Below are positions 1-64,000 of a stretch of DNA of 64,000 bases, piece after piece. The number at the start of each line of letters is the position of its first letter. The stretch's first letter is position 1. Below the pieces are notes generated by a model, which saw only the letters and a program-made list of their open reading frames with translations, made no database searches and had not been told where the DNA came from. Source of the DNA: Gemmatimonadota bacterium (GTDB lineage: Bacteria; Gemmatimonadota; Gemmatimonadetes; Palauibacterales; Palauibacteraceae). The position numbers were made by a program, and so were the translations under genes. Location of the stretch: NCBI GenBank assembly GCA_039589295.1, contig JBDHHR010000001.1, positions 127,558 to 191,557 on the forward strand, in the 5' to 3' direction.

Positions 1-134
1 AAGCCGCTGCCAACTCCCGCACCTTCTTCGACCAGCACCGCGTGGCCCTCCGACACCAGCGCCTGCACTCCAGCCGGAACCACGGCAATCCGGTTCTCGT
101 TGGGCTTGATCTCCTTCGGGACCCCCACGATCAT
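1..134 (-). CDS. ald: Alanine dehydrogenase, N-terminal fragment (gene runs off window start)
   Basis: Minus-strand translation from ATG at 134-132 reads [44 protein letters not shown]. This is a near-textbook AlaDH N-terminus (B. subtilis [38 protein letters not shown]). A GAGAGGAG Shine-Dalgarno-like motif lies upstream. PntA alpha is a weaker alternative. Confidence 0.6.
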
Positions 135-260
135 ATCGCAGACTCCTCTCACGTTCGTTGTGCCTCGACCTTCGCACGGCGTCGCGCGGCGTGGGGCGCC
201 GACGACGGCGGAGTTGATCTCGGGAATGAAATCCTTCCGACGTCGGTCGACGTCCCGGGA

Positions 261-1541
261 TTATGAAGGCCAAAGTTCCAGAACCGCCAGTCTTTCTGGA
301 TGATAGAGCCGAGCCACGGCCCTCAGATCTTCGCTGGTGACCTCATCGATGACCGCCGCCGTTTCCTCCAGTGAGCGATAGCGGTCGCCGTACATCGCCA
401 GCGCCGCCAGCCGATGCATGCGGGAAGCCGGTGTCTCCAGCGCGAGCATGAGCTGTCCTTTCAGCTGCTCCTTCAAGGCCTTTTCCTCATCCGTAGTAAG
501 GCCAGTCTGCGCTACCCGGAGAAGCTCCTCCAGCAGGGCTTCGCGCGCCGCGTCTGCTGTCTCGAGGCGTGTCCCCAGGTAGGCGCCCGCGTGTCCCCCA
601 GTGCCGTAGAACGACTGGAAGGAGAAGACGCTGTAGGCCAAACCCAACTCCTCACGAATCCTTTGGAAGAGCCGGGAGCTCATGCCGCCACCCAGCGACG
701 TACCCACCAGAATGGCTGCGTAACGCAGTGGATTGGCGTACTCGAAGCCCGGACAGCCAGCCACGATGTGAACCTGCCGTCCGCCGGGTCGATGCACCCT
801 CCGCGATCCGGTCTGCATGGCACCAGGCTCGGAAAGACCGGCGATCGCCGCGGGACCTGCTTCCGGAAGCCACTCTTCGAGTAGATCGAGAAGCACTTCA
901 TGCTCCAGGCACCCCGCTGCGGCGACAACCAAGTTCGACGGACAGTACGCCTGCGAGCGCAGCCTTCGCACGGCATCTACATCGATCCGCTCGAGCGACT
1001 CCCGTGTTCCGAGAATCGGAGCCCCGTATGGATGGTCGCCATACAGGAACTCCGCATGCAGCTCAAATACCAGATCCTCCGGAGTGTCCTCGACTCGCGC
1101 CAGCTCCTCCAGCACGACCTCCCGCTCGACATCGAGGTCGCGTTCCCGCAGCGCGGGAGAGAACGACAGGTCACTCAGTACGTCTATCCCGTCTTGGAGG
1201 TGCGTTGCCGGCACACGGGCCTGGAAGGAGGTGTGCTCGTGCGTCGTATATGCGTCGAGGCTCCCACCGACGCTCTCGATTTCCTCAGCTAACTGCCGGG
1301 CCGACCGCCGCTCCGTGCCCTTGAAGACCAGGTGTTCCAGCAGATGCGCTATTCCACGCTCGCTCGGGTCTTCATGCGCGGTACCGCGCCGAAACCAGAA
1401 CCCGACGGCCACGGACTGAACCGAATCGATACACTCCGAAAGTACTTCCGTACCACCCGCAAGAACCGACCGCCAGATTCCTTCGTCAAGCCGGTCCGTA
1501 GTCGGCGCCGACGCGCGTGCCGGGGTCTCCAGGCTGCGCAT
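261..1541 (-). CDS. M16 family zinc metallopeptidase (insulinase/pitrilysin-like)
   Basis: 426 aa ORF with the inverted zinc motif HLLEHLVFKGT (HxxEH) and the typical M16 two-lobe length. Confidence 0.85.
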   Translation of the reverse strand: MRSLETPARASAPTTDRLDEGIWRSVLAGGTEVLSECIDSVQSVAVGFWFRRGTAHEDPSERGIAHLLEHLVFKGTERRSARQLAEEIESVGGSLDAYTTHEHTSFQARVPATHLQDGIDVLSDLSFSPALRERDLDVEREVVLEELARVEDTPEDLVFELHAEFLYGDHPYGAPILGTRESLERIDVDAVRRLRSQAYCPSNLVVAAAGCLEHEVLLDLLEEWLPEAGPAAIAGLSEPGAMQTGSRRVHRPGGRQVHIVAGCPGFEYANPLRYAAILVGTSLGGGMSSRLFQRIREELGLAYSVFSFQSFYGTGGHAGAYLGTRLETADAAREALLEELLRVAQTGLTTDEEKALKEQLKGQLMLALETPASRMHRLAALAMYGDRYRSLEETAAVIDEVTSEDLRAVARLYHPERLAVLELWPS

Positions 1542-1593
1542 GGATCGCCTAGCGGACGTCCCTCTCCGGCCACCGCGTCAGGCACACGGGGCG

Positions 1594-3681
1594 TCAGCCG
1601 CCCATTGCAGCGCGACGCGAGAGCTTCAGGCGTCCGCGCTCGTCGACCGCCAGCAGCTTGACCTGGACCACATCTCCGTTCTTCACCACGTCCTCGGTCC
1701 TCTCCGTTCGACCTTCCTCGAGCTCGGAGATATGACACAGGCCTTCGACGCCGGGGATTATCTCTACGAACGCCCCGAAACTGGTCGTGTTCTTTACCAC
1801 GCCCTCGTAAACGCGACCCACTTCCGGATCTTCGGCGATCGCCTCGATCATCTCCCGCGCACGCTCGCCACCCTCGCCGGAGATGGAAGAAATCGTGACC
1901 ACACCTGTGTCCTCGATGTTGATCTGAGCTCCGGTCTCCTCCTGCATGGCGCGGATCGTCTTGCCCTTGGGCCCTATTACCTCGCCAATCTTCTCCGGGT
2001 TGATCTGGATGGTCATTATCCGGGGCGCGTACCTCGACATCTCGGAGCGCGGTCTGTCCAGCGTCTGACCCATCACCTCCAGGATGTGCAGGCGGCCGGC
2101 CCTCGCGCGCGCCAGCGCCTCCCGCAAGGTAGCGACACTCAGTCCGGCCGTCTTGACGTCCATCTGGATGGCGGTGATACCGGCAGCGGTGCCGGCGACC
2201 TTGAAGTCCATGTCACCGAGGGCATCCTCCATACCGAGAATGTCGGTCAGCACCGCGACTTGCTCTCCCTCCATGATGAGCCCCATCGCGACGCCCGCGC
2301 AGGGAGCCCGCAGCGGAACGCCGGCATCCATGAGAGCGAGAGACCCTCCGCACACCGTGGCCATGGAACTCGACCCGTTGGATTCCAGGATATCCGACAC
2401 GATGCGGATGGTGTACGGGAAATCGTCGTAGGCCGGAAGGAGTGACTGAAGGGCGCGTTCCGCCAGCAGGCCGTGGCCGATCTCGCGGCGGCCGGGCCCC
2501 CGGAACGGACGAACCTCCCCCACTGAGAACGGGGGAAAGTTGTAGTGCAGCATGAAAGATTTCGATGTCTCTTCCCGCACGTCGATGGAATCGATGCGCT
2601 GCTCGTCCTGAATCGTTCCCAGCGTGGCCACACACAGAGCCTGCGTCTGGCCTCGCGTGAACAGTGCCGAGCCGTGTGTGCGTGGCAGAATCCCGACGTC
2701 GGAGGAGATCGGCCGGATCTGGTCGAGCCTGCGGCCGTCGACACGCTCGCCCCGCTCGAGGATCTGGGCGCGCATCGTCTCCTTCTCGAGGCTCTTCATG
2801 ACGCTGCGCACCTCATCCAGGCTCTCCGCATACTCTTCCTCGAGCTCGGCCACCACGGACTCGCGCAGCACCGAGAGTGCCTGGTTACGCTCCTCCTTGT
2901 TCGGCAAGCCTATGGCCTCAGCCACCCTGCCCGCCGCCCGTTCGCGAACCGTCGCCTCCAGCTCGGGGGGAATCTCCTTGCTCTCATACTCGAACTTCTG
3001 CGGCGGACCCCCAATGACCTCGATAAGCTCTTCCTGAAGATCGATGAGTTCCCGGATCGCGGCATGGGCTACCTCGAGCACATCGATCATCTCGTCTTCG
3101 GAGATCTCCGCGGCCGCGCCTTCCACCATGACGATCGACTCACGCATCCCCGCGACAACCATGTCCATGTCGGAGAAGTCGAGTTGTTCGAAGGTGGGGT
3201 TGATCACCCACTCGCCGTCTATCCTGCCGACCCGCACCCCGGCGATAGGACCACCCCACGGTATCGGCGAGATGCTGAGAGCGGCCGATGCACCGAGCAT
3301 GCCGAGCACATCCGCGTCGTTCTCCTGGTCAGCCGAGATGATGAAGCACGCCACCTGTGTCTCGTTCGAATAGCCGTCCGGGAAGAGCGGACGCAGCGGA
3401 CGGTCTATCTGGCGCGCCGAGACGATCTCCTTGTCGCTCGGCCGTCCTTCCCTCTTTATGAACCCTCCCGGGAATTTGCCGGCCGCGTACGTCTTCGCCC
3501 TGTACTCCACCGTCAATGGAAAGAACGGGAAGTGTGAACGCTTCCGTTCCGCCACCGCCGTAACGAGCACTACCGCGTCACCGTACTGTACTAGCACCGA
3601 CCCATCCGCTTGACGCGCCATGCGCCCTGTCTCGAGGACCAGCCTCCGTCCGGCGAATTCTTTCTCTATCCTATGTGCCAT
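1594..3681 (-). CDS. pnp: Polyribonucleotide nucleotidyltransferase (PNPase)
   Basis: 695 aa with two RNase PH-like domains and C-terminal KH and S1 domains. The N-terminus MAHRIEKEFAGRRLVLETGRMARQADGSV is characteristic. It sits immediately downstream of rpsO. Confidence 0.95.
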   Translation of the reverse strand: MAHRIEKEFAGRRLVLETGRMARQADGSVLVQYGDAVVLVTAVAERKRSHFPFFPLTVEYRAKTYAAGKFPGGFIKREGRPSDKEIVSARQIDRPLRPLFPDGYSNETQVACFIISADQENDADVLGMLGASAALSISPIPWGGPIAGVRVGRIDGEWVINPTFEQLDFSDMDMVVAGMRESIVMVEGAAAEISEDEMIDVLEVAHAAIRELIDLQEELIEVIGGPPQKFEYESKEIPPELEATVRERAAGRVAEAIGLPNKEERNQALSVLRESVVAELEEEYAESLDEVRSVMKSLEKETMRAQILERGERVDGRRLDQIRPISSDVGILPRTHGSALFTRGQTQALCVATLGTIQDEQRIDSIDVREETSKSFMLHYNFPPFSVGEVRPFRGPGRREIGHGLLAERALQSLLPAYDDFPYTIRIVSDILESNGSSSMATVCGGSLALMDAGVPLRAPCAGVAMGLIMEGEQVAVLTDILGMEDALGDMDFKVAGTAAGITAIQMDVKTAGLSVATLREALARARAGRLHILEVMGQTLDRPRSEMSRYAPRIMTIQINPEKIGEVIGPKGKTIRAMQEETGAQINIEDTGVVTISSISGEGGERAREMIEAIAEDPEVGRVYEGVVKNTTSFGAFVEIIPGVEGLCHISELEEGRTERTEDVVKNGDVVQVKLLAVDERGRLKLSRRAAMGG

Positions 3682-3876
3682 TTTTCCTGCTACCTCTTCT
3701 TCTCGTTTCTGTGCTTCTCGTCTTTGCTCCGCTCAGCCTCTTCGCTTCCGCCTGACGCTCACCGCGCCGCCGCTCCTGTATCGGGCTGCCGTTATACCGC
3801 GATGCACGAACGCGGCAGCCTGCCGGCGCGCTGTAAGCGACCGACCGACCACCGCGTCTCCCGGCCCCCCTCCACT

Positions 3877-4146
3877 CTAGCGGCGCAGCCCCAACTCTTT
3901 GATTGTGGCCCGATAACTATCGAAATCGTTCTTCTTCAGGTAGTCCAGCAGGCGCCGGCGCCGTCCCACCATCTTCAGCAGGCCTCGCCGGCTGTGGTGA
4001 TCTTTGGGGTGCGCCCGGAAATGCTCTGTAAGCTGCTCGATGCGCTTCGTGAGCTGAGCAGCCTGCACGGCCGAACCGCCGCAGTCGGCCTCGTGCAACC
4101 CCAATTCCTCGACGATTCTCTTCTTCTCTTCCGTACCCAAAGTCAT
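3877..4146 (-). CDS. rpsO: 30S ribosomal protein S15
   Basis: [72 protein letters not shown] is a strong S15 match. The track ORF is N-terminally extended, so the start was trimmed to the MTLG methionine. Confidence 0.9.
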
Positions 4147-4279
4147 CTGGAATTGTCCTTCGCGATTCGCGTTCACGACCGGACAACCCCCGCGGTCGCG
4201 ATGCCCGTCGAATAATAAGCAGTAAAGACTAACCTTCAGGCGCAAACATGTAAAGAAGCTGTACCGGGCCCTGACCCGC

Positions 4280-5245
4280 TCATTCGGCCGGCCCGTCCCT
4301 GCCGGCCTCGCCTGCGAAGTACTCCAGGGCCGCTGCCCGGTCCACCTGCATCTGCTCGACTAACTCCGCCGCCGAGGCGAAGGGACGCACGTCTCTGATC
4401 CTCTTGAGGAAGTCTACCCGCACGGTCTCCCCATAGATTTCGCCATCGAAGTCCAGGATGTACAACTCGATCGACGGGGGAGACCCCGCGAATGTCGGCC
4501 GCGGGCCCAAGTGCAGGAGTGCCGGTCGAATCTCGGTGCGGAGTGAGGCGAGAACGGCGTAGATGCCCCGGCAAGGCAGCAGCTTCCCGCCGCCGGGAGC
4601 CTGAATGTTCGCCGTGGGAAAGCCGAGGTGCCGGCCCCGGCCCATGCCGTACACGACCGGACCGCGGAAGGAGTATGGGCGGCCGAGCTGCCGTGAAACC
4701 TGCTCCACCTGCCCGGCGGCAACTGCCCGGCGCAGGTTGGTGGACGAGACGGGCTGGCTATCCACTCTCACAGCACCGACCACATCCACCGCGAAGCCGA
4801 GCTCCTCCCCCAGGTGGCGGAGAAGTTCGATGCCACCACTCCGCCCCTTCCCAAAACCGTGATCGTATCCGATGACCAGTTCCCGCACTCTGAAACGGTT
4901 CACCAGAACCAAGCGCACGAACTCTTCCGGCGAATAACACGACAGCGAGCGCGTGAACGGTAGGAAGGCCACGTAATCAAGACCTGACTGTGTCAGGATC
5001 TCCTTCTTTTCGTCGGCAGTGGTGAGGAGATGAGGCGCTACTTCAGGCCTGACCACGGTCAGAGGATGACGATCGAACGTCACCAGGACGCTTCCGAGCT
5101 GGCGGCGCTCGGCTCGCAGCGCGATCTCCTGCAGCACTGCCCAGTGACCCAGGTGAATCCCGTCGAAGCTTCCCACCGTAACGACCGTTCCGGACACGTC
5201 GGCTGGCAGGCCGCTGTCAGCGTAGCTCTTGAATTCAGCCGACAC
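4280..5245 (-). CDS. ribF: Bifunctional riboflavin kinase / FMN adenylyltransferase
   Basis: Carries the [18 protein letters not shown] adenylyltransferase motif and a C-terminal riboflavin kinase domain. The start is uncertain because the track ORF overlaps truB, so a later start is likely. Confidence 0.85.
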
Positions 5246-6170
5246 GGAACACCTTGACCGGTTGCAGGTGCGTTCCCTCGCGCCGGGCAACAGCTACGAG
5301 TGTGCCCTTGAACAGGAGAGCGATCGGTCCATCGGCGGCCGGGGGGTAACCGGCCGGGAGCGTGGACGGTTCGATGGCCGACGCCGGTATTGTTCCACCG
5401 TGGGCCACTCGTTCCGCTTCCGCTTCTCCGAGCTTCCTCGCGTCCATCCAGCCGACGGCCTCTGCCGGACTGCGCCATGCGCGCCTCAGGCTTCCCGCTG
5501 ACTCCGCCAGGCGGTCCGCGGGCACCGCCTCGTTCAGGGTGAAAGGTCCGATCTCCGACCGACGCAAGGCGCCCAAATGGGCCAGGCAGCCGAGGGCTCG
5601 TCCTGCATCCCGCGCCAAGGCACGAATGTAGGTACCCGTCGACACGACGAAGTCTACCGTCGCCTCAGGCGGATGGAATTCATGTAACCGCGCTGAGAAC
5701 ACCCGCACGCTGCTCGTCGGCAAAACGAGCCGTTCCCCCGCGCGAGCTGCCTCGTATGCCCGGCGACCCGCAATTCGCTTGGCTGAAAAGGCTGGCGGAA
5801 CCTGGTCCCTCTCACCCTCCATCCCGACGAGGGTTGCTTCTACGTCGGTTCGCGACAATCCACGCCATGCCTCCGAGCGGCGGAGCTCCGTTCCGGTGCG
5901 GTCGTCGGTTTCGGTCTCCGATCCGAACACGATCCTGGCGCTGTACCTCTTTGGAAGCAGGTGGAAGAAAGACGCGAGGCGCGTCCCCGCTCCCAGACAC
6001 AGGATCAGGAGGCCGCTGGCGAAAGGATCCAGTGTACCGGTATGGCCAATCCGGCGTTCCTCAAGGACACGGCGCGCCCGCACGACCACACCGTGTGACG
6101 TCGGCCCCTCCGGCTTGTCAACCAGGAGAACACCTGCCTGGAGCTCTTCAGTCTGGGGTGCCCGACTCAT
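5235..6170 (-). CDS. truB: tRNA pseudouridine(55) synthase
   Basis: VLLVDKPEGPTSHGVVVRARRVLEERRIGHTGTLDPFASGLLILCLG is the TruB catalytic motif (HTGTLDP). Its position after rbfA is classic. Confidence 0.9.
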   Translation of the reverse strand: MSRAPQTEELQAGVLLVDKPEGPTSHGVVVRARRVLEERRIGHTGTLDPFASGLLILCLGAGTRLASFFHLLPKRYSARIVFGSETETDDRTGTELRRSEAWRGLSRTDVEATLVGMEGERDQVPPAFSAKRIAGRRAYEAARAGERLVLPTSSVRVFSARLHEFHPPEATVDFVVSTGTYIRALARDAGRALGCLAHLGALRRSEIGPFTLNEAVPADRLAESAGSLRRAWRSPAEAVGWMDARKLGEAEAERVAHGGTIPASAIEPSTLPAGYPPAADGPIALLFKGTLVAVARREGTHLQPVKVFRVG

Positions 6171-6516
6171 CCGAGTCTCCGAGCGCCTCCTTCAGGAGGG
6201 TCTCTATCCGCCGGGCGTGTTCCAGGGTGTGGTCCGCCTGGAACCTGAGTTCGGGGACTCGACGCAGCCGCAACTCCCGGCCCATCCTCCCGCGGATGAA
6301 GCCCTCCGCCCGTTCAAGCCCGGCAATCGCCTCGGTCACCCGCGACGGGTCGGACAGGGTGCGCACGAATACGGTGGCGTGCATGAGGTCCGAGGTCGTC
6401 TCGACCCGCGTTACCGTCACCGAGGCAACTCGTGGATCCTTCAGCTCCGCATGGAGCAAACGGGCCAGCTCCTCCCGAAGCGCACGGTTCACCCGTTCCA
6501 TCCGGCGGCGGGCCAT
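6148..6516 (-). CDS. rbfA: Ribosome-binding factor A
   Basis: RVNRALREELARLLHAELKDPRVASVTVTRVETTSDL is typical RbfA, in the usual position after infB. Confidence 0.85.
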   Translation of the reverse strand: MARRRMERVNRALREELARLLHAELKDPRVASVTVTRVETTSDLMHATVFVRTLSDPSRVTEAIAGLERAEGFIRGRMGRELRLRRVPELRFQADHTLEHARRIETLLKEALGDSDESGTPD

Positions 6517-6803
6517 CAGAGGTGTCCTATCTCCCTTTCGACCACGAACACCCGGGGATCGGACGAGACGGCCTCATCCAGCCGGGTGAGAATCGAATCG
6601 GCCAGCTTCGCGTCCGAGGTCACCAGTGCAACGCTGATCTCGGTCATGCGGCGGTCATTCTGGTAGCCCGTCTCGGCAGCGGATACCTGGAACCGAGCTC
6701 GGATCCGGTCGCGCAGACTGTGGACCACCCGGCGCTTCTCCTTGAGAGACGGGCAGTCCGGGATTCGAAGGACCCACCTCCCTACGCCTACTACCGCGAC
6801 CAC
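6516..6803 (-). CDS. DUF503 family protein (YlxP-like)
   Basis: VVAVVGVGRWVLRIPDCPSLKEKRRVVHSLRDRI has the xSLKEKRR signature of DUF503, in the conserved infB-DUF503-rbfA position. The start was trimmed to an internal GTG so it does not overlap infB. Confidence 0.7.
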   Translation of the reverse strand: MVAVVGVGRWVLRIPDCPSLKEKRRVVHSLRDRIRARFQVSAAETGYQNDRRMTEISVALVTSDAKLADSILTRLDEAVSSDPRVFVVEREIGHL

Positions 6804-6834
6804 GGACCCGGTCGGAGAGTGTGGGGGCGGGTGC

Positions 6835-9513
6835 CTACCGCTGAGTCCCACTCTCGGCCAGCGTGCGCGCGACCTCCTCCACCCGGTAGCATTCGATCAC
6901 GTCGCCGACCTTGATGTCGTTGAAGCCCTCGATGGCTATCCCGCATTCGTACCCGTCGCGAACCTCACGCACGTCTTCCTTGAAGCGGCGCAGGCTCCCG
7001 ATCCTTCCGTCGTAGATCTGGACGTACTCGCGCAGCAAACGAACCGCATGGTTCCGCTGAATCGTGCCCGAGACGACGAAACACCCGGCGACCGTGCCTA
7101 CCTTGGGAACGCGGAATGTCTCCCTCACCTCCGCCGAACCGACTAGGATCTCGCGCTGCTCCGGCTTCAGCAGGCCCTCCAGGGCCAACCTGACCTCCTC
7201 CACCGCCTCGTAGATCACGTTGTAAGTGCGGACGTCGACTCCATCCCGCTCCGCGACCTCGCGAGCCTTTGCCGTCGGGCGCACGTGGAAACCGATCACC
7301 GCGGCTGATGTGGTTGTGGCGAGCAGGACATCCGACTCGTTGATTGCGCCCACACCTCGGTGGATCACCTCGACGGCTACCTCGGATGTGCTGAGCTGCT
7401 CGAGCGAATCGGACAGGGCTTGGACCGAGCCGTCCGTGTCGCCCTTGATGATCAGGTTCAGGTTTGCTTGGCCCTCGGCTTGGATTGCCGCGAACAGGTC
7501 CTCCAGTCGAGTGCCCTTCGCCCGCCGCCGAATCTCCTTCTCCCGCTCCAGCTGCTGCCGCCGTGACACGATCTCGCGCACCCGAGCCGCATCCATCTCT
7601 ACCAGCTTGTCGCCGGCCTGCGGTACGCCCTCCAATCCCAGAACCTGGATGGGAATCGACGGACCAGCGGCGTCGACGGGGTTGCCGCGCTCATCGAGCA
7701 GCGCCCGGATTCGACCTCCAAACATTCCGCAGATGAAGTCGTCTCCGACGTTCAGCTCCCCACTCTGCACCAGCACCGTGGCCACGGCTCCCATGCCCTT
7801 GTCCAGCTCGGCTTCAACCACCGTCCCGCGCGCAGCGCCGGTGGGGACGGCCTTGAGGTCCAGCATTTCAGCCTGCAGGAGCAGCTTCTCAAGGAGGTCG
7901 TCGACACCCGCGCCGGTCTTGGCCGAGACTTCCGCCGCCAGAACCTCACCGCCGAATTCCTCGAGTATGACTTCCTGGGACAGCAGGTCCTGCTTCACCT
8001 TCTGTACGTCGGCCGTCGGCAGATCGACCTTGTTGATCGCCACAACCATCGGCACGCCGGCGTTACGCGCGTGGCTTATCGCCTCCACCGTCTGCGGCAT
8101 CACGGCGTCGTCGGCCGCGACCACCAGGATCACGACGTCCGTCATCTCAGCGCCCCTCGCCCGCATCGCCGTGAAGGCCTCGTGCCCGGGAGTATCCAGG
8201 AAGGTCACCGAACGGCCCGCGGACAGCCGAACGGTATACGCGCCCATGTGTTGCGTGATGCCACCAGCCTCGCCCGCGATCACGTTCGTCTCCCGGACAT
8301 AGTCGAGGAGGGAGGTCTTTCCGTGGTCCACGTGACCCATAACAGTCACCACCGGAGCCCGGTCGACCTTCTCGCCCTCCACTTCCGCTTCCTCCTGGAC
8401 GTCCATCAGGTCGGCCTCATACGCCTCTTCACGCACGGCCAGGTAGTCGAACGCCTCGCAGATGAGTTCGATCTGGTCGAAGTCCAGTCGCTGGTTGATC
8501 GTCACCATCAGGCCCAAGTTCTTGAACGCCGAGGTGATGATAGCCTGCGGCGTCTCGTCGATCAGGTCCGCCAGCTCGGCCACGGTGAGGAACTCGTTGA
8601 CCCGCACGGTTATCTTCTCGGCCTCGAGCTCCTGCTCGCGGCGCTCGCGCTCGGCTTCCTCCTCAGACGGAGTGGCGTCGCGCCGACGCCTACGTCCGGT
8701 CGTACCGGCGCCCATCGCCGCGAGCGTCTTCTTGACGCTCTCCTCAACCGCTTCACGGTCCACCATTCCATGGCGCTTCCGATCACGCCGGCTTCTCCGC
8801 CGCCCGTCGGTCGTGTACCCCTCGGCCTGGATATGGACGGTCCCTCCGGGGCCTGCGGAAGCGGCCGGAGCGGCTGGCACGGCGGGAGTTGAGGGCAGTC
8901 CGCGACGCACCGGGCTGGGCTTGACCACCGGCTTCCCGGGCTCTTCCGGCTCGAGAGCGGCGGCCGGCTCGCGTACCTGCTCCCCGGCGGCCGGCTCCGG
9001 TATCTGCTCCTCGGCCGGCGGCTCTGCGGCCTCCATCGGCTCAGCGGGCTCTGCCGGCATCTCGACGACAGCTTCCTCGTCGGCCTCTTCCGTAGCCTCC
9101 ACCCCGAGCTCTGCCAACGTCGGTTCAACCGCTTCCTCTTCCGCGATCACATCGGATGCTACCTCTTCCGCGGACGGTACCGGCACCTCTTCTTCCAGAA
9201 ACTCTTCTTCCTCCGCCCCGGCCACTTCCGTCGCGACCGCCTCGACCTCCTCTCCCGACGCCTCGGGCTCTACCGGCTGCGGCTGTCGACGACGCCTGCG
9301 CCTGCGTGTGGCCGGCGGCGACTCGTCCTCCACCAACTCCGCTCCAACCCGCCGTTCGCGCTCCAACCGCGCATGCAGGCGTGCGATCTGCGCCTCTGTT
9401 ACGGTGGACATGTGACTGCGAACCCGAACGTCCATCTGATGAAGCATCTGTATCAGCTGCTTGCTCTCGACGCCCAGTTCCTCGGCCACTTCGTAGACCC
9501 GGTAGTTCGTCAA
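6835..9513 (-). CDS. infB: Translation initiation factor IF-2
   Basis: 892 aa with a low-complexity acidic/Pro-Ala N-terminus followed by the G-domain (VVTVMGHVDHGKTSLLD, DTPGHEAF, NKVD) and C-terminal beta-barrels. Confidence 0.95.
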   Translation of the reverse strand: MTNYRVYEVAEELGVESKQLIQMLHQMDVRVRSHMSTVTEAQIARLHARLERERRVGAELVEDESPPATRRRRRRRQPQPVEPEASGEEVEAVATEVAGAEEEEFLEEEVPVPSAEEVASDVIAEEEAVEPTLAELGVEATEEADEEAVVEMPAEPAEPMEAAEPPAEEQIPEPAAGEQVREPAAALEPEEPGKPVVKPSPVRRGLPSTPAVPAAPAASAGPGGTVHIQAEGYTTDGRRRSRRDRKRHGMVDREAVEESVKKTLAAMGAGTTGRRRRRDATPSEEEAERERREQELEAEKITVRVNEFLTVAELADLIDETPQAIITSAFKNLGLMVTINQRLDFDQIELICEAFDYLAVREEAYEADLMDVQEEAEVEGEKVDRAPVVTVMGHVDHGKTSLLDYVRETNVIAGEAGGITQHMGAYTVRLSAGRSVTFLDTPGHEAFTAMRARGAEMTDVVILVVAADDAVMPQTVEAISHARNAGVPMVVAINKVDLPTADVQKVKQDLLSQEVILEEFGGEVLAAEVSAKTGAGVDDLLEKLLLQAEMLDLKAVPTGAARGTVVEAELDKGMGAVATVLVQSGELNVGDDFICGMFGGRIRALLDERGNPVDAAGPSIPIQVLGLEGVPQAGDKLVEMDAARVREIVSRRQQLEREKEIRRRAKGTRLEDLFAAIQAEGQANLNLIIKGDTDGSVQALSDSLEQLSTSEVAVEVIHRGVGAINESDVLLATTTSAAVIGFHVRPTAKAREVAERDGVDVRTYNVIYEAVEEVRLALEGLLKPEQREILVGSAEVRETFRVPKVGTVAGCFVVSGTIQRNHAVRLLREYVQIYDGRIGSLRRFKEDVREVRDGYECGIAIEGFNDIKVGDVIECYRVEEVARTLAESGTQR

Positions 9514-9848
9514 CTGCCGCCCTCCCGCGCGTTACCGCCGTCTTCGCTCAATTCCTCCATGATTTGCCTGGCGATATCGCCGTCCCGAACGCCCACCACG
9601 ACCACCCGCTGCCGACCGAGTGCCCGCCCCAGGGTCTCGCCGTCGCCGCATTCCGCCAGCGGGACTCCCCGCGCGGTCAGCAGCGGCACTACCCTCTCCC
9701 TGGCGTTGGGGCCCGCGTCACGCGCCAGCAGTGCCGCAGCCAGCTGGCCTTTCCTGGCAGCTTCGCGGACCGGCCGCGTGCCAACCACGGCCAGACCTCC
9801 CCGCTGTGCCAGTCCCAGCAACCGCAATGAGCGAATCTCCTGCGTCAC
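9510..9848 (-). CDS. L7Ae-family ribosomal-protein-like protein (YlxQ-like)
   Basis: 112 aa ORF between nusA and infB with an L7Ae-like pattern (GLAQRGGLAVVGTRPV...VVVVGVRDG). Its position matches ylxQ of the nusA-infB operon. Confidence 0.6.
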   Translation of the reverse strand: MTQEIRSLRLLGLAQRGGLAVVGTRPVREAARKGQLAAALLARDAGPNARERVVPLLTARGVPLAECGDGETLGRALGRQRVVVVGVRDGDIARQIMEELSEDGGNAREGGS

Positions 9849-11422
9849 AACGCCTCCGTTCCCCCCTGACCGTCGGCCTCAGGGCTCAACTTCCCCGCAT
9901 CATCGGCGGGAACAGAGACCGCAGCATCGTCATCCACGTCGCTGGTCTCCGCAGCATCGCCGGCCTCGTCGACATCCGGAGCGGACGCCTCCAGGCTCTC
10001 GGCCTCGATTGCCTCAGCCCCGTCTTCGTCCGTTCCCTCGACCTCCGATTCCTCAGCATTCGACTGGGCCGACTCGGCTTCGAGGCGTGCTGAGGCCTCG
10101 TTCCCCTCCTCCACCACCGTGAGTTCCTCGATCATGCCCATCAACAGCGCGGCTTCCTCCTCGCCGACGCCCGGCACCTGAAGGAAGTCGTCCCGCTCCA
10201 TGTCCAGCACGTCGAAGAAGGTGTTAATCCCTGCTGCCTGCAGCGCGGCAAGAGTGGCCGGCGTTACCCCTTCCAGCTCCGAGAGCGGGAAGTCCGCGAC
10301 CTCGTATTCCTCGCCGCCGCCGAACAACGCTGACTCTGCTCCACGCGCCAACCAGTCGCGGCTGGAAAAGAGGTCTATCTGCCATCCGATGAGCTGTGAG
10401 GCGAGCCGCACGTTCTGCCCATTGCGTCCGATGGCAAGGGAAAGCTGATCCTCGTCCACGATCACCGTTGTCACGTGCCGCTCCGCGTCCGACAGCACCT
10501 TCGCCACTTTCGCCGGGGCCAGAGCGCGCCGAGCGAAGATCTCCGGATCAGGATGCCAGGGAACGATGTCGATGCGCTCGCCGCTCAGCTCGGACACCAC
10601 CGCCTGCACCCGCGACCCCTTGAGCCCGACGCAGGCTCCAACGGGATCCACGGACTCGTCACGGGACGATACCGCCACTTTGGTCCGTCCGCCGGCCTCC
10701 CGGACGATCTCCTTGATCTCCACGATTCCCTGGTAGATCTCGGGCACTTCTATCGCAAACAGGGCCTGCACGAAAGCCGGGTCGGCCCGGGAGAGGATCA
10801 GCCGCGGGCCGCGCGGCGTCTCCTCCAGCTTCTTCATCACCGCCCGGATCGTCTCCCCCTGTCGGAATCGCTCGCGAGGGTTCTGCTCGCGCCAGGGTAT
10901 GATCGCCTCCGCTTCCCGCGAGCGGTTCAGCATCACCACGATCTTGCCTCGCTCGATGGCCTGGACTTCACCGGAGACGAGCTCTCCGGCCATGTCGTTG
11001 AACTCCTCCCGAATACGATCTCTCTCTCCCTCGCGCACGCGCTGGATGATCCTTTGCTTGGCAGCCATTACGGCGTTTCGCCCGAAATCGGAGAACGCTA
11101 CAGGAATCTCCAGGAGATCACCAACCTGAAAGTCCGAATCATCCCAACGGGCCTCCTCCAACGAGATCTGTCGGGCCGGATCCTCCACCTCTTCCACTAC
11201 TTCCTTGAGCACGATGATCTTGATGTCCCCGCCGGGAAGGATCTCGATTTCAGCCTCCACGGGCCCGCCGAAGCGTCGCGCCAGGGCAGCGTGGATGCCG
11301 TCCTTGATCAGATCGACCAGCTCCTCATCCGACAACGACTTGTTCGCCGTCATGACGCGAAACGCTTCAACGACTGGAATCTGATCGCTCATCTTCAGTC
11401 TTTCATCCTCCCTGCGTGTCAC
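9845..11422 (-). CDS. nusA: Transcription termination/antitermination factor NusA
   Basis: N-terminal domain, S1 and two KH domains (GACVGLKGSRVQAV, AIGRNGQNVRLASQL), plus an acidic C-terminal tail. It overlaps rimP by 4 nt. Confidence 0.9.
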   Translation of the reverse strand: MTRREDERLKMSDQIPVVEAFRVMTANKSLSDEELVDLIKDGIHAALARRFGGPVEAEIEILPGGDIKIIVLKEVVEEVEDPARQISLEEARWDDSDFQVGDLLEIPVAFSDFGRNAVMAAKQRIIQRVREGERDRIREEFNDMAGELVSGEVQAIERGKIVVMLNRSREAEAIIPWREQNPRERFRQGETIRAVMKKLEETPRGPRLILSRADPAFVQALFAIEVPEIYQGIVEIKEIVREAGGRTKVAVSSRDESVDPVGACVGLKGSRVQAVVSELSGERIDIVPWHPDPEIFARRALAPAKVAKVLSDAERHVTTVIVDEDQLSLAIGRNGQNVRLASQLIGWQIDLFSSRDWLARGAESALFGGGEEYEVADFPLSELEGVTPATLAALQAAGINTFFDVLDMERDDFLQVPGVGEEEAALLMGMIEELTVVEEGNEASARLEAESAQSNAEESEVEGTDEDGAEAIEAESLEASAPDVDEAGDAAETSDVDDDAAVSVPADDAGKLSPEADGQGGTEAL

Positions 11423-11925
11423 AGATCGTTGCCCACGTCGTATGCCAGAGTCATCCGGGAGATCGCCGCCAGCGGGATCTCTACCCGCTCGCCGCCAACC
11501 CGCACAACGACCCTCTCGTCGCTGCCCTCACTCCCCGCGAGGCCGGCGAGCTCTCCCTCAACCTGCCGGCTGCCCCCCGGCAGGAGCCCGAAGCCTCGGA
11601 CGCGTACTTTCTGACCGGTGAACCGCTCGTAGTCCTGTCGTCGAACAAGCGGTCGCTCTATCCCCGGAGACGAGACCTCGAGGATGATGTCCTCACCGGG
11701 CCCCGACTGAGCCTCCATGAACGCCTGAACCTCCCGACTCACGAGGGCGCAATCCTCCACCGTGACACTCGAGTGGCCCGGCCGTCCGCCTGGTCGATCC
11801 ACGCGAAGACGAAACAGGGGGCGTCTCCGCCCCCCACCGCGCTCCAGCGAAACCAGCTCGTATCCTATGCCGGCGAGAAGCTCTTCCAGCTCTCTCTCGA
11901 GACTCGAACTCATGCGATGACCCAA
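11419..11925 (-). CDS. rimP: Ribosome maturation factor RimP
   Basis: LERELEELLAGIGYELVSLERGGGRRRPLFRLRVD is a RimP match, and it sits directly upstream of nusA. Confidence 0.85.
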   Translation of the reverse strand: MGHRMSSSLERELEELLAGIGYELVSLERGGGRRRPLFRLRVDRPGGRPGHSSVTVEDCALVSREVQAFMEAQSGPGEDIILEVSSPGIERPLVRRQDYERFTGQKVRVRGFGLLPGGSRQVEGELAGLAGSEGSDERVVVRVGGERVEIPLAAISRMTLAYDVGNDL

Positions 11926-11965
11926 CTGGACCCCCGCGCGACTGGCACTACGTCACCGGAACCCC

Positions 11966-12000
11966 AAACAAAAAAGTGGGGCCGAAAGACGTTTCCCCAC
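11966..12000 (-). terminator. Rho-independent terminator between yfiH and the rimP operon
   Basis: On the minus strand GTGGGG-(13 nt loop)-CCCCAC is followed by a TTTTTTGTTT run. It lies about 150 nt downstream of yfiH and upstream of rimP. Confidence 0.5.
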
Positions 12001-12157
12001 TTCAGATCCAAGCGCTCGAACGCCCGGTCGGCCAGCACCGGGCGAGTTTCTTCGTTAGAGAAACTACAGGTGCCGTATCTTTATCGCAAACCCCTTGGCG
12101 CCGTTGCAGGTCACCGGAGTGGTCGTGCCTGACCCGGCGGTCGGCGTGATCCACTCG

Positions 12158-12950
12158 CTAGGCCAGCCTCCAGCCGAGGTAGGCCACCATCCGGCCCGCC
12201 CCCGGGCCCGATACTCGATGGGAAGGTAAGTCCTCCGGACCGCACCGGGTGCAAAGCGTCGAGCGGGCTATGTGCTCCGGCCTTGCCCCCAGTCGAACCG
12301 CCTGATCGGCCAACTCGGCGCGCAGGTCGACCCGGCCGTCACCAGCCCGCTGACCGCCGAGCGCATCCACGACGTCGCCGCCGACCTCATAGCAGTCCCT
12401 GCAGATGGCCGGGCCCAAGTGCAATCGCAGCGATCGGGCTCGTGCGCCGAAGGCCGACTCGAGCGCCCCAACTCCCCGCGCCAGAACGCCAGCCGCCACG
12501 CCACGCCACCCGGCGTGAAGGAGAGCCATGGCTCTCGTGTGCGGATCCAGGATGTATACGGGAACGCAGTCGGCCGCGGTCACCGCCAGAAGCAGGCCCG
12601 GAGTGCAACATGCCAACCCGTCCGCCTCTCCCGGCACGTGGACCCCGCACGCCGGCGGCTCATCGAAGCACACCACGCGGGTGCCGTGCACCTGCCGGGC
12701 GACCGCCGCAGCGGCCAGGCCGAGCAGCCTCGCCAGCTCCTCATAGCTCGCCAGAACGGACCAGGCGGAGGAATGGCCCTGGAGCCCGAAGTCCGGCTGC
12801 CGATCCTCCTGCGAGCCATCAGTTCCCCCGCCGCCTGTTGCCACCCCGGCCGAGAGACCCGGGAACCTCGCTTCCCACTCTTCGTTCCGAAGGAGTGCGA
12901 AGCGGCCCGCGCGCGCGCGTCGCTCGGTGACGACGCCTCCGACCGTCTCT
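12158..12950 (-). CDS. pgeF: YfiH/PgeF family (laccase-domain / purine nucleoside phosphorylase-like) protein
   Basis: The C-terminal two-thirds of the track ORF match DUF152/YfiH (VCFDEPPACGVHVPGEADGL..TAADCVPVYILD..ALLHAGWRGVAAGV). The N-terminal 120 aa of the track ORF overlap murA and are non-protein-like, so the start was trimmed. The true start is uncertain and may be non-ATG. Confidence 0.7.
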
Positions 12951-12963
12951 CCATGCGACGACT

Positions 12964-14247
12964 TCAGCAGGGAACCTCCACACGCTCGATCATCGCGCCC
13001 ATCGCCCGGAGACGCTCGTCTATGCGCTCGTAGCCCCGTTCGATCTGTCCGATGTTGTGGATCTCGCTCTCTCCCTCGGCTGCGAGGGCCGCTATGAGGA
13101 GAGCCATTCCGGCCCGGATGTCGGGACTCTCGAGGACCGACCCGTGCAGGTGGGACGGGCCCACGACCACGGCGCGATGAGGATCGCACAGGACTATGCG
13201 GGCGCCGAGGGAAATCACTTTGTCGGCGAAATACATCCGTGACTCGAACATCTTCTCGTGAATGAGGATGGTCCCTCGGCACTTGGTGGCCACCACCAGC
13301 GCGATGCTGATCAGGTCCGCCGGGAAGGCCGGCCATGGCCCGTCCCCCAAACTCGGAATCTGATTCCCCAGATCCGATTGGATCTCCAGGGACTGCTCGG
13401 AAGGCACGTGAAGCTCCTGGCCGTGGAGATCGCAGTGTATCCCCAGGCGCTCGAACCCTACGCGCAGCGGAGCGAACAGCCCGGGATCCACCTCTTCGAC
13501 CGTCACCTCGGAGCCTGTAATGGCCGCCAGGCCGACCAGGCTTCCAATCTCGATGTGGTCGGGACCGAGGCGATACTCACCCCCACCCAACCGCTCCACG
13601 CCCGTGATGGTCAGTTCGTGCGTACCGACTCCCTCGATGTCTGCTCCCAGCTGGCCGAGGAAGCGGCACAGGTCCTGGACGTGCGGCTCGGCGGCCGCGT
13701 TACGCAGCCGCGTCTGGCCCTCGGCGGTCACTGCGGCAAGGATCGCGTTCTCGGTGCCCGTCACCGACGGCTCATCCAGGAAGATCTCGGCCCCGCGCAG
13801 ATGTCTGGCCCGAAGTTCATAGCTGTCGCCCGCCTCGACCTCCGCACCGAGCCGACCCAGGGCCAGGAAATGGGTGTCGAGCCGACGCCTGCCGATCACG
13901 TCGCCTCCGGGCGGCGGCAGGACGACCTCGCCGAAACGGGCAAGCAGTGGACCCGCGAGGAGAATGGAAGCTCTGATCTGCCTGGCCAGCCGCGGATCCA
14001 TGGTGCCGCCTTCAAGGTCGGCTGCGTCGACCCGCACCGTGTTCCCATCGGCCCACTCAACTTGCGCCCCCAGACTTCCCAGGAGTTCCACCAGCGTGCG
14101 GACATCTCCGATGTCCGGCACATTCCGCAACACCACCGGCTCCTCTGCGAGCAGTGTGCCCGCCAGGATCGGAAGGGCTGCGTTCTTGTTGCCAGCCGGC
14201 CTGAACCGGCCGGAGAGGCGACTTGGGCCCTGGATGCGGAAGTACAT
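12964..14247 (-). CDS. murA: UDP-N-acetylglucosamine 1-carboxyvinyltransferase
   Basis: 427 aa MurA: MYFRIQGPSRLSGRFRPAGNKNAALPILAGTLLAEEPVVLRNVPDIGDV with the EPSP-synthase fold length. Confidence 0.95.
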   Translation of the reverse strand: MYFRIQGPSRLSGRFRPAGNKNAALPILAGTLLAEEPVVLRNVPDIGDVRTLVELLGSLGAQVEWADGNTVRVDAADLEGGTMDPRLARQIRASILLAGPLLARFGEVVLPPPGGDVIGRRRLDTHFLALGRLGAEVEAGDSYELRARHLRGAEIFLDEPSVTGTENAILAAVTAEGQTRLRNAAAEPHVQDLCRFLGQLGADIEGVGTHELTITGVERLGGGEYRLGPDHIEIGSLVGLAAITGSEVTVEEVDPGLFAPLRVGFERLGIHCDLHGQELHVPSEQSLEIQSDLGNQIPSLGDGPWPAFPADLISIALVVATKCRGTILIHEKMFESRMYFADKVISLGARIVLCDPHRAVVVGPSHLHGSVLESPDIRAGMALLIAALAAEGESEIHNIGQIERGYERIDERLRAMGAMIERVEVPC

Positions 14248-14751
14248 TGGAACGACTCCTCGGCTTCGTCATCGCCCGACAGGGCCGAGCGCTCGTACAC
14301 CCCGACGGCAAGTTAGACGACCGCCTCGCGAAGTGGCAACGTACCTGCCCGGATCGGCTTGACAGGCTTTCTCGCCGCCGTCTATGCTTGCCGGGATCTC
14401 GCCGTGCGGCGGCGCGTCTCGGCCCGTACTCACCACCGGGATTCCGAGCGATGAAGCTGTCAGAGTTTGGTCAGCCGGGGCTCGTGGTCGCCGGATGGAG
14501 CGCCGGTCGATGTGTTCTTCGTCCTCCTTTCTCCGCCGGATCAGGCGAACCAGCATATGGTCGCTCGCACGCATCGCGCGACCGGCGCGTCACGAGGAGT
14601 TCGTCGAAGGGCCGCGCAAGTGCGCGGAAGCGCAGGAGGTGGTCGACCACATCGGCCGGTACGAGCGCGAGTACCTCTAGCTCGTGGCTGAAGACGCGAC
14701 CTGGGAACCCCTGGCGCAAGCTCGCGACCGGAGGTGGAAGACGAGAGCCGT

Positions 14752-15105
14752 ATGCAGCTTCTGATAGCGGTCATCAATGATATCGATCGTACCGAAGAGA
14801 TTCTGTCGGGCTTTCTCGAGATCGGGATAACCGGTGCGACCCTGGTCGACTCGGAGGGCATGGGCCGAGTTCTGAGCCACGATATCCCGATCTTCGCCGG
14901 CCTGCAGACTCTGATCTCTCGATCCCGGCCGCAGAATCAGACGCTGTTCAGCGTGATCGACGACCCGTCGAAGGTCGACCGGGCGATCGAGCTCATTCAG
15001 GAGGTCTGCGGGCGCTTCGACAGCCCTGCCACAGGCATCGTATTCACGATTCCGGTCACGCGGGTGGTCGGGCTCGCCTCGGAGTTGACCGCACCGGAGG
15101 GGTGA
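14752..15105 (+). CDS. P-II (GlnB)-like signal-transduction-fold protein
   Basis: MQLLIAVINDIDRTEEILSGFLEIGITGATLVDSEGMGR aligns with GlnB [38 protein letters not shown]. The C-terminal part aligns with GlnB beta-3/beta-4, but the T-loop region differs. GGAGG lies upstream of ATG 14752, and the start was trimmed from track ORF 14734. Confidence 0.6.
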   Translation: MQLLIAVINDIDRTEEILSGFLEIGITGATLVDSEGMGRVLSHDIPIFAGLQTLISRSRPQNQTLFSVIDDPSKVDRAIELIQEVCGRFDSPATGIVFTIPVTRVVGLASELTAPEG

Positions 15106-15554
15106 GGCTCCTTCGGACGGGGTGCTACTGACGCGTCCGTCGTTCCCGGTTGGAACCGCCCGGGGACGGTTCAGGCTCGGTCTGCTCTCGCAGGGAGGTG
15201 TGTCCACGCCATGGCGGTATCCGTGTCCCTCGCCTTTTTCGCAGTGGCCGAAGGGCGCGAGTCGCTGGAACGCTTCTTCGCGGGGGGTTGATGGTAAACC
15301 AGGTGATCGGCCCGCACGCGTCGAAGCGGATCCTCGTATCACGTGGCAAAATAGAAGCTTCCGAGCCCAGCGCCGGTTAGCCCGGTCCTGGAGCGAGGCC
15401 CAACAAGGGGCGTTCGGCCGACAGGGAAGCCGACGTTGTCACTGGCCCGCTTCCTGCAATATCAAGGGTTCGAAGGGCACGTTGTAACGGCAGGCCCCGC
15501 TCCGTATCTTTTCGGCAGGCCGGGCAGACACCCTCTCCGTGATCGGGAGGACCC

Positions 15555-16007
15555 TTGAGCTTTTACGAGATCCTGGTGACCGTCTCGTTGATCCTGTGGA
15601 TCCTGATCAGCATCGGGTTGATCGTCGCGTTTCTGACGCTCATTCCCAAGCTGATCAAGACACTTCGGAAGATAGACGACGCACACGACCTTTTCGCCGC
15701 GAAGACCGTACCGCTCATGGAGCGGGCCGATCAACTGGTCGACCAGGTTAGCCAGATCTCTACCGCTCTCGTTTCGGACGTCGAAGTCGTCGACCGTACG
15801 GTCATTCGAGCCGCCGAGTCGGTGGAGCGCATGGTCGAGCTCGCTGAGGAGCGCGTCTCGGAGATCAACGCATTGCTTGAGGTTGCGGTTGAGGAGGCGG
15901 AGGAGACCTTCTTCTCCACAGCGGCACTCCTGCGTGCACTGCGCATCGGCCGGGGGAAGAAGAAGCGGCACCGGCTGATGGGCGGGGAACGCAGGCGCTT
16001 CGGTTGA
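15555..16007 (+). CDS. Small membrane-anchored coiled-coil protein (DUF948-like)
   Basis: N-terminal TM helix (ILVTVSLILWILISIGLIVAFLTLIP) is followed by a long helical region and a basic tail. The 3' end overlaps the next gene by 4 nt. Confidence 0.5.
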   Translation: MSFYEILVTVSLILWILISIGLIVAFLTLIPKLIKTLRKIDDAHDLFAAKTVPLMERADQLVDQVSQISTALVSDVEVVDRTVIRAAESVERMVELAEERVSEINALLEVAVEEAEETFFSTAALLRALRIGRGKKKRHRLMGGERRRFG

Positions 16008-17002
16008 GCCGCCGGGCCTTTCTGTGCAGCATCGCACTGGCGTCGGTACTCCTCCTGGTGGTGCCGGATGCAGCTTTCGCCTGGGGCCCTGCGACCCATA
16101 CGCAGATCGGTCTGGAGGTCCTCCGCTCCCTCAATCTCTTCCCGGCACCCGTCGCCTCGCTGGTCGCCCAGCATCCCATCGATTTCCTGTATGGCAGCCT
16201 GGCCGCCGACATTTCCATGGCCAAGAAATACGCCCCCGTGGGCAGGCACTGCCATCACTGGCACGTGGCCCGCGAGGTCTACCGCGTTGCCGGTGACGAC
16301 TCCCGTCTGCGGTCGGCGATCCTCGGGTACCTTTGTCACCTGGCGGCCGACGTGCTGGCCCACAACTCGTTCGTGCCGCGCATGCTGCTCCTCACCTCAT
16401 CGACGCGGGCACTGGGACATTCCTACTGGGAACACCGCATGGATTCCGATGTCGGACCGGAGTACTCGAGGCTTGCTCGGTGGATAGTAACGCGTTTCGA
16501 CCACTCGAGAACCGACGAGCTCTTCCGACGGGTACTCTCCAGCACACTGTTCAGCTTCAGCACGAACCGCCGGATCTTTCGCGGGATGATTCGGATTAGC
16601 GGGAACGAGAGCTGGCAGGCCATCTTCGATTCGGTGATAGACAACTCTCGCTGGGATCTCGACCCCACCGAGGTAGCCCGATACCAGCGCCACGGTTTTC
16701 AGCTGGTGGGGGACTTCCTCATCCGAGACGTGGAGGCCTACGCCACGGGGCTGGATCCTATCGGGGCGGAGAGTCTGGCCGAAGCCAAGAGGATCCGGCG
16801 CCGGGTGATCATGGCCGGCGGGTGGCGCACCACTGAGGCGCTGGCGGCAACGGCGGACCACCACTTTCCTCTGCCCGGGGGAGCGACAGCGCTGTGGGAC
16901 GCGCGAGGTTATACCACCGGCCTGGCCGGCGAGATACTGGAAAAGGCGCTGGCCCACAGCGGCACCAAGCCGCTGCCGGTGCTGGACGCCGTGCTGGCCT
17001 GA
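16004..17002 (+). CDS. Secreted zinc-dependent phospholipase C / S1-P1 nuclease superfamily protein
   Basis: Signal peptide MSRRAFLCSIALASVLLLVVPDAAFA is followed immediately by WGPATHTQIG. Mature N-terminal Trp1 plus His is the hallmark zinc-ligand arrangement of B. cereus PLC and P1 nuclease. Further His/Asp-rich segments follow (HCHHWH, CHLAADVLAHNSF). Confidence 0.65.
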   Translation: MSRRAFLCSIALASVLLLVVPDAAFAWGPATHTQIGLEVLRSLNLFPAPVASLVAQHPIDFLYGSLAADISMAKKYAPVGRHCHHWHVAREVYRVAGDDSRLRSAILGYLCHLAADVLAHNSFVPRMLLLTSSTRALGHSYWEHRMDSDVGPEYSRLARWIVTRFDHSRTDELFRRVLSSTLFSFSTNRRIFRGMIRISGNESWQAIFDSVIDNSRWDLDPTEVARYQRHGFQLVGDFLIRDVEAYATGLDPIGAESLAEAKRIRRRVIMAGGWRTTEALAATADHHFPLPGGATALWDARGYTTGLAGEILEKALAHSGTKPLPVLDAVLA

Positions 17003-17066
17003 CGGATCGTCTGCCGGGTTCGCTCTCCGCGGCCTGTCGCTCGCGGCCAACCTGTAACATTCCGAG

Positions 17067-19337
17067 CTACACGGGGCGCAAACGGGCGTGCGCTACCATG
17101 ACCTTCTTGCATCCGAAGCGTCCGAAGTCGATTTCCGCCTTGGTCGACCGACCTGCCCCGCTCACCGAGACGATCTCGCCTTCGCCGAAGCTGGGGTGGA
17201 TGACCCGCGCCCCGACTTCCAGGTGCAACTGCTCCTGCGAGTCGGAAAAGTCGTAGCGGAGACCGGACGCATCGGATGGAGGCGACTGCCGGCGCCACGC
17301 GAACCCGCTCGGCGACGTGCCGGCGCGAGAGGATTCCATAGCGAAACCTTCCTTGTCCACCTCTTCCCGACTCCAGCGCGAGCGCCGCCGCGTGCCGCCC
17401 GCTGCCCCAGCGGCGATTCGGTACTCGACCGGTCCCTCTGGCAGCTCAGAGAGAAACGATGAAGGCTGTGCGAGTACCTCGTTACCGTAACGCCAACGAC
17501 GGTTTGCATGCGTCAGGAATAGCCTCTCCTGCGCGCGGGTGACCCCCACGTAGAACAGCCTGCGTTCCTCCTCCAGCTGGTGGCGGTTGTCCATGGCGCG
17601 CGCCAGAGGAAAGAGCCCTTCCTCGAGCCCGGCCACGAACACGACCGGAAACTCGAGCCCCTTCGCGTTGTGGATGGTCATGAGAGTCACGCCGGGGGCA
17701 CTTTCCTCATAATCATCGATATCGGCTCGCAAGGATGCCGACTGAAGGTAGAGCTCCAGCTCCGACGCTCCATCCCGTCCGTCCTCCACCTCCGCGGGAT
17801 CGAACGCCGCAGCGGCCGCCAGCAGCTCGGTCAAGTTGGCAATCCGGTCGGCCCCATCATCCTCCCGCTCCAGCGCTGCTACCAGTTGAAAGCAGCGAAT
17901 GCACTCCCGAATCACCTCCTCGACAGTCGCATTCCGGCCAAGCTGTGCCAGGGAATTGATCCCGTCCGTGAAGTCGACCAGAGCCCGCGCTCCAGCAGGC
18001 GGCATGCCGGAGAATTCGGTGGCTCGCTCGGCCCCCTCCAGCAGCGTAACCCCCAGCGCTGCCGCTTCCATCCTGAGGCGGTCCAGGGTCACCCCGCCGA
18101 CGCCCCGCCTCGGCCACGACACGGCCCTGGTAAAAGCAGCCTCATCCGCCGGGTTCACCGCCAACAGCAGATACGCCAGCACATCCTTGATCTCGCGCCG
18201 CTCATAGAACCGAACTCCTCCCACGATGCGATAGGGCATCCGCGCGCGTCGGAGCGCATCCTCGAACGGCCTGGATTGGGCATTCGTACGATAGAGCACC
18301 ACGCACTGCTCGGGATCGTGACATCCTGCCAGCGTCTCGATTCGGCTCACGACCCACGTCGCCTCAGCCCTCTCGTCGGCCACCTGAACGACCGTCACCC
18401 GTTCGCCGGATGGGCGCTCCGTTCTCAACCGCTTCTTCTTCCGGTCGCGGTTGCGTGAGATCACCTCGTTGGCCACATGGAGGATGGAAGGCGTCGAGCG
18501 GTAGTTCTGCTCCAAGCGAACGACTTCCGTGCCACGAAAGTCACGTTCGAAGTCGAGGATGTTCCGCAGATCCGCACCGCGCCATCCGTAGATTGACTGG
18601 TCGTCGTCCCCGACCACACAGATGTTGCCGTGCCCGCTGGCCAGACGCCGGATCATCCGGTACTGCGCATGGTTGGTGTCCTGGTACTCGTCCACCAGAA
18701 CGTGGTGAAAACGACCGGCATACCTGTCGCCTACCTCGGTGTCCTCGAGCAGCCGGGTCGTGTGCACCAGCAGGTCATCGAAGTCATACGCGCTCGAGCG
18801 GATGAGGATTTTCTCGTAGAGGGGGTATACCTCGGCCACTGCCCGCGAAGCCAGGTCGAAGGCTGCAGCGGCGTACTCCTCGGGACCCACCAGGGCGTTC
18901 TTGGCGCTCGAGATGCGGGCACGAAGCGCCCCGGGCGACCAACGCTGGGCGTCGAGCCCCGCTTCCTCCATGGCGTGCTTCAGGGCGCGCAGGGAGTCTT
19001 CCTCGTCATAGATGGAAAACGTCGAGCCCCGGGCCAGCCGGTCTCCCTCCCGACGCAGGATCCGGGCGGCAATCGCGTGGAATGTTCCTATCCACAGTCC
19101 ACGCGGCTCCTCACCCAGGAGTCCGGCTATTCGCTCACCCATCACGCCCGCAGCCTTGTTGGTGAACGTTACGGCCAGGATGCGGCCCGGGCGGACACCT
19201 TCCTCATCGATGAGACGGGCGATCCGTGCGGTGAGAACCCTTGTCTTGCCGGAACCCGCCCCCGCAAGGACCAGGAGAGGGCCCTCGGCGTGTTCCACCG
19301 CGTGTCGCTGTTCGGGATTAAGAGCGAGACCGCTCAA
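17067..19337 (-). CDS. uvrD: ATP-dependent DNA helicase, UvrD/PcrA family
   Basis: Walker A LAGAGSGKTRVLTARIA and other UvrD-family motifs. 756 aa with a C-terminal Tudor-like tail. The start appears to be TTG, overlapping the upstream stop (TTGA). Confidence 0.9.
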   Translation of the reverse strand: MSGLALNPEQRHAVEHAEGPLLVLAGAGSGKTRVLTARIARLIDEEGVRPGRILAVTFTNKAAGVMGERIAGLLGEEPRGLWIGTFHAIAARILRREGDRLARGSTFSIYDEEDSLRALKHAMEEAGLDAQRWSPGALRARISSAKNALVGPEEYAAAAFDLASRAVAEVYPLYEKILIRSSAYDFDDLLVHTTRLLEDTEVGDRYAGRFHHVLVDEYQDTNHAQYRMIRRLASGHGNICVVGDDDQSIYGWRGADLRNILDFERDFRGTEVVRLEQNYRSTPSILHVANEVISRNRDRKKKRLRTERPSGERVTVVQVADERAEATWVVSRIETLAGCHDPEQCVVLYRTNAQSRPFEDALRRARMPYRIVGGVRFYERREIKDVLAYLLLAVNPADEAAFTRAVSWPRRGVGGVTLDRLRMEAAALGVTLLEGAERATEFSGMPPAGARALVDFTDGINSLAQLGRNATVEEVIRECIRCFQLVAALEREDDGADRIANLTELLAAAAAFDPAEVEDGRDGASELELYLQSASLRADIDDYEESAPGVTLMTIHNAKGLEFPVVFVAGLEEGLFPLARAMDNRHQLEEERRLFYVGVTRAQERLFLTHANRRWRYGNEVLAQPSSFLSELPEGPVEYRIAAGAAGGTRRRSRWSREEVDKEGFAMESSRAGTSPSGFAWRRQSPPSDASGLRYDFSDSQEQLHLEVGARVIHPSFGEGEIVSVSGAGRSTKAEIDFGRFGCKKVMVAHARLRPV

Positions 19338-20518
19338 GCCTCAGCCTCATGGACCGGTAGCTCCAGAGAGAAGCTCGCCCCGCTGGCAGAATGCTCGAGT
19401 CTGACGGATCCTCCGTGCATCTCGACGATGATGCGACGGGCCAGCGAGAGGCCGACACCCCACCCCCCCGTCTTGGTCGTCACCCCGACCTCGAACAGCC
19501 GCGTCTGCAAGTCCGACGGGATACCCGGACCATCGTCGGCGAAGCGGATGTGGTAGCGCCCCGCGTGCACGCCCGCGAAGGTTACCGAGATGCGCCCTTC
19601 ACGTCCGGCGAGTGAGTCCAGGGAGTTCTTGAACAGGTTCTCGAACGCCCACTCCAGAAGTGTCTCGTTCCCCAGCACCTTGGGGCAGTCGGTCGGCAGG
19701 TCCACATTCAGTTGCACTCTGGCGCCCATCGACGGCAGCCGCGCCTGGAAGTAGTCGGCCAGTCGCTGAATCACCGCGGTGACGTCCACGGGCTGCAAGG
19801 CCGGCGGCCGACCGATCAGGTCGAAGCGACGCGAGACCTTGTCCAGCCGCTGCACGTCGTGTTCCATCTCGGCCAGCACGTTGATCCCGTCTTGCGAGAA
19901 GGTGCCCACCGGCACCGAGTCTTCCAGGAGTTCCAGCCAGCCTACCAGCGAGCTGAGAGGAGTACCCATCTGGTGAGCCGATTCCCGGGCCATGGACGTC
20001 CAGATTCGCTCCCTCTGGCTCTGGGCAGAGGTCCGCAGCATCCAGATCGCGGTGCCCACGACTCCCAGCAGTAGCGCTGCCTGCAACCACGGAATCCACT
20101 TGAGACGCCTGAGGAACAGCGGTTCCCCGTAGTGCACCTGAAAGTTCTTGTCCGCATCCACGAGAGGCTGGTTCTCGAGATCGAGCCGGTCCACGTAATC
20201 CCGGACCCGCTCCAGGTCCTGTGGGTCGTCGAGGCTTGCCTCGAACGGGAGGTTCCTCACCAGAGCGGGGTTTCCTTCCAGATCGGTCTGAACCACCGGA
20301 ACGCCCAGGTCGTATAGATCGAAGAGCAGAGCAAGCTCGCCCTCGGGCGTCAGGCCCTCGGGCGAAGCAGCCGCCTGCACGACCTGGAAATAGATGCGGC
20401 TGAACAACGCGGCGTCACGCCTCAGCTCCTGCGCTATCTGCCAGGTATAGACGAGGTAGGACAGGAGCACGCCTGAGAACGCGACGATGATGGCCAGCGG
20501 TACGAGACGTCGCCTCAC
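19334..20518 (-). CDS. Sensor histidine kinase (two TM helices, periplasmic loop, HisKA + HATPase_c)
   Basis: Two hydrophobic segments flank a roughly 110 aa loop. The H-box is ESAHQMGTPLSSLVGWLELL and the N/G boxes are NLFKNSLDS and DDGPGIP. A GTG start overlaps the serS stop (GTGA). No response regulator is adjacent. Confidence 0.85.
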   Translation of the reverse strand: MRRRLVPLAIIVAFSGVLLSYLVYTWQIAQELRRDAALFSRIYFQVVQAAASPEGLTPEGELALLFDLYDLGVPVVQTDLEGNPALVRNLPFEASLDDPQDLERVRDYVDRLDLENQPLVDADKNFQVHYGEPLFLRRLKWIPWLQAALLLGVVGTAIWMLRTSAQSQRERIWTSMARESAHQMGTPLSSLVGWLELLEDSVPVGTFSQDGINVLAEMEHDVQRLDKVSRRFDLIGRPPALQPVDVTAVIQRLADYFQARLPSMGARVQLNVDLPTDCPKVLGNETLLEWAFENLFKNSLDSLAGREGRISVTFAGVHAGRYHIRFADDGPGIPSDLQTRLFEVGVTTKTGGWGVGLSLARRIIVEMHGGSVRLEHSASGASFSLELPVHEAEA

Positions 20519-21795
20519 TGAACCGCCAGCCGCTCCATGCTCATGTGCTGGCGCAGCGCCCCGGGAATCTCGACGCTCCCATCGGCAGACTGGTTGTTCT
20601 CCAGCAGCGCCACGATCGTCCGGGCCAGCGCGACACCGGACCCGTTCAGAGTGTGAGCAAAGACGGGCTTCTCCCCGGCGTTCGATCGATATCGAATGTC
20701 TGCCCGCCGCGCCTGGTAGTCGGTGTACGATGAACAGCTCGAAACCTCAAGCCACTTGCCGACCCCGGCCGACCAGACTTCGAGATCGTAGGTGAGGGCG
20801 TTGGCGAAGCCCAGGTCGCAGGCCGGCACGACGATCCTACGATAGGGGAGGTCGAGTCGCTCGAGCACCTCCTCCGCATGACGCGTCAGGCGCTCCAACT
20901 CCTCTTCAGAGGACTCCTGCCTGGTGAAGCGAACGAGTTCGACCTTGTCGAACTGATGAACGCGCAACAGCCCTCGTGTGTCGCGCCCGGCTGCTCCGGC
21001 CTCGCGGCGGAAGCATGGCGTATAGGCGACGTACGCCAGCGGCAGGTCGGCGCCGTCGAGGATCTCCCCCCGGTGGAGGTTCGTCACCGGAACCTCGGCC
21101 GTCGGCACCAGAAACAGATCGTCCGGATCCGTTCGGTAGGCGTCGTCTTCGAACTTCGGAAGCTGGCCGGTGTTCGTCAGGCTGACGCGGTTCGTGAGGA
21201 ACGGCGGGTGGACCTCCACGTAGCCGTGCTCGTCTGCGTGCAGATCGAGCATAAACTGGACCAGCACCCGAGACAGACGGGCACCGGCACCCAGCAGGAG
21301 TGGAAAGCCCGAGCCGGCGAGCCGGGCACCTCCCTCCAGATCCAGGATTCCGAGTCGAGATCCAAGGTCCCAGTGCGTGGCGGGCTCGAAGTCGAAGGCC
21401 CGTATCTCGCCCCATTCGTGCACGATCTCGAAATCGCCTTCCCCGCCGTCCGGGACCCTGACATGAGGCAGGTTGGGGATTCCGAGCAGCTCGGCCCGCA
21501 GCGAACTCTCCACGTCCTGTAGCTCGGCATCCAGCATCCGGATGCTCTCCGCCACACCTTGCATCGAGTCGATGAGCTCCGAGGCGTCCTCGCCGGCTCG
21601 CTTGCGCTCTCCCACTTCCCGCGAGACTTCATTCCGTCGGGCCTTCAGCACCTCCACCTCAGCGATTACCTGCCTCCGCCGCTCGTCCAGCCGCAGGGCC
21701 GCCGCCAACGCTGCCAGTGAATAGGTGTCCCCGCGCCGCGCCAGGCTGGCCCTGGCCTGTTCCGGATCCGCGCTGAGCGACCTGATATCGAGCAT
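20515..21795 (-). CDS. serS: Seryl-tRNA synthetase
   Basis: N-terminal coiled-coil tRNA-binding arm and class II core. 426 aa: MLDIRSLSADPEQARASLARRGD... Confidence 0.95.
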   Translation of the reverse strand: MLDIRSLSADPEQARASLARRGDTYSLAALAAALRLDERRRQVIAEVEVLKARRNEVSREVGERKRAGEDASELIDSMQGVAESIRMLDAELQDVESSLRAELLGIPNLPHVRVPDGGEGDFEIVHEWGEIRAFDFEPATHWDLGSRLGILDLEGGARLAGSGFPLLLGAGARLSRVLVQFMLDLHADEHGYVEVHPPFLTNRVSLTNTGQLPKFEDDAYRTDPDDLFLVPTAEVPVTNLHRGEILDGADLPLAYVAYTPCFRREAGAAGRDTRGLLRVHQFDKVELVRFTRQESSEEELERLTRHAEEVLERLDLPYRRIVVPACDLGFANALTYDLEVWSAGVGKWLEVSSCSSYTDYQARRADIRYRSNAGEKPVFAHTLNGSGVALARTIVALLENNQSADGSVEIPGALRQHMSMERLAVQ

Positions 21796-21820
21796 CGTGA
21801 CGTAGCCTGCGAGACAGCGA

Positions 21821-22393
21821 CTACTCGCCCCCGGGGGTGAGCCGCCGCTTCTCGCAGTTGGGGTTGACCAGATAGCGGAACGTCATCGCCAGATTCGGCA
21901 GGTCGATGTCCAGGATCTCCAGCTTGGCGAAGTGGCGGCAGCGCACCGAGCCGAAGGAAGGATCCTTACGGCTCACCACCGCGAGGACGTCACCGACCTG
22001 GATCGCAACGGGGGCGTCCCTGACGTACGGTTCCTCCGGTGCCTCGGTGAGCCCTTCGAACGAGAGGCTGCTGAGTGCCAGGCCGGCCTCCGCCTCTTCG
22101 TCGATCACGTCACCCCGGGGCCGGAAGACTGGCGTGCCGGATTCGTCGATCTCGAAAAGGAAGTCCCACCCGGAGAACTGATCTGTCCTGATCTCGGCTA
22201 CGCTTATGAGATCGAACGCCGCGGGCTTCTGAACCGGCCCCATCCGGAAATCGCTGAGCGTAGCCTCCTCCGGCTCGTCCGGGACGGGAATCAGAATCGG
22301 CTCGAAGGGATCGCCACAAGCCTGGACCGCCATCAGGAAGGCGAGGGCTGCTGCCACGCCGTGTCTCCCTGCGACTGATCTGGTATGTTTCAC
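21821..22393 (-). CDS. Hypothetical lipoprotein
   Basis: Only the C-terminal 190 aa of track ORF 21821..22972 look protein-like. A GTG start gives VKHTRSVAGRHGVAAALAFLMAVQAC, a lipobox-type signal peptide. The upstream part of the track ORF is low-complexity junk. Confidence 0.45.
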   Translation of the reverse strand: MKHTRSVAGRHGVAAALAFLMAVQACGDPFEPILIPVPDEPEEATLSDFRMGPVQKPAAFDLISVAEIRTDQFSGWDFLFEIDESGTPVFRPRGDVIDEEAEAGLALSSLSFEGLTEAPEEPYVRDAPVAIQVGDVLAVVSRKDPSFGSVRCRHFAKLEILDIDLPNLAMTFRYLVNPNCEKRRLTPGGE

Positions 22394-22526
22394 TGTCCCG
22401 CCGTGCGTTCGAGTCTTGATGTCAGACGAGAATAATAGCAGAGATTCTCCGGAACGCGAGACGCTGATACCTTCATCGCATGAACGAACCGCCAGCCGGC
22501 GAGAGCAGGCTGACCTATCCGGCGAC

Positions 22527-23576
22527 ATGTCACACGTGAGCCCGGATCGACTGCGCATCGCCGTAGTACTCGCCGGAGGCATCGGCTCCCGCTTCTGGCC
22601 GGTCTCGACTCCCGAACGCCCCAAGCAGCTGCTCCCCCTGGGAGGTCCCAGGCCCCTGATTGCCGACGCCGTGGAGCGAGCGACGGCGCTGGTAGGGGCG
22701 GACAACGTGCGCATCGTGGCCGGGCAGGAGTTGCTCACTCCTTTCCGCCAGGTCCTTCCCGAGGTCTCCGAGCAGCAATTCATGTTGGAGACCGTCGCCC
22801 GAAGCACCGGGCCGGCTCTTACCTGGGCGGCCTGGGAGATCGAGCGCGACAACCCCGGCGCGACCATGATCTCTCTCCATGCCGACCACGTCATTGCTCC
22901 CCTCGACGGTCTGCGGGAGACAGTCGGCCGAGCGGCGCGCGCTGCGGAAGAGCGTTGCGCCCTGGTGTGCATCGGTGCGGAGCCCGACCGGCCGGAGACG
23001 GGATACGGCTACATAGAGCTGGGTGAGCCGCGCGAGGATCTGGTGTGGACGGCGCGACGTTTCGAGGAGAAACCGGCCCTGGAAACGGCACGGCGCTACT
23101 GCGGCTCCGGCCGCCACCTGTGGAACACGGGCATATTCGTGTGGCGAGCGGCCGACCTCCTGACCGCGATCGGCCGCTGGACACCCGAGATCCAGGGCGC
23201 GCTTCCGCGACTCGAGGCCGGTGACGTGCCGGCCTTTTTCGCGGAGGTGGAGTCCCTGAGCATAGACGTCGGGGTACTCGAGCGGGCCGATTGCGTGGAG
23301 GTCGTGCGCGCTACGTTTGCCTGGGATGATGTCGGTTCGTGGAACGCGCTGTCGCGGACCAGAGAAGCCGACACGGCGGGGAACGTCCTCATCGGCGATA
23401 CCAACGCAGTCGAGTCGTCCGGGAACGTCGTGTGGGCCGAAGATGGACGGGTGGTTCTCTTCGGCGTGGAAGGGCTGGTGGTCGTGTGCAGCGGTCAGAG
23501 GACCCTCGTGACCAGCCGGGAGGCTGCGCCAGACCTCAAGCGCCTGCTGGAGCGCCTCCGGATCGGGGAGGACTGA
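22527..23576 (+). CDS. Mannose-1-phosphate guanylyltransferase (GDP-mannose pyrophosphorylase, nucleotidyltransferase domain only)
   Basis: LRIAVVLAGGIGSRFWPVSTPERPKQLLPL is the G-x-G-x-R NTP-transferase motif. ManC-like, about 350 aa, without a C-terminal cupin. The start was trimmed to MSHVSPDRLRIAV. Confidence 0.8.
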   Translation: MSHVSPDRLRIAVVLAGGIGSRFWPVSTPERPKQLLPLGGPRPLIADAVERATALVGADNVRIVAGQELLTPFRQVLPEVSEQQFMLETVARSTGPALTWAAWEIERDNPGATMISLHADHVIAPLDGLRETVGRAARAAEERCALVCIGAEPDRPETGYGYIELGEPREDLVWTARRFEEKPALETARRYCGSGRHLWNTGIFVWRAADLLTAIGRWTPEIQGALPRLEAGDVPAFFAEVESLSIDVGVLERADCVEVVRATFAWDDVGSWNALSRTREADTAGNVLIGDTNAVESSGNVVWAEDGRVVLFGVEGLVVVCSGQRTLVTSREAAPDLKRLLERLRIGED

Positions 23577-23577
23577 A

Positions 23578-24810
23578 GTGGAACTGTACTTGTTCGACGA
23601 CGGAGTCGCCGACGCCTGGCACCCGTTTTCCCTGACACGGCCGTGCGGCGAACTCCTGTTCGGCGCCATGCTGCTCCGGGAGCGCCTGGAGCGATACGCC
23701 GGCAGATCGGCCACCGCCACGCTCACCCGCGACTGGTTGAGCGACTATTCGGAAGCAGGCGCGCCTCCGGCTCTGCCGCGTGGAACGGATCTTTCCGGCC
23801 GGGACCGGCTGATCCTGTTAACCCGTGCGGTGCCCGACGCCGACGCACGCTTTCCCGCCGAGCCAGGTCGGCCCAGAGCCATCCGGGTCGGAGAAACAGT
23901 CGCCGGGTGCTTCCTGCCGGCCGGTGAGCCCGGTCCGGCCCTGGAGTGGCTACTCAATCCATCCGGCGAGCTCGACGGGATCCCGGACGTGGAAGAGATG
24001 CAGTTGTCGGGAGAGCTGCTCCCAGCTCCGTGGGACCTCATCGAACGCAATCCGGCCCGTCTGGCGGCAGACTTGCACGCACCGGGCGAACCGATCCGCT
24101 CGGCTTTGCCGGAGGGAGTGCACGTGCTGGGCAGCGGAAGCGTAGTTCTCGTGGAAGGGGTGAGGCTCGAGCCGGGCGTGCTGCTGGACGTTCGCGAGGG
24201 AGGTATTCGGCTGGAAGAGGGGGTGGAGGTCAGGACGGGTACGAGGCTGCAAGGACCGTTGTGGGCAGGTCCGGGGAGCCGGCTGTTGGGAGGGTCCTTC
24301 GCCGCCGTGGCGGCGGGACCCTGCTGTTATCTGCAAGGAGAGGTCGAAGCCTCGGTGGCGCTTGGGTATGCCAACAAGGCACACGCCGGTTTCCTGGGCC
24401 ACTCTTATCTCGGCAAGTGGGTGAACCTGGGGGCGCTCACGACCACCAGCGATCTGAAGAACAACTATGGGCCGGTGCGTGCCGGCGGACCAGACGGCGT
24501 GTTGGAGACGGGCCTCCTGAAGCTCGGCTGCCTCCTGGGCGATCATGCCAGGACCGCCATCGGGACCCTTCTCAACACGGGAACCGTCGTCGGCGCCGGT
24601 ACAAACCTGTTTGGCGACGGGCTGCCGCCGAAGTGGGTAGCGCCGTTCAGCTGGGGGTTCGGCGATTCCGCCGGAGTGTACGACAGGGAGCGCTTCCTGG
24701 CTGTGGCGGAGAGGGTCATGGCTCGGCGAGATGTCTCCTGCGAGGGAAAGGCGAGAGCGTGGCTCGCCTCGTGCTGGGAGGCTGGAACGACCTCCCCCGA
24801 CCCGAAGTGA
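23578..24810 (+). CDS. Putative sugar nucleotidyltransferase with left-handed beta-helix (GlmU-like)
   Basis: 410 aa. The C-terminal half is rich in hexapeptide-like repeats (VVLVEGVRLEPGVLLDVREGGIRLEEGVEVRTGTRLQG...). It starts 2 nt after the ManC-like stop. Confidence 0.55.
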   Translation: MELYLFDDGVADAWHPFSLTRPCGELLFGAMLLRERLERYAGRSATATLTRDWLSDYSEAGAPPALPRGTDLSGRDRLILLTRAVPDADARFPAEPGRPRAIRVGETVAGCFLPAGEPGPALEWLLNPSGELDGIPDVEEMQLSGELLPAPWDLIERNPARLAADLHAPGEPIRSALPEGVHVLGSGSVVLVEGVRLEPGVLLDVREGGIRLEEGVEVRTGTRLQGPLWAGPGSRLLGGSFAAVAAGPCCYLQGEVEASVALGYANKAHAGFLGHSYLGKWVNLGALTTTSDLKNNYGPVRAGGPDGVLETGLLKLGCLLGDHARTAIGTLLNTGTVVGAGTNLFGDGLPPKWVAPFSWGFGDSAGVYDRERFLAVAERVMARRDVSCEGKARAWLASCWEAGTTSPDPK

Positions 24811-25643
24811 GGTTAGCCACGCTCGGCAGCGGCAGCCGTGGGAACTCCGTTCTGGTGGAGTGCGACGGCACTCGGATTCTTGTCGACGCCGGCTTCAGCG
24901 GGGCCGAACTCGCCCGCCGACTCGACCGACTCGAGGTCTCACCGGACAGCATCGAAGCCGTCGTGGTCACACACGAACACCGTGACCACACGAGCGGGCT
25001 CGGCGTCGCGGCCCGGCGATGGGGTTGGCCTCTGCATCTCACCGGCCGAACAGCGGCTGCCTGCGCAGAGCTCTTTAGAGGCGGCGAGACGATCCGGCAC
25101 TGCGAAGGAGAGGTCGCCTTCAGCATCGGGGCGGCGGAGATCCACCCGTTTTCGACCTGCCATGACGCCGCGGACCCGATAGCACTCACTGTCACCGACA
25201 GCTCGTCGGGCCTTCGCGCCGGCATCGCCACGGACCTCGGCCGGGCCACAGCGCCCGTGCGTGCCGCCCTGATGGGATGTCACTTTCTCGTCCTCGAGGC
25301 GAACCACGATGAGGCTATGCTCCGCGAGAGTCCGTATCCCTGGTCGGTGAAACAGCGAATCGGAGGAAGCCGAGGACACCTTTCGAACCGGCTGGCGGCA
25401 GATCTCGTAGCCGAGCTCAGCCACGCCGATCTCGGAGGAATCCTGCTGGCTCACCTGAGCGACGAGTGCAACGATCCTACCCGGGCACACGAAGTGGCAC
25501 GCCGGTCCCTGGGAAAGAGTGACTACAGGGGCATACTCGCGGTGGCAATGCAAGACGAGCCGTCACGGTTGTTTGACGTTGCACGCCTGGTGCGACGCGC
25601 CAGGGACGGCGGACCCCAGCTCAGCCTGTTCGCTCGAGCCTGA
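24807..25643 (+). CDS. MBL-fold metallo-hydrolase
   Basis: A GTG start overlaps the upstream stop (GTGA). It carries VRLATLGSGSRGNSVLVECDGTRILVDAGF and the HEHRDHTSG beta-lactamase-fold motif (HxHxDH). Confidence 0.75.
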   Translation: MRLATLGSGSRGNSVLVECDGTRILVDAGFSGAELARRLDRLEVSPDSIEAVVVTHEHRDHTSGLGVAARRWGWPLHLTGRTAAACAELFRGGETIRHCEGEVAFSIGAAEIHPFSTCHDAADPIALTVTDSSSGLRAGIATDLGRATAPVRAALMGCHFLVLEANHDEAMLRESPYPWSVKQRIGGSRGHLSNRLAADLVAELSHADLGGILLAHLSDECNDPTRAHEVARRSLGKSDYRGILAVAMQDEPSRLFDVARLVRRARDGGPQLSLFARA

Positions 25644-25663
25644 ACCATTCCGGGTTGGGAGGA

Positions 25664-26758
25664 TCAGCCTCCTACGAGCCGCAGGATGTCGTTGGCGAAC
25701 GCCAGCAGCATCAGACCGACGACCAGCAGCAGTCCTATTTGCGTGAGCCTCATCCGCTGCTTGATGCTCACGGCCCTGCCACGCACGGCCTCGATACCCA
25801 GGAATAGGAGGTGCCCTCCGTCGAGCACCGGGATCGGCAGCAGGTTCAAGACCGCCAGGTTGACACTGATGATGCCCATGAAGTCCAGCAGTGGCCATAG
25901 CCCGGCACGGGCGAACTGCCCCGAGAGCTGCCCGATCACGATCGGACCGCCGAGCTCACGCGCCGAGGCCTGCCCTGTCACCATCTGCCAGAGGAACTCC
26001 CCGACGGCCCGCACCCACCACCACGTGCGATACCATCCGGCACCAATGGATTCCCCGAGCGAGAGTAGGCGATGACCCTCTTCGCCACCCGGGAATACGA
26101 CCCCGATCTGACCGACTTCGATCGTGTCCCTTGCGATCTCGTCGTAGTAACGGATCGTCGCCGGCGTCACGTCCAGAATCGTCTCGGAGCCGTCCCGTTC
26201 CACCGTTACGCTCAGCTCGACACGCGGCCGTGACGAGAGGTAGTGTCCCACCTCGTCCCGAGTCCGCATCCGCTTTCCGTTCACCGCAACGATCAGATCG
26301 CCGGCCTCGAACCCCGCCTGCTCAGCGGGCGTCTGCGGTGTAACCTCCGCGATCAGCGGAACCCATATACCCCTTTTGTGAGCGACGCCGGTGAAGACCA
26401 CGAAGGCGAATACCACGTTCATCGCCACGCCGGCGCAGATCACCAGGGTACGTGCCCAGATGGGCTTTCGATCGAAGTCGCGCGGAGAGGGCGCACGCTT
26501 CGGATCAGAGCGACCTTCGAGCGGAGCTGCCGCCTCCTCATCGGCCATCCCTTCCATCTTCACGTAGCCGCCGAGGGGAATGGCCGAGATGACATACTCT
26601 GTCTCGCCCCGCCGAAACCCGAACAACTTCGGACCGAAGCCGATCGAGAACCGCGACACCTCTACATCCACGGCCTTGGCTGCCCAGAAATGGCCCAGCT
26701 CGTGAACGAGTATCAGGACTCCCAGCACGACGATTGTTGCGAGTATCGTGACTGTCAT
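25664..26758 (-). CDS. rseP: RIP metalloprotease RseP (site-2 protease, M50)
   Basis: HELGHFWAAK HExxH in TM1, a PDZ domain and the C-terminal LDGG motif. Conserved position next to dxr. Confidence 0.9.
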   Translation of the reverse strand: MTVTILATIVVLGVLILVHELGHFWAAKAVDVEVSRFSIGFGPKLFGFRRGETEYVISAIPLGGYVKMEGMADEEAAAPLEGRSDPKRAPSPRDFDRKPIWARTLVICAGVAMNVVFAFVVFTGVAHKRGIWVPLIAEVTPQTPAEQAGFEAGDLIVAVNGKRMRTRDEVGHYLSSRPRVELSVTVERDGSETILDVTPATIRYYDEIARDTIEVGQIGVVFPGGEEGHRLLSLGESIGAGWYRTWWWVRAVGEFLWQMVTGQASARELGGPIVIGQLSGQFARAGLWPLLDFMGIISVNLAVLNLLPIPVLDGGHLLFLGIEAVRGRAVSIKQRMRLTQIGLLLVVGLMLLAFANDILRLVGG

Positions 26759-26840
26759 ACGCTGTTCGTTCGCCCTCTCGAGTCAGGTTGCCGGCTGTAT
26801 CACCCCCAACCGAAGACCGTGTTCCGCTGCCTCACACGCA

Positions 26841-27986
26841 TCACGCGGCGATCGTGCCCCGTGTCAGATCGCGGGCAGCCGTGTCCGCTCGTCTGATGTC
26901 TTCTAGGCTGTCCACCGTCACTCCCTCCGTCCGCTCGAGCACGGTCCGCACGACGCGCGCGATGCCCGGGAAATCGAGCCGCCCCTCCAGGAACGCTCGC
27001 ACGGCCACCTCGTTCGCCGCGTTGTAGGCAGCCGGCAGGCTGCCACCGGCGCGTCCCGCCTCCACCCCGAGCTCGAACATCGGAAAGTCGCTGCGGCGCA
27101 ACGGCTCGAAGTGCAGCGGACTCGCCGTGACCGGGTCGAACGGCCGGAACGTGTTCTCCAGTCTCTCCGGACTGGAGAGCGCATACAGGATCGGTACCTC
27201 CATGGTAGGATAGCCTAGCTGGGCTATCGTCGATCCGTCGCGGAATTCAACCAGGGAGTGGACGATGGACGCCGGGTGTACCACCACCTCGATCCGGTCG
27301 TACTCGACCCCGAACAGCAGATGGGCCTCTACCACCTCCAGCGCCTTGTTCGCCAGAGTGGCCGAGTCGATGGTGATCTTGTCACCCATGCTCCACGTGG
27401 GATGGGCCAACGCGTCCTCCGGCCGCACCTCGGGAAAGCGGCCTGCCGCCAACTCCCTGAACGGTCCCCCGGAGGCGGTGAGGATAATGCGGCTCACCTC
27501 GTGCGCAGGTCGCTCCCGGATGCACTGTATGATCGCGCTGTGTTCGCTGTCCACCGGTATCAGCTCACCTTCGCCGCCGTGCCAGGCACGGAGCACCAGG
27601 TCACCACCGACGACCAGGGACTCCTTGTTGGCCAGGGCGAGACGCTTTCCCGCTTCCAGCGCTCTGATGGTGGACTCGAGACCGGCAAAGCCCACCAGAC
27701 CGTTTACGACTATGCTCACCTCCGGTGCGGCAGCGGCCGCGGCGAGGGCTTCCCGACCCGTCCGCCACTCACCCTGCCACACCGGATCGAAGCCACCGTC
27801 AGGAGGCTCGGCCAGTACCACGAAGTCAGGATCGATTTCGGTGGCCAGGTGATCCAATTCCTCCAGCCGGCGCCGCGCGGTCAGGCACACGACCCTGAAG
27901 CGCTCCGGGTGCCGACGTATTACGGCCAGGGTAGACCGGCCTATGGAGCCGGTGGCTCCGAGGATGGCGACACCCCTCGCCTCCAT
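26841..27986 (-). CDS. dxr: 1-deoxy-D-xylulose 5-phosphate reductoisomerase
   Basis: MEARGVAILGATGSIGRSTLAVIRRHPERFRVV matches the Dxr N-terminus and the rest of the enzyme is conserved. The roughly 67 aa N-terminal extension in the track ORF was trimmed. Confidence 0.9.
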   Translation of the reverse strand: MEARGVAILGATGSIGRSTLAVIRRHPERFRVVCLTARRRLEELDHLATEIDPDFVVLAEPPDGGFDPVWQGEWRTGREALAAAAAAPEVSIVVNGLVGFAGLESTIRALEAGKRLALANKESLVVGGDLVLRAWHGGEGELIPVDSEHSAIIQCIRERPAHEVSRIILTASGGPFRELAAGRFPEVRPEDALAHPTWSMGDKITIDSATLANKALEVVEAHLLFGVEYDRIEVVVHPASIVHSLVEFRDGSTIAQLGYPTMEVPILYALSSPERLENTFRPFDPVTASPLHFEPLRRSDFPMFELGVEAGRAGGSLPAAYNAANEVAVRAFLEGRLDFPGIARVVRTVLERTEGVTVDSLEDIRRADTAARDLTRGTIAA

Positions 27987-27988
27987 TC

Positions 27989-28825
27989 TCAGATCACCGC
28001 GCTGAGGAAGAAGTAAGCCACGGGAATAGACCACAGCAGCGAGTCCATTCGGTCCAGCAGCCCGCCGTGGCCAGGAAGCAGGTTCGACGAGTCCTTCACC
28101 CCGCACTCCCGCTTCAGTCCGGATTCGACCAGGTCCCCTGCGATCGCCGCGCCCGAGACCAGAAGGCCCAGCAGCACCAGCCACCACAGGCCTATTTGGC
28201 CACCCAGATCGGGTAGTATCCAGGCCGCGTACACGAGAACACCCACAGGTCCGGCGATCAGGCAGGAGATCGCGCCTTCGACTGTCTTGTTGGGGCTGAT
28301 CGCCGGCGCAAGCTTTCGGCTCCCGAAGACCTTCCCGCCGAAGTAGGCCGCGGTGTCTGCCAGCCAGGTCACGGCCACCGGAAGAAAGAACAGCAGCGTC
28401 CCCTGCAACTCACGCAGCTCGGGGGGTCCCACAGGCTCCCGGAGTGCGACGCCGAAGCTCAGCAGCCCTCCTACATAGAGACCGGCCACGGCGGTAAGCG
28501 CGCCCGTCTGGAAGGGTCGCTGCGATGGCCGGAAGCGCAGGGTAGCAGCCCCCGATATGGCCAGCAGTGCTATGATGGCTATGATCCAGGTGCCTTCCCA
28601 CCCGATGAGGACCGCCGAAGGGAGGGAGGCCGCGAACAGTATCGCGGGTACCGGCAGGAAGTTCCGGCCGCTGAGCACCAGCATGCGACCGATCTCCCAG
28701 GCAGCAACCCCGGCAAGCACCCCCAGACCGAGTGCGAACGGCAGCCCTCCGAGCAACGTCACGGCCACGCACAGAGGGATTCCGACGGCCGCGACGCCGA
28801 TCCGCCGACCCAGGTCAGAGGCCAT
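27989..28825 (-). CDS. cdsA: Phosphatidate cytidylyltransferase
   Basis: Multi-TM protein with the C-terminal CTP-transferase signature (SGLKRECGVKDSSNLLPGHGGLLDRMDSL). Confidence 0.85.
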   Translation of the reverse strand: MASDLGRRIGVAAVGIPLCVAVTLLGGLPFALGLGVLAGVAAWEIGRMLVLSGRNFLPVPAILFAASLPSAVLIGWEGTWIIAIIALLAISGAATLRFRPSQRPFQTGALTAVAGLYVGGLLSFGVALREPVGPPELRELQGTLLFFLPVAVTWLADTAAYFGGKVFGSRKLAPAISPNKTVEGAISCLIAGPVGVLVYAAWILPDLGGQIGLWWLVLLGLLVSGAAIAGDLVESGLKRECGVKDSSNLLPGHGGLLDRMDSLLWSIPVAYFFLSAVI

Positions 28826-28834
28826 GCCTTACCC

Positions 28835-29593
28835 TCAAGCGGTCACCCGCCCGAATCGGCGCTCCCGTCGCTGATAATCCAGGATCGCTTCGAACAGATC
28901 AGCCTTACCGAAATCGGGCCACAGCACCGGCGAAACGTGGATTTCCGCGTAGGCTATCTGCCACAGGAGAAAGTTGGAGACCCGGAGCTCGCCAGACGTC
29001 CGGATGAGAAGATCGGGATCAGGCCGGCCAGCGGTGAACAGCCCTGCGGCGAACGACTCCTCGGTCACTTCGCCCGGCGCCAGCTTCCCCTGCATCGCCA
29101 GATCGACCAGCCTCCGAGCGGCATGAACGATCTCGTCTCGTGCCCCATAACTAATTGCCAGGTTGAGACTCAGCTTGTCACCCGTGCTGGTCGTCGCCTG
29201 CAGGTCTGCGACTGCCTGACGGGCCCCCGCCGAAAGTCGGTCGACGTCGCCGAACACCGTCACTCGGACCGAACGCTCCGCCAGCTCTTCCTTCTCCCTC
29301 TGCACGTATTCGCTCAGGAGCGCCATGAGGGCCGCCACCTCTTCCTCGGGACGCTCCCAGTTCTCCTTGGAGAACGCGAAGAGCGTAAGATGCTCGACTC
29401 CGACCTCGAGGCAGCCCTCGACCACGCGACGGACCGCCTTCATCCCCTCACGATGCCCCATCCAGCGGGGGAAATTCCGTTCCTCGGCCCAGCGGCCGTT
29501 CCCGTCCATGATGACGGCCACGTGGCCGGGAACCCGACCCTCCTCCCGGATTCGTGCCAGCAAACTCCCTTCAGTCGACTGCTCGCGCGTCAT
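28835..29593 (-). CDS. uppS: Isoprenyl transferase (undecaprenyl-diphosphate synthase)
   Basis: HVAVIMDGNGRWA and LTLFAFSKENW motifs. The start was trimmed to an internal Met (MTREQ...). Confidence 0.9.
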   Translation of the reverse strand: MTREQSTEGSLLARIREEGRVPGHVAVIMDGNGRWAEERNFPRWMGHREGMKAVRRVVEGCLEVGVEHLTLFAFSKENWERPEEEVAALMALLSEYVQREKEELAERSVRVTVFGDVDRLSAGARQAVADLQATTSTGDKLSLNLAISYGARDEIVHAARRLVDLAMQGKLAPGEVTEESFAAGLFTAGRPDPDLLIRTSGELRVSNFLLWQIAYAEIHVSPVLWPDFGKADLFEAILDYQRRERRFGRVTA

Positions 29594-31122
29594 TCCAAGT
29601 CCTCCCGGCCGCGCTCGCCATCGGTGATACTGTCTGCCAGCCGTCGTAGCTGAGTCTCCCCCCCCATGAAACTGTAGGCCTCGTAACCGGCCGCCTGCAT
29701 TCGCTCGGCAATCCGGGCACTCTTCAGCCCCTGCGAGCAGTACAGCACGTAGCGGACCTCCCTGTCCAGAGTTCCGAATTCCCGCGCCAGTTCTTCCGAT
29801 TCCCGGTGCACGGCCCCGGGCCAGTGCCACTGACGGTACGCCTTCGGCCCGCGCGTGTCTATGACGACCGCTTGGTCCGGAATGCGCTCAGTGAAGACTG
29901 CGTCACCAGCCACCTCGGCCGCGTCGACAGACCGCAGATCCAGTACCTCACGCGCCGCCACGGCCCCCGTCAGGAGACCCGGATCCAACAGCGCGTCCTC
30001 ACGCCCGACCAGCTCGGGCGCTGCCGCCGTGGCCGGCTTGCCGGAGCCTAGGGAGCAGTACTCGCGGACCCGGGCGCACATAGCGTACGTCCCTATGTCT
30101 CTGGAGCGGGCTATGATCTCCTCCTTGTCCATGCCCACGAGCGGCCGCAGCACTGGCAGATCGATGGCGTCATCGATGGCCCGGAGATTAGTCAGTGTCT
30201 GGGAGGAAACCTGGCCTACGGCTTCACCCGTCACGACGGCATCCGCGTCCACGGTCTCCGCCACCAGACCCCCTGCCCGGTACATCTGACGCTTCAGAAC
30301 GAGCTGGTGCAGCGACGGCCGGGTCGCTTCCCTCAGCTGGCCCACTACGGCCTCGAAATCCACCACGTGTAGACGTGGCTGGGTGCCGTAGCTCCAGCGG
30401 TCGGCCAGGAACTTGGCCACCTCGACAACCAGCCGCTTGTAAGCCTCACCACCGAGGTTGCAGAAGACATAGTCCAGCCCAACTCCGCGCTTCAGCAGCA
30501 TCCACGATGCCACCGCCGAATCGAAGCCCCCCGACAGTAGAGCCACCGCGTTACCTTCCGCGCCGAGCGGCAGCCCGCCGGCCCCCCGCACCCGGTCCGC
30601 GTAGAACAACGCTGTCTCGTCTCGCACTTCCACGTAGACCGAGACTTCGGGATCTTCGAGGTCCACTTCAGCGTCTTCGTTGAGCGCGCCGCCGAGCTCA
30701 ATCATGACATCCCTCGATGTGAAGTCGTGTGTGCCGGTGCGGCGTGAGCGCACGGCGTATCTACGCCCCTTCACACTCTGGGAGTACAGCCTGAAACCCG
30801 TTCTGATGATCTCGGACAGCCTCGCCTCACACGAACCGTCCAGCGTAGAGAACGAGCTGACTCCGAACACGCGCTGTAGCGGAGGTGAGTCGCCGGTGCC
30901 GGATTCAAGATACAGACGACTCCATTCGTCCCGGATCCTGCAGGCACGGCCCTCACTGAGACAGGCGTCGCGGAGATTCCTGGCAAGGATGCGTTGAAAC
31001 CGCGCGCGTGTACGCCGCCCTTTAGTAGAGATCTCGCCGGTCAGGCGAAGCATCACCTGTTTCCGCTGCGAGCTCGGGCCTGCCGGTGGGGTAGGATCAG
31101 CCATCATTTCAGCATACGACAA
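29590..31122 (-). CDS. thiI: tRNA 4-thiouridine(8) synthase ThiI with C-terminal rhodanese domain
   Basis: THUMP domain, PP-loop SGGFDS and a C-terminal rhodanese (CSQGLKS). 510 aa. Confidence 0.9.
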   Translation of the reverse strand: MSYAEMMADPTPPAGPSSQRKQVMLRLTGEISTKGRRTRARFQRILARNLRDACLSEGRACRIRDEWSRLYLESGTGDSPPLQRVFGVSSFSTLDGSCEARLSEIIRTGFRLYSQSVKGRRYAVRSRRTGTHDFTSRDVMIELGGALNEDAEVDLEDPEVSVYVEVRDETALFYADRVRGAGGLPLGAEGNAVALLSGGFDSAVASWMLLKRGVGLDYVFCNLGGEAYKRLVVEVAKFLADRWSYGTQPRLHVVDFEAVVGQLREATRPSLHQLVLKRQMYRAGGLVAETVDADAVVTGEAVGQVSSQTLTNLRAIDDAIDLPVLRPLVGMDKEEIIARSRDIGTYAMCARVREYCSLGSGKPATAAAPELVGREDALLDPGLLTGAVAAREVLDLRSVDAAEVAGDAVFTERIPDQAVVIDTRGPKAYRQWHWPGAVHRESEELAREFGTLDREVRYVLYCSQGLKSARIAERMQAAGYEAYSFMGGETQLRRLADSITDGERGREDLE

Positions 31123-31199
31123 GACCCGCCTCCGCGTCGAACACGGCGCGCGAGGCGGGAATGAAGGACCCCCCTTGTTGTCGTCCCCCGACGGGAGAT

Positions 31200-31337
31200 T
31201 TAGGAGTCGGGTCGATTACTGCGAACGCGGGCCGCGATCAGCGCGGTGATGATTCCAACCACGGGAATCGCACAGATGACTCCGATGAGAATGAAACTGT
31301 TCGAGCCGTCCAGCACTGCTGCTCCCTCCTGCTTCAT
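31200..31337 (-). CDS. Candidate small membrane protein (about 45 aa)
   Basis: MKQEGAAVLDGSNSFILIGVICAIPVVGIITALIAARVRSNRPDS has one TM helix. Codon usage is GC-poorer than the genome (ATT, AAT, AGT, GGA). Weak call. Confidence 0.2.
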   Translation of the reverse strand: MKQEGAAVLDGSNSFILIGVICAIPVVGIITALIAARVRSNRPDS

Positions 31338-31679
31338 GGCCGACCGCGGCCTACTGCAGGCGCCCCATCGACCGGTGGCAGATATGCGGCGACCTCTTGC
31401 ACCGGCTGCCGGAGAAGCTAGTCCGATTGCAGGCCGCACGGCAAGGAAGCGCCCCTCGTCGAAGAGCTGTCCGGTTCCGCTACACAGGATCCCACCACCG
31501 GACGATAGCCGACCTATAAAACACTGACGGTGATCACACCTAACCGTATATTTTATAGTTCGTTACGGTATACCGAGTGCGATGGCACGACCGTTGCTCT
31601 TCTCTCGGGCAGGATCGTATTGCGCGCCGGTGTTCGGCGCGGCTGGGCTGGGGGATGACGCTAGCAACGGGACCGAACC

Positions 31680-32156
31680 ATGTTTTATGGTGTGGAGCGG
31701 AAAGGGTTCGATGGGCTGAAGGCCGTGCTCTCGGTCGCGGCGATCGCTGCCGGGCTGCTGCTGTCCAACATGGCCCGACCGGACTTCGTGGCCACCGGCG
31801 ATGGATCGACCGACATAGTCGGACTGTGGAGGTGGGTGGTCGAGTCACCCGGCGAGAATGAAGGTGCGGCGGACGTACAGCTGTTCGAGATACAACGGGA
31901 CTTCGACGGCCGGCTGACCGCCAGAATGCTGAGCCGCGATCGCGCGAACCGTCACGCCGACACGCGGGTCTCCTACGACGAGGGACAGGTGTGCGTTGTG
32001 GCCGGGGACGGCACGTCTTTCAAGGGGCAGGTCAGTGACGACGGCTCCAGGATCGAGGGCGTCATTCGCTACCAGGGGAGCCATTCGGCCGCCCAGCTGC
32101 GAAGAGTCGACCGCAGGAAGCTCCGCGCCGCTGAGCGTAGAACGTACGCCACGTGA
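31680..32156 (+). CDS. Hypothetical secreted protein
   Basis: 158 aa with a signal-peptide-like N-terminus (LKAVLSVAAIAAGLLLSNMA) and a GC3-rich ORF. Followed by a hairpin. No family recognised. Confidence 0.4.
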   Translation: MFYGVERKGFDGLKAVLSVAAIAAGLLLSNMARPDFVATGDGSTDIVGLWRWVVESPGENEGAADVQLFEIQRDFDGRLTARMLSRDRANRHADTRVSYDEGQVCVVAGDGTSFKGQVSDDGSRIEGVIRYQGSHSAAQLRRVDRRKLRAAERRTYAT

Positions 32157-32157
32157 C

Positions 32158-32180
32158 GCGCGGGCGGACCAACCGCCCGC
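32158..32180 (+). terminator. Stem-loop in convergent intergenic gap (probable terminator)
   Basis: GCGGGCGG-ACCAA-CCGCCCGC is a perfect 8-bp stem immediately after the stop of the 31680..32156 gene, followed by a T-rich stretch. Confidence 0.4.
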
Positions 32181-32189
32181 CAGGCCTTT

Positions 32190-32852
32190 CTATCCTGTTT
32201 GCGAGGCCGGGCCTGCAACCCGGCCTCTTCGTGGTCTTTTCCGGATGGGACCCCTGAGCATCAGCAGGACCGCCAGGACCACGATGAACAGCAACGGCTC
32301 TCGCGTATCGGCCTTCACCTTCCACAGGTAGTGCAGCGACCCGAGGCCGGCCGCGACGTAAAGGAAACGGTGCAGCTTCCGCCAGCGTCTTCCCAGCTTG
32401 CGGATCCAGCCGCGCGTGGAGGTGACGGCCAGCGCGAGCAGTATCAACCAGGCGACGAAGCCGACGGTGATGAATGGACGTTCGATCACATCCTCCACGA
32501 TGTACTCGAAGGCGAAGAACTGATCGAGCACCACGTAAGTCAGGAAATGGAGCGTGGCATAGAAGAAGGCGAAGAGGCCCACAAGCCGGCGAAACCGGAT
32601 GACCCTATTGATACCCGTGATGCGTCGTACAGGCGTCACCGCCAGCGTGAGCGTGAGCAGAAAAAGCGCCCACCAACCCGTGGCTAGAGCCAGCTCTTCG
32701 ATCGGGTTCGCACCCAGGTCCCGCCGGGCCGCGCGCCACGCCAGCCACGCGGCGGGTGTCAGGGCGGCAATCCACACTCCGGCCTTGGCCGCTGCAATCC
32801 GGCGACCCGAAGCCGGCGAAGCGCGGCGGCCGTCCTCCCCGGAGCGCGACAT
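32190..32852 (-). CDS. msrQ: Protein-methionine-sulfoxide reductase heme-binding subunit
   Basis: Six-TM ferric-reductase-like protein with conserved His (HFLTYVV, SLHYLWKV). Immediately downstream of msrP. Confidence 0.8.
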   Translation of the reverse strand: MSRSGEDGRRASPASGRRIAAAKAGVWIAALTPAAWLAWRAARRDLGANPIEELALATGWWALFLLTLTLAVTPVRRITGINRVIRFRRLVGLFAFFYATLHFLTYVVLDQFFAFEYIVEDVIERPFITVGFVAWLILLALAVTSTRGWIRKLGRRWRKLHRFLYVAAGLGSLHYLWKVKADTREPLLFIVVLAVLLMLRGPIRKRPRRGRVAGPASQTG

Positions 32853-33856
32853 CAGAACCAGCGGCCCAGGTCCATCCCCGCGTACAGGTGTCCCACCTGT
32901 TCCTCGTATCCGTTGAACATCAGAGTCCTCCGCCTGCGGAATTCCCCCAGACGGCGCTCACGAGCCTGGCTCCAGCGGGGATGGTCCACCTCCGGGTTCA
33001 CGTTGGCGAAGAACCCGTACTCGCGCGGCGCCGATGCGGCCCAGGTGGTCACGGGCATCTCTTCCACGAGCCGGATCCGAACGATCGACTTGATGCTCTT
33101 GAAGCCGTACTTCCAAGGCACCACAAGCCTTATCGGCGCACCGTTCTGTGTCGGTAGATCCCGTCCGTAGACTCTGGTCGCGAGCAGGGCCAGCGGGTGT
33201 AGCGCCTCGTCGAGCCGCAGACCCTCCACATAGGGCCAATCGAGGATCCGCCGACGCTGTCCCGGCATCTGCTCCGGATCGTAGAGCGTGGTGAACTCGA
33301 CATACTTCGCCCGGCTCGTCGGCTGGACGCGTCGGATCAGATCGGCCAGTTGGAGACCGCTCCAGGGAACCACCATCGACCAGGCCTCCACGCACCGCAG
33401 GCGGTATACCCGATCGACCAGCTTGTGCGGTGCGACGAAGTCCTCGATGTCGTAGACGGCGGGCTTCGCCACACGACCTTCTACGGCTATGGACCAGGGT
33501 CGCGTTCGGAGGGTGTGGGCTTTCCGCGCCGGATCATCCTTACCCGTCCCGAACTCGTAGAAGTTGTTGTAGCCGGTTACATCTCCGAACGGGGTGAGGG
33601 TCTCTCCCAGCTCCGACCGAACCCCTATCCAGTCGCGTTCCTGCGGTCCGCTTCCCTCCCCCGACGGGTCCGGCGATCGCATGCCGCGCTCCGTCTCCTC
33701 GCCCGGAAGCATGTCGCAGGAGGCTAGAAGAGCCGGCGTGACAGCCGCCGCCACAGCCAGTTTTGCCGTGCGGCCGATGAAGTGTCGTCGGTTCAGATAC
33801 ACCCTGTACGGAGTGATCTCGGAGGAACGTATGTCGCAGGGCCGTCGAATCAGCAT
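32852..33856 (-). CDS. msrP: Protein-methionine-sulfoxide reductase catalytic subunit (molybdopterin)
   Basis: Tat-type motif [17 protein letters not shown] and a YedY-like core ([23 protein letters not shown]...WSIAVEG). Confidence 0.85.
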
Positions 33857-34072
33857 TGCCTTTCCCGGTCAGCTGTACCCTGAAGGTTTTCGCTACTCTA
33901 AACGCCGCTGACCACGGAAAGATCCACGGCTCCTGTGGGCCGGCGGGTGAGTCTGATGGGCCGGCGCTCGAAGAGGAAGAAACAGTCGTGGAGCGAAGGG
34001 AAGATCCTACCGACAGTCTCTGAGCTTGCGTCGGCACGGGGCGGCAGTGACAGGACCTTGGGCTTACCTGGA

Positions 34073-34147
34073 TGGCAGGGGCGGGATTTGAACCCGCGAC
34101 CTAGGGCTTATGAGTCCCCCGCTCTGACCAGACTGAGCTACCCTGCC
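34073..34147 (-). tRNA. tRNA with CAT anticodon (Met or Ile2/lysidine)
   Basis: Minus-strand sequence GGCAGGGTAGCTCAGTCTGGTCAGAGCGGGGGACTCATAAGCCCTAGGTCGCGGGTTCAAATCCCGCCCCTGCCA folds as a cloverleaf with a CTCATAA anticodon loop and a GGTTCAAAT T-loop. No CCA is encoded. Confidence 0.8.
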
Positions 34148-34207
34148 CTGGGACGAAAAAATCGGCCGGAGCGCTTTCTCCGGCCAGACGCGCTTTCCGA
34201 CCGCCAA

Positions 34208-34284
<77 letters not shown>

Positions 34285-34313
34285 TCGCGTTCGCCAACGT
34301 ACCGATACCCACT

Positions 34314-36099
<1,786 letters not shown>

Positions 36100-36125
36100 T
36101 TATACTCGAAATCAGGACGGAGATC

Positions 36126-36972
36126 ATGCTGCAAAAGCTCATGCAACAGGCCGGCGTGTTCGGCCTCGGACTTGTCGCCCTGGTCGTGGTCCTGCTGCTG
36201 TTCTTCGGATTCAACAGGGTGGATGAGTTCGAGGTCGGGGTGCGCCGCAACCCGGTCACGGGTTCCGTGAGCCCCAGTCCCTACCGCCAGGGCCTGTACC
36301 ACTCGATCCTTCGCTCGTGGACGAACTAATTCGACGCGGGAGATTCAGTATCCGCGGGAAGGCGGGTCGGAGAGGCTTTCCGCTCTCACCTCAGACCAGC
36401 TGCAGATCGGCGTGGACGCGGCCTTCCGATATCGCATCAACCCCGACTCGGTGGTCGGGCTGTATCTGACAATCGGGGCTTCGAATCAGATTCATGCCTT
36501 CGTCTACAACACCTATCGTTCGAGCGTGCGGGACGCCATCGCTGAGGTGGCGGCGGCCAACATTCTTTCCAGCGACCGCGCCACCATCGGCGATCGGATC
36601 GAAATCCTCATGTCCGAGCAGCTCAACCCGCGCGGGATTGTGGTGACGGACTTCTTCGTCCGCGAGATCCAGCCCCCGGAGACGATTCGGCTGGCCATCG
36701 AGGAGAAGCTGGCGCGCGAGCAGCAGGTGCAGGCGGAGGGCTTCCAGACCCAGGTTGTGGCGGAGCAGGCGAACCAGAAACGAGCCGAGGCGGAAGGGAT
36801 CCGGGATGCCCAGGACGTCATCGCGGCCAGTCTCACGGGAACCGAGGGTCAGCGGTATCTGTACTGGCGGTATCTGGAGGTGTTGAGCGAAGTCGCCGGC
36901 GGTACGAACAACCTGGTCATCGCGCCAACCGAGGGCGGTGTACCCGTATTTTTCACCCCCGATCGGCAGTAG
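36126..36972 (+). pseudogene. SPFH/band-7 (prohibitin/HflC-like) gene interrupted by a +1 frameshift
   Basis: Frame 0 (ATG 36126, SD GGAG) encodes an N-terminal TM plus the start of a band-7 domain and stops at 36327. Frame +1 continues from about 36330 with ...LTSDQLQIGVDAAFRYRINPD and the rest of the band-7 domain to 36972. The two track ORFs (36054..36329 and 36412..36972) are halves of one gene. Confidence 0.5.
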
Positions 36973-37678
36973 CGCCTCCGGGCGTCGCGAGCATCTCGCG
37001 GATGGTGCCGCGCACCGCCGATAGCACTTCGTCCCGGTCCGCGGCCGTCCTTCCTTCGGTGGGGAGGGCGGCCGCCACTCTCAGGTTCATGTTGCCGCGG
37101 CGAACGCACCCTCCCGAAATGACCCTATACCCGCCCTCGACAGCCACCGGAACGATGGGTACCTGCGTCTCTATAGCGAGAACGAACGTTCCCTTCTTGA
37201 ACTCCCTCAGCTGACCGTCGCGGGAGCGGGTGCCCTCTGGAAACAGTCCAAGCGAGAGATTCTCCCGCTCCATGCGCTCGCCGGCCTTCCGCATGGCCCG
37301 GGATGCGCCTCGGCGGTCCTGGCGGTCGATTAACACGTGACCGGCCGCTCGCATGGCCTGCGCCAGCACAGGGATCCGTCCCAGCTCCTTCTTGGCCACG
37401 AAGCGAATGGAAACCGGCAGGCAGGCCAGCATGGCGAAGATGTCGAAGAACGACTGGTGATTCGAGACGAATATCTGTGGGCCGTCGCGGCGCACGTTGT
37501 CCCGACCGTAGACTGCCACCCGCACGCCGGCTGCCCAAAGCAGGGATCGGGACCAGTTGCGGTGCACCCAGTCGTGCAGTCCCGCCGGCGCGTGCACCAG
37601 GCCGCCCACGATGGAGACCAGCGAGAAGAACGTCGTCGACGGCACGGTGACGACCCAGAAGAAAGAGCTGCGCAGCAT
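36953..37678 (-). CDS. plsC: 1-acyl-sn-glycerol-3-phosphate acyltransferase
   Basis: HxxxxD motif (NHQSFFD) and FPEGTRS. The start was trimmed to the Met just after the thiL stop. Confidence 0.8.
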   Translation of the reverse strand: MLRSSFFWVVTVPSTTFFSLVSIVGGLVHAPAGLHDWVHRNWSRSLLWAAGVRVAVYGRDNVRRDGPQIFVSNHQSFFDIFAMLACLPVSIRFVAKKELGRIPVLAQAMRAAGHVLIDRQDRRGASRAMRKAGERMERENLSLGLFPEGTRSRDGQLREFKKGTFVLAIETQVPIVPVAVEGGYRVISGGCVRRGNMNLRVAAALPTEGRTAADRDEVLSAVRGTIREMLATPGGATADRG

Positions 37679-37680
37679 CC

Positions 37681-38685
37681 TCACGTGCCACCGGCGAAAT
37701 GGTCGAAGCCCCTGGCCGGGGCCTGCCGCTCCGTTCCGTCGCTCGCCAGCCACACCACCCGGCGTCCCTTGGTCACGCTGCCGATGCGGGTCAGACGAAC
37801 ATCGAACTCACGCTCGAAAGCAGCGGCCTGTGGCGCCACCGTTCCCGGCCGAGCGGCCATGAGGAGCTCATAGTCTTCGCCGCCCGCCGCCGCCAGGCCT
37901 ATCGCCGCCTCGACATCCGAGTACCCCTCGAGCACCTCATGAAGCGGCACGGCTACGGCTTCCAGCTCCAGGCCGACTCCGGACGCGGCGGCAACATGCT
38001 GCGCGTCAGCCGCCAGTCCGTCCGACAGGTCGATCAGAGAACCGAGTTCCGCTCTTTCGGACAGCCATAGGGCCTCGGCGATCCGGGGCACCGGCCTCTC
38101 GAAGGCTCTGCGCGCCCGGGGGTCCGGCTCGAGCCCGGAATCCCACGCGGTGACTGCCGCCCGCGGCCCCCCCAGAGCCCCGGTGACCCACAGTTCGTCC
38201 CCGATCAGCGCCCGGCCACGGCCCACCGGCGTCACGGCCGCCCCTACCGCCACGACGTCGATCACCGCGGGCCCCGGCGAGCGAGATACGTCGCCGCCCA
38301 GCAGGCCGGCTCCGACGCCTCGCAGGCACTCTCCTACCCCGAGGGCGAGTTCCTGACAGACCCTGTCGTCGATCTCCGGGGCCACCGCAAGCGAAAAGAG
38401 AACCCCTAGAGGCCGGGCGGCCATGGCCGCCAGGTCGCTGAGGGCGGCGGCGGTGGCCCGGTAACCGATGGACTCCCAGGTCAGCCAGGCGCGCCGGAAG
38501 TGAACTTCCTCTATGGAGAGATCCGAGCTCAGAACCAGCGACTCGCCGCGTGCCGGACACACCAGCGCTCCGTCGTCCCCGGGCGCCAGGGGCGCCGTTC
38601 CGGGCGGCATTGGCGCATCGACCGCACGCACGAAGGCCTCGATGCGCTCGAACTCGGCCCCGCTGCGCATCCGGATCAGCCTCAC
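37681..38685 (-). CDS. thiL: Thiamine-monophosphate kinase
   Basis: AIR-synthase-related fold: MPPGTAPLAPGDDGALV...VLSSDLSIEEVHF... Confidence 0.8.
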   Translation of the reverse strand: MRLIRMRSGAEFERIEAFVRAVDAPMPPGTAPLAPGDDGALVCPARGESLVLSSDLSIEEVHFRRAWLTWESIGYRATAAALSDLAAMAARPLGVLFSLAVAPEIDDRVCQELALGVGECLRGVGAGLLGGDVSRSPGPAVIDVVAVGAAVTPVGRGRALIGDELWVTGALGGPRAAVTAWDSGLEPDPRARRAFERPVPRIAEALWLSERAELGSLIDLSDGLAADAQHVAAASGVGLELEAVAVPLHEVLEGYSDVEAAIGLAAAGGEDYELLMAARPGTVAPQAAAFEREFDVRLTRIGSVTKGRRVVWLASDGTERQAPARGFDHFAGGT

Positions 38686-38713
38686 GTCACCTCCTCGGCG
38701 TCGCGCTCCGTCT

Positions 38714-40342
38714 TCAGAGTTCCGTCTTCAGCCACAGCGCCCCGGCCGGCGTGGCCAGCCAGGCACTCCGCCTGCCAAGCGGCAGGATCCCCACCACCCC
38801 CCGTGCGCCGAAGCGATCCAGAGGAAGGTCGCCAGCCGCGAAGGAGTACCGCCGAACCGCGCTCTCCACCATGTCCCAGACGACCAGTCCCTCCGGACTT
38901 CCTACCCACATCACGCCCTCCCGGACCGCCAGCGCGGTGACCGGGCCACCGACGGGACCCACCGCATCTACGCGTCGCCACCTCTCTCCAGGTGCACCAC
39001 GCCACACCTCCCGGCCCAGCCCCGCGAACACGGTGTCTCCCAAGGCGACCAACGCCCCGACCGGGCGGCGGAGAGCCTCTGGGCCCGCGACGTCCGACAG
39101 ATCCAGCGCCTGGCCATCGTCTCCGACGAGCAGGCTGTAGAGGCCATTCCCTGTGCCAATCCACAGGCGGTCGGGGGCTGCAAGCAGAGAGAGGATCCGT
39201 CTGGAGGCCAGCAGGGTCGACGTCAGCGTGACATCTGTGCCCGTCAGGCGCAGCAGCCCGCGGGCCGTACCAGCCCATACGCCACTTCCGTCTCCTTCCG
39301 CGCCGGCGTCAGAGGCCAGCGACAGAACGGGGAGCACCGCACCCGGCAACGTCCGGGCGGGCTGCCACTCCCCGCTCTCGATCCGGTAGCGATACAGTCC
39401 ACCTTCCCCGCCGGCCCAGACGAACGAGCCGCCTACCAACAGGGCTCGCAGACCTGCTCCCGGCACGGTGCGTGAAGAATCGGCGTCCCAAACCTCCCAG
39501 CGCTGCAGCTCCCGGTCTACGCGCGCGACTCCGAAGCGGCCGGCCAAGGCACCGCGTGGGGCGAACCACAGGCCGTCCTGCCCCGCTGCGACCGCAGCGG
39601 CACCATCGCCGAGGATCCCGTAGGACAGGGGTTCCCAGTCCCGAGCCGGCAGGTCGTAGAGAATGAGAAAGCCGGAGTCCGTGCCCACCCAGTAGTGCAT
39701 CGGACGGCTGGCGGGCATCACATCCGTGATACGAAGAGCGCGGTGTCCGAATCTTCTGGCGAGAAGCGGCACGATGTCTCGGAATGCCGGCTCCTCGATA
39801 ATCTCCCGCCGTCTCCGGAGGTCCGGATTCCTGTCCACCGCCGCCGCCACCTGTCTCTCGTCCGCGCGGCTGACCGCGCGGCTGAACGTGTCGACCCTCC
39901 ACCATGTTCCGCGCATCTGAGCGAACAGTTCGCCTGACGACCCTACCGCGGGCAGTAGTGATGTGACCCTCGCGGCAACCGAGAACCGGTCCACGAACCG
40001 TCGCGAGAAGATGTCCACCTGGACGAGCGATCGCTCCGCGGCGAGCCACAGTGTCCCGTCCCGGGGATCCCGGGTCATCGCGGTGACCGGTGACTCCGGG
40101 TAGCCGTCCTCCAGGGTGAGTGGCAACTCGAAGCGCTCGAACGCGTCATCGTAGATAATCAAGCCGCCGCGCGTGGCGGCGAATAGGCGGTTGGGACCGC
40201 GAGCCAGGGCGGTTACCTCGCTGACATCGGAAATGAGAACTCGATCGTCGGCCCGCCACCGCTCGGAAGGAAGCTGGGCCGTGGCTGGCGCGGGCAGCGC
40301 CGGAAGCACGCCCAACAGTCCGATGAGACGGAACAGCGTCAA
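38714..40342 (-). CDS. Secreted beta-propeller-like hypothetical protein
   Basis: Signal peptide MTLFRLIGLLGVLPALPAPATAQ, then repeated W/G-rich about 40-aa units (LWLAAERSL, HYWVGTDSGFLILYD, LWFAPRGAL, VWAGGEGGLYRY, VWAGTARGLLRL, LWIGTGNGLYSL, MWVGSPEGLVVW). This resembles two-component-regulator propeller repeats. Confidence 0.55.
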   Translation of the reverse strand: MTLFRLIGLLGVLPALPAPATAQLPSERWRADDRVLISDVSEVTALARGPNRLFAATRGGLIIYDDAFERFELPLTLEDGYPESPVTAMTRDPRDGTLWLAAERSLVQVDIFSRRFVDRFSVAARVTSLLPAVGSSGELFAQMRGTWWRVDTFSRAVSRADERQVAAAVDRNPDLRRRREIIEEPAFRDIVPLLARRFGHRALRITDVMPASRPMHYWVGTDSGFLILYDLPARDWEPLSYGILGDGAAAVAAGQDGLWFAPRGALAGRFGVARVDRELQRWEVWDADSSRTVPGAGLRALLVGGSFVWAGGEGGLYRYRIESGEWQPARTLPGAVLPVLSLASDAGAEGDGSGVWAGTARGLLRLTGTDVTLTSTLLASRRILSLLAAPDRLWIGTGNGLYSLLVGDDGQALDLSDVAGPEALRRPVGALVALGDTVFAGLGREVWRGAPGERWRRVDAVGPVGGPVTALAVREGVMWVGSPEGLVVWDMVESAVRRYSFAAGDLPLDRFGARGVVGILPLGRRSAWLATPAGALWLKTEL

Positions 40343-41985
40343 GCCGCCGGAACCGGGGAAGGTGAGGCAGTCTGGTACGAAGCGAATATTACTGGTCCTT
40401 CGACGGAGGTTCCGAGCTCAGAGACCAGCGAGCGCACCCAAGGCAGGCGGTCCGGAACGTCAGCCGCCACGTGGCCCACGGGTTCTGCAGATGTCTCGGC
40501 GGCCAGACCGGACACGAAGAGAGCGGCGGACGCTGCGTCGGCCGATGCCATCCCGCCTCCCAGGTATGCCCCCAGGAGGCCGGTGAGAACGTCACCCGTG
40601 CCTCCAGCGGCCAGCGCAGGGCCACCTACGGTCGCGACCCTCAGCGGCGCTTCCGCCTCTGCCACCAGGGACGGCACTCCCTTCAGCGTGACCACACATC
40701 CGAGGAGTTCTGCCGTCTCGCGGGCGATAGCAGGAGGGTCCGCGACGACGTCCGACAGGGGCCGGTCCAGCACACGCGCCAGCTCTCCCGGATGCGGCGT
40801 GACGACGTCGTTCGGGGCGAGCAGCCCGGTCAGTTCCTCCAGTCGCCCGGCCCATACGCTGAGACCGTCCGCGTCCACCACCGCCGGACGGGACTCCCGC
40901 GTGGCTAGAACACGGCGGACGAGTCCGTACCGCGCTTCAGCACGTCCCAGCCCGGGGCCCACTGCCACGGCGCCGGCCCACCGCACCGCCTCATCGACAG
41001 CCTCTCCATCGGCCCACGAAACGAAGATCGCTCCCGGAACCGCTTCCTGGAGGATCTCCCGGTTCGCCGGATCGCTGACAACCTTGAGGATGCCTATTCC
41101 TCCCCTCAGCGCCGCCCGGGCTGCCAGCACCGCCGCACCCGCCATGCCTTCCTGGCCCGCTACCAGGGTCAGGTATCCGGCCCGCCCCTTGTGGGCGTCC
41201 GGAGCCCGCGGCACGAGCATGCGCGCCACCCAGCGGCCGGTTATCGCCCGTGCTGCCATGGGGACCGCCGGCGGTGGAAAACCGATCTCCACCGCTTCGA
41301 TGTCACCGCAGTACTCGCGGGCCGGGTGACGAAGAAGACCCAGCTTGGGCCAGCCGAGGCACACCGTGAGGGCGGCCCTGACACAAGCTCCCTCGACCGC
41401 ACCGGTGGTGAAGTTCGCCCCACTCGGGCCGTCTACGGCCGCAATGGGAATCCCCATCTCGTTGAGGCGATCGATCAGAAGGGCCTGCTGCTCGCGCGGA
41501 GCGCCGGTCAGGCCTGTACCGAGGAGTCCGTCGACCAGGACCGTGGCTCCGGCCGTTGCTGCGGGCAGTCGCTCCACCGGCTGTAGATCCAGAGGCCAGC
41601 CAGACAGCACGTCTGGCTCGGGAGCGTCGCTGCCCGCTCGGAATGCGGCCACTTCACGCCCCCAAGCGGAAAGGGTCCGTGCAGCTACGAGCGTGTCGGC
41701 TCCGTTGTGCCCGCTGCCGGCCACTGCCAGGACCCGACCGTCGGGCCATCGGGCTTGCAGGCGGCGCGCGACTTCCCGACCCGCCGCCTCGATCAGCGTT
41801 CGCTCGGTGGTCGCGCCGCTGGCTACCGCCTCAGCGTCGAGCGACGCCATCTCGGCGGCCGTGGGCAGCAAGACGGTCTCGGCGCCCGCTCGCCAACCGC
41901 CTCCGCGATCTCTCTCTCCGGCGCCTACAGCTCTTTCGAGCGGCATAGGACAGGGTCCTCGCCGCGCCACCCCCGCCCGATGCAC
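40339..41985 (-). CDS. nnr: Bifunctional NAD(P)H-hydrate repair enzyme (epimerase/dehydratase)
   Basis: YjeF-N domain (VLAVAGSGHNGADTLVAARTL) and a C-terminal carbohydrate-kinase-like domain. The start is probably internal to the track ORF. Confidence 0.85.
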   Translation of the reverse strand: MHRAGVARRGPCPMPLERAVGAGERDRGGGWRAGAETVLLPTAAEMASLDAEAVASGATTERTLIEAAGREVARRLQARWPDGRVLAVAGSGHNGADTLVAARTLSAWGREVAAFRAGSDAPEPDVLSGWPLDLQPVERLPAATAGATVLVDGLLGTGLTGAPREQQALLIDRLNEMGIPIAAVDGPSGANFTTGAVEGACVRAALTVCLGWPKLGLLRHPAREYCGDIEAVEIGFPPPAVPMAARAITGRWVARMLVPRAPDAHKGRAGYLTLVAGQEGMAGAAVLAARAALRGGIGILKVVSDPANREILQEAVPGAIFVSWADGEAVDEAVRWAGAVAVGPGLGRAEARYGLVRRVLATRESRPAVVDADGLSVWAGRLEELTGLLAPNDVVTPHPGELARVLDRPLSDVVADPPAIARETAELLGCVVTLKGVPSLVAEAEAPLRVATVGGPALAAGGTGDVLTGLLGAYLGGGMASADAASAALFVSGLAAETSAEPVGHVAADVPDRLPWVRSLVSELGTSVEGPVIFASYQTASPSPVPAA

Positions 41986-42012
41986 CGACGCGCCCGGCGG
42001 GAGTGTTGCGGG

Positions 42013-42210
42013 CTACTTGTAGGATTGGCCGATGTTTCGGCCGAAGCTGATCTCGCCGTTGTCGATCCTGATGTTGAAGCCGCACTCGGGACTCGAGCAC
42101 ACCCAGGCCTTGAATCGGATCGGCGCCCCATCGCGTCCGTAATCCGACAAGGGCAGCAGCAGCCCGACGTCACACTTCAGGCACTTCGGATACTGCGCAG
42201 CGTTCTCCAC
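42013..42210 (-). CDS. Small zinc-ribbon-like protein (65 aa)
   Basis: GTG start with a G-rich SD. CxxC...(24 aa)...CxxxxC (YPKCLKCD ... WVCSSPECGF). GC3-rich codons consistent with the host. Confidence 0.4.
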   Translation of the reverse strand: MENAAQYPKCLKCDVGLLLPLSDYGRDGAPIRFKAWVCSSPECGFNIRIDNGEISFGRNIGQSYK

Positions 42211-42324
42211 GCTCTACACCCCCTCCCAACGGAAAGCAGTCCCAGGCGGCAGCCCGAAAACGGAACGGCCTCAAGGGACATCCGGATCCCAGCGATTCCC
42301 CGCGGAATCCGGGATGCGTCCTTC

Positions 42325-42717
42325 TCAGCGTCCCCAGGGATACTCGAGTTCAAACGCTTGTTCGAACGAATACAGATCCTCGAAGTCCTCCCTACTGTCA
42401 CTCTCCTGCTTCGTTAGCACGCCGTGATCCACCAGCAGAAAGACAATCTCACCAACGTCTTGAGTCGAGTGAACGCCCCAGTGCCCGAGCACGGTTCGAG
42501 CCAGGGGTCCGAAGCATCCGAGCGCCAGCTCGCGGACTGCATCTGCCAGCTCGGCGCCCGTGATATGGCGAGGTCTCTCCAGCTCTCCAAGACGCCGGTG
42601 CAGCGCTCCCAGGACGAACAGATAGGCCTCCGAAGCGAAGCGCGGGTTCCGCCTTCGAAGCTGATCGATCGTCTCGGTGAGCGACGGTGGGTGCGTCACG
42701 GTCCCGTTCGAGCCCAT
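42325..42717 (-). CDS. Hypothetical protein (130 aa)
   Basis: Protein-like composition, co-directional with the Zn-ribbon ORF downstream. No family recognised. Confidence 0.4.
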   Translation of the reverse strand: MGSNGTVTHPPSLTETIDQLRRRNPRFASEAYLFVLGALHRRLGELERPRHITGAELADAVRELALGCFGPLARTVLGHWGVHSTQDVGEIVFLLVDHGVLTKQESDSREDFEDLYSFEQAFELEYPWGR

Positions 42718-42822
42718 GTCCTCATCCGACCGGGTATAGCTCCCCGGCCCTGTTCCTCTCTTCTCGCGGGCGCCGACCGCGTCGGAAGACCCCGAGAATG
42801 TAGAAATGCGCCAAAAACCGCG

Positions 42823-43308
42823 TCAAGTGTCCAACTCGACCAGGATGTCCGTTCCCCGGTCCACGACCTCGATCCGTCCGCCGGTGACATCGCGCAGTCG
42901 TCGTCGGAGCAGAGGCAGATCGGCCTCCGACACGGTGATGTCTACTGCAGCCCGCTCGTCGTACGCCGCGCCGAGTCGCTTGACGGCCAGCGCGTCCAGG
43001 GCCCTGGCCACGGCTCCCGTATCCTCGTAGAGGAAGGAGACACGGAGGCACCGGCCCCGCACGACACGGCACGATGGCAGGTTCTTCAGGGCTGTCGCCG
43101 CTGCGGCTCCGTACGCCCGCGCCAGGCCGCCGGTCCCGAGCCTGGTGCCGCCGAAGTAGCGCGTGACAACACCGCCACATCCCGAACGCCCGTTCGTTCG
43201 ATGGCCGTGACCACCGGGGCAGGCCATCGCTATGAACCTGGATCCCCTGACCTTGAGCTCGGTCGTGGATCGACCGACCGGAACCTGAAACGGCCCTGAG
43301 GCAACCAT
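42823..43308 (-). CDS. IMPACT/YigZ-family-like protein, atypically short
   Basis: N-terminal ELKVRGSRFIA and VVTRYFGGTRLGTGGLARAYG are both IMPACT (UPF0029) signatures. Only about 19 aa separate them, versus about 70 in YigZ, and the HHC/DDGEP motifs are missing. Confidence 0.45.
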   Translation of the reverse strand: MVASGPFQVPVGRSTTELKVRGSRFIAMACPGGHGHRTNGRSGCGGVVTRYFGGTRLGTGGLARAYGAAAATALKNLPSCRVVRGRCLRVSFLYEDTGAVARALDALAVKRLGAAYDERAAVDITVSEADLPLLRRRLRDVTGGRIEVVDRGTDILVELDT

Positions 43309-43367
43309 GCGTCGGGGGAGCGGTCAGGCTCTCCGGGACCCTCGCGCCGTGGAGGTGGCAACGTAAG

Positions 43368-44687
43368 TCACGGGGGCGCATCCGTGCCGGCCTCGACCAG
43401 CTCCGGATCGGCCACCAGCGGAAACTGGCCTGAAAGCTCCGACACTTCGCGGCGAACGTGTGTTCCCACGCTGCTGTCGCCCGAACGCAGGACCCGATCG
43501 ATCATTCCCGCTATCTCGCGCATTTCGTCCGGACCCATACCGCGGGTGGTGAGGGCCGGGGTACCTATGCGGATTCCAGACGTGACGAAAGGAGACCGCG
43601 TCTCGAAGGGCACCGTGTTCTTGTTGACCGTGATACCCGCGGCCCCCAGGAGCTCTTCCGCGTCCTTGCCGGAGAGCTCCGTGGCTCGAAGGTCGACCAG
43701 CAACAGGTGCGTGTCCGTACCCGCCGACACCAGACTGTGCCCACGCTCCATCAGAGCCTGCGCGAGTACTCGGGCGTTCTCCACCACGCGACCGGCATAC
43801 CGCCGGAACGACTCGGATCGCGCTTCTTGCAGCGCCACTGCCTTGGCGGCGATGACGTGCATCAGCGGGCCGCCCTGCATGCCGGGAAAGACCGACTTGT
43901 CGATGGCCTTCGCGTGCTGCTCCGTGCACAGGATCAGCCCGCCTCGAGGCCCGCGCAGCGTCTTATGGGTAGTCGTGGTGACCACGTCCGCCCAGGGGAC
44001 AGGCGACGGATGGACCTCGGCGGCTACCAGGCCCGCGATGTGGGCCATGTCCACCAGCAGGTACGCTCCGCATTCCCGTGCAACCTCGGCGAATTCCTGA
44101 AAGGGGAGGATGCGGGGATAGGCGCTGGCCCCGGCCACTATCATCCCGGGTCGGTGCCGGCGAGCCAGCTCACGCAGGGCATCGATGTCGACCCGCTGGT
44201 CGCTTTCCCTCACACCGTAAGCGACTACGTCGTACATGCGGCCGCTGAAGTTTACCGGCGATCCGTGGGTGAGGTGACCGCCATGGGACAGATCCATCCC
44301 CAGGATCGTGTCGCCCGGCTGCAGGAAGGCGAAATACGCAGCCATGTTTGCCTGAGCCCCGCTGTGCGGTTGCACATTGGCGTGATCCGAGCCGAACAGA
44401 GCCCTGGCGCGCTCCCGAGCCAGGTCCTCCACGACGTCGACCTGTTCGCAACCACCATAGTACCGCTTGCCCGGGTAGCCCTCGGCATACTTGTTGGTAA
44501 GTACCGAGCCCATCGCCTCGAGCACCGCGCCGGAGACGAAGTTCTCGCTGGCGATAAGCTCCAGCCCGTCGAGCTGCCGGACGGACTCGGCCTGGATCAC
44601 AGCGCACACATCCGGGTCGACCGTCGCCAGATGTCGGCATTCAGGAGCGACGTCGACCTCGCCGGGGTGGTACTGGTAGCCAGTCAT
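43368..44687 (-). CDS. glyA: Serine hydroxymethyltransferase
   Basis: [38 protein letters not shown] and the PLP-lysine region [14 protein letters not shown]. The start was trimmed to ATG 44687, immediately after the upstream stop. Confidence 0.95.
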
Positions 44688-44695
44688 CTTTTCGC

Positions 44696-45805
44696 TCACA
44701 CGTATGTACGGTGGAGGCTGGCCACCTGGCCGACCCGCTGCAGTGCCACCTCGTCCGCCGCCTCTGCGTAGGTGATGCCCGACGCGTCGGCCAGCTCGAA
44801 GATGGTGAGCAGCGTGTGATATATCTCGCCCGCCTTCCGCTTCGAGCGCTCCAGGGTCCAGCCCGCCAGCTCCGAGTAGACGTTTATCAGGCCCCCGGCG
44901 TTTATCACGTAGTCGGGCGCGTAGATGATGCCCCGCTCCTGGATCATCTGCCCGTGCCGGGCCTTCTTGAGCTGATTGTTCGCCGCCCCGGCCACGATGT
45001 CGACGCGGAGCTTCGGGACGGTGGCATCGTTGAGAATCGCGCCCAGCGCGCACGGAGCGAAGACGTCCGCATCGACATCGAAGATCTCGTCGGTCTTCAC
45101 CGCTTCGGCCCCGAACTCGTCCACCACCCGGTCCACCTTCGCCGAGTCGATGTCGGCCACGAAGAGCTTGGCACCCTCGTCCGTAAGGTCCTGGGCGAGG
45201 TAATAGCCGACATGACCAACGCCCTGGATCACTATGGAGCGCCCGCCGAGCTCGTCCGAGCCGTAGCGCTTCAGCGCACAGGCCTTGATTCCCAGGTAGG
45301 TGCCGTAGGCGGTGACGGGTGACGGATCGCCCGACTTGCCCGCCATCCCCACTACGTGCTCGGTCTCCATGTGGATGTAGTCCATGTCGCTGACGCTGGT
45401 CCCGACGTCCTCGGCCGTTATGTAGCGGCCTCCCAGCGACTCCACCGCACGCCCGTGCGCGCGCATGATCATCTCGCGCTTGGTGGTCTTGTGATCCCCG
45501 ATGATGACCGCCTTTCCGCCTCCCAGGTTGAGGCCCGCCACGGCCGCCTTGAAGGTCATGCCCCTGGAAAGCCGCAGGACATCGATCAGCGCATCATAGT
45601 CGGATTCGTAGTCCCAGAACCGAGTGCCGCCGAGCGCGGGACCGAGGGCCGTGTTGTGGACGGCTATTATTCCCCGGTAACCGCAGGACGGGTCGTACGT
45701 AAACACGACCTGCTCGTGTTCCCACTCTCCCATGAGATCGAACACGCCCCTCTTCCCGACGCCCTCCTCCAACTTTTCCACCACGTTGACCGCATCGTCA
45801 CTCAC
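44696..45805 (-). CDS. Leucine/valine (branched-chain amino acid) dehydrogenase, Glu/Leu/Phe/Val DH family
   Basis: [11 protein letters not shown] and a Rossmann [10 protein letters not shown]. About 365 aa, typical of LeuDH. Confidence 0.85.
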
Positions 45806-46988
45806 TGTCGATTCCTCGTTCCAGGTATAGCTCGCGTGCTATGATTAGTCGGTGTATCTCGCTCGTTCCTTCATAGATCTCGGTCACTTTGGCATCACGG
45901 AACAGCCGCTCGACCGGATACTCGCGACTGTATCCATACCCCCCGAACACCTGGACGGCCTGCCTCGTGACCCACATCGCTGACTCGCTCGCATACAGCT
46001 TTGCCATGCTGGATAGCTTTCGCTTGCGCTCTTCCTGTGCATCGTACGCCTGCGCGGCCCGGTACAGAAGTCCCCTTGCCGCTTCAACCCGAACGGCCAT
46101 GTCCGCCAGTTTGAACTGGATGCCTTGGAAGTGCACCAGTGGCTTTCCAAATTGCCGACGCTCCTTCGCGTAGTCACGGGCGTAATCCAGAGCGGCTTCG
46201 GCTATTCCGATTGCCTGCGCCGCCACGCCCAACCGCCCGACCTCCAGCGCTTCCAGCGCGTACTTGAACCCGCGGTCCGCATCTCCGATGAGGTGTTCGG
46301 CGCCGAGGCGCATGTTCTCGAGGGTTACCTCCACCGTCTCCGAGCCTCGCAGACCCAGCTTCCGCTCCTTCTTCCCCGGCACATAACCAGGTGTGTCGGT
46401 CGGCACGATGAACGCACCGATGCCCTGGGAGCCCTGCCGCTCGTCGGGAGTGTCCGTCCGGGCCATGAGAAGCACCACGTCCGCGGATGCGCCGTTGGTT
46501 ACCCACAGCTTGCTCCCACTGATGCTCCAGGCCTCGCCGTCCCACACTGCCTGCGACTGGATGGCCGCCGCGTCGCTCCCGGCCCCCGCCTCCGACAGCG
46601 AGAAGGCTCCCAGAAGCTCGCCCCGCGCCATTGGCCTTAGCCAGCGATTCTTCTGCTCCTCGGTTCCGTACCGCAGGATGGCGTGTGTGGGAAGAGAGTT
46701 GTGGACGCTCATGGAGATGGCCACTGCGGGATCACCCCAGGCGATCTCCTCCAGCGCATACAGGTAGGTGAGCATGTCCAGGCCCAGCCCGCCGTACTCG
46801 ACTGGAATGAGCATGCCCAGGAATCCGAGCTCGCCGAGCTTGTCCACTGGCGTCCGATCGAACTCGCCCTCCCGCTCGTCACGCGCCTGTACCCCCGGGC
46901 GGAGGTCCTCCTCGGCGAAGCTCCGCGCCAGCTGGCAGATCTGCTGCTGCTCGTCAGTCAAGTTCGTGCCCGCGTCTGACCTACGCAT
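45798..46988 (-). CDS. Acyl-CoA dehydrogenase (short/branched-chain type)
   Basis: Full ACAD architecture. ...[17 protein letters not shown]...WVTNG... with a C-terminal catalytic Glu region. The start was trimmed to the ATG overlapping the hbd stop. Confidence 0.9.
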
Positions 46989-47847
46989 TCCCGTATTCGT
47001 AGAAACCGCGCCCGGACTTGCGGCCAAGCCGGCCCGCAGCCACGTACTTGGCCAGCAGCGGACATGGGCGATACTTGCTGTCGCCCAGATCCCGATGCAG
47101 CACGCGCATGATGGCCAGGCACGTATCCAGTCCGATGAGATCGGCCAGGGCAAGCGGTCCCATGGGATGGTTCATGCCCAGCTTCATCACCGTGTCGACC
47201 GCTTCCGCATCCGCGACCCCTTCCATGAGACACGTTATCGCCTCGTTGATCATCGGCATCAGGATCCGGTTCGAGACGAAGCCGGGGAAGTCGTTGACCT
47301 CCACCGGAGTCTTGCCCAGTCGCCGGCACAGGTCCAGCGTCAGGGCAACAGTCTCATCCGACGTCTCGAGTCCCCTGATTACCTCAACCAGCTGCATCAC
47401 CGGCACCGGATTCATGAAATGCATACCGATGAACCGCTCCGGCCGAGCGACGCCCGCGGCGAGCTCGGTAATCGAGATGGAACTCGTGTTGCTGGCGAGC
47501 ACCGCTGTGTCCCCGCAAACGCCTCTCAACTGCTCGAAGATCGCTCTCTTTACTTCCCGGCTCTCGGGTGCTGCCTCGACCACGACTTGCGACCCTTCGA
47601 CCTCACCCGGCTCCGTCGCTGCCCGGATGCGCTCCAGAGTCATCCGCGCCTCGGCGGCGCCGATGCGGTTCTTCGAGATCTGGCGGGCGAGGTTCTTCTC
47701 GATCGTCTCGCGAGCCCGGTCCAGCGCGTCGGGCACCGGATCCACCAGGAGGACTTCGATACCGGCCAGCGCAAAGAGGTGCGCGATGCCGTTACCCATG
47801 GTTCCGGCACCTATGACGCTGGCCCTGTCTATCTGGTTCGCGTTCAT
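46981..47847 (-). CDS. hbd: 3-hydroxyacyl/3-hydroxybutyryl-CoA dehydrogenase
   Basis: [29 protein letters not shown] is the NAD-binding motif. 288 aa, typical of Hbd. Confidence 0.9.
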
Positions 47848-47917
47848 GCTTGCCGATACCCCCGCGAGGCAGACGGTGCTGCGCCGCCCGGTTGACGCAG
47901 CACGGCCGGCCCGCTCC

Positions 47918-48796
47918 TCAGGTTCGTTCTGGAAGTGGCCGCAGCTCCAACACGGCCGCGTCGCGGGAGAGCCAGCTGGCCCTTGCTACCCAGGCGATCC
48001 CCAGGACCGTCGCCAGGCTCAGCAGAAGTCCTCCCTCCGGACCGTAGTCGCCTCCGGTGAGAATGTCCGGTCCCGCGATCCAGGCGTCATAGCTCGGCGT
48101 GTCGATCTCCAGGCCACTGACGGGCAGGTCCGCGGCAAAACTCATCAACCAGTTCCACCCGAGATGAGCGCCGGTAACCACCCACAGGCTGTATGTCCTC
48201 CAGTACATGATGCCGAGCAAGATTCCGGCCAGCGCCGTGTTGGCGAATCCGAGCCCGCCTATGCCCGGGTTCGCCCCGTGAAGAGCCGCGAAAGCAGCCG
48301 CGGTCAGCAGAACCGCGGCCCGCGGGCCCAGGGCCTGGGCGAGCACCTGAAACGGGTAGCCGCGGAATACCAGCTCCTCCAAGAACGCCGCCAGGGTAAA
48401 CAATAACGTCGTGGCCAGCACCGCGCGGGTGAACTCCTGGGCGTTCCACACTCCCGTCCGCCACCCGATCCAACCCGCGGAGGCCATCACGACCACCACG
48501 GATCCGATGAGCACGGCACCTAACCCGAAGCCCCGGATGAAGTCCGTGACCGCTCGCACCCCCGGAACGAGACCGAGGCCGGCGAGCGAAGTCGACTCCA
48601 CCCCGGACATCATGACCCAGCTGGCTGCCAGTGCACCGGCAAGGGCCGGCCCGAGGGCCCACCATTCGAAGGCCAAACCGGCGTTCAGGCCCGCGAGGGC
48701 TACCCAGGTGTAAGCCAGCAGGGTCGCCAGAAGGAAGAGAAGGAGGACGAACAGGGTCAGCCTCCAACCCCACCACAGGCGCGAGTCGCGTTTCAG
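47918..48796 (-). CDS. CPBP family intramembrane metalloprotease (CAAX protease/Abi)
   Basis: Motifs [18 protein letters not shown] and HLGWNW. The track ORF overlaps bioY, so the true start is probably a non-ATG near 48796. Confidence 0.65.
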
Positions 48797-49374
48797 CGAA
48801 GCAGCCTTCGCACGTAGCTGCCCGGCCGGCGTCCCAGCAGGAACACGAGGGCCAGCTTGAGAGCGTCTCCGACCAGGAACGGGACCAGGCCTGTGGCCAC
48901 CGCCGTCTCCTTGCCTGCTGCCGCAGCCAGCCACGCCAACCCGGCGGCGTGAATGGCTGCCAGGCCCAGCACCAGCCCAACTACCCACCCGGCCACGCTC
49001 GCCTCCTGGCTGGCGAAACGGCCGGCGATGGCAGCCGCGACGGGAAACGCCAGGAGATACCCTCCCGTCGGCCCCAGCAGGTAGGCCAGTCCGCCGCCCG
49101 CCGCGAACACGGGAAGCCCCATCGCTCCGGCCGCCAGGTACGCGAGCTGGCTGGACGCGCCGAGGCGGCTGCCCAGTGTCACTCCCGCCAGCAGGACGGC
49201 AACGACCTGGAGCGTCAACGGGACGGCGATGCCTGGAATCGGTACGCTGAGCCTCGCGCCGACGGCGGTGAGCAGGGCGAAGCTAAGCACGCCCGTGATC
49301 CGGCGGAGTTGCACCGACCCCACCCGCCGCGCCGCGAGAGTCGTCGCCTCCGTTCGCGAAGCCTGTTGATTCAT
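48793..49374 (-). CDS. bioY: Biotin transporter BioY family
   Basis: Multi-TM protein with PIPGIAVPLTLQVVAVLLAG...AGAMGLPVFAAGGGLAYLLGPTGGYLLAFP. The start was trimmed to MNQQ, 3 nt after the thiolase stop. Confidence 0.7.
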   Translation of the reverse strand: MNQQASRTEATTLAARRVGSVQLRRITGVLSFALLTAVGARLSVPIPGIAVPLTLQVVAVLLAGVTLGSRLGASSQLAYLAAGAMGLPVFAAGGGLAYLLGPTGGYLLAFPVAAAIAGRFASQEASVAGWVVGLVLGLAAIHAAGLAWLAAAAGKETAVATGLVPFLVGDALKLALVFLLGRRPGSYVRRLLR

Positions 49375-50582
49375 GCTCTCTCCACGCTCAGAGCCACCGC
49401 GTTGCCGCCCCCCAGACACAAGGTGGCGATGCCCCTTTCGACTTCTCGATCCCGCATCGCGTACAGAAGAGTCGTGAGGATCCTCGCGCCGGATGCCCCT
49501 ATCGGGTGTCCGAGAGCGATCGCTCCGCCACGCACGTTGACCCGCTCGAGGTCGAGGTCCAGCGCACGGGCGTCGGCCAGTGCCTGCACCGCGAAGGCCT
49601 CGTTCATCTCGACCAGGCCGTAGTCCTCGAGGGAGGTACCTTCCTGATCCAGCAGCCTGCGCACCGCCAGGACCGGGGCGAAGAAGAGGTCCTGCGGCGC
49701 CGTGGCGCCGACCGAATATGCGCTGATCCGCGCGAGGATGTCCAGTCCGTTCGCACGTGCGTAGGCCTCCGAGGTGACGACCGTCGCGGCCGCGCCGTCG
49801 TTGAGCCCGGGAGCGTTCCCGGCCGTGACGCTGTGCTCGGTTACCTCGGGCGGAGCATCGGCCGCGAAGGCCGGTCTCAAGCGGGCCAGTGCCTCGAGCG
49901 AGGTGTCCCGCCGGGGCGTCTCGTCCACGTCAACGGTGACGGTGCCTTTCCGGCCCTCGATCTCCACCGGAACGATCTCCGCCACGAACTCTCCGGCGTC
50001 GATGGCGGCCACGGCTTTCCGGTGGCTCGACAGCGCGAACAGGTCCTGGTCCTCGCGCGAGATCCCCGCCTTGTGGGCCGTGTACTCGGCGTGCCCGCCC
50101 ATGTGACACTGGCCGAAGGAACACCACAGCCCATCGTGTATCAGCGAGTCCACGACAGGGCGATCACCGAACTTGACCCCCAACCGGTAGCCGGTCAGCA
50201 GGTGAGGGGCGTTCGACATGGACTCCATTCCGCCGGCGACCACGACCTGCTGATCGCCAGCCTTGATGGCCTGGGCTGCGAGCATCACCGCCTTGAGCCC
50301 CGAGCCGCAGACCTTGTTGACGGTCACCGCGGGAATCGTCTCCGGCAGCTCAGCCGCGATGGCAGCCTGCCGTGCCGGAGCCTGCCCCACGCCCGCCTGG
50401 ATAACGTTGCCCATGATCACGTCGTCTATCTCATCGCCGACTATTCCGCTGCGCTCGATCGCAGCGGCGATCGCCCGGCCGCCGAGCTGCGTAGCGGTGA
50501 GGGGCGACAGACCGCCGAGAAAACGGCCAGTGGGAAGCCGAACCGCCCCCACGATGACCGGTGTCTTTTCCGCATCACTCAT
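49371..50582 (-). CDS. Acetyl-CoA C-acetyltransferase (thiolase II)
   Basis: VNKVCGSGLKAV (active Cys), C-terminal GHPIGASGARI and CLGGGNAVA. The start was trimmed to MSDAEKTPVIVGA, where the ATG overlaps the upstream stop (ATGA). Confidence 0.9.
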   Translation of the reverse strand: MSDAEKTPVIVGAVRLPTGRFLGGLSPLTATQLGGRAIAAAIERSGIVGDEIDDVIMGNVIQAGVGQAPARQAAIAAELPETIPAVTVNKVCGSGLKAVMLAAQAIKAGDQQVVVAGGMESMSNAPHLLTGYRLGVKFGDRPVVDSLIHDGLWCSFGQCHMGGHAEYTAHKAGISREDQDLFALSSHRKAVAAIDAGEFVAEIVPVEIEGRKGTVTVDVDETPRRDTSLEALARLRPAFAADAPPEVTEHSVTAGNAPGLNDGAAATVVTSEAYARANGLDILARISAYSVGATAPQDLFFAPVLAVRRLLDQEGTSLEDYGLVEMNEAFAVQALADARALDLDLERVNVRGGAIALGHPIGASGARILTTLLYAMRDREVERGIATLCLGGGNAVALSVERA

Positions 50583-50806
50583 TTGAGCCACTCCTCGCAG
50601 CCGTCCCGGCGTCGCGTGTCCGCCAGACCGACGATCTCCCATTCGTCGACGACCCGTGCGATCTGAAAGACGTTCACGCCGCAGTGACTGAGCTGGCCGT
50701 TGAGGTAGAACGCGTTTCCTTCTCCGGAGTCTGCGCCCGCGTCTGATCGGCAACCGGCCCCTGAAGAACCGCGACTACCGACAGCGCGACGCTCAGGGGG
50801 CACCAC
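50579..50806 (-). CDS. Candidate small ORF (75 aa) translationally coupled to thiolase
   Basis: Its stop overlaps the thiolase ATG (ATGA), and its start lies 2 nt after the upstream MBL stop. The N-terminus is low-complexity. The C-terminal NAFYLNGQLSHCGVNVFQIARVVDEWEIVGL is protein-like. Confidence 0.3.
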   Translation of the reverse strand: MVPPERRAVGSRGSSGAGCRSDAGADSGEGNAFYLNGQLSHCGVNVFQIARVVDEWEIVGLADTRRRDGCEEWLK

Positions 50807-50807
50807 A

Positions 50808-51695
50808 TTACCGCTCCTCCGCGAGCGGATCGCTCACTTCGTCCACCAAGCGGCAACCGCTCTGCCCGTCCGACTGCGCCGCCGCGCGTCCCCAGGCTAC
50901 CCGCGGATCGTGCTCGAAGGCCAGGATCCAGCCCTCTTCTCCGGCTCGCCCGAGGATTCTGCGTTTGCTTTCCAGAGTGACCAGCGGCTCGACGTCGTAG
51001 CCCATAATCCATGGAAGCCGCAGGTGAGCCAGCGTCGGAACCAGGTCGGCCAGATACAGCAGGCGGACGTCGCCCAGTTCCACCACAACCGACTGGTGGT
51101 GAGGCGTGTGGCCCGGTGTATGCACGACCCGAACTCCGGGTGCCACCTCTCCGTCCGCGTCGGCGAAGTCGACGCGGCCGGCCTCCACCAGCGGCACGAC
51201 GTTGTCCCGAATGTAGCTGGCCCGGACCCGCTCGTTGTCCTGTTGCGCAAACTCCCACTCTCCGCGACGGATCACGTACCGGGCACCCGGGAAAGCGGCC
51301 TTAATCGATCCGTTATCGTCTCGAACCGTGTTCCCGCCTGCGTGATCGAAGTGAAGATGGGTGTTTATCACGATGTCGATCTGGTCCGGTTCAACCCCGA
51401 GGCCGCGCAGGGAGTCCTCCAGCCTCGTCGGATGTCCGTCGTTCTCGACCCCGTAAATCTCCCTGAACCTGGAATCCTCTTTGTTGCCCAGGCCCGTATC
51501 CACCAGGATCCTGAGTCCATCAGTCTCCACGAGCAGGCACCGCATGGCGAGAGGGATCCGGTTGCGATCGTCGGCCGGAGCAACGCGGACCCACAGAGGC
51601 TTCGGGACGACCCCGAACATGGCCCCTCCGTCAAGCCGGAGTCCGCCGGCGTGAACCGTGCTGACTCGAACGCCGCCGCCCTCCAGAACCGGCAT
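50808..51695 (-). CDS. MBL-fold metallo-hydrolase
   Basis: INTHLHFDHAGGN (HxHxDH), plus later TPGHTPHH. Confidence 0.8.
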   Translation of the reverse strand: MPVLEGGGVRVSTVHAGGLRLDGGAMFGVVPKPLWVRVAPADDRNRIPLAMRCLLVETDGLRILVDTGLGNKEDSRFREIYGVENDGHPTRLEDSLRGLGVEPDQIDIVINTHLHFDHAGGNTVRDDNGSIKAAFPGARYVIRRGEWEFAQQDNERVRASYIRDNVVPLVEAGRVDFADADGEVAPGVRVVHTPGHTPHHQSVVVELGDVRLLYLADLVPTLAHLRLPWIMGYDVEPLVTLESKRRILGRAGEEGWILAFEHDPRVAWGRAAAQSDGQSGCRLVDEVSDPLAEER

Positions 51696-51696
51696 C

Positions 51697-52557
51697 TCAA
51701 GCCTCCGCCGTGTGCCCGTCAGGCGGTGCCGCGGGTGTGGGGGCGAGGCTTCCGGTCAGCCATTGCTGAAGGTTCCTCCACGTATTCACACCCTGGCGGT
51801 CCGCCGCTGCCAGCAGGCGCAGGAGGATGCTCGCCGTCGCCCTCGCGTCTCCACCCGCCCGGTGCCGACCCACGATCTCGACGTCGTAGAAGCGGGCCAG
51901 CGAGTCCAGTCCCCGCCGGCGCAGGCCCGGCAGGGCCCGCCGCGCCAGCTTCACCGTGCAAAGCCGGGGACCTGAAGGCAGCAGCGATCGCGAACGCCTC
52001 ATTTCCTCAGCCACGAATCTCCAGTCGAAGCCCACGTTGTGGGCGACGAAGACTCTCCCGCGCAGGTTCTCCTGCACGACTCCGGCGACATCCTCGAAGC
52101 GCGGCGCGCCAGCCACCATCCCGGAATCGATGCCGGTCAGCCGGCTCACCCAGCGGGGAATGGCAAGGCCCGGATTGACCAGAGACTCGAACTCCCCGCT
52201 GACGCGCCCGCCGCTCACCTGCACGACCGCGATCTCCACTATCCGTGCGCCGCGCGTAACCGAGCTGCCGGTGGTTTCCACGTCCACGACCGCATAGTCC
52301 AGCTCGTCGAGTTGCGTATCCACGCCCAGCGACGGAACGGCCGTCAGCCGCCACACGCCCTGGCGGTCTACTTCCACCCGGCGATCCGTCCCCAGCAATT
52401 CATACACCAGTCGCGAAGCCAGTCCCGGAGGAGCCTGTTTCAGGCCGAAGACGGTTCGCGCCAGCACCTCTGTCGGCATCGGCGTTCCGCGGATCGCACT
52501 CAGGGCTCGCTGTACCAGGCTGGAGTCCGCCGCGAAATCCAACCCCGGTCCGGTCAC
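51697..52557 (-). CDS. DnaQ-like 3'-5' exonuclease domain protein (DEDDh) with N-terminal extension
   Basis: Exo I motif YAVVDVETTG, then HNVGFDWRF, then the Exo III region H...GGDARAT. It has a roughly 90 aa N-terminal region of unknown function. It overlaps the rex stop (ATGA). Confidence 0.75.
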   Translation of the reverse strand: MTGPGLDFAADSSLVQRALSAIRGTPMPTEVLARTVFGLKQAPPGLASRLVYELLGTDRRVEVDRQGVWRLTAVPSLGVDTQLDELDYAVVDVETTGSSVTRGARIVEIAVVQVSGGRVSGEFESLVNPGLAIPRWVSRLTGIDSGMVAGAPRFEDVAGVVQENLRGRVFVAHNVGFDWRFVAEEMRRSRSLLPSGPRLCTVKLARRALPGLRRRGLDSLARFYDVEIVGRHRAGGDARATASILLRLLAAADRQGVNTWRNLQQWLTGSLAPTPAAPPDGHTAEA

Positions 52558-53207
52558 GCCTTCTCCCCCGAGCCGTTCCCACCACTGGAGGAGAGCAGGA
52601 AGCTGAGACCTTCCAGCTCGAGAGACACGTCCATCGATCGCACAACGACATGCGGGGCCACTTCCAGCTTCACCGGAGCGAAGTTGAGGATCGCCGGGAC
52701 GCCAGCCGCGGCTGCCCTGGAGGCCACGCTCTGAGCTGAGTCAGGCGGCGTGGCGATGATGGCGATGTCGACCCGCGCTGACGCCAGGTCCGCCTCCAGC
52801 GACGCAAGCGAGCGGACTCGGACGCCCCCGAGCTTCTCGTCCACCTTGACGGGATCCGAGTCGAAGGCGGCGACGATATCGAATCCCCGCTGCGTCAGAT
52901 CGCCATAGCCCAACAAAGCCGAGCCGATCTTCCCCACCCCGATGACGGCGACGTGCCATCGGCGGCCGAGCCCGAGAATCTCCCGCAGTGAGCGCCTGAG
53001 CTCCGACGCCACGTATCCCTGTCCTCGCTTGCCGAACGACCCGAAGTGGCTCAGATCCTTCCGGACCTGGGCGGCCGTCGTGCCCGTTCCTTCCGCGAGC
53101 TCGCGGCTGGAGACAATGTCCTTCCCCACCCGCTCGAGATCCCGCAGGAACCGCAGGTAGCGGGAGAGCCGCCGGACCGCCGAGTCGGAGATTCTTTTTC
53201 TCGTCAT
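52554..53207 (-). CDS. rex: Redox-sensing transcriptional repressor Rex
   Basis: ISDSAVRRLSRYLRFLRDL winged-helix N-terminus (cf. B. subtilis Rex IPQATAKRLPLYYRFLKNL) and a Rossmann domain (HVAVIGVGKIGSALLGY). The long N-terminal extension of the track ORF was trimmed. Confidence 0.85.
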   Translation of the reverse strand: MTRKRISDSAVRRLSRYLRFLRDLERVGKDIVSSRELAEGTGTTAAQVRKDLSHFGSFGKRGQGYVASELRRSLREILGLGRRWHVAVIGVGKIGSALLGYGDLTQRGFDIVAAFDSDPVKVDEKLGGVRVRSLASLEADLASARVDIAIIATPPDSAQSVASRAAAAGVPAILNFAPVKLEVAPHVVVRSMDVSLELEGLSFLLSSSGGNGSGEKA

Positions 53208-53215
53208 GCACCGGC

Positions 53216-53233
53216 TTGTGAAAGTGTTCACAA
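53216..53233. promoter_or_regulatory. Rex operator (ROP box)
   Basis: TTGTGAAAGTGTTCACAA is a perfect match to the Rex consensus TTGTGAA-N4-TTCACAA. It lies 9 nt upstream of the rex start codon. Confidence 0.7.
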
Positions 53234-53275
53234 AAAGATAGCCGGGGGCAAACCCGATCTCAACACGGGATTCCG

Positions 53276-54127
53276 TCAGTTCTCCGGGGAAGATGGCGGT
53301 GCCTTCAGAACACCTCCCGGGTCCGCCATCTCCCGTTCCAGACGGTCGGCGAGAGCCACAAAATCCGCCGGTGTGAGCTGCTCCGGCCGGAGGCTGGCGG
53401 CGAGGTTGACGTCGGCCAGCACAGCCTCGGCAAGATCTTGAGTCAGCCCGTACGCGGGCGAGGTCCGCAGGATGCTCTGCATCTGCTTGCGGCGCATGGA
53501 GAACGCGGCGCGGGTCAGCCGGCGGAGGGAACCTATCTCCTCTCGGGACAGACACGGGGAACCTGGTTCGATAACGACGGCGGCGGAATCCACCCCCGGC
53601 ACCGGCCGGAACGCATGGCGACCGACACGGAAAGCGACTCGCGCCGAAGCACGCGCCTGTATACCCACCGTGAGTGCGCCAAAGGTCCGGGAGCCGGGCG
53701 AGGCGGTTATCCGATCCGCCACCTCCCGCTGCACCAGCACGACCATCCGCCGGGGAACCGGCAGAACCTCGAGGAAGCGGAACAGCAGCGGGGATGTAAT
53801 GGCGTAAGGCATGTTCGAGATGATTCGCAGGGGCTGCCGGCCCGCTACCAGAGATGTCAGATCGCACTCGAGCGCGTCGGCATGGACGAGCTCGACGTCA
53901 TCCCGCGCGCCCAGACCGGCGGCCAGTTCCGAGCACAGCCGGTCGTCCTTCTCCACTAGGATCAGGGTCCCGGCGCGTTCGGCCAGGATCTCGCTGATCT
54001 CCCCGTGCCCCGGCCCAACCTCCAGCACAACGTCGGCCGGCCCCGGCCCCAGCGCGTCTACCAGCTTGCGCCGAATGTTGGGGTCCGAAAGGAAGTTCTG
54101 GCTGAGTGACTTCTTTGCCCGTACCAC
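53276..54127 (-). CDS. rsmA: 16S rRNA (adenine1518/1519-N6)-dimethyltransferase
   Basis: KSLSQNFLSDPNIRRKLVDAL...VLEVGPGHGEISEIL is KsgA. Confidence 0.9.
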   Translation of the reverse strand: MVRAKKSLSQNFLSDPNIRRKLVDALGPGPADVVLEVGPGHGEISEILAERAGTLILVEKDDRLCSELAAGLGARDDVELVHADALECDLTSLVAGRQPLRIISNMPYAITSPLLFRFLEVLPVPRRMVVLVQREVADRITASPGSRTFGALTVGIQARASARVAFRVGRHAFRPVPGVDSAAVVIEPGSPCLSREEIGSLRRLTRAAFSMRRKQMQSILRTSPAYGLTQDLAEAVLADVNLAASLRPEQLTPADFVALADRLEREMADPGGVLKAPPSSPEN

Positions 54128-54131
54128 TCGG

Positions 54132-55649
54132 TCACTTCACCACGAGCGCCGTGCGATCGTCCGCCGATACTCCGCCGGGCGCACACGCCAGTTCGAAGAG
54201 CCCGTCCAGTATCGCCTGTGCCCCGGAGTCCGATCCCTCGAGCGCTACGGCGGTCAGCTGATCGTCGGACCAGAGCTGGTCCGTGCGCAGGCACTCGCTG
54301 ACGCCGTCCGTGAACATAAGGAGAGTATGGTCTCCTGGTCGCCACTCCACCTCGCGCTGCGCGTAGGAGTCGAACTCGGCGATCCCGAGCGGTGGGTTGA
54401 GCGCCTCGAGGCGTACCGCCTCCTCGGGACCGATGCGATACGCGTGGGGGTGGCCCGCGTTCGCATATCGCAGGACCTGTGTATCAGCGTCGATCACTGC
54501 GTAACACAACGTCATGTACATCTCCGTCGACTCGAGCTTCCGAACCAGCTCGTGGTGGATCCCCTTCAGAACCTCCGCCGGCTGTTCCTCCTCACTCACT
54601 ACCAGGGACGCGGCGCTCATCGTGAGCGCCATGATCAGGCCGGCCGAGTAGCCATGCGAGCTGACATCTCCCAGCATCACGCCCAGGCGGTCTCCCGGAA
54701 GCCTGAAGAAGTGGTAAAAATCACCGCCGACGGACTCTGCCGGCTCGCACCGCGCTGCCACGTCAGCGAGCGACTTGAAGTCGCCGAGTTCCGGCAGGAG
54801 CTTGAGTTGCAGGTGATGGGCCAGTTCCAGCTCGACCAACATCCGCTCCTGCTCCAGGCTCTCGCGTACCAGCCGGCCGTTCTCCATCGCCGCCGCGAGA
54901 TGACTGGCGATAGCTGCGGCCAGATTCACGTCCGCCTGTGAGAAACTTTCCCGACCCGCACCCCCGCGAAGGCTCAGTACGCCCACGGCATGCGACCGGC
55001 CGTGCAGCACCGAATGTCGCACCGGAACGGCGAGAAAAGGCCTCGCTTCTTCCTCGCCGTCCGCGCCAGGCGCCGCATCCCTGACGAACTTGGTGTGGGT
55101 CGAGTACACGTCCGCGATCGGAGATCGGCCGTCTCCCAATGGAACGCGGTCGGGGTGCACCGGCTCGGTGCCTCCCGAGGCGTAGACGGTAAGCTCACGT
55201 TCTCCTTCGTCGGGAACCCACAAGGCGGCGAGGTCGGCCTCCATCACCTCCATCACGTGGTCCAGGAGCTGACCCGCGGCTCTCTCCAGGTGAATGATGG
55301 AACCGAGCGTCTCACTGATGGACGTGAGGAGAGCGATCTCTTCGTACCGTTCAGCGAGCTCCTGGCTGAAGAAGTGCGCCTCCCGCTCCGAGGCGACCAG
55401 CCGGCAAAGCGACTCGCGCAGGAGATCGCGGCTCACCTTCCATTCGGCGCCGGTCGACGGACCTACTGCGACCCGGACGGCGACAGCGGGTGATACCGTC
55501 CACGTCTCCTCGATGAACTCGCTCCCGGCCGTGTTGCCCAGTGAGTCATGAAGGATGACCGGCCCCCCCTCGCCCTCCAAGACCGCCCGGAAGGGCAAGC
55601 CTGAAAGCTTGCGAAACGCAGCCAGGTACTCGCTGACCCGAGTCGTCAT
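54132..55649 (-). CDS. GAF-domain PP2C-type serine phosphatase (RsbU/SpoIIE-like)
   Basis: N-terminal GAF-like region and a C-terminal PP2C/SpoIIE domain (GDFYHFF, MLGDVSSHG, TDGVSE). The start was trimmed to MTTRVSEYL. Confidence 0.8.
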   Translation of the reverse strand: MTTRVSEYLAAFRKLSGLPFRAVLEGEGGPVILHDSLGNTAGSEFIEETWTVSPAVAVRVAVGPSTGAEWKVSRDLLRESLCRLVASEREAHFFSQELAERYEEIALLTSISETLGSIIHLERAAGQLLDHVMEVMEADLAALWVPDEGERELTVYASGGTEPVHPDRVPLGDGRSPIADVYSTHTKFVRDAAPGADGEEEARPFLAVPVRHSVLHGRSHAVGVLSLRGGAGRESFSQADVNLAAAIASHLAAAMENGRLVRESLEQERMLVELELAHHLQLKLLPELGDFKSLADVAARCEPAESVGGDFYHFFRLPGDRLGVMLGDVSSHGYSAGLIMALTMSAASLVVSEEEQPAEVLKGIHHELVRKLESTEMYMTLCYAVIDADTQVLRYANAGHPHAYRIGPEEAVRLEALNPPLGIAEFDSYAQREVEWRPGDHTLLMFTDGVSECLRTDQLWSDDQLTAVALEGSDSGAQAILDGLFELACAPGGVSADDRTALVVK

Positions 55650-56446
55650 GCTTCCAGGGTCAGCGTGACGGAGTTGCCCTTCTCGTTGAAGCGGATATCG
55701 TCCGTCAGGCTGCGCAGAAGGAACAAACCTCTGCCGTGGCTGCGCCATCGATTCTCCGGACGCGTAGGGTCGCCCACGACGGACGGGTCGAAGCCCGCAC
55801 CTTCGTCGGTGATGGTGACCACGGCTGTGCCCGGACGCAGTTCGGCATTCACCCGCACGAGCTTCGCGGGATCCTCCCTGTTTCCGTAGAGGATGGCGTT
55901 GGCCAGCGCTTCACCGATGGCGACACGCAAGTTGAGCGTCGCCCGGGAACCCGTGAAAGCCATCCGCTGGCAGGCCTCGACGACCTCCGCCACGACGTCA
56001 CGGACGTAGCTGACGCTCGATGGGAACTCGAGCTCCAGGCTGGCACTCAGCCCGGACGAGCGCAGGGCGCGGGTCCCTCCCTGCCCGGCCAGGTGGCGGC
56101 GCCAGCGAAGGCCCAGCTCCGCCGGGTTGATTGGATAGAACAGGTAGTCCCCGCAGCCGGCGGCAAGAGCCGCCAGAAGCCTGTCGACCGACTCGTTGTC
56201 CACGACTGCGATCAGCTCCAAGTCCGTACCAAAGGCGAGCCTGGCCTCGCGCGCCGAGTGATCGGCGTCGGCCAGGTCGAGCAGGGCCAGACCCGGCGCG
56301 ACTTGCGGCCAGTCCGCGCGTGTGGCCGCTATGGTCGTCTCCGCTCCCAGTTGTCTGAGCTCGCGCGCGAGATCGTCTGCGACCTCCCGCCGACCGGAGC
56401 AGATCAGGACCGTCGAGCCCGGCCTCCCCATGCCGTCGGAGCTCAC
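55646..56446 (-). CDS. Receiver-like (degenerate) domain fused to an RsbW/SpoIIAB-type anti-sigma-factor serine kinase (HATPase_c)
   Basis: The N-terminal roughly 120 aa have a CheY-like topology with the Asp57-equivalent present (LLDLADAD), but they lack the DD acidic pair (VLICSGRRE) and the conserved Lys (DYLFYPINP). The C-terminal half has N-box EALANAILYGN and G-boxes TDEGAGFDP and GRGLFLLRSL. Confidence 0.7.
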   Translation of the reverse strand: MSSDGMGRPGSTVLICSGRREVADDLARELRQLGAETTIAATRADWPQVAPGLALLDLADADHSAREARLAFGTDLELIAVVDNESVDRLLAALAAGCGDYLFYPINPAELGLRWRRHLAGQGGTRALRSSGLSASLELEFPSSVSYVRDVVAEVVEACQRMAFTGSRATLNLRVAIGEALANAILYGNREDPAKLVRVNAELRPGTAVVTITDEGAGFDPSVVGDPTRPENRWRSHGRGLFLLRSLTDDIRFNEKGNSVTLTLEA

Positions 56447-56456
56447 TTCCTCCCCA

Positions 56457-56795
56457 TCAGAAGCCCGAGAGAGCCATCGCCCGCGTATCGGCGATCTGAA
56501 AAAGCGTATCCAGCTTGGTGAGCTCGAACAGCGTCCTGAGGTCTTCGTTGAGCCCCGCCAGCCGCAGGCCGCCTCCTGCTTCCCGGATCTTCTTGGACAG
56601 GCTCACCAGCACCCCCAGGCCCGATGAATCGATATAGCTGGACGCGGAGAAGTCGATGAGGAATTTCCGTTCGCCCGCGTCGAGCCGATCAAGCACGACC
56701 TGCTTGAGCTCCTGGCGGTTTCCGACGATGAGCTCGCCATCCACCGAGACGATCGTGATGCCGCTGGTTTCCGAGATCGAGAAACTCATCCTCAC
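56457..56795 (-). CDS. STAS-domain anti-sigma-factor antagonist (RsbV/SpoIIAA-like)
   Basis: 112 aa STAS with the phosphorylatable-Ser context DFSASSYIDSSGLGVLV. Confidence 0.85.
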   Translation of the reverse strand: MRMSFSISETSGITIVSVDGELIVGNRQELKQVVLDRLDAGERKFLIDFSASSYIDSSGLGVLVSLSKKIREAGGGLRLAGLNEDLRTLFELTKLDTLFQIADTRAMALSGF

Positions 56796-56819
56796 TCCTG
56801 CGTGATTGGGACGTGCTCT

Positions 56820-57785
56820 TTACGCGCCCGTCTCAGCGTGCGCCATCAAAGCGGTAATGTAGGACACGTGCACGATGTCATCGATAGAGGCACCGCGCGA
56901 CAGATCGTTCAGTGGGCGTGCGAGCCCCTGCAGAATGGGCCCCAACGCGTGTGCGCCTCCAAGCCAGCGAACCAGCTTGTAGCCGATGTTGGCAGCGTTG
57001 AGGTCCGGAAACACGAGAATGTTCGCCTGGCCGCCCAACGTCGAGCCGGGAGCCTTTCTTTCCGCCACTTCGGGGCTCAAGGCGGCGTCCGCCTGAAGCT
57101 CTCCGTCGCAGATCACGTCCGGGCAACGGCCGCGGAAGATCCGCATCGCCTCCCGCAGCCTCGTGACCGACTCACCGACGGCGGAGCCGTAGGTCGAGTA
57201 AGAGAGGAACGCCAGGCGCGGCGCGTCGCCCACGATCACACGCCTGGCCCGGCAGGCCGCCTGTGCAATATCCGCCAGCTGAGTCTCCGTCGGGTGAGGC
57301 ACGACCGCAGCATCGGCGAAGGTGAGTACGCGTTCCGGCTCGCGCCCGCGTGCCGGGATAATCATGTAGAAGGACCCCGATACGGTTCGCATGCCCGGTT
57401 CCGTGCCGAGGACCTTCAGTCCGGCCCGAACCACATCTGCGGTCGAGCTCTGCGCTCCGGCCACAACCCCGTCCAGCACTCCAGCCTTCATCAGCGCCAC
57501 GGCTATGTACAGCGGCTCCCGGGCGCTCTCCCCGAGAGAAGCCGGCAGGTGCATCCTTGCTGCCTTTCCCACTCCGCGGTCTGCGGGTTCGAGCAACTCG
57601 AGGTCCGGCAGATCATGCAGCAGGTCGGCCACCTCGTCGAGCTCCTCAACCAGGACAGGACGGATTCCGCCGTTCCGGTAGAGCCGACGGATTGCTTCGC
57701 GGGTCCTCACCTCCCGGGCCTCGGGGAATCCCAGCCGTACCGCTCTCCGGGCTGCTCGGCTCTCCAGGTCGGAGAGGAAGCTCAT
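56820..57785 (-). CDS. pta: Phosphate acetyl/butyryl-transferase (PTA_PTB family)
   Basis: Conserved PTA_PTB core (FLSYSTYGS, ILVFPDLNAANIGYKLV, SRGASIDDIV). The start was trimmed to the Met overlapping the coaD stop (ATGA). Confidence 0.8.
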   Translation of the reverse strand: MSFLSDLESRAARRAVRLGFPEAREVRTREAIRRLYRNGGIRPVLVEELDEVADLLHDLPDLELLEPADRGVGKAARMHLPASLGESAREPLYIAVALMKAGVLDGVVAGAQSSTADVVRAGLKVLGTEPGMRTVSGSFYMIIPARGREPERVLTFADAAVVPHPTETQLADIAQAACRARRVIVGDAPRLAFLSYSTYGSAVGESVTRLREAMRIFRGRCPDVICDGELQADAALSPEVAERKAPGSTLGGQANILVFPDLNAANIGYKLVRWLGGAHALGPILQGLARPLNDLSRGASIDDIVHVSYITALMAHAETGA

Positions 57786-58285
57786 CCCGTTCCGGACGCC
57801 TGCCCGTAACGTCGCTGCAGTCGGACGAGCACCGGCGCCGGCACGAAGCGGGACACGTCGCCTCCCAGACTGGCCACCTCCCGCACGAGGGACGAGCTGA
57901 GAAACGTGTAGCTGCTCGCCGGGGCCATGAAGATTACCTCGATCTCCGGCCACAGCGAACGGTTCATCAGGGCCATCTGGAACTCGTACTCGAAATCGCT
58001 GACGGCTCGCAGGCCTCTTATGATCAGGCGGGCTGCACGCTCGCGGGCGAAGTCCACCAGCAGCCCCGAGAACGAAGCGACCTCCACCCGCGGCTCGTCC
58101 TCGTACACCTCCTGCATGACCTCGACGCGTTCTTCGACCGAGAACGCCGCAGCCTTCTCCTGCGTGGCGGTTCCCGCCACGGCCACGATGAGTCGATCAG
58201 CGAGCTTGAGGCTCCGACGCACGATGTCGTCGTGGCCCAGAGTCAGCGGATCGAACGAACCGGGGTAGATGGCGATTCGCAGGTT
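57782..58285 (-). CDS. coaD: Phosphopantetheine adenylyltransferase
   Basis: IAIYPGSFDPLTLGHDDIV (H/T-x-G-H). The start was trimmed and is probably non-ATG. Confidence 0.85.
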   Translation of the reverse strand, partial: NLRIAIYPGSFDPLTLGHDDIVRRSLKLADRLIVAVAGTATQEKAAAFSVEERVEVMQEVYEDEPRVEVASFSGLLVDFARERAARLIIRGLRAVSDFEYEFQMALMNRSLWPEIEVIFMAPASSYTFLSSSLVREVASLGGDVSRFVPAPVLVRLQRRYGQASGTG

Positions 58286-58841
58286 AGTCTCCAACTGATG
58301 CTCCTCCCGCGCCTGCCCGAAAGAAGGACAGGATGGTGTCACCGTACCGGCGGCGCCAGGCGGGCGCTACCTCTGTCGGGTCGGCGGGACCATGCTCCAC
58401 GCACAGGAGGCCCGCGAAGGGTGACTTCACGAAGCGTCTCACCAACCGGTCCGCACCTTCGGACTCGTACGGTGGATCCGCCAGCACGATGTCGAATTCG
58501 TGATCGACCGTGGACAACCGACTGACGAAACTCAGGGCCTCTCCCCGGGTCACCTGTGTCCGCTGCTCCACGTCCAACGCGTGCAGGTTCCTGCGTAGGA
58601 CCGCGCACGCTCGGCGGTCCGCTTCCACGAAATGAACCTTGGAAGCGCCGCGCGACAACGCCTCCAGGCCTAGAGCGCCGCTGCCGGCGTACAGATCGAG
58701 CACCCGGGCTCCGGGCAACGCCCCTCCGAGAGCGCTGAACCACGCCTCCCGCACCACCTCCCGCGTGGGTCGTGTCTCGCGCCCCGGCGGCGCCTCGATG
58801 CGGCGCCCGCCGAACTCGCCGGCAACGATCCGCAGGCTCAC
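58284..58841 (-). CDS. rsmD: 16S rRNA (guanine966-N2)-methyltransferase
   Basis: RIVAGEFGGRRIEAPPGRETRPTREVVREAWFSAL...VLDLYAGSGALGLEALSRGA...DPPY. The start was trimmed to a GTG after the recJ stop. Classic rsmD-coaD pair. Confidence 0.8.
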   Translation of the reverse strand: MSLRIVAGEFGGRRIEAPPGRETRPTREVVREAWFSALGGALPGARVLDLYAGSGALGLEALSRGASKVHFVEADRRACAVLRRNLHALDVEQRTQVTRGEALSFVSRLSTVDHEFDIVLADPPYESEGADRLVRRFVKSPFAGLLCVEHGPADPTEVAPAWRRRYGDTILSFFRAGAGGASVGD

Positions 58842-60568
58842 GTCGCGGCAGGTCGGAAGTCCAGGATGCGGGCCTGCAGTTCCCGGCGACCGTTCCACCG
58901 ATTCTCCGTAAGCTCGAAGGCCACATCTACCCTGTCGAGAGCCCGTGCCTCCGCGACACGTCGGCCGAGCCCGAAGCCGATGGCCGGGAGGCGTCCCCCT
59001 TCGCTCACCAGCTCCGCCCGCAGGTGCCCTCCGGCGGCTCCTACGCGGGCCGTCCTGCCCAGGCCCACACCCGGCACCATCAGCACCGGGCTGGGGTTCC
59101 CCGCCCCGAACGGGCCCAGGTGCGCGAGCCACCGCTGCAGCTCTCTCTGGACTCCCGCCAGCGGCAGGACCAGATCGAGTCGGAGCTCTTCCACGGCCTC
59201 ACGGTCTGACAGATCACGAGCGGCGAGCTCCAGCACGCGGCCAGCAAATTCCTCGATTCGGGAGCGCCTGATCGAGAGTCCGGCAGCCATCCGATGTCCA
59301 CCGAACCGCTCCAGCAGGTGCTCGCACTGGCGGAGAGCCTCGTACAGGTTGAAGCCTTCTACCGATCGTCCCGAACCGCGGCCGACCTCCCCATCGAACG
59401 TCACCACGACGGCCGGACAGTTGAGGCGCTCAACCAAGCGGGACGCTACGATCCCCACGACACCCGGATGCCATCCGTCTCCCCAAAGCACGACCGCCCG
59501 ATCGCGGCTCCCGTCGAACCGTGTCTCGAGCAGGGCCTCGACCTCCGCAAACACCCGACTATCGGTGAGACGCCGCTGCGCGTTCTGTTGATCCAGATGC
59601 TCCGCGAGCCTGTCGGCTTCCTCCTTGTCCTCCGTCACGAGGAGCTGCAGCCCGGCTTCGGGAGCTGCCATTCGTCCGACCGCGTTGAGGCGCGGTCCGA
59701 GACGGAAGGAGATGTGCTCGGCCTCTATCTCGCCTCCCGACGGTATCCCGACCCGCGCCAGCAGCGCACGAAGGCCAGGCTTTCGCGTCCGCGACAGCGC
59801 GCGCAGTCCGGCGCGCACCAGGATCCGGTTCTCGCCCAGGAGAGGCATCTGATCCGCCACCGTACCGACGGCCACAAGATCCAGGTGCTGATTCAACTCG
59901 GGATCAGGGATGCTGTAGCGGTCATACAGGACCGTGAGCAGCTTGAACACGACCCCGACCCCGGCCAGTCCACGGAAGGGGTAGCGGCTGTCGCGGCGGA
60001 CCGGGTTCACGACCGCAACGGCTTCCGGCAGGCGGTCGCCGGGTCTATGATGATCCGTAACCACTACGTCGATGCCGGATTCCCCCGCCTTTGCGACGGC
60101 GTCCACCGCCGTAACGCCGCAGTCGGCAGTGACGATCAACGTCGCCCCGGCGCTCCCGGCGCTGTCGAGGCCCGCCTCCGACAGGTCGTAGCCGTCACGT
60201 GTCCGGTGCGGAACGAAGGTCCGTATCCGTCCGCCCAGTCGCTGCAGCCCGCGCGTCAACAGGGCGGCCGCACACATTCCGTCGGCGTCGTAGTCGCCAT
60301 GGACCAGGATCGTCTCGGCGCCGGAGATGGCTCGCTGCACCCGCTCCACCGCCCGGCCGATGTCCGGCAGTTCACCGGGATCGTGAAGACCGGCGAGACT
60401 GGGTCGGAGGAATCTCCGTGCTTCCTCGAAGGTGGCCAGCCCCCGCCGCAGGAGGATGAGACACACGTCGTCCGGCAGCCCCAGCGCATCCGTTAGTTCG
60501 CGGACACTGTCCTCGCCCACCTGGGCCGGCTCTATCCATCTTTTGGGAGCCGCTGTCACCTGGCTCAT
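58838..60568 (-). CDS. recJ: Single-stranded-DNA-specific exonuclease RecJ
   Basis: DHH motifs (ILVHGDYDADGMCAAALL, VVVTDHH) and the DHHA1 domain. 576 aa. Confidence 0.9.
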   Translation of the reverse strand: MSQVTAAPKRWIEPAQVGEDSVRELTDALGLPDDVCLILLRRGLATFEEARRFLRPSLAGLHDPGELPDIGRAVERVQRAISGAETILVHGDYDADGMCAAALLTRGLQRLGGRIRTFVPHRTRDGYDLSEAGLDSAGSAGATLIVTADCGVTAVDAVAKAGESGIDVVVTDHHRPGDRLPEAVAVVNPVRRDSRYPFRGLAGVGVVFKLLTVLYDRYSIPDPELNQHLDLVAVGTVADQMPLLGENRILVRAGLRALSRTRKPGLRALLARVGIPSGGEIEAEHISFRLGPRLNAVGRMAAPEAGLQLLVTEDKEEADRLAEHLDQQNAQRRLTDSRVFAEVEALLETRFDGSRDRAVVLWGDGWHPGVVGIVASRLVERLNCPAVVVTFDGEVGRGSGRSVEGFNLYEALRQCEHLLERFGGHRMAAGLSIRRSRIEEFAGRVLELAARDLSDREAVEELRLDLVLPLAGVQRELQRWLAHLGPFGAGNPSPVLMVPGVGLGRTARVGAAGGHLRAELVSEGGRLPAIGFGLGRRVAEARALDRVDVAFELTENRWNGRRELQARILDFRPAAT

Positions 60569-60637
60569 ATCCAGCTGCCAGTCCTCGATGGCCTGCTCCG
60601 ACGCAGATCATGTGGATCGCCCGCGACCGCTCGCATC

Positions 60638-61396
60638 TCACTCCTCCACGTGCAGGATCACTCCGCATGCCTGGCAGACGACGAGATCCCGGCCGGATTT
60701 GATCTCCGCCTGCGTCTGAAGCGGAATGGCTGTATAACAATTCCCGCACACGCTTTCCACCAGCGGAGCCAGCGTGTTCGCCGCGCGGCCGGCGCGAACG
60801 CGATCGTACAGCGAGCGCGCCTCGTGGTCGATTCGCAGGGCCTGGTTCTCGCGGCCGTCGAGGTGGACCGCGAGAGACTCCTGCAGCTCCTTCCTGCGGG
60901 CTGCAATCTCATCCTTCCGCCGACTGTGGCCATCGCGGACCTCCCGCAGGTTCTCCTCCGCGTCCGAGAGTGCGTCCCGCGCCCTTTCCTGATCCTGCAT
61001 GGCGTCCAGCGTCTGGTCTTCCGCCGCAACCAGGTTAAGCCTGGCCGCATCGACCTCGACCCGGGCTGCCATGTGCTCCCGCATATTGTGCACTTCCTGC
61101 GCTCGGGTCTGGAGGCGCTTCAGGGTTGCCCGCCCGGCCTGTACGGTTCGTTCAAAGCGTCTGAGCTCCGTTTCCACCTCCGTCAGCCGCGACCGGTACT
61201 CGGCCTCCTGTTTCTCCAGCTGCAGGATCTGCTCGTCCAGCGCCTCTTCCTCGACATCCAGAGCCCGCAACTCGGACCGGGCCCGGCCGATCTGGGTGTC
61301 CAGCTCCTGGAGACTGAGCAACGCATCTATCCTCTCGCTTCCCATCGCCTCTCCATTGCCAACTGCCATTCGCTCTCCATGTCTTGCGTCCGCCAT
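60638..61396 (-). CDS. Coiled-coil protein with C-terminal C4 zinc ribbon (COG1579-like)
   Basis: Long heptad-rich region and a C-terminal CGNCYTAIPLQTQAEIKSGRDLVVCQACGVIL. Confidence 0.7.
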   Translation of the reverse strand: MADARHGERMAVGNGEAMGSERIDALLSLQELDTQIGRARSELRALDVEEEALDEQILQLEKQEAEYRSRLTEVETELRRFERTVQAGRATLKRLQTRAQEVHNMREHMAARVEVDAARLNLVAAEDQTLDAMQDQERARDALSDAEENLREVRDGHSRRKDEIAARRKELQESLAVHLDGRENQALRIDHEARSLYDRVRAGRAANTLAPLVESVCGNCYTAIPLQTQAEIKSGRDLVVCQACGVILHVEE

Positions 61397-61399
61397 TCG

Positions 61400-63211
61400 C
61401 TATCGAGTCGGCGATGGCGTCGCCTCCGAATACCGGCGCAGGAAACTGAGGGGAACGCCGGCCTCCCTCAACTCCCTGGCGATTTGTTCCTTCTCCACCA
61501 GGAGTTCCCGGGCCTGCTCCTCCTCGGCGATCTTCAATTCGCGGTCGATGTGTGCCAGCCGCTCGATCCGGTCCCGGTAGACGAGCCTGCGTACCGTCTC
61601 GGCGAACACGTCTGCGGGATGGACGAATTCCGTCGAATCGGCCGACAGCCCATCCCATAGCCGTGCGGCGCTCTCATCCAGGCGTCTGCCCGGCTCCTCC
61701 GACTGACCCCTCTCCGCTTCCGCGAGCAACGCTCCATAGACGGCCCTCGCCCTGGCGTCCCGAAAGTGCGTCGCCGCCAGTCCCTGCTCCGCGGCGGCTG
61801 TAATGAGGGCGGGGTCGCGTCGAAGGAGGATGAGCAGCGTCCTCTCTGCCGCCGTCTCCGCATCCGGCGGCCTCGTCGTGCCGGGCCGCCGTCCCTGCAC
61901 CCGCCCCGGTACGGCTCGGCGCTCAGGGCGCCATCTGGCTACCTCGCTCACCAGCGTCTCCCGCCGCACACCGGTGCGCTCGGACGCCTGGTTCAGGTAG
62001 ATGTCCAGCAGGGCGGGGTCCTTCACCGACCTGAGGGTGCTCAGCAGTCCGTCCACTGCTCGGCGACGCCCCTCGATGCTTTCGAGGTAGCCCTGCCGCT
62101 CCAGAATCTGGAGCTTGCGCTCGAGGACATCCACAGCGTCATCGATGTAGCGCCTGAGCTCGTCCGGACTCTTGTGGCGCAACAGCGAATCGGGATCTTC
62201 GCCGGGCGGAAAACTTACTACCATCGGGTGCACACCGGCGGCGAGCAGCGCGTCCGCTGCCCGGAAAGTGGCCCGCAGTCCGGCCGCGTCGCTGTCGTAC
62301 AGCAGGTAGGATCTCTTTCCGTACCGCGCCAGCAATGCGGCCTGCTCGTCCGTCAGCGCTGTTCCGAGTGCCGCAACCCCCGTTCGGAAGCCTTTCGCAT
62401 GGAGTGACAGCACATCCATGTATCCTTCGGCTACCAGGCTGTAGCCCTCGCGCCGAATGCTGTGCCGAGCCCAGCTTAAACCATACAGGGAGCGGCCCTT
62501 GTGGAAGATCGGCGTCTCGGGGGAATTGATGTACTTCGGGGTGTGCTCGTCCGCCGCTCCCAGCACCCGTCCCCCGAAGGCGATCGGCCTGTCTCGCAGA
62601 TCCCGGATGGAGAAGACCAAACGACTGCGGAACCGGTCGTATGGCTCCTCCGCTCGGTCGCTGGTTGTCACCAAGCCCGCCTCGAGCAGCGCGTCCTCCT
62701 CGATCCCTCTGGCCACGGCGGCTTTCCGCAGATCCCGCCATGCGTCCGGCGCGTAGCCCAAGCCGAAGCGCTCCGCCTCCTCCAGACCGACTCCGCGGGA
62801 TGACAGGTACTCGCGAGCCGGTGCACCCACATCTGCATCATGCAGTTGAGCTCCGAACCATTCCTCCGCGAAGGCCGTGACCTCGCGCAGATACGCATAC
62901 GGGTCCTCCCGACCCACTCCCTCTTCGGGAATCTCCACACCGACGCGGGTCGCCAGGTGGCGGACAGCCGACGGAAAGTCGAAGCCGAGATGCTTCATAA
63001 GGAAACCGAAGACGTCTCCGCCCTCACCGCATACGAAACATTTGAAGATTCCCCGCACCGGGTCGACGGAGAAGTTCGGCCCCTCTCCGCCATGCAGCGG
63101 ACAGGGGCCGCGGTAGGTCTTTCCGGATTTCTTCAGCGAGACGTACTCGCTACACACCTCTAGGATATCGGCTCGTTCCCTGATCTCCTGGACCAGGGCA
63201 TCGCTCACCAT
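61400..63211 (-). CDS. dnaG: DNA primase
   Basis: Zinc-binding CPLHGGEGPNFSVDPVRGIFKCFVCGEGGD, a TOPRIM domain and a C-terminal helicase-interaction region. 603 aa. Confidence 0.95.
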   Translation of the reverse strand: MVSDALVQEIRERADILEVCSEYVSLKKSGKTYRGPCPLHGGEGPNFSVDPVRGIFKCFVCGEGGDVFGFLMKHLGFDFPSAVRHLATRVGVEIPEEGVGREDPYAYLREVTAFAEEWFGAQLHDADVGAPAREYLSSRGVGLEEAERFGLGYAPDAWRDLRKAAVARGIEEDALLEAGLVTTSDRAEEPYDRFRSRLVFSIRDLRDRPIAFGGRVLGAADEHTPKYINSPETPIFHKGRSLYGLSWARHSIRREGYSLVAEGYMDVLSLHAKGFRTGVAALGTALTDEQAALLARYGKRSYLLYDSDAAGLRATFRAADALLAAGVHPMVVSFPPGEDPDSLLRHKSPDELRRYIDDAVDVLERKLQILERQGYLESIEGRRRAVDGLLSTLRSVKDPALLDIYLNQASERTGVRRETLVSEVARWRPERRAVPGRVQGRRPGTTRPPDAETAAERTLLILLRRDPALITAAAEQGLAATHFRDARARAVYGALLAEAERGQSEEPGRRLDESAARLWDGLSADSTEFVHPADVFAETVRRLVYRDRIERLAHIDRELKIAEEEQARELLVEKEQIARELREAGVPLSFLRRYSEATPSPTR

Positions 63212-63274
63212 CGCGAATCCCCGTCCGTCGGCGCTGGCGGCCCTTCACATTTCACGACACGTCCAAACGATCGT

Positions 63275-64000
63275 TCAACCATCTTCCTTTCCGAACTCCA
63301 CCACGGTAACGCCCGATCCCCCCTCCTCGAAAGCGCCGTCCCGGAATCGAGAGATTCTGGGGTCACTCCCCAAAACGCGACGTACCTCTTCCCGAAGGGC
63401 GCCGGTGCCTTTGCCGTGGATCACCCTGAGGCTGGGCAAATCACTCACGTAGGCGGCATCGACGGCAGTCGAAAGGTAAGCCTCTATCTCTTCCACCCTT
63501 GATCCTCGCAGGTCCACTTCGGTACGGGGCGTGAGCTCAGGCAGGCGTGACGAGGACGGCCGCGGCGCTTGCGGCACGTGCGTGGCATCCATTCTCTCGA
63601 GGTCCCTTGCTGGCAGAGTGAATCTCATTCCGCCCGACTCGAGGACGATCTCGTCCCCGCACACTTCCGCTACCCGGCCGGCGACCCCGAGCGACCCGGA
63701 GCGCACCCGGTCGCCCGCCGCCAGTTCCGGCTCGGTCACACCGCCGTTCTCGGCGGCAGGTCTTCTCCCCTTCGCTTCCCGAAGCAGGCGTTCCACCTCT
63801 GCCCTCGCTTCACGGACTGCCAGATCCACCGACTCGACGTCCGAGACCCCGGGCGGCTTGCTGGCCTCCAGTACCTGGGCCCGGAGCCGGTCGATCACCT
63901 GCGCGACTTCCCCGCGCGCGGCCAGCAAGTACCGCTCAGCGCGACTGACGGACTCCTCTTCGATCTCCGCCTCCCGACGTCTGAGGTCGTCTTCCATGTC
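63275..64000 (-). CDS. mutS2: Endonuclease MutS2, C-terminal part (Smr domain). The gene continues beyond the window end.
   Basis: The C-terminal Smr domain (VDLRGSRVEEIEAYLSTAVDAAYVSDLPSLRVIHGKGTGALREEVRRVLG) is preceded by a coiled-coil/KOW-like region. The reading frame is open to position 64000. Confidence 0.7.
   Translation of the reverse strand, partial: DMEDDLRRREAEIEEESVSRAERYLLAARGEVAQVIDRLRAQVLEASKPPGVSDVESVDLAVREARAEVERLLREAKGRRPAAENGGVTEPELAAGDRVRSGSLGVAGRVAEVCGDEIVLESGGMRFTLPARDLERMDATHVPQAPRPSSSRLPELTPRTEVDLRGSRVEEIEAYLSTAVDAAYVSDLPSLRVIHGKGTGALREEVRRVLGSDPRISRFRDGAFEEGGSGVTVVEFGKEDG

Follow-up and report, generated by a model that had tools for sequence, protein, structure and literature searches.

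We analysed a 64-kb window (the whole stretch of DNA considered here) from a Gemmatimonadota bacterium and observed that an intact gene for a P-II-like signalling protein is flanked by the remnants of an EIIA gene and of a cation/proton exchanger gene. The reading that we prefer, with a probability of about 60%, is that this region is an eroded form of an ancestral locus conserved in Gemmatimonadota, in which the P-II-like gene has outlived the flanking exchanger and EIIA genes. A broader proposal is more tentative: the protein may represent an undescribed branch of the P-II family, whose members would be detachable regulators of domain-less CPA-type exchangers, wired to the nitrogen PTS via a PtsN-like EIIA, and would have a second, exchanger-independent target.

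Locus layout and the two gene remnants

Three co-directional ORFs are present on the plus strand (14752–15105, 15555–16007 and 16004–17002) amid minus-strand runs at 261–14247 and 17067–21795, which agrees with the original prediction for this DNA. The 4-nt overlap of the last two genes that it had described is likewise present (TTGA at 16004–16007); the TTG at 16004 is the earliest start codon in the hydrolase ORF. The stretches 14451–14680 and 15122–15380, passed over as intergenic in that prediction, are pseudogene remnants of the kind that annotation pipelines miss or mis-call. The features of the locus are as follows.

14359..14388, plus strand: sigma-70-like promoter (TTGACA, 18 nt, TATGCT); consensus scan, 10/12 matches
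14451..14680, plus strand: EIIA_2 (PtsN-like) pseudogene; EIIA profile matches in two adjacent frames
14752..15105, plus strand: intact P-II-like signalling protein, 117 aa; Pfam P-II, 30.3 bits
15122..15380, plus strand: frameshifted 3′ remnant of a Na_H_Exchanger (CPA) gene; profile, shuffles and DNA alignment
15555..16007, plus strand: DUF948-like membrane-anchored helical protein, 150 aa; hydropathy and orthologue Pfam scores
16004..17002, plus strand: secreted trinuclear-zinc PLC/P1-nuclease superfamily hydrolase, 332 aa; Pfam Zn_dep_PLPC

The EIIA remnant was detected with a profile built from full-length (≥140-aa) EIIA sequences recovered at related loci, which matched two adjacent frames (E 5e-11 and 7e-9). 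Its start codon lines up with those of the EIIA genes in relatives, and its first ∼14 codons (MKLSEFGQPGLVVA) are kept. Codons ∼15–91, the active-site His among them, are deleted (an internal deletion of ∼233 nt), and the ∼60 codons of the C-terminus are divided between two frames. In strain L003, 2 extra nt after 14559 restore one EIIA frame. The intact EIIA gene in L006 has 154 codons and scores 110.6 bits against PF00359; no complete PF00359 domain with a phosphorylatable His is present in the window. The EIIA proteins of relatives score below the PtsN equivalog cut-off (75 vs 138.7).

The exchanger remnant sits inside the 450-nt gap between the P-II-like and membrane-protein genes. It spans profile positions ∼322–414 of 434, the first ∼325 codons being deleted, and its original stop is the TAG at 15378–15380. 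Three colinear matches to the exchanger profile, in three frames, sum to 11.5 bits, compared to a maximum of 6.5 bits in 300 dinucleotide shuffles. In strain L003, which has 1 extra nt after 15281, the reading frame of the exchanger stretch is unbroken and its score is 17.1 bits (E 7.7e-8). In 10 relatives, the exchanger gene aligns by blastn with the gap through its 3′ end. A tblastn comparison of single exchangers from relatives with the gap was unconvincing (E 0.001, with a risk of low complexity), and was superseded by the profile with its shuffles, the strain variant and the DNA alignment. The window has no complete PF00999 transmembrane domain, the complete domains of relatives scoring 59.6–112.7 bits, and no second exchanger or EIIA copy was found within its 64 kb. 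The exchanger of relatives is ∼415 aa long and has no cytoplasmic domain; its best NCBIfam match is CPA2, at 40–47 bits versus 238.

In most of 14 aligned relatives the promoter pair, CTTGACAG … (C/T)ATGCT, occupies the same position 5′ of the EIIA start; in a few it is degenerate. Judged from this sequence, 14359..14388 is presumably the promoter of the ancestral EIIA/P-II-like/exchanger operon and still drives the P-II-like gene. The promoter scan found none 5′ of the membrane-protein gene, and the terminator scan gave nothing exceeding the shuffle expectation. An Rfam scan of 12000–20000 (E≤1) returned just one chance lncRNA match, and the 450-nt gap corresponds to no known RNA.

Gene order in Gemmatimonadota and linkage in other phyla

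We compared the locus with its relatives by a tblastn survey of 80 loci, which covered the locus genes only, not amtB or glnA. The order common to 80 Gemmatimonadota species starts with murA on the minus strand and continues with an optional EIIA_2 gene, the P-II-like gene, an optional Na+/H+-exchanger-family gene and, further on, the DUF948/YtxH-like and Zn-PLC genes. Among the loci with enough flank, 43 have both the EIIA and the exchanger genes, 9 have EIIA only, 3 the exchanger only and 16 neither; this co-occurrence has a Fisher p of 4e-7, which is not corrected for phylogeny. A Na_H_Exchanger gene lies 3′ of the P-II-like gene in 46 of the 72 assessable loci. The Zn-PLC gene is downstream in all the 61 loci with enough flank, preceded by a DUF948-like or YtxH-like gene in 60 of them. 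A CN_hydrolase gene often lies between the P-II-like group and the membrane/hydrolase group. After exchanger loss, the P-II-like gene is 70–150 nt from the membrane gene in several species.

The original prediction had named the membrane protein and the hydrolase as the only neighbours of the P-II-like gene, and had proposed a neighbourhood analysis across homologs. As intact genes they are indeed the only neighbours here, but the EIIA_2 and exchanger remnants flank the P-II-like gene, and in relatives the analysis revealed a transporter partner (Na_H_Exchanger) as well as EIIA_2.

The cross-phylum sample consisted of nine contexts, from representatives at ∼30–45% identity to the P-II-like protein. 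The P-II-like gene is immediately 5′ of a PF00999 gene in six of these, the cultured Aminobacterium colombiense among them, and some of the pairs abut or overlap by 4 nt. It is immediately 3′ of EIIA_2 in two contexts and an orphan in one; a PLC or DUF948 gene stands beside it in none of the nine. Adjacency to a transporter gene is thus found across distant lineages (46/72 in Gemmatimonadota and 6/9 in other phyla), and no transporter except PF00999 adjoins the P-II-like gene in the neighbourhoods examined. Four clusters contain EIIA_2::P-II-like fusions, whose P-II domain is 42% identical to the window protein. PilZ and PrmC are the other fusion partners, and none of the three is an envelope protein. 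From these adjacencies and fusions, we concluded that a CPA-type exchanger is the missing partner, and that it is probably co-regulated with a PtsN-like EIIA. Syntenic in Gemmatimonadota only, and absent from 9/9 other-phylum contexts, the membrane protein and the hydrolase are not the best candidates. The family comprises about 420 clusters at 50% identity (E<1e-10), spread over Gemmatimonadota, Synergistota, Thermodesulfobacteriota, Bacillota and candidate phyla. No described P-II-like/CPA/EIIA module was found in the open-access literature, an absence which is not proof.

The three intact proteins

The first ORF matches the Pfam P-II family (PF00543) with 30.3 bits (gathering score 25) over residues 4–107, and so deserves the P-II-like label it had been given. 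A profile of 19 homologues retrieves PDB P-II proteins at E 3e-4, and the top 50 Foldseek matches of the AF2 model (pLDDT 75) are all P-II/GlnK (probability 1.0, TM 0.5–0.6). The model predicts the order E2–8, H11–23, E29–33, loop 34–62, E63–69, H72–86, E94–101, that is, a beta-alpha-beta-beta-alpha-beta core with a long, low-confidence T-loop between strands 2 and 3. Profile alignment also confirmed the alignment with GlnB/GlnK through beta1/alpha1 and the divergence of the T-loop. This loop (SEGMGRVLSHDIPIFAGLQTLISRSRPQNQT) is highly conserved among relatives. Across Gemmatimonadota the protein is 61–85% identical, and its gene is under purifying selection (dN/dS 0.08–0.13), residues 34–66 being the most conserved part. 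All P-II-like ORFs are intact (114–126 aa), and the T-loop region is 81–94% identical in every neighbour class, including 19 species without either adjacent partner.

In the HMM classification that had been suggested as a check, the protein passed the P-II threshold and stayed below those of the GlnB/GlnK equivalogs (NCBIfam NF008111, 16.1 bits vs 202; NF007946, 13.5 vs 181), CdAMP_rec (Pfam PF06153, 12.1 vs 27) and DarA (NCBIfam NF058593, 13.3 vs 140). None of the three proteins, and none of the exchangers of relatives, could be placed in a curated NCBIfam family. The features of SbtB are absent: the C-terminus (…GLASELTAPEG) has no Cys pair and the adjacent transporters are PF00999. The canonical ligand residues were judged by profile alignment to 2gw8 and 2eg1. 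Opposite Q39, K58, G87-D-G-K90, R101 and R103 the protein has V40, Q61, A-T-G-I96, G107 and A109, and at the T-loop modification site (Tyr51/Ser49) a Phe/Ala stands in place of Tyr51; only the T-loop-base G-x-G-R and one B-loop Gly are kept. By this alignment, the canonical ATP/2-oxoglutarate ligands are not conserved. Neither amtB, glnA nor any other nitrogen gene occurs in the Pfam-annotated neighbourhoods (three from Gemmatimonadota and nine from other phyla).

The membrane protein has one N-terminal transmembrane helix (∼residues 5–30, hydropathy profile peak 2.9), then a helical domain of amphipathic character, and ends in a basic tail. It had been called DUF948-like; membrane-anchored and helical it is, but it matches DUF948 (PF06103) only below threshold (13.3 bits, gathering 37.2). 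Five of the six orthologues scanned gave 16.7–34.9 bits with DUF948 as the best match and one had no match. The likeness to DUF948/YtxH proteins lies in the single N-terminal transmembrane helix followed by amphipathic helices, and YtxH-type paralogues are found beside the membrane gene in relatives. The differences from DUF948 are that every member tested is below the Pfam gathering threshold, and that the C-terminal tail is strongly basic. To our knowledge, neither DUF948 nor YtxH has a known function.

The third ORF scores 58.7 bits against Pfam Zn_dep_PLPC (gathering 26.8) and has the all-alpha fold, which is in keeping with its description as a secreted Zn-PLC/P1-nuclease. The signal peptide ends AFA↓W. 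W27 (after AFA), H32, D69, H82/H84, H112, D116, H120, H139 and E143, each conserved fully or in ≥90% of 25 homologues, provide the nine zinc ligands, including the N-terminal Trp, with individual roles assigned from pattern and order, not from structural superposition. A sequence search of the PDB gave nothing relevant for the hydrolase. Compared to Zn-PLCs (B. cereus PLC, Listeria PlcB, the N-domain of clostridial alpha-toxin) and S1/P1 nucleases, its identity to solved structures is just 10–16%, its spacing is H-x3-D-x3-H instead of H-x3-D-x5-H, and it has an extra C-terminal helical extension of ∼150 residues without known relatives. By superfamily, the enzyme is a putative phospholipase or nuclease.

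Alternative explanations and a proposed mode of regulation

The original prediction had taken the three genes for a horizontally acquired island on account of A/T-richer codons and opposite orientation. They do lie on the strand opposite to their flanks, and in total GC, the only measure on which they are low, the first two genes (0.61 and 0.60) are among the lowest in the window; this arises from codon positions 1 and 2, i.e. from amino-acid composition. The GC3s values of the three genes (0.791, 0.793 and 0.792) rank 37–39 of 50, counting up from the lowest (mean 0.771, sd 0.033 for 50 window genes). A/T-ending Ile/Asn/Asp/Phe codons number 17/56 in the first two genes and 609/2307 elsewhere (Fisher p = 0.54, the other Fisher value being 0.23), and the codon chi-square per gene is 30–37 on 40–41 df. 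The GC-poorer codons were therefore not recovered, synonymous choice being indistinguishable from that of the other 47 genes. The acquisition reading fails because the codon statistics match the rest of the window, an outcome that the prediction had itself named as refuting, and also because the synteny is not patchy but shared, with the same order beside murA and the same position and orientation in 80/80 Gemmatimonadota species loci. No tRNA was found at the locus, the flanking repeats are merely short two-copy ones, and the four flanking genes scanned have no integrase- or transposase-type domain. We regard acquisition as highly improbable; the locus is native. That the P-II-like gene is a functionless relic, with its partners deleted and its own decay not yet begun, is unlikely. 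The partner pseudogenes are still recognizable, so their loss may be fairly recent; intactness in this strain alone thus does not prove continued function, and dN/dS against distant relatives mostly reflects the history before the loss. However, in 19 species that show no adjacent trace of either partner, the ORF is still intact, at 114–121 aa, with a T-loop identity of 81%. Across four assemblies of the species (3.8 kb), there are only two indels, both inside the remnants, compared to one synonymous SNP in the P-II-like gene, and the promoter is retained. Since gene and T-loop are kept in many species without an adjacent EIIA or exchanger gene, the protein probably acts on one or more additional targets in other parts of the genome, and these would be what keeps the gene alive here.

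It is very unlikely that the protein is a canonical GlnB/GlnK or one of the known receptors, either the c-di-AMP receptor DarA/PstA or the bicarbonate regulator SbtB. The Pfam P-II threshold is passed and several sources label the protein 'nitrogen regulatory protein P-II'; moreover, according to reviews, c-di-AMP controls K+/H+ antiporters in Firmicutes, which makes a cyclic-dinucleotide ligand conceivable. These points are outweighed by the equivalog scores far below the cut-offs (13–16 bits vs 181–202 for GlnB/GlnK, 13 vs 140 for DarA, 12 vs 27 for CdAMP_rec), by the loss of Tyr51, Q39, K58, K90, R101 and R103, by the lack of amtB or glnA beside the gene in the annotated neighbourhoods and by a C-terminus without the SbtB-type Cys-containing R-loop. 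A role of the P-II-like protein in sensing a metabolite and controlling the DUF948-like protein and the Zn hydrolase, with the exchanger and EIIA genes as optional inserts, also appears quite unlikely. It would fit the synteny of the three genes in 60–61 of 61 loci, with or without EIIA and exchanger, and the short distance (merely 70–150 nt) to the membrane gene in several species lacking the exchanger. On the other hand, synteny within one phylum can be purely historical, the CN_hydrolase gene often divides the two groups, and the fusion partners (EIIA_2, PilZ and PrmC) include no envelope protein. The PLC/DUF948 genes accompany the P-II-like gene in 0/9 contexts outside the phylum, where 8/9 have an exchanger or EIIA gene instead.

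The eroded-locus reading implies the following history. The ancestral order would have been a divergent murA, then the promoter with EIIA_2 (PtsN-like), P-II-like and CPA-type cation/proton exchanger genes, followed by DUF948/YtxH-like and Zn-PLC-type hydrolase genes. In this lineage, a ∼233-nt deletion would have gutted the EIIA gene and a ∼1-kb deletion would have taken the first three quarters of the exchanger gene, leaving the P-II-like gene intact behind the old operon promoter. Both remnants may now be drifting neutrally, and the strain-level indels fall exactly there. The membrane protein and the hydrolase would form a separate, translationally coupled envelope module, a syntenic neighbour only.

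Regulation of the exchanger by the P-II-like protein seems the most likely function. For the P-II part, the models are GlnK acting on AmtB and SbtB acting on SbtA; for the EIIA part, E. coli PtsN acting on YcgO. The protein would be a small cytoplasmic signal transducer, presumably a trimer, whose conserved T-loop would gate or tune an exchanger that lacks a cytoplasmic regulatory domain of its own; a phosphorylatable EIIA(Ntr)-like protein would act alongside this transducer or control it. We infer that the proteins interact physically, that a second target exists and that the envelope module is independent; the effector ligand and the ion specificity are likewise inferential.

The likeness to GlnK-AmtB and SbtB-SbtA includes a P-II fold of small size (∼115 aa), whose long T-loop is the most conserved segment, and a gene that stands beside a transporter gene in several phyla, often abutting or overlapping it. 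The differences are that the P-II-like gene comes first and the transporter second, that the window family lacks the canonical nucleotide/2-oxoglutarate residues and Tyr51, and that EIIA_2 is a frequent third partner, sometimes fused. The partner also belongs to the dimeric Na_H_Exchanger (CPA) family. CPA exchangers are dimers and the P-II targets AmtB and SbtA are trimers, so that plug-type docking of the GlnK/SbtB kind is not simply transferable.

As for the EIIA part, YcgO, a CPA1 K+/H+ antiporter of E. coli, is inhibited when unphosphorylated PtsN binds it; PtsN docks on the C-terminal RCK/CorC region of YcgO, and the two genes are unlinked (PMC11808508). The stand-alone EIIA_2 of relatives, with its His motif (…GIAVPHA…), is similarly tied, genetically, to a cation/proton antiporter. 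In contrast to YcgO, the ∼415-aa exchanger of relatives has no cytoplasmic domain, and the P-II-like protein, encoded between EIIA and exchanger, might supply the docking or sensing module. A further difference is that the EIIA gene is dead in the window.

Few signal transducers are as widespread as the P-II proteins, and we know of only two P-II transporter pairings that are mechanistically understood, GlnK/AmtB and SbtB/SbtA. If the broader proposal holds, dimeric antiporters together with an EIIA(Ntr)-type protein would make a third pairing and bring ion and pH homeostasis within the P-II principle, linking carbon/nitrogen or energy status to K+/Na+/pH homeostasis. This pairing would also pose a structural question, since the regulator has three-fold symmetry and the transporter on which it would dock has two-fold symmetry. 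A second target would explain why the regulator was kept after both partner genes decayed. The module would also give a genetic handle on control of K+/H+ antiport by PTS-Ntr outside enterobacteria, with at least one cultured carrier, A. colombiense. The orphaned regulator of the window is a natural experiment, in which the protein has been retained without its neighbours.

The three plus-strand genes and their products

ORF1 (P-II-like), ORF2 (DUF948-like membrane protein) and ORF3 (Zn-PLC hydrolase) lie on the plus strand between two runs of minus-strand genes.

Genes of the three-gene stretch and its flanks
261-14247, minus strand: gene run to the left of ORF1-ORF3
12158-12940, minus strand: Cu-oxidase_4 (PgeF/YfiH-like) ORF, 158.5 bits
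12964-14247, minus strand: PF00275 MurA-type gene, left flank, with the Cu-oxidase_4 gene beyond
14752-15105, plus strand: ORF1, 117 aa, ATG start; the same Met begins the homologues
15555-16007, plus strand: ORF2, 150 aa, TTG start with GGGAGG ahead of it
16004-17002, plus strand: ORF3, 332 aa, TTG being the earliest start in the ORF
17067-19337, minus strand: UvrD/PcrA helicase gene, right flank, with a histidine-kinase gene next
17067-21795, minus strand: gene run to the right of ORF1-ORF3

The start of ORF3 and the stop of ORF2 share 4 nt (TTGA). ORF1 passed the Pfam P-II family (30.3 bits; gathering score 25) and failed all the curated GlnB/GlnK and DarA equivalogs (13-16 bits; cut-offs 140-202). 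Its AlphaFold model (19 homologues as input, pLDDT 75) shows the core topology of P-II proteins, residues 39-53 forming a low-confidence loop, and its best PDB matches were all GlnK/GlnB (probability 1.0). When aligned by profile to P-II proteins of solved structure, ORF1 retains the G-x-G-R at the T-loop base but not Q39, K58, K90, R101, R103 and Tyr51. The original label, P-II-like with a divergent T-loop, thus holds for ORF1. In ORF2, a single N-terminal transmembrane helix precedes an amphipathic helical domain, and the tail is basic; DUF948 was the top Pfam match in five of six orthologues scanned, below threshold each time. The gene labels of the original prediction were borne out. Public databases name the P-II-like proteins 'P-II family nitrogen regulator' or 'hypothetical'.

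We also observed some irregular gene calls around the locus. In the public JGI record (L001 3521-4282), plus-strand 12272-13033 is called as a 253-aa protein without Pfam hit, antisense to the Cu-oxidase_4 ORF, and is probably a wrong-strand call in a high-GC genome. Another assembly of the species, L002, lacks 28 nt at window 17040-17067 (around 4050 in L002), a deletion that cuts into the stop codon of uvrD. The uvrD call there runs to 957 aa, antisense across the hydrolase gene, and the hydrolase is uncalled though 100% of its sequence is present.

A locus native to Gemmatimonadota

Close relatives of ORF1 number 1850, all from Gemmatimonadota wherever the source was named. A species scan, with one genome each, found 178 species with a relative, and the best 80 loci were surveyed by tblastn. 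Nearly all of these carry the label Gemmatimonadota; a few have no classification, and one bears the name Akkermansiaceae. The latter (CAXMRU010000183.1, titled an Akkermansiaceae MAG) has the Gemmatimonadota locus, its MurA being 78% and its P-II-like protein 76% identical to those of the window; it is evidently Gemmatimonadota and probably a mis-binned contig.

The best 80 loci share one architecture: murA on the minus strand, then [EIIA_2], the P-II-like gene, [Na_H_Exchanger, ~415 aa], [CN_hydrolase], [DUF948-like and/or YtxH-like] and Zn-PLC, brackets marking optional genes. EIIA_2 is a PtsN-like PTS protein and the exchanger is of CPA type (PF00999); in one relative, L006, they scored 110.6 and 59.6 bits, respectively, by Pfam. 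Where the flank was long enough, both genes adjoin the P-II-like gene in 43 loci, EIIA only in 9, the exchanger only in 3 and neither in 16; one further locus has a shortened EIIA and no exchanger. The hydrolase follows within 6 kb in 61/61 loci with enough flank, with a DUF948/YtxH-like gene ahead of it in 60. The three-gene locus is native and conserved in Gemmatimonadota.

Some loci deviate from this spacing or content. In seven Longimicrobiales loci (L024, L029, L030, L038, L039, L042, L056) ~3-4 kb instead of ~0.7 kb separate the P-II-like gene from murA upstream, indicating the insertion of extra genes. L004/L028 have an IS-type transposase pair (HTH_23/DDE_3) next to murA and no EIIA gene.

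A/T-richer codons in the P-II-like and membrane genes had been taken as a hint of acquisition. We compared ORF1-ORF3 with the other 47 genes delimited in the window. GC3s values were 0.791, 0.793 and 0.792 (mean of all 50 genes 0.771, sd 0.033). A/T-ending Ile/Asn/Asp/Phe codons made up 17/56 in ORF1 plus ORF2 versus 609/2307 in the rest (Fisher p=0.54), and 35/111 in all three genes (p=0.23). Codon chi-square against the pooled rest was 30-37 on 40-41 df. The codon claim thus fails, and acquisition is refuted by the very statistics that the original prediction had named, which are like those of the rest of the window. What is low in ORF1 (0.61) and ORF2 (0.60) is total GC alone, and this arises at codon positions 1 and 2, i.e. 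from amino-acid composition. The locus has no tRNA genes and no meaningful flanking repeats.

The P-II-like gene has a dN/dS of 0.08-0.13 against its relatives, the P-II-like ORFs of the compared loci are all intact, and four same-species assemblies differ in this gene by one SNP, which is synonymous. In the T-loop region (residues 34-66), identity is 81-94% in each locus class, 19 species with neither partner adjacent included; the rest of the protein is 58-68% identical in the four well-sampled classes. Judged from these comparisons, the gene is still constrained. That many partner-less genomes keep it suggests a further target.

Remnants of the EIIA and exchanger genes

Both partner genes have left traces around ORF1.

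Remnants and predicted promoter
14359-14388, plus strand: predicted sigma-70-like promoter (TTGACA, 18 nt, TATGCT), conserved upstream of the relatives' EIIA start and kept in the window
14451-14680, plus strand: EIIA pseudogene, matched in two frames by a profile of the relatives' EIIA
15122-15205, plus strand: exchanger remnant, match to profile positions 322-350
15205-15279, plus strand: exchanger remnant, match to profile positions 351-376
15285-15380, plus strand: exchanger remnant, match to profile positions 382-414

The EIIA remnant opens with ATGAAGCTGTCAGAGTTT, aligned with the start codons of the relatives' EIIA genes, and encodes MKLSEFGQPGLVVA; an out-of-frame jump to …GAPVDVFFVLLSPPDQANQHM… and a second frameshift to …SLARIARPARHEEFVEG…YEREYL* follow. 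The two frames match the EIIA profile at E 7e-9 and 5e-11, and ~233 nt are gone, the active-site His region among them. The exchanger profile was built from 49 exchangers (434 positions). Within the 450-nt gap downstream of the P-II-like gene it gave three colinear matches in three frames, totalling 11.5 bits, while the highest of 300 dinucleotide shuffles reached 6.5. By blastn, this gap aligns to the final ~250 nt of the exchanger gene of 10 relatives. In another strain, L003, one additional base brings most of the remnant into a single frame (17.1 bits, E 7.7e-8, profile positions 351-414 of 434).

Across 3.8 kb of four independent assemblies of the species, the only two indels fall in the two remnants, besides the L002 deletion downstream of the hydrolase. 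The remnants are thus genuine, neutrally drifting sequence and not sequencing errors. No other exchanger or EIIA homologue occurs within the 64-kb window. The original prediction had asked where the usual partner of the P-II-like protein was; comparative genomics supplies the exchanger and EIIA_2 in relatives, but in the window both are only remnants. The window contains a degenerate instance of the module, whose interest lies chiefly in being a natural experiment on partner loss and in what it teaches about annotation.

Two further sequence features were seen here. A CAAGTTAGA … GGCAACG pair (14309-14341) is conserved between murA and EIIA in 14 relatives, and TTGCCA, 17 nt, TAACTT on the minus strand at the same position is plausibly a divergent murA promoter. 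A 24-nt inverted repeat (88% complementary) joins 15292-15315 in the exchanger remnant with 15722-15745 inside the membrane gene, 406 nt apart; by a rough estimate it is longer than chance readily yields in 3.3 kb.

A putative exchanger-linked module

Searching 1.84 billion cluster representatives with a profile returned 968 clusters (424 at E<1e-10), which form a distinct family of ~110-120 aa with the consensus …GATV.DS.GMG….PIFA.LR……NKTIF…PG.G..FT.PV. We inspected nine contexts from outside Gemmatimonadota. A PF00999 exchanger gene lies directly 3' of the P-II-like gene in six (CSSED10-310 bacterium, Thermodesulfobacteriota bacterium, Aminobacterium colombiense and three further contigs), some pairs abutting or sharing 4 nt; EIIA_2 lies directly 5' in two, one is an orphan, and a PLC or DUF948 neighbour was found in none of the nine. 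Four clusters are EIIA_2::P-II-like fusions (289-314 aa), in which the P-II domain has the same T-loop motif as ORF1 and 42% identity to it. The relatives' exchangers are nearest to CPA2 and K+/H+ antiporter models, below every curated cut-off, and their EIIA proteins are PtsN/FruA-like, below the equivalog cut-offs.

The repeated adjacency, together with the fusions, argues for a partnership of this family with a CPA-type exchanger and an EIIA(Ntr)-type protein. We rate the module as belonging with the transporter-coupled P-II-like regulators; no paper describing it was found in the open-access literature. Both halves of the idea have a precedent. For the P-II half, AmtB and SbtA are transporters gated by P-II proteins via the T-loop. 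For the EIIA half, PtsN in its unphosphorylated form attaches to the cytoplasmic RCK/CorC region of YcgO, a CPA1 K+/H+ antiporter, and inhibits it (PMC11808508). The P-II-linked exchangers are without any such region, and we therefore propose that the P-II-like protein provides one in trans. Since CPA exchangers are dimers, docking in the three-fold manner of GlnK cannot be taken for granted. The P-II-like protein has not kept the canonical nucleotide site.

Other fusions join the P-II-like domain to PilZ (46 bits; P0250) and to the release-factor methyltransferase PrmC (P0155/P0272, Bacillota MAG), the representatives with EIIA_2 being P0216 and P0423-P0425; the fusion with PrmC could stem from two genes merged in the call. 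Between the P-II-like and exchanger genes of the CSSED10-310 bacterium lies the gene of a 398-aa protein without Pfam hit (L086 538-1734), possibly another part of the module. The P-II-linked exchangers of Gemmatimonadota (L006-L085) have an invariant S-L-D (D203 in L011 numbering), where those from other phyla (L088, L093, L095) have the classical CPA2 'DD' (VVAMDDA), a difference that may reflect different ion coupling.

Follow-up and report, generated by a model that had tools for sequence, protein, structure and literature searches.

The window analysed here is a 64-kb stretch of Gemmatimonadota DNA with a GC content of 66 %, and the gene of interest within it, at 52554-53207, encodes a redox-sensing transcriptional repressor, Rex, of 217 aa. 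The gene lies on the minus strand (the sequence-only reading of this DNA had given no strand), with its ATG at 53207 and its stop codon at 52554-52556, and an identical protein in public gene calls has the same start. Within the protein, Pfam recognizes an N-terminal winged-helix DNA-binding domain at residues 6-53 (PF06971; 9.3e-19, 67.7 bits against a cut-off of 27) and a CoA_binding/Rossmann domain at residues 83-179 (PF02629; 5.8e-18). The protein also scores above the cut-offs of the NCBIfam models NF003995 (240.5 vs 126 bits), NF003992 (229.1 vs 226) and NF003993 (225.2 vs 217). The best match among solved structures is Rex of Thermus (T-Rex; 3IKT/1XCB, operator-bound), which aligns over residues 5-205 with an E value of ~6e-43 and, in phmmer, yields 150 bits over ~200 aligned residues. 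The recognition helix and wing (AAQVRKDLSHFGSFGKRGQGY) do not vary among the 30 Gemmatimonadota Rex proteins compared and can be aligned with their Thermus counterparts; the core of the recognition helix, QVRKDLS, is identical in the two proteins, whereas the wing, GSFGKRGQGY in the window and GSYGTRGVGY in T-Rex, differs by several substitutions. Likewise invariant in the 30 proteins are a GxGxxG motif (GVGKIGS; G90, G92 and G95) and D116, which align with GMGRLGS and FDVDP of T-Rex, such that both the glycine motif and the aspartate of FD.DP are conserved; we take D116 to be the ribose-binding Asp, with the role that its equivalent has in T-Rex. The two proteins have nevertheless diverged. 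Based on the curated models and on the alignment to solved Rex structures, the gene is identified as rex.

Directly upstream of rex is an 18-bp palindrome, TTGTGAAAGTGTTCACAA, which occupies positions 53216-53233 and, on the minus strand from which rex is read, appears as TTGTGAACACTTTCACAA. It fits the Rex consensus TTGTGAA-N4-TTCACAA with 0 mismatches and is annotated as a Rex operator (ROP) based on that exact fit, on its score with a position weight matrix (PWM) and on the 80 related loci described below. The exact consensus occurs only once in the window and in none of 100 dinucleotide-preserving shuffles. The sequence-only reading was right to place a perfect Rex operator immediately 5' of rex, and its distance of 9 nt to the start of the gene is also correct if counted from the last base of the box to the A of the ATG, there being 8 bases (53208-53215) in between. 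No obvious Shine-Dalgarno sequence is present in those 8 nt. When a PWM was built from the 80 orthologous sites, the window box scored 32.5 bits, and nothing else in the 64 kb, nor anything in the shuffles, attained the threshold of 8 bits. Further sites were sought in the window by allowing up to four mismatches to the consensus, but the four near-matches obtained have 3-4 mismatches each and all lie within long, high-GC3 open reading frames (ORFs), and none is credible. The window therefore yields no regulon, and there is no sign in its 64 kb of Rex targets beyond the operon of rex itself.

For comparison across the phylum, 80 loci of ~8.6 kb each, 617 kb in total, were retrieved from species-representative genomes by means of a 30-homologue Rex alignment. 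Nearly all of these are labelled as Gemmatimonadota lineages, while a few are labelled "bacterium" only or bear another name; the named homologues of the window Rex belong to the Gemmatimonadota/Gemmatimonadetes. The Rex proteins of the 80 loci are 52-66 % identical to that of the window. In all 80, the best match to the Rex consensus near rex is located directly upstream of the gene; 66 of the boxes fit the consensus exactly, 12 deviate at one position and a single box each deviates at two and at three positions; with the window box included, exact fits number 67 of 81. In the entire 617 kb of locus DNA, there are 79 sites with no more than two mismatches, and every one of them is rex-upstream. 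The central N4 spacer, by comparison, exists in 33 different sequences, the flanks of the box cannot be aligned among relatives, and, in a box-anchored alignment, information is near zero except in the box arms and in the -35- and -10-like hexamers that are considered below. The conservation of the arms amid a variable spacer and variable flanks argues for selection on the arms as opposed to shared recent ancestry. The idea that the palindrome is a functionless product of chance retains a negligible probability, given that no shuffle contains an exact match and that the box is present in 80/80 species.

The identity of the conserved positions also bears on which type of regulator would recognize the box. 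Since it contains the core TGTGA-N6-TCACA, the palindrome might be taken for the site of a regulator of the CRP/FNR family. That core is the consensus of Escherichia coli CRP, and CRP-type sites thus have the 5-bp arm core and its spacing in common with the window box; however, the TT that precedes the core, as well as A7 and T12, follows the Rex consensus. Those positions that distinguish Rex, namely T1, T2, A7 (76/81) and T12 (80/81), are almost invariant among the boxes. Moreover, the box strictly co-occurs with rex, being found beside it in 80/80 genomes and nowhere else in the 617 kb, and a Pfam examination of neighbouring genes revealed none of the CRP family. With the core present and the inner positions being of the Rex type, recognition by a CRP/FNR-family protein is judged very improbable. 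The centre of the box is asymmetric, in that T (59) and A (20) predominate at position 11 of the 81 boxes while the mirror position, 8, is without preference. In many lineages, the promoter-distal arm is followed by a G, often as GCC. Such asymmetries of the centre and the flank may reflect a constraint on the initial transcribed sequence or the leader.

A consensus scan of the region upstream of rex predicts one promoter-like site where 0.1 would be expected. It is composed of a -10-like hexamer, TATCTT (53235-53240, minus strand), that ends 1 nt before the operator and a -35-like hexamer, TTGAGA (53258-53263, minus strand), that is 17 nt farther upstream, with TTGAGA-17-TATCTT matching 9 of the 12 positions of a consensus that may not be that of the Gemmatimonadota. 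Among the 81 sequences, a TAnnnT hexamer always ends between 4 nt before the box and 2 nt inside it (i.e. a gap of -2 to +4 nt). A -35-like element of the TTGAC/TTGAG sort, at a spacing of 17-18 nt, occurs in most relatives, and 55 of the 81 sequences score at least 7/12; approximately one-third of the relatives, mainly Gemmatimonadaceae, are without a good -35. In Gemmatimonadaceae loci, the motif CTGGTR (CTGGTG/CTGGTA) is situated ~25-30 nt upstream of the box, at the -35 position and in place of TTGAC/TTGAG, and this motif could represent a different type of -35, the preference of a different sigma factor or the site of a second regulator. The distance from the box to the start codon is 3-16 nt in 73 of the 81 sequences and 36-112 nt in six lineages, and in those six long-leader lineages the box still adjoins the -10-like hexamer. 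Because the gap between hexamer and box is fixed even when the start codon is 36-112 nt away, the conserved relation is that of the box to the promoter.

Assuming a start of transcription ~7 nt after the -10-like hexamer, the transcription start site (TSS) of rex would be located within the left half-site of the box, at roughly 53226-53229. Two other arrangements were considered and set aside. A leaderless rex mRNA is unlikely, since the six bases that occupy -12 to -7 relative to the ATG, ACAAGC, do not resemble a -10 element. Similarly, a Bacteroidetes-type -7 motif (TAnnTTTG) that uses the first bases of the box fits most of the sequences in which hexamer and box overlap by 1 nt, but both the window and the remaining clades depart from it, and it so offers no general explanation. 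A box that is conserved 5' of rex in 80/80 species while its flanks are not, and that is adjoined by a -10-like hexamer, is what comparative genomics normally takes to mark a functional autoregulatory operator, and it is as such that the palindrome is read here.

The placement of the box also invites the question of whether the operator might be situated wholly in a transcribed leader, with a TSS farther upstream (through read-through from rsmA/ksgA or from another promoter) and with Rex acting as a roadblock to elongation rather than by occluding the promoter. The rsmA/ksgA gene ends 68 nt upstream on the same strand, and the only terminator-like element 3' of it is a weak hairpin of doubtful status (53242-53257, minus strand; 5 pairs then CTATCTTTTT) that falls within the promoter spacer, terminator-like sites in the rex-upstream scan being no more numerous than in shuffles. 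Furthermore, ksgA is directly upstream and on the same strand in 43 of the 80 relatives, and Rex sites downstream of a TSS are known, e.g. that of cydA1 at -3 to +25 (PMC5355995). Yet, the -10-like hexamer is fixed against the box in 81/81 sequences, including those from inverted-rex lineages in which there is no same-strand gene upstream, and this makes a pure roadblock unlikely, albeit the least unlikely of the rival readings. A further possibility is that the inverted repeat acts as RNA, i.e. as a hairpin in the rex leader that influences stability or translation. A 6-7 bp stem does appear in the minimum-free-energy fold of 53275-53190; however, the stability of that fold is ordinary (z = -0.65, with 48 of 200 shuffles being at least as stable), there is no match in Rfam, and changes in the arms among relatives are 15 one-sided vs 1 compensatory, indicating that it is the sequence, and not the pairing, that is conserved. 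In addition, a TSS inside the left arm, as predicted, would mean that the hairpin cannot form in the primary transcript. The RNA-hairpin reading was rejected on the basis of the fold, Rfam and arm-change results, its probability being put slightly below even that of a CRP/FNR site.

Downstream of rex are two genes that are closely packed on the same, minus strand. The first (51697-52557) encodes a DEDD (DnaQ-like) 3'-5' exonuclease (Pfam PF00929, RNase_T; 2.7e-31), whose GTG start overlaps the rex stop by 4 nt, with an alternative call that begins 12 nt later. The second (50808-51695), which starts 1 nt past the stop of the exonuclease gene, encodes an MBL-fold hydrolase (Pfam PF00753, 3.9e-24) that is YtnP-lactonase-like, although its 196 bits with NCBIfam NF047919 are below the equivalog cut-off of 425. 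No promoter-like or terminator-like sites are predicted between the genes for Rex, the exonuclease and the MBL hydrolase. Since the gaps are of 12 nt or less and contain no such sites, the three genes probably constitute one operon and, in this genome, would be co-repressed by Rex. A thiolase (acetyl-CoA acetyltransferase) gene follows the MBL hydrolase gene after a gap of ~225 nt (50582-50808), its ATG being near 50582, and no promoter or terminator is predicted in that gap either. The mechanical ORF call for the thiolase starts from a TTG (50753) and is probably ~57 codons too long at its 5' end. Of the 80 loci, ~24 have a thiolase gene downstream of rex and on its strand, among them L009-L013, in which it comes directly after the exonuclease gene.

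Among the 80 loci, the genes for the SpoIIE-type phosphatase, KsgA, Rex, the exonuclease, the MBL hydrolase and the thiolase make up a conserved block, albeit one with variable linkage. In the closest relatives, a gene of the arginine-deiminase family (PF02274, 6.4e-67) is interposed between rex and the exonuclease gene and overlaps the end of rex. This gene occurs in L001 (4684-5901) as well as in L002-L008, L010, L014 and others, and it is missing in the window, where rex adjoins the exonuclease gene directly. In Gemmatimonadaceae loci (L018-L020, L022, L026, L032, L034, L037, L043, L045 and others), rex is turned around within the block; in L018, its neighbours are a divergent exonuclease gene on one side and a convergent ksgA on the other, and it is the only gene between them. 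Nevertheless, Gemmatimonadaceae with an inverted rex retain the box and its position against the -10-like hexamer. Given that the linkage of genes varies and yet the box is constant, the predicted autoregulation emerges as the conserved feature and any co-regulated cargo as lineage-specific. Thus, the earlier proposal that Rex also controls whatever is co-transcribed downstream survives in part: it is plausible in the window, with its gaps of 12 nt or less and with no predicted promoter or terminator between the genes, but the linkage that it presupposes is not conserved across the phylum.

Some other neighbours deserve mention. Just upstream of ksgA, on the minus strand at 54132-56795, is a partner-switching-type module consisting of genes for a STAS anti-sigma antagonist (56795-56457), a HATPase_c_2 protein with an N-terminal extension (56446-55646) and a GAF-SpoIIE/PP2C phosphatase (55748-54132), each of them on the minus strand, and, in most relatives, synteny with ksgA-rex extends to the phosphatase gene. 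Beyond the module, also on the minus strand, the ORF calls for a phosphate acetyl/butyryl-transferase (PTA_PTB; 56820-57953) and for a CTP_transf_like, CoaD-like protein (57782-58342) overlap by ~170 nt, and the start called for PTA_PTB is probably over-extended. Genes of the pta type are targets of Rex in some Firmicutes; there is no Rex site before pta in the window. Elsewhere, two adjacent tRNA matches are on the minus strand at 34073-34147 and 34214-34284, the second scoring 31.5 bits against an Rfam gathering threshold of 29.

Taken together, these data lead us to propose that the palindrome very probably serves Rex as the operator for repression of its own promoter. Members of the Rex family bind ROP sites as dimers and repress transcription, with DNA binding being lowered by NADH, against which NAD+ competes (PMC2883068, PMC5355995, PMC8376106). 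In the window, a Rex dimer carrying NAD+ would bind the 18-bp box, which, as it begins 1 nt after the -10-like hexamer, would have the bound protein covering roughly -5 to +13 of the predicted rex promoter. There, Rex would block either the binding of RNA polymerase or the formation of the open complex, and it may also roadblock whatever read-through, if any, arrives from rsmA/ksgA. Upon a rise in the NADH/NAD+ ratio, NADH in the Rossmann domain would close the dimer, Rex would come off the DNA and transcription would resume, yielding a transcript that most likely comprises rex, the DEDD exonuclease gene and the MBL-fold hydrolase gene. The promoter, the TSS, the binding of Rex, the response to NADH and the extent of the transcript are all predictions from sequence. 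The autoregulation that the sequence-only reading had seen as implied by the operator now draws support from the identity of Rex, from a box that is present in 80/80 relatives with unconserved flanks, from the -10-like hexamer that adjoins it and from precedent in other phyla (PMC5355995, PMC6154617, PMC6391272).

A precedent to compare is the rex-hemACD operon of Streptomyces (S. coelicolor and S. avermitilis), where an 18-bp palindrome of the same type (TTGTGCACGCGTTCACAA in S. avermitilis) is in the rex promoter and where, as is probable in the window, rex is the first gene of the operon. Repression of Streptomyces rex is relieved by NADH, based on EMSA, ChIP and footprinting (PMC5355995). 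However, the footprint of S. avermitilis Rex on its own rex-hemAC1DB promoter extends from -39 to -17 (PMC5355995) and overlaps the -35, whereas the box in the window is predicted to span -5 to +13, past the -10-like hexamer. The systems also differ in what is downstream, i.e. genes for haem synthesis in Streptomyces as opposed to those for a DEDD exonuclease, an MBL hydrolase and, in relatives, an arginine deiminase, and in phylum, Streptomyces being in the Actinomycetota and the window in the Gemmatimonadota. In EMSA with Streptococcus suis Rex, DNA of the rex promoter is shifted, an effect that is lost in the presence of NADH (PMC6154617). Caldicellulosiruptor bescii Rex autoregulates as well (PMC6391272). 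The window resembles both of these in having Rex at its own promoter, with the binding being known in S. suis and C. bescii and predicted here. The S. suis site, unlike the window box, is degenerate (TGTTGATTTTTTCACAA) and overlaps the -35. Since S. suis and C. bescii are low-GC Firmicutes, an AT-rich box stands out far less in their genomes than it does in the 66 % GC genome of the window. S. suis Rex also controls arcA, for arginine deiminase (PMC6154617), the product of which belongs to the same enzyme family as that of the gene following rex in the closest relatives of the window.

A broader and considerably more speculative hypothesis, one that we rate as rather improbable in its entirety, is that Rex of the Gemmatimonadota serves mainly as a positionally fixed, self-contained autoregulatory module, the unusual NADH/NAD+-controlled cargo of which would be the DEDD exonuclease, the MBL-fold hydrolase and, in the closest relatives, the arginine deiminase. 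Under that hypothesis, the asymmetry of the box (T/A at position 11 and not at 8) and the G that follows it would point to a second function, belonging to the initial transcribed sequence. If true, this would mean that, in a Gram-negative phylum, the processing of nucleic acids or the fermentation of arginine is tied to redox state.

Rex operators and the autoregulation of Rex are well known, and the site in the window is very probably an ordinary self-regulation switch. A literature search on Rex and the Gemmatimonadota found no study linking the two, and, in what is a review-type statement, Rex appears to be absent from most Gram-negative bacteria (PMC8376106). The 81 anchored promoters afford an incidental view of predicted Gemmatimonadota promoters, with TTGAC/TTGAG, 17 nt and TAnnnT as their elements, and the box provides a high-confidence seed motif for the genome-wide reconstruction of the Rex regulon in this phylum. 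While leaving the understanding of Rex action unchanged, the present analysis would extend a textbook redox switch, comprising Rex, its operator and negative autoregulation, to the Gemmatimonadota.

Follow-up and report, generated by a model that had tools for sequence, protein, structure and literature searches.

Three adjoining open reading frames (ORFs) on the minus strand, occupying positions 54132-56795 of a 64-kb stretch of DNA (the window) from a marine, Candidatus Palauibacterales-like Gemmatimonadota MAG, encode a STAS protein, a kinase and a phosphatase. Together, they are a genuine partner-switching system without a sigma gene nearby, a variation on a known theme. The best overall explanation, to which we assign about an even chance, is a working Ser-phosphorylation partner switch that would be transmitted vertically and form a core regulatory module of the Gemmatimonadota, with the STAS protein as its hub.

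Gene organization and genomic neighborhood

Gene sizes and coordinates (Table 1) were taken from public gene calls on identical contigs. The three ORFs were found at the coordinates given by a previous reading made from the sequence only, which had described three tightly spaced minus-strand genes set between pta-coaD-rsmD and ksgA-rex; the setting was likewise confirmed, as the module is flanked by pta-like, coaD and rsmD genes and, at its other end, by rsmA/ksgA and rex. Along the strand, the pta gene is followed after 30 nt by the STAS gene, which is separated by 10 nt from the kinase gene; this overlaps the PP2C gene by 4 nt (ATGA), and ksgA begins 4 nt further on. Such a short gap (10 nt) and overlap (4 nt) imply co-translation, so that the three genes of the module would be translationally coupled; judged from this spacing only, they would also belong to one transcription unit. 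The STAS gene end at 56795 given by the sequence-only reading corresponds to an alternative start codon, a GTG located two codons before the called one. An exact look-up of the resulting 112-aa ORF returned no match, since gene callers place the start at an ATG lying two codons further on, and the 110-aa form is the one on record. A promoter and terminator scan of positions 51500-64000 yielded counts at chance level, the sole suggestive pair being located in the ksgA-rex spacer, and an Rfam search of the whole window retrieved no element close to the module, its only matches being two tRNAs (~34.1-34.3 kb). Besides rex, a thiolase/3HCDH/ACAD cluster is found close to the module.

Table 1. Features of the partner-switching module and its immediate neighbors (window coordinates)
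Feature	Position	Strand	Basis or remark
pta-like phosphotransacetylase gene, upstream neighbor	56820..57785	-	Pfam PTA_PTB; NCBIfam phosphotransacetylase 281 bits, under cut-off of 310
STAS-domain protein, anti-sigma-factor-antagonist type, 110 aa	56457..56789	-	Pfam STAS, TIGR00377, public gene call
Ser55 codon (YIDSSGLG), predicted phosphorylation site	56625..56627	-	Codon position read from sequence
Pseudo-receiver + RsbW/SpoIIAB-type Ser kinase fusion, 266 aa	55646..56446	-	Gene call, Pfam, AlphaFold model, profile search
N-terminal receiver-fold domain, ~aa 11-120, degenerate phospho-acceptor pocket	56087..56416	-	
Bergerat (GHKL) kinase/anti-sigma-like domain, ~aa 135-265	55652..56044	-	
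Sensor-GAF-PP2C phosphatase, 505 aa	54132..55649	-	4-nt overlap (ATGA) of its start with the end of the kinase gene
N-terminal small alpha/beta module (aa 1-62) and long helix (aa 68-116)	55302..55649	-	AF2 secondary structure
GAF domain, ~aa 118-257	54879..55298	-	Pfam, Foldseek
Long linker helix (aa 238-284), then PPM/PP2C catalytic domain (~aa 305-505)	54135..54938	-	AF2 helices, SpoIIE score, Foldseek
rsmA/ksgA (16S rRNA dimethyltransferase), downstream neighbor	53276..54127	-	TIGR00755 230 bits, over cut-off of 171

The module, single-copy at its locus, is part of a 14-gene housekeeping block (dnaG...pta-STAS-kinase-PP2C-ksgA-rex...). When gene neighborhoods were compared in related genomes, module and block were syntenic in 76 Gemmatimonadota-type loci from Palauibacterales, Gemmatimonadaceae and Longimicrobiales, with no sigma gene adjoining. 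It is conceivable, albeit improbable, that the module regulates a product of its own block, i.e., the Pta-like enzyme (acetyl-phosphate/CoA node) or ribosome maturation (RsmA/KsgA, RsmD), which would be bound by the dephosphorylated STAS protein or by the kinase. The same-strand pta-like and rsmA genes, 30 nt upstream and 4 nt downstream, the pta-STAS-kinase-PP2C-ksgA order retained in nearly all loci of the three orders, and the proximity of Rex and the thiolase/3HCDH/ACAD cluster would be in line with such a role. However, all 14 genes are syntenic, including the unrelated dnaG and recJ, and adjacency may reflect a frozen gene order. Moreover, the module is retained in two loci where pta is absent (L068 and L072), while the PP2C and ksgA genes of Gemmatimonadaceae are about 580 nt apart, probably with a gene on the opposite strand between them. 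Further, evolution is much slower in the STAS protein than in Pta, KsgA and RsmD, and such fast change is unexpected for a co-evolving direct partner. Literature searches found no paper joining Gemmatimonadota with STAS, anti-sigma or Rsb.

Domain composition and conservation of the three proteins

All the domains tested by HMM search (STAS, HATPase_c_2, SpoIIE/PP2C and GAF) scored far over the Pfam gathering cut-offs. The assignment of the first gene to a STAS antagonist was upheld by its Pfam STAS score (79.4 bits vs. a cut-off of 22.6) and by a match to the NCBIfam anti-sigma-factor-antagonist superfamily TIGR00377 (71.5 bits vs. 53.45), its closest solved structures being TM1442, SpoIIAA and RsbV. 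In HMMER alignments, Ser55 was aligned with the D-S of TM1442 and SpoIIAA, and both this residue and the DSSGLG motif were invariant in 72/72 orthologues. SpoIIAA and RsbV are phosphorylated on the corresponding Ser, and we infer the same for Ser55 of the STAS protein. Assignment to the MlaB type (lipid transport) was rejected, as this model gave 35.7 bits vs. a cut-off of 90 and no Mla genes were found nearby.

Unexpectedly, the STAS gene is the slowest-evolving of the neighborhood. At least 90% conservation was observed at 52 of the 110 STAS positions among 72 distinct orthologues, and median identity to distant orders was 73% for the STAS protein, compared to 45% for the kinase domain and 40% for PP2C. 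Housekeeping neighbors with at least 10 comparisons ranged from 29% (zinc-ribbon protein) to 58% (MBL-fold protein). Since synonymous sites of the STAS gene were as saturated as those of its neighbors, the constraint acts on the protein. This is the opposite of the pattern in Bacillus and Staphylococcus, where STAS is the least conserved partner. The conservation suggests that the STAS protein may contact an additional conserved partner, although the argument is indirect, as a small STAS protein that has to fit both kinase and phosphatase would already be constrained.

The C-terminal half of the kinase (in some callers a 261-aa protein starting at Met6) matched HATPase_c_2 with 91.9 bits vs. 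a cut-off of 27.4 (aa 141-263). All ATP-binding Bergerat boxes of an RsbW/SpoIIAB-type GHKL kinase are intact, namely the N box (E179, N183), the G1 box (D214-x-G216-x-G218-F) and the G2 box (G238-R-G240), and the catalytic motifs of the module are invariant in homologues. SpoIIAB and RsbW are the nearest folds to this domain; the NCBIfam RsbW and SpoIIAB equivalogs scored only 30-36 bits vs. cut-offs of 135-155, indicating that the kinase is not an orthologue of either.

The N-terminal domain had no Pfam match, with Response_reg not reaching E = 0.1 on the single kinase sequence. A profile built from 25 homologues matched solved receivers (PrrA, E = 1.7e-8), and the AlphaFold model (mean pLDDT 87.8) displayed a (beta-alpha)5 fold at aa 12-119, the inter-domain geometry being uncertain (pTM 0.55, linker pLDDT ~57). 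The domain is thus a true REC homologue. In its pocket, however, DD is replaced by S17-x-R19, T-G/A by V82/D83 and K by Y104, while D57 is kept. Invariant positions comprise S17, R19, D57, D83, F103 and P105, and the best-conserved part is the alpha4-beta5-alpha5 stretch (AAGCxDYLFxPxNxxEL). The loss of the acidic pair, Thr and Lys despite the retained acceptor Asp57 identifies the domain as a pseudo-receiver that, with good probability, is not phosphorylated by normal two-component chemistry; non-canonical chemistry may take place at the invariant D57. The fusion of a degenerate receiver with an RsbW-type kinase, as proposed by the sequence-only reading, is therefore backed by profile, fold, HATPase_c_2 score and lost pocket residues.

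A functional receiver, in which D57 would be phosphorylated by a histidine kinase so that an LvrC-type response regulator joins a two-component pathway to the partner switch, is very improbable. Although D57 is invariant and occupies the usual place of the acceptor, Y101 (the aromatic switch residue) and cis-Pro105 are retained, and homology to LvrC spans both domains, the Mg2+-binding acidic pair has given way across the family to Ser, which is invariant, and a variable residue, with Arg, also invariant, in the next position. In all family members, Thr/Ser is changed to a hydrophobic residue and Lys to Tyr, Phe, His or Leu (pattern S-x-R...D...(V/A/L)(D/E)...(Y/F/H/L)P), whereas REC-RsbW fusions of other phyla keep the canonical residues (VDDE...D...T(G/A)...KP). 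The failure of Response_reg to detect the domain in a single sequence also argues against it, and no histidine kinase gene adjoins the module, the only one in the window (19334-20518) being 35 kb away.

The nearest solved relative of this pseudo-receiver kinase is LvrC from Leptospira interrogans (LIC11110, PDB 9qih), which likewise combines an N-terminal receiver fold with an RsbW-like Bergerat domain. In the structure, published in 2026, the REC is canonical, receiving a phosphate on D53 from the histidine kinase LvrB, and its alpha4-beta5-alpha5 face touches the Bergerat domain (PMC13269768). LvrC thus has the canonical pocket, whereas the acidic pair, Thr and Lys are lost in the window protein; further, LvrC is not described in a STAS/PP2C operon (PMC13269768), in contrast with the window kinase, which appears to be translationally coupled to both. 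Since LvrC, the REC + RsbW architecture is no longer unprecedented, and only the degenerate pocket is distinctive here.

The third protein is a GAF-PP2C phosphatase, as expected from the sequence-only reading. Its catalytic domain matched SpoIIE/PP2C with 132.5 bits vs. a cut-off of 25 and contains the motifs GGD310FY, GD328VSSHG, FTD448G and D497D498RT, in which the metal-site Asp residues (D310, D328, D448, D497/D498) are invariant in 25 homologues; Foldseek retrieved P. aeruginosa RssB, Rv1364c, SpoIIE and SiaA. The GAF domain was detected by Pfam (GAF_3 41.6, GAF_2 40.7 and GAF 30.4 bits) and by Foldseek matches to the GAF domains of PtsP and PDE2A. It is evolutionarily labile in the family, being poorly conserved in relatives and undetected in one sub-lineage, and the sensing of a small molecule by this domain is plausible. 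The N-terminal module and helix (aa 1-116) had no Pfam match and belong to no known family, both being conserved in close relatives only. The long helices flanking the GAF domain fit a coiled-coil transduction model (PMC12143880).

In 13 related loci, kinase and phosphatase form one polypeptide (~775-805 aa in eight and ~601-612 aa in five), in the order pseudo-REC, kinase, optional GAF and PP2C, which is Rosetta-stone evidence of joint action. Other Gemmatimonadota have a single-domain kinase. The family offers a natural series of single-domain kinase, pseudo-receiver-kinase, pseudo-receiver-kinase-GAF-PP2C and pseudo-receiver-kinase-PP2C, which could show how receivers control RsbW-type kinases after the loss of phosphorylation and would complement the LvrC structure. 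Separately, an anti-phage defense function was discarded, as PADLOC matched none of the three proteins at E <= 0.001.

Sigma-factor genes in the window and in related loci

In line with the claim that the window contains no alternative sigma factor, no Sigma70 or Sigma54 Pfam domain was found among the called genes of the whole 64-kb window or of a few kb beyond each end, where a sigB-type operon with an adjacent sigma gene might have been missed; nor was such an operon seen in any related locus. No sigma gene was present within ~10 kb of the module in ~80 related loci, and the Pfam-annotated gene calls of seven loci did not contain one either. Searches by tblastn with RpoE, SigB and RpoD, whose performance as queries was validated, gave no match at E < 0.1 in 85 sequences totaling 1.32 Mb of related loci, although ECF sigmas could escape tblastn. 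A sigma gene hidden in the non-syntenic gaps of relatives was dismissed, as the ORFs seen between rex and RNase T and between PP2C and ksgA are arginine-deiminase-like and, by our reading, BON/LysM-like. A gene for a cognate sigma factor was thus detected neither in the 64-kb window nor in the 1.32 Mb of related loci. The sequence-only reading had suggested that the output could be non-sigma; the absence of a neighboring sigma gene is, however, common for modules of this kind and alone is no proof of a non-sigma output (PMC8256260). Partner switches lacking a neighboring sigma gene are widespread, and outputs are known for few of them.

The main competitor, which we regard as possible though somewhat less probable than the STAS-hub model, is a classical anti-sigma switch acting on a distant target. 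In it, the kinase dimer would hold a sigma70-family factor encoded elsewhere (an alternative one, or the primary one as proposed for Chlamydia), which would be freed by the dephosphorylated STAS protein, itself devoid of other partners. The nearest folds of the kinase domain, SpoIIAB and RsbW, are both true anti-sigma factors, and the source annotations read RsbV, RsbW and RsbU. The nearest two-domain relative, LvrC, has also been interpreted as an anti-sigma factor (PMC13269768), and Chlamydia sigma66 is a precedent for a sigma target encoded away from the module (PMC8256260). On the other hand, LvrC itself has no known sigma target, a FliA-type target is unlikely because flagellar genes are mostly absent from Palauibacterales (PMC10469786), and no sigma gene was detected in the surveys described above. 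The conservation profile is also odd for such a switch, with the antagonist at 73% and the presumed anti-sigma domain at 45%. If the output were an ordinary alternative sigma factor, the finding would shrink to an annotation improvement for Gemmatimonadota.

Proposed mechanism and relation to known systems

According to the STAS-hub model, the RsbW-type kinase would phosphorylate Ser55 of the STAS protein, as indicated by its three intact boxes (N, G1, G2) and by the DSSG motif, which is invariant in the STAS protein. The phosphatase would strip the phosphate from Ser55 once its N-terminal sensor or GAF domain is switched on, the signal passing via the long helical linkers to PP2C, as suggested by the architecture and by the coiled-coil-linker model for RsbU-type phosphatases. 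Dephosphorylated STAS would then bind the kinase dimer and alter the partners bound to the kinase or to STAS itself. These three steps of phosphorylation, dephosphorylation and partner exchange are, on sequence grounds, highly probable. The pseudo-receiver would act as a fixed regulatory or dimerization module packed on the Bergerat domain, by analogy with the LvrC REC, and its remodeled invariant pocket (S17, R19, D57, D83) may bind a non-phosphate ligand. Finally, the STAS protein would be a hub that also touches a highly conserved partner outside the operon, as with SypA, RbaV and HsbA, rather than a pure anti-sigma decoy. This model is favored because none of the other components is nearly as constrained as STAS; the role of STAS as output hub, taken separately, is a tentative proposal with slightly less than an even chance. 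Rather unlikely is its most far-reaching form, a phylum-wide housekeeping switch in which STAS would be an effector on a conserved non-sigma partner (translation/ribosome maturation or the acetyl-CoA/acetyl-phosphate node) and the Palauibacterales pseudo-receiver a new input domain of RsbW kinases, whose pocket would bind a ligand or protein instead of phosphate. The module is tractable, being single-copy at its locus, in one genomic position across a poorly studied phylum and with an unusually constrained STAS protein, which is suggestive of a conserved partner to be sought in cultured Gemmatimonas.

In Bacillus, the sigB or sigF gene lies within the same operon as the switch, in contrast with the window module, which has no sigma gene within tens of kb. 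The B. subtilis RsbV-RsbW-RsbU/RsbP and SpoIIAA-SpoIIAB-SpoIIE systems share its activities and folds, i.e., a DSSG STAS protein, a GHKL Ser kinase and a PPM phosphatase with a helix-linked N-terminal sensor (PMC12143880), but their kinases are single-domain whereas that of the window has two domains. Stressosome-coupled sigB modules (RsbR/S/T) include extra STAS paralogues and RsbT; the window has one STAS and one HATPase_c_2 gene. Similarly, the Clostridioides difficile GAF-PP2C general-stress phosphatase RsbZ acts in a sigB operon, and the window phosphatase differs from it in that its single GAF domain is preceded by an additional N-terminal module of 60 aa and a helix of 50 aa.

A combination of STAS, kinase and PP2C with no sigma gene alongside is also found in Chlamydia RsbV1/V2-RsbW-RsbU, Vibrio fischeri SypA/SypE, Bordetella BtrU/V/W and Rhodobacter capsulatus RbaV/W/Y. 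They have not been described as core modules that are syntenic throughout a phylum, nor do their kinases bear a pseudo-receiver. Their sensors differ as well, chlamydial RsbU having a periplasmic domain, and in SypE the domains run kinase-REC-PP2C, the REC being canonical. In several such modules, the unphosphorylated STAS protein itself is the output (PMC8256260, PMC3999984).

An RsbW-type kinase and PP2C in one polypeptide, with a STAS partner, occur in Pseudomonas HsbR (with HsbA), Shewanella CrsR (with CrsA) and M. tuberculosis Rv1364c, whose PP2C and RsbW domains are fold matches of the window phosphatase and kinase. The order in HsbR and CrsR is REC-PP2C-kinase, compared to REC-kinase-(GAF)-PP2C in the fused relatives of the window module. 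The receivers of HsbR and CrsR are phosphorylatable, and the known targets are RpoS and FlgM (PMC6482189). The single-polypeptide arrangement of SypE, HsbR and CrsR is split over two genes in the window and recurs, with another domain order, in the 13 related loci with fused proteins (601-805 aa).

Composition of the module and of the window around it

Three ORFs follow one another on the minus strand at 54132-56795, with boundaries supplied by public gene calls on sequence-identical contigs (GCA_039584485.1 and GCA_039590875.1). The STAS gene lies 30 nt after the pta-like gene and 10 nt before the kinase gene, the kinase and phosphatase genes overlap by 4 nt (ATGA), and a further 4 nt separate the phosphatase gene from rsmA/ksgA, so that the tight arrangement described in the sequence-only reading held. 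The domains assigned there (STAS antagonist, RsbW-type kinase and GAF-PP2C phosphatase) were likewise recovered, with Pfam scores far above the gathering thresholds for STAS (79.4 bits), for HATPase_c_2 in the kinase (91.9 bits), and for SpoIIE (132.5 bits) and three GAF models (30-42 bits) in the phosphatase. The STAS protein also exceeded the cut-off of the NCBIfam anti-sigma-factor-antagonist superfamily, while the module proteins scored far below every cut-off of the RsbW, SpoIIAB, SpoIIAA and SpoIIE equivalog models; they are therefore superfamily members without being orthologous to their Bacillus counterparts. As a partner-switching system the module is genuine, and of a known kind.

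Features of the window and of related loci, with their positions
Feature	Sequence	Positions	Strand	Remarks
STAS gene	window	56457-56789	minus	110 aa; public gene call
Kinase gene (HATPase_c_2 protein)	window	55646-56446	minus	266 aa; public gene call
Phosphatase gene (GAF-SpoIIE protein)	window	54132-55649	minus	505 aa; public gene call
pta-like gene	window	56820-57785	minus	281 bits, just short of NCBIfam phosphotransacetylase cut-off (310)
Histidine kinase gene	window	19334-20518	minus	394 aa; membrane sensor, AtoS/ZraS-like (E = 2e-27)
tRNA gene	window	34073-34147	minus	Rfam match
tRNA gene	window	34214-34284	minus	Rfam match
ksgA-rex spacer	window	53208-53275		promoter-like and terminator-like pair
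rex/exonuclease gene overlap	window	52557/52554		4 nt
bioY	window	~48793-49419	minus	between thiolase and Rce1-like genes
14-gene block	window	~49371-63211		also in loci L003-L078
Arginine-deiminase-like gene	related locus L003	13523-15136		
Arginine-deiminase-like gene	related locus L053	14271-15506		

Pfam-annotated gene calls spanned the entire window and some DNA past both ends, and their content was housekeeping only. Besides the module, they comprised PNPase, S15, RibF, TruB, RbfA, IF2, NusA, RimP, AroA, UvrD, a sensor histidine kinase, SerS, isoprenoid and lipid genes, ThiI, enolase, ThiL, SHMT, GDH, an acyl-CoA/thiolase cluster, an MBL-fold protein, an RNase T-like exonuclease, Rex, RsmA, the Pta-like protein, CoaD, RsmD, RecJ, DnaG and MutS2. 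Family searches bore out the flanking genes named earlier (pta-coaD-rsmD and ksgA-rex). No Sigma70 or Sigma54 domain was present among the called genes of the window and of the DNA read past each end, in agreement with the claim that the window holds no sigma factor. Further, tblastn with validated RpoE, SigB and RpoD queries returned nothing at E < 0.1 in the window and 1.32 Mb of related loci, and the non-syntenic inserts inspected in relatives, an arginine-deiminase-like and a BON/LysM-like ORF read from their translations, contained no sigma gene. A sigma gene just beyond the window, which would have made this a classical sigB-type operon, was thus found neither past its ends nor in the related loci. 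The absence of an adjoining sigma gene is well precedented for partner switches.

The histidine kinase, encoded between serS and uvrD/pcrA, is the sole one in the window and has no adjoining response-regulator gene. The two tRNA genes were the only Rfam matches. bioY also occurs in contig JBDHAY010000003.1; the otherwise identical contig JBDGXS010000017.1 (locus L001) lacks it and has a longer Rce1-like gene, a difference that is a strain-level indel.

A kinase with a degenerate receiver and its partner phosphatase

The AlphaFold model of the kinase (mean pLDDT 87.8) comprises a (beta-alpha)5 domain (aa 12-119), a low-confidence linker (aa 121-134) and a Bergerat domain (aa 135-265). Alignment with 25 homologues, matched over their full length and sharing 49-75% identity with the window kinase, showed the N box (E179, N183) and the G1 (D214-x-G216-x-G218-F) and G2 (G238-R-G240) boxes of the C-terminal half to be invariant. 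The best Foldseek match, over both domains, was LvrC of Leptospira interrogans (PDB 9qih; E = 2.6e-19), and the sequence profile matched LvrC (E = 2.1e-17) and RsbW (E = 1.6e-13). As a single sequence, the N-domain did not reach Pfam Response_reg; nevertheless, profile positions 6-145 matched solved receivers such as PrrA (E = 1.7e-8), which identifies it as a true receiver homologue.

Phosphotransfer by receivers needs an Mg2+-binding acidic pair, a Thr and a Lys. Run with HMMER against 1.84 billion representative proteins, the kinase profile retrieved many proteins of 268-300 aa matching its entire length, among them a Nitrospinota "response regulator", and these distant fusions were aligned with the window protein. 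They carry V-D-D-E, with the acidic pair, where the window family has S17-x-R19 (positions 17-19), T/S then G/A at positions 82-83, where the family has V, A, L or I followed by D or E, and K-P at positions 104-105, where it has Y, F, H or L followed by P105; the acceptor Asp at position 57 is common to both. The term "degenerate receiver" used in the sequence-only reading is therefore correct, since D57 is kept and the acidic pair, Thr and Lys are lost. Across the 25 homologues, S17, R19, D57, D83, F103 and P105 were invariant, and the alpha4-beta5-alpha5 stretch was strongly conserved. Judged from these sequence patterns, the invariant replacement residues and the conserved face indicate selection for a new, phosphorylation-independent role. 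It is likely that the pseudo-receiver is not a two-component acceptor; its role is probably to regulate the kinase dimer or to organise it.

LvrC, described in 2026, likewise joins a receiver to an RsbW-like Bergerat domain in one protein, and the alpha4-beta5-alpha5 face of its receiver packs on the partner's Bergerat domain; its sigma target is unknown (PMC13269768). However, the LvrC receiver is canonical and accepts phosphate at D53 from the histidine kinase LvrB (PMC13269768), in contrast with the degenerate pocket of the window kinase. The REC and RsbW architecture is hence already known, and sequence databases contain many canonical forms of it; what is new is its pseudo-receiver version.

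In the phosphatase, the motifs GGD310FY, GD328VSSHG, FTD448G and D497D498RT were invariant in 25 homologues and aligned to those of P. aeruginosa RssB, Rv1364c and SpoIIE. Its AlphaFold model (pLDDT 78.6) begins with a small alpha/beta module (aa 1-62), from which a 50-residue helix leads to the GAF domain; a long helix (aa 238-284) and then the PPM domain follow. The predicted layout is the one for which activation through a coiled-coil linker has been proposed in RsbU-type phosphatases, GAF-containing ones included (PMC12143880). The region ahead of the GAF domain (aa 1-116; one helix, four strands and the 50-residue helix) had no Pfam match and is conserved in close relatives only.

A fixed locus with variable sensor parts

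Homologues of the module carry the annotations Gemmatimonadota or marine benthic group, and the kinase architecture is common to the named relatives Candidatus Benthicola, Carthagonibacter and Palauibacter (Candidatus Palauibacterales). A scan with one genome per species yielded 77 distinct loci encoding a kinase relative, in all but one of which the module sits within a conserved block. By tblastn with 14 window proteins, the order dnaG, zinc-ribbon protein, recJ, rsmD, coaD, pta, STAS, kinase, PP2C, ksgA, rex, RNase T-like, MBL-fold and thiolase was kept across Palauibacterales, Gemmatimonadaceae and Longimicrobiales, with rex inverted in most Gemmatimonadaceae loci, and separate gene calls from one distant lineage matched it. 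This synteny, which answers the neighbourhood comparison proposed earlier, is unusually stable for genes of unrelated function.

Within the block, the separate pseudo-REC-kinase (~261 aa) and GAF-PP2C of the window are replaced by a single pseudo-REC-kinase-GAF-PP2C polypeptide of 775-805 aa in eight loci (L003, L007, L013, L032, L038, L040, L042 and L045) and by a pseudo-REC-kinase-PP2C fusion of 601-612 aa, with no Pfam-detectable GAF, in five others (L046-L049 and L051, Palauibacter included), while Gemmatimonadaceae and Longimicrobiales encode a single-domain kinase (~140-185 aa) and a GAF-PP2C. The recurrent fusion supports the view that kinase and phosphatase form a functional unit, and the labile parts of the module are the sensor parts. 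Within the literature library searched, no paper connects Gemmatimonadota with STAS, anti-sigma or Rsb terms; new here is a pseudo-receiver limited to Palauibacterales inside a module that is otherwise phylum-wide and fixed in position.

Two loci, L068 and L072, have no pta-like gene at the corresponding position, and coaD and the STAS gene are direct neighbours there. In most relatives, rex is separated from the RNase T-like gene by an arginine-deiminase-like gene (~410 aa; assigned from the GGGGPRCMT motif in its translation), which the window lacks. Locus L013 (CAXMRU010000183.1), labelled as an Akkermansiaceae MAG, contains the complete Gemmatimonadota block, which shares 54-82% identity with that of the window, and the contig is therefore probably mis-binned.

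Slow evolution of the STAS protein and candidate outputs

Ser55 of the STAS protein, in the motif YIDSSGLG, occupies the alignment column of the TM1442, SpoIIAA and RsbV serines and was invariant in 72/72 distinct orthologues. The description and interpretation of the module given in the sequence-only reading were supported. A core switch is very probable in which the kinase would phosphorylate Ser55, the sensor-GAF-PP2C would reverse this upon a signal, and dephospho-STAS would engage the kinase.

Between the window proteins and distant orders, median identity was 73% for full-length STAS, compared with 45% for the kinase domain and 40% for PP2C; the neighbours ranged from the zinc-ribbon protein (29%) through DnaG (40%), KsgA (41%), RecJ (43%), RsmD (47%), RNase T-like exonuclease (49%), Pta-like (50%), Rex (52%) and CoaD (55%) to the MBL-fold protein (58%). 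Codon identity among identical residues was 0.48 for STAS, within the 0.40-0.51 of its neighbours. Synonymous sites are thus equally saturated, which rules out recent transfer and nucleotide-level constraint as causes and places the constraint on the protein. This inverted conservation pattern, which marks out the STAS protein, is also new. For a STAS protein whose rate of evolution is far below that of the two enzymes that act on it, the simplest explanation, supported indirectly, is a further binding partner that is itself highly conserved.

We tentatively favour STAS as a hub acting on such a conserved, non-local partner, a reading that may well apply. STAS proteins serving as output have precedents in SypA and RbaV, both with unknown targets (PMC8256260; PMC3999984), and in HsbA (PMC6482189). 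Somewhat less probable is a classical switch whose kinase would sequester a sigma factor encoded elsewhere in the genome; a remote target has a precedent in Chlamydia sigma66 (PMC8256260), and a FliA-type sigma factor is unlikely because flagellar genes are mostly absent from Palauibacterales (PMC10469786). Direct control of a neighbouring product (Pta-like or RsmA) is improbable, as the whole 14-gene block is syntenic and not these neighbours in particular, pta is missing from two loci, and both proteins evolve fast.

Near the module, the ksgA-rex spacer holds the only promoter-like and terminator-like pair, with site counts in the scanned region at chance level; the pair is consistent with a transcription unit that stops after ksgA.

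Follow-up and report, generated by a model that had tools for sequence, protein, structure and literature searches.

What does a receiver-like domain contribute to an RsbW-type serine kinase once most of the residues that make a receiver work have been replaced? The question is raised by ORF 55646-56446 of the window (the whole 64,000-nucleotide stretch of Gemmatimonadota DNA that was analysed), which a preliminary description, made by eye, read as a phosphorylation-independent pseudo-receiver gating an RsbW-like kinase. Pseudo-receivers are defined by a receiver fold and ancestry without one or more of the five phosphotransfer residues (Bourret et al. 2025, PMC12632262). They make up several percent of receiver-like domains, and the workings of the bacterial ones are largely unknown (PMC12632262).

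Organization of the locus

The ORF is the middle member of a three-gene cluster, STAS - kinase - GAF-PP2C, in which STAS, HATPase_c_2 and GAF+SpoIIE domains were identified. The genes and the domain layout of the kinase are as follows:

56457..56789, (-) strand: upstream gene, single-domain STAS protein (RsbV/SpoIIAA-like anti-sigma antagonist), which ends 10 nt before the kinase GTG
55646..56446, (-) strand: whole kinase ORF of 266 aa if read from the GTG at 56446, encoding a pseudo-receiver joined to an RsbW-like GHKL Ser kinase/anti-sigma-type protein
56090..56416, (-) strand: pseudo-receiver domain, residues ~11–119, (βα)5 fold with a very short α2 (AF2, Foldseek, profile matches to receivers)
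56045..56089, (-) strand: Gly/Arg-rich inter-domain linker, residues 120–134 (lower pLDDT, 62–70)
55649..56044, (-) strand: RsbW/SpoIIAB-type Bergerat (HATPase_c_2) domain (Pfam PF13581, invariant columns, alignments to RsbW 6M36 and LvrC 9QIH)
54132..55649, (-) strand: downstream gene, GAF-PP2C (SpoIIE/RsbU-type) phosphatase, whose ATG shares bases with the stop codon of the kinase (ATGA)

For the GAF-PP2C gene, the ORF list gives an over-extended start at 55748. The kinase itself probably begins at the ATG at 56431, because most homologues begin at the Met that corresponds to residue 6; the resulting 261-aa form is identical to one member of the homologue set (P0001). The DSSGLG motif of the STAS protein aligns with the phosphorylatable Ser56 of RsbV, and the cluster unites the components of a partner-switching module, i.e. 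a co-operonic STAS protein with the conserved Ser, a GHKL Ser kinase and a PP2C phosphatase. The operon contains no sigma factor gene, no histidine kinase is encoded in it or within 8 kb on either side, and promoter and terminator scans returned nothing above chance inside the cluster.

The Pfam analysis confidently identified the RsbW/SpoIIAB-type domain (PF13581, E=4e-26, 92 bits, cutoff 27), while the NCBIfam equivalog scores are far under their cutoffs (RsbW: 36 vs 145, SpoIIAB: 32 vs 135). The serine kinase domain is apparently intact, as judged from the conserved N-box (E..NA..YGN), G1 (DEGAGFD) and G2-like (HGRGLFL) motifs and from the residues invariant among the homologues (E174, N178, D209, G211, G213, G233, R234, G235). 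It also contains a DPTxPEN segment in common with LvrC.

Receiver fold and ancestry of the N-terminal domain

The AF2 model (mean pLDDT 87.6) shows the succession β1-α1-β2-(short α2)-β3-α3-β4-α4-β5-α5 followed by the Bergerat domain, with pLDDT >85 across most of residues 7–114, i.e. a CheY-like receiver fold; the pTM of 0.57 leaves the arrangement of the two domains uncertain. In Foldseek the REC-Bergerat protein LvrC (9QIH) ranks first with E=2e-19; SpoIIAB/RsbW and many receivers come next, the latter including DrrB, BqsR, VbrR and Spo0F (TM ~0.7–0.77, rmsd 2.2–2.8 Å).

At the sequence level the homology to receivers is visible only with family profiles. The family profile matches PrrA in the PDB at E=6e-9, and a profile of the N-terminal domain, run against 5.8e9 proteins, matched only PF00072 proteins, ordinary KdpE-like receivers, at E ~1e-5. 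The same search did not recover even the pseudo-receiver family itself; it supports homology and is silent on other architectures. Residues 1–133 have no match in Pfam, even at E<=10, and are thus assigned neither to PF00072 nor to any of the minor pseudo-receiver families (e.g. FleQ, PF06490). A precomputed PF00072 match is likewise lacking in all 120 homologues. Full-length homologues found elsewhere exhibit the canonical DD/D/T/K set and are recognized by the Pfam Response_reg model with 65–108 bits; PF00072 receivers are carried, for instance, by the relatives L075, L059 and L043. The N-terminal ~120 residues are an evolutionary derivative of the two-component receiver domain.

Replacement of the catalytic positions

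The catalytic positions were assigned from three independent alignments: phmmer against RegX3, MAFFT with CheY, Spo0F, PhoB and full-length homologues with canonical receivers, and the family profile aligned to PhoB. All three agree on the assignments (DD1=S, DD2=G, D=D, T=V, T+1=D, K=Y) and on the retention of Pro110, which excludes a mispositioned register in the by-eye alignment. The motifs LICSGRRE, LALLDLADAD and DYLFYPINP are all present in the translation, and the codons were read directly on the (-) strand. The sites are:

56390..56401, (-) strand: β1-α1 loop C16-S17-G18-R19, which replaces the metal-binding x-D-D-x (S17 TCC at 56398-56396, G18 GGT; codons, homologue counts, alignment)
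56276..56278, (-) strand: D57, the retained phospho-acceptor-equivalent Asp (GAC at 56278-56276; 113/113 homologues, alignments)
56198..56203, (-) strand: V82-D83, which replaces the conserved Thr/Ser and the small T+1 residue (V82 GTG, D83 GAC at 56200-56198; D83 invariant, alignments)
56132..56137, (-) strand: Y104-P105, which replaces Lys109-Pro110 (Y104 TAT at 56137-56135, P105 CCA; Pro invariant, Lys absent in the family)

The acceptor Asp is thus the sole survivor of the quintet (DD, D, T/S, K), which reads S, G, D, V, Y; with four of the five phosphotransfer residues (DD1, DD2, T and K) missing from a domain of receiver fold and ancestry, it is a pseudo-receiver in the sense of Bourret et al. 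The preliminary description was accurate in all three of its assignments, namely the kept Asp57 equivalent (LLDLADAD), the SG in place of the acidic pair and the lost Lys109 (YLFYPINP). Two departures go beyond it: the conserved Thr is lost (V82), and the T+1 position is occupied by a bulky, invariant Asp. The D+4 Pro and the D+8 Gly are likewise absent. DD, T/S and K bind the metal and the phosphoryl group, and small T+1 residues are needed for access to the site (PMC12632262).

The survey of 113 homologues (>=50% identity) revealed the same pattern throughout the family. D57, D83 and P105 are each present in 113/113 sequences, S17 in 101, R19 in 102 and C16 in 92. DD1 is occupied by Ser/Thr and position 18 by G, S, D or A, the Asp of DD2 occurring in 18/113; position 82 carries V (100) or A (13), and position 104 H (39), Y (35), L (23) or F (15), with Lys in none of the 113. 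R19 is found in at least 90% of sequences, distant pseudo-receiver clades included. Judging by these counts, the substitutions are fixed in the family and are not the result of random decay. The invariance of D57 implies continued selection for some chemistry or a salt bridge at the former acceptor site, and it sets the family apart from the aspartate-less receivers (ALR), a class reportedly described by Maule et al. in 2015, in which the phospho-acceptor Asp is replaced. A Cys-based phosphatase P-loop, considered for the conserved C16-S-x-R19, was ruled out, as the motif is CX2R and not CX5R.

Constraint and distribution

The N-terminal domain is less conserved than the kinase domain (mean pairwise identity 0.54 vs 0.71), and the constraint is unevenly spread. 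The entropy is lowest in β4-α4-β5-α5 (0.27 bits in β5) and reaches 2.1–2.3 bits in α1-β2-α2, the α4-β5-α5 half being the best conserved part of the pseudo-receiver. Invariant or near-invariant positions comprise D57, D83, F103, P105, E110, W46, W115 and H118. More than 110 homologues, with identities as low as 50%, retain an uninterrupted frame and a conserved length, as do more distant clades. The fixed pattern of substitutions, combined with the absence of a Pfam match and the profile matches to true receivers, identifies a diverged pseudo-receiver under purifying selection.

About 50 Gemmatimonadota loci share the operon in syntenic position, between coaD/pta and ksgA/rex. In most lineages of the phylum a short RsbW without the N-terminal domain occupies the position of the kinase. 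Four loci and several representative proteins exhibit a single ORF in which pseudo-receiver, kinase, GAF and PP2C are fused (fused homologues: P0121, P0134, L008, L009, L037). Because most orthologous operons have the short RsbW, the pseudo-receiver can be regarded as an accessory module, dispensable for the core switch. In the NJ tree of the kinase domains the short and the pseudo-receiver forms of Gemmatimonadota group together, apart from all canonical REC-RsbW proteins, with internal branches too short to order gain versus loss of the N-terminal domain. The neighbouring pta might suggest a functional connection through acetyl phosphate, but this idea was dropped, as lineages without the domain show the same adjacency.

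Comparison with known systems

The closest relative of known structure is LvrC (LIC11110) from Leptospira interrogans, which is also the best PDB sequence match (9QIH, E=1e-17). Both proteins comprise an N-terminal receiver fold and a C-terminal RsbW/SpoIIAB-like Bergerat domain in ~260–300 aa and share the DPTxP.N...GRG segment, but their overall identity is only ~20%. LvrC has a canonical receiver (D53, Y-T switch), which the kinase LvrB phosphorylates, whereas the protein from the window lacks DD, T and K. For LvrC, a proposed anti-sigma factor, no STAS or PP2C partner has been described, while the gene studied here lies between STAS and PP2C genes, with no adjacent kinase. In the 9QIH crystal structure the α4-β5-α5 face of one protomer lies against the Bergerat domain of its partner (2026, PMC13269768); the conservation of this face in the pseudo-receiver fits an interface role as in LvrC. 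TciR from Vogesella indigofera exhibits the same REC and RsbW-like architecture with conserved kinase residues; it is paired with the histidine kinase TciK in an organism without an RsbV homologue (2025, PMC12826045), the reverse of the situation in the window, where STAS and PP2C are present and the receiver is degenerate. The protein thus shares with LvrC and TciR the receiver fold N-terminal to an RsbW-like domain, but neither the canonical receiver nor the cognate histidine kinase. A REC-RsbW class is listed in the Galperin 2006 census, as quoted in PMC12826045.

Classical partner-switching systems of Bacillus subtilis (RsbW/RsbV/RsbU-P, SpoIIAB/SpoIIAA/SpoIIE) likewise combine a kinase/anti-sigma factor, a STAS antagonist with a phosphorylatable Ser and a PP2C phosphatase. 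Their kinases, however, are ~140–160 aa long, lack an N-terminal domain and target a sigma factor encoded in the operon, where the operon in the window has none.

The Gemmatimonadota fusions are analogous to multidomain regulators in which such components are joined in one protein acting on a STAS partner. HsbR (Pseudomonas aeruginosa) is said to combine an RsbW-like kinase, a PP2C and a receiver in this way, and Rv1364c (Mycobacterium tuberculosis) reportedly an RsbW-like kinase and a PP2C. SypE (Vibrio fischeri) likewise unites an RsbW-like kinase, a PP2C and a receiver (PMC12826045). The domain orders, RsbW-REC-PP2C in SypE and REC-PP2C-RsbW in HsbR, differ from that of the fusions; the receivers of SypE and HsbR are canonical and phosphorylated, and both proteins lack GAF. 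In the window, kinase and phosphatase are separate, translationally coupled genes.

Among bacterial pseudo-receivers, the second domain of PleD, FrzS, NblR and REC1 of ShkA similarly exhibit the (βα)5 fold without the catalytic residues (PMC12632262). The domain described here agrees with the general class in that T+1 is no longer small and the Y-T coupling is broken, and in retaining the Asp, which is kept in ~65% of pseudo-receivers (PMC12632262). The review by Bourret et al. (2025, PMC12632262) makes no mention of a fusion to an RsbW-type kinase.

The view of the preliminary description that this is an unusual RsbW architecture goes too far. REC-RsbW proteins are known and pseudo-receivers are common; the novelty lies in finding the receiver degenerate in this architecture and located within a STAS/PP2C partner-switching operon.

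Possible role of the pseudo-receiver

The pseudo-receiver fused to the RsbW-type kinase is likely to be a phosphorylation-independent accessory module in a three-gene partner-switching operon. With the acceptor-site loops rebuilt as S/T-x-R, D and D/E in place of DD, D, T and K, the domain would no longer be capable of Mg2+-dependent Asp phosphotransfer. The STAS protein would be phosphorylated by the kinase on its conserved Ser and dephosphorylated by the GAF-regulated PP2C. The pseudo-receiver would most likely contact its partner via the conserved α4-β5-α5 face, in a fixed or partner-controlled manner. Candidates for the contact are its own Bergerat domain, that of the dimer mate, or the phosphatase, and the kinase or binding activity may be tuned in this way; the gating of the kinase proposed earlier is a putative role.

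Could the domain nevertheless be a working receiver, with D57 phosphorylated by an orphan histidine kinase or acetyl phosphate via an unconventional pocket (D57, D83, sometimes D18), switching the kinase as proposed for LvrC and TciR? The invariance of D57 and D83 and the Asp at position 18 in some homologues would fit, as would the architectural relatives LvrC and TciR, which are phosphorylated or paired with kinases, and the position of the operon, which in many genomes comes immediately downstream of the gene for the acetyl phosphate-producing enzyme, pta. But metal- and phosphoryl-binding positions are altered throughout the family (DD1 to Ser/Thr, Thr/Ser to Val/Ala, Lys never present, T+1 a bulky acid), the operon contains no kinase gene for His-Asp phosphotransfer, and the Response_reg model remains silent. 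The adjacency to pta is no less conserved where RsbW lacks the N-terminal domain, and several loci have no pta at all; the adjacency and the domain are therefore not linked. This possibility is improbable. More improbable still is that the domain is a decaying, functionless remnant in the course of being lost, as in most Gemmatimonadota. The short RsbW in most orthologous operons and the faster evolution of the N-terminal domain point in that direction, but the intact frame and conserved length, the many invariant or near-invariant positions and the confident AF2 fold argue against it.

Or perhaps the pocket (S/T17, R19, D57, D/E83, S86, N107) was re-purposed for binding of a ligand or a phospho-protein, so that the domain acts as a sensor and not as a passive scaffold? 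None of the four active-site loops has decayed, new residues being conserved in each of them, R19 is maintained even across distant clades, and the pseudo-receiver of ShkA, which reportedly binds c-di-GMP, provides a precedent. The pattern also fits a putative internal Arg-Asp salt-bridge network of R19, D57 and D83 that holds one conformation, and the strongest conservation falls on α4-β5-α5, not on the pocket loops. We consider this explanation rather unlikely. A specific version of it, that the rebuilt pocket (S/T-x-R in β1-α1, D57, acidic T+1, S86, N107) is a new sensory site for a small molecule or for the phospho-Ser of STAS/PP2C, is quite unlikely. If it were true, the partner-switching kinase would receive an input, or feedback from its product, without His-Asp phosphotransfer, and the PsR-RsbW-GAF-PP2C fusions of Gemmatimonadota would be self-contained two-input switches.

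Significance

As the domain is invisible to Pfam, current annotations of the proteins that contain it go no further than 'ATP-binding protein' or 'RsbW'. The identification of a pseudo-receiver-RsbW protein is incremental, a modest variation on known architectures and not a new type of system. It nevertheless provides a natural comparison set, in which the same syntenic operon occurs without the N-terminal domain, with the pseudo-receiver on the kinase, or with all components fused, and which extends to distant homologues with a canonical receiver, one of them (LvrC) of solved structure. Such a set could reveal what the receiver scaffold contributes after the loss of phosphorylation.

Receiver fold of the N-terminal domain

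The N-terminal part of the RsbW-like kinase is a receiver by fold and descent. The ORF (55646–56446, minus strand) encodes 266 aa from a GTG codon, at which our residue numbering starts; translation more probably begins with the ATG at 56431, because the homologs mostly start at the Met corresponding to residue 6, and from this ATG the kinase has 261 aa and is identical to the database protein P0001. Pfam analysis of the full sequence identified HATPase_c_2 (PF13581, residues 141–263, E=4e-26) together with a weak HATPase_c match and nothing else; the ATP-binding motifs are intact. The N-terminal 133 residues alone matched nothing in Pfam, even with the cutoff relaxed to E≤10. Among NCBIfam models, RsbW, SpoIIAB and RsbA matched the C-terminal half, all below threshold, and the NblR response-regulator model scored 21 bits over residues 12–114.

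The AlphaFold2 model of the kinase, with 64 homologs as input (mean pLDDT 87.6), exhibits the order β1-α1-β2-(very short α2)-β3-α3-β4-α4-β5-α5, followed by a Gly-rich linker (residues about 120–134, low confidence) and the Bergerat domain. Foldseek searches of the PDB identified the REC-Bergerat protein LvrC of Leptospira interrogans as the best match (9QIH, E=2e-19), with SpoIIAB and RsbW next for the C-terminal half and many receivers for the N-terminal half (DrrB, BqsR, VbrR, Spo0F; TM 0.7–0.77, rmsd 2.2–2.8 Å). The full-length family profile likewise found LvrC (1e-17), RsbW (2e-13) and SpoIIAB, then about 35 receivers with PrrA at the top (6e-9), and a profile of the N-domain only, run against 5.8 billion proteins, matched only PF00072 proteins (best E 1.6e-5).

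Loss of the catalytic residues

Three independent alignments (phmmer to RegX3; MAFFT with CheY, Spo0F, PhoB and distant full-length homologs; family HMM to PhoB) all gave one register for the receiver catalytic positions: DD1=S17, DD2=G18, D=D57, T=V82, T+1=D83, K-3=Y101, K=Y104 and K+1=P105. Among 113 homologs with at least 50% identity, D57, D83 and P105 are invariant and S17 is found in 101; position 18 varies among G, S, D and A, position 82 between V (100/113) and A (13/113), and position 104 among H, Y, L and F, with Lys in none (0/113). R19 directly follows the lost acidic pair; 102 of the 113 homologs have it, and in the more distant pseudo-receiver clades its frequency remains at least 90%. 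The Pro at D+4 and Gly at D+8 typical of receivers are absent. Two cysteines are also kept, namely C16 (56399–56401, minus strand; 92/113), immediately before the S-x-R motif, and C98 (56153–56155, minus strand; 100/113), in place of the usual Ala/Val of G-A-x-D-Y; judged by receiver topology, they should be distant from each other.

Mean pairwise identity is 0.54 in the N-domain versus 0.71 in the kinase domain, and column entropy falls to its minimum in β4-α4-β5-α5 (0.27 bits in β5) and peaks in α1-β2-α2 (2.1–2.3 bits). The N-domain is under constraint and not decaying, and the best conserved surface is α4-β5-α5. It fits the pseudo-receiver definition of Bourret et al. 2025 (PMC12632262); since the Asp is retained, it does not belong to the aspartate-less receivers. 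The sequences further suggest an Arg-Asp network (S/T-x-R, D57, D/E83) in place of the metal and Lys. The preliminary description had proposed a CheY-like domain that keeps the Asp57 equivalent and lacks the acidic pair and Lys109. The fold is borne out by the model, the Foldseek receivers and the profile matches, the residue assignments recur in all three alignments, and the substitutions are conserved among the homologs; the term pseudo-receiver therefore holds for a domain with receiver fold and descent and missing catalytic residues.

Operon and genomic neighborhood

The kinase gene is accompanied by the following features:

upstream flank: recJ, rsmD-like gene, coaD and pta (housekeeping)
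ending 10 nt upstream of the kinase: STAS protein, 110 aa (PF01740; TIGR00377, anti-sigma antagonist)
55646–55649: ATGA, the start of a GAF-PP2C (SpoIIE-family) phosphatase of 505 aa overlapping the kinase stop
downstream flank: ksgA, rex, RNase T-like exonuclease gene and metallo-β-lactamase-fold gene (housekeeping)
53276–58342, minus strand: the module in its housekeeping context

The ATGA overlap suggests translational coupling; the mechanically called phosphatase start at 55748 is 33 codons too long (55649–55748). The DSSGLG motif of the STAS protein aligns to the phosphorylatable Ser56 of RsbV, and both this Ser and the PP2C motifs are intact. The operon and flanking stretch contain no histidine kinase or sigma factor gene, and scans for consensus promoters and terminators found nothing above chance within the cluster.

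A terminator-like hairpin and the region's sole promoter-like match lie between ksgA and rex (53235–53263). The mechanical ORF of the Rex-like repressor (52554–53867, minus strand, 437 aa) extends far upstream across ksgA in another frame, and the Rex domains match only its C-terminal 238 aa (52554–53270). In the region examined (50.8–64 kb) every identified gene is on the minus strand. Across the window (1–64000) GC content is 63–70%, with two bins at 38–42 kb reaching 70%, and only three of the 2-kb bins lack a negative GC skew.

Relatives in Gemmatimonadota and elsewhere

Every close homolog of the kinase comes from a Gemmatimonadota metagenome-assembled genome. In 51 of 80 fetched genome loci the STAS and kinase genes are co-oriented and occupy the same place, and where the contig reaches far enough their neighbors are coaD, in many cases pta, GAF-PP2C, ksgA and, as a rule, rex. 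About 40 of the 51 (Longimicrobiales, Gemmatimonadales, others) encode a short RsbW of about 145–160 aa, with a STAS-kinase gap too small for the N-domain; in six (L001–L006) the kinase has 261 aa and carries the pseudo-receiver, like the one in the window. In four loci a single ORF of 610–800 aa fuses pseudo-receiver, kinase, usually GAF, and PP2C:

L007, 5959–7812
L008, 5989–8382
L009, 5133–7538
L037, 5956–8358

The same fusion occurs among representative proteins (P0121, P0122, P0126, P0128, P0131, P0132, P0134), and these single ORFs are a Rosetta-stone link between the window's adjacent kinase and phosphatase genes. Among the representatives there are also short RsbW-GAF-PP2C fusions of about 680 aa without the pseudo-receiver (P0143, P0146, P0155). 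All pseudo-receiver N-domains, 261-aa and fused, share the signature S/T-x-R, D, hydrophobic-plus-acid, aromatic-Pro. In a NJ tree of kinase domains the Gemmatimonadota operon kinases, short and long, group together, with every canonical REC-RsbW apart.

Other full-length homologs (about 270–290 aa; P0142, P0161, P0165, others), found by sensitive searching of 1.84 billion representatives, have canonical DD/D/T/K. Nitrospinales and Acidobacteriota loci score 65–108 bits with Pfam Response_reg, and no STAS or PP2C genes adjoin their REC-RsbW genes. In a Nitrospinales MAG (L075, 4918–6666) a canonical REC-RsbW homolog scoring 108 bits lies directly downstream of a gene for a CheX-type phospho-Asp phosphatase, which fits a truly phosphorylated receiver there. 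Degenerate receivers are also seen elsewhere in the superfamily. Acidobacteriota REC-RsbW proteins (Pyrinomonadaceae, others; L040, L046, L049, L051–L053, L061, L066, L068) often exhibit, in a provisional alignment, D-N-D and non-canonical residues in the T and K columns, and so the receiver may have degenerated repeatedly in the superfamily.

The architecture is less unusual for RsbW than had been claimed, since REC-RsbW proteins are already in Galperin's census and TciR, with its partner kinase TciK, has been studied genetically in a genome without RsbV (PMC12826045). LvrC is also of this type, but its receiver is canonical and phosphorylated by LvrB (PMC13269768), whereas the window receiver is degenerate. 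SypE combines kinase, receiver and PP2C and acts on a STAS protein (PMC12826045). In the literature searched, no paper connects pseudo-receivers with RsbW-type kinases, and none deals with partner switching in Gemmatimonadota. The earlier interpretation is partly supported: the domain is a pseudo-receiver, its gating of the kinase is hypothetical, and the architecture is less exceptional than proposed.

Predicted function

A partner-switching module is the best-supported reading of the operon. Its ATP-binding motifs, STAS Ser and PP2C motifs are all intact. The STAS protein would be phosphorylated by the RsbW-like kinase and dephosphorylated by the GAF-regulated PP2C; the natural fusions argue for physical joint action of kinase and phosphatase. 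The pseudo-receiver would be an accessory domain unable to use Mg2+-dependent Asp phosphorylation, with a putative role, hypothesized earlier, in gating the kinase. In the LvrC crystal structure the α4-β5-α5 face packs against the partner protomer's Bergerat domain, a contact that phosphorylation was proposed to release (PMC13269768). In the kinase of the window this contact may be constitutive, or controlled by a partner, for instance the phosphatase. The STAS-RsbW-GAF-PP2C arrangement in its coaD/(pta)/ksgA/rex context spans Gemmatimonadota orders (the window and L001–L039, L041–L042, L044–L045, L047–L048, L050, L054, L056, L058, L062, L070, L080), which suggests that it is a core, phylum-wide regulatory switch in Gemmatimonadota.
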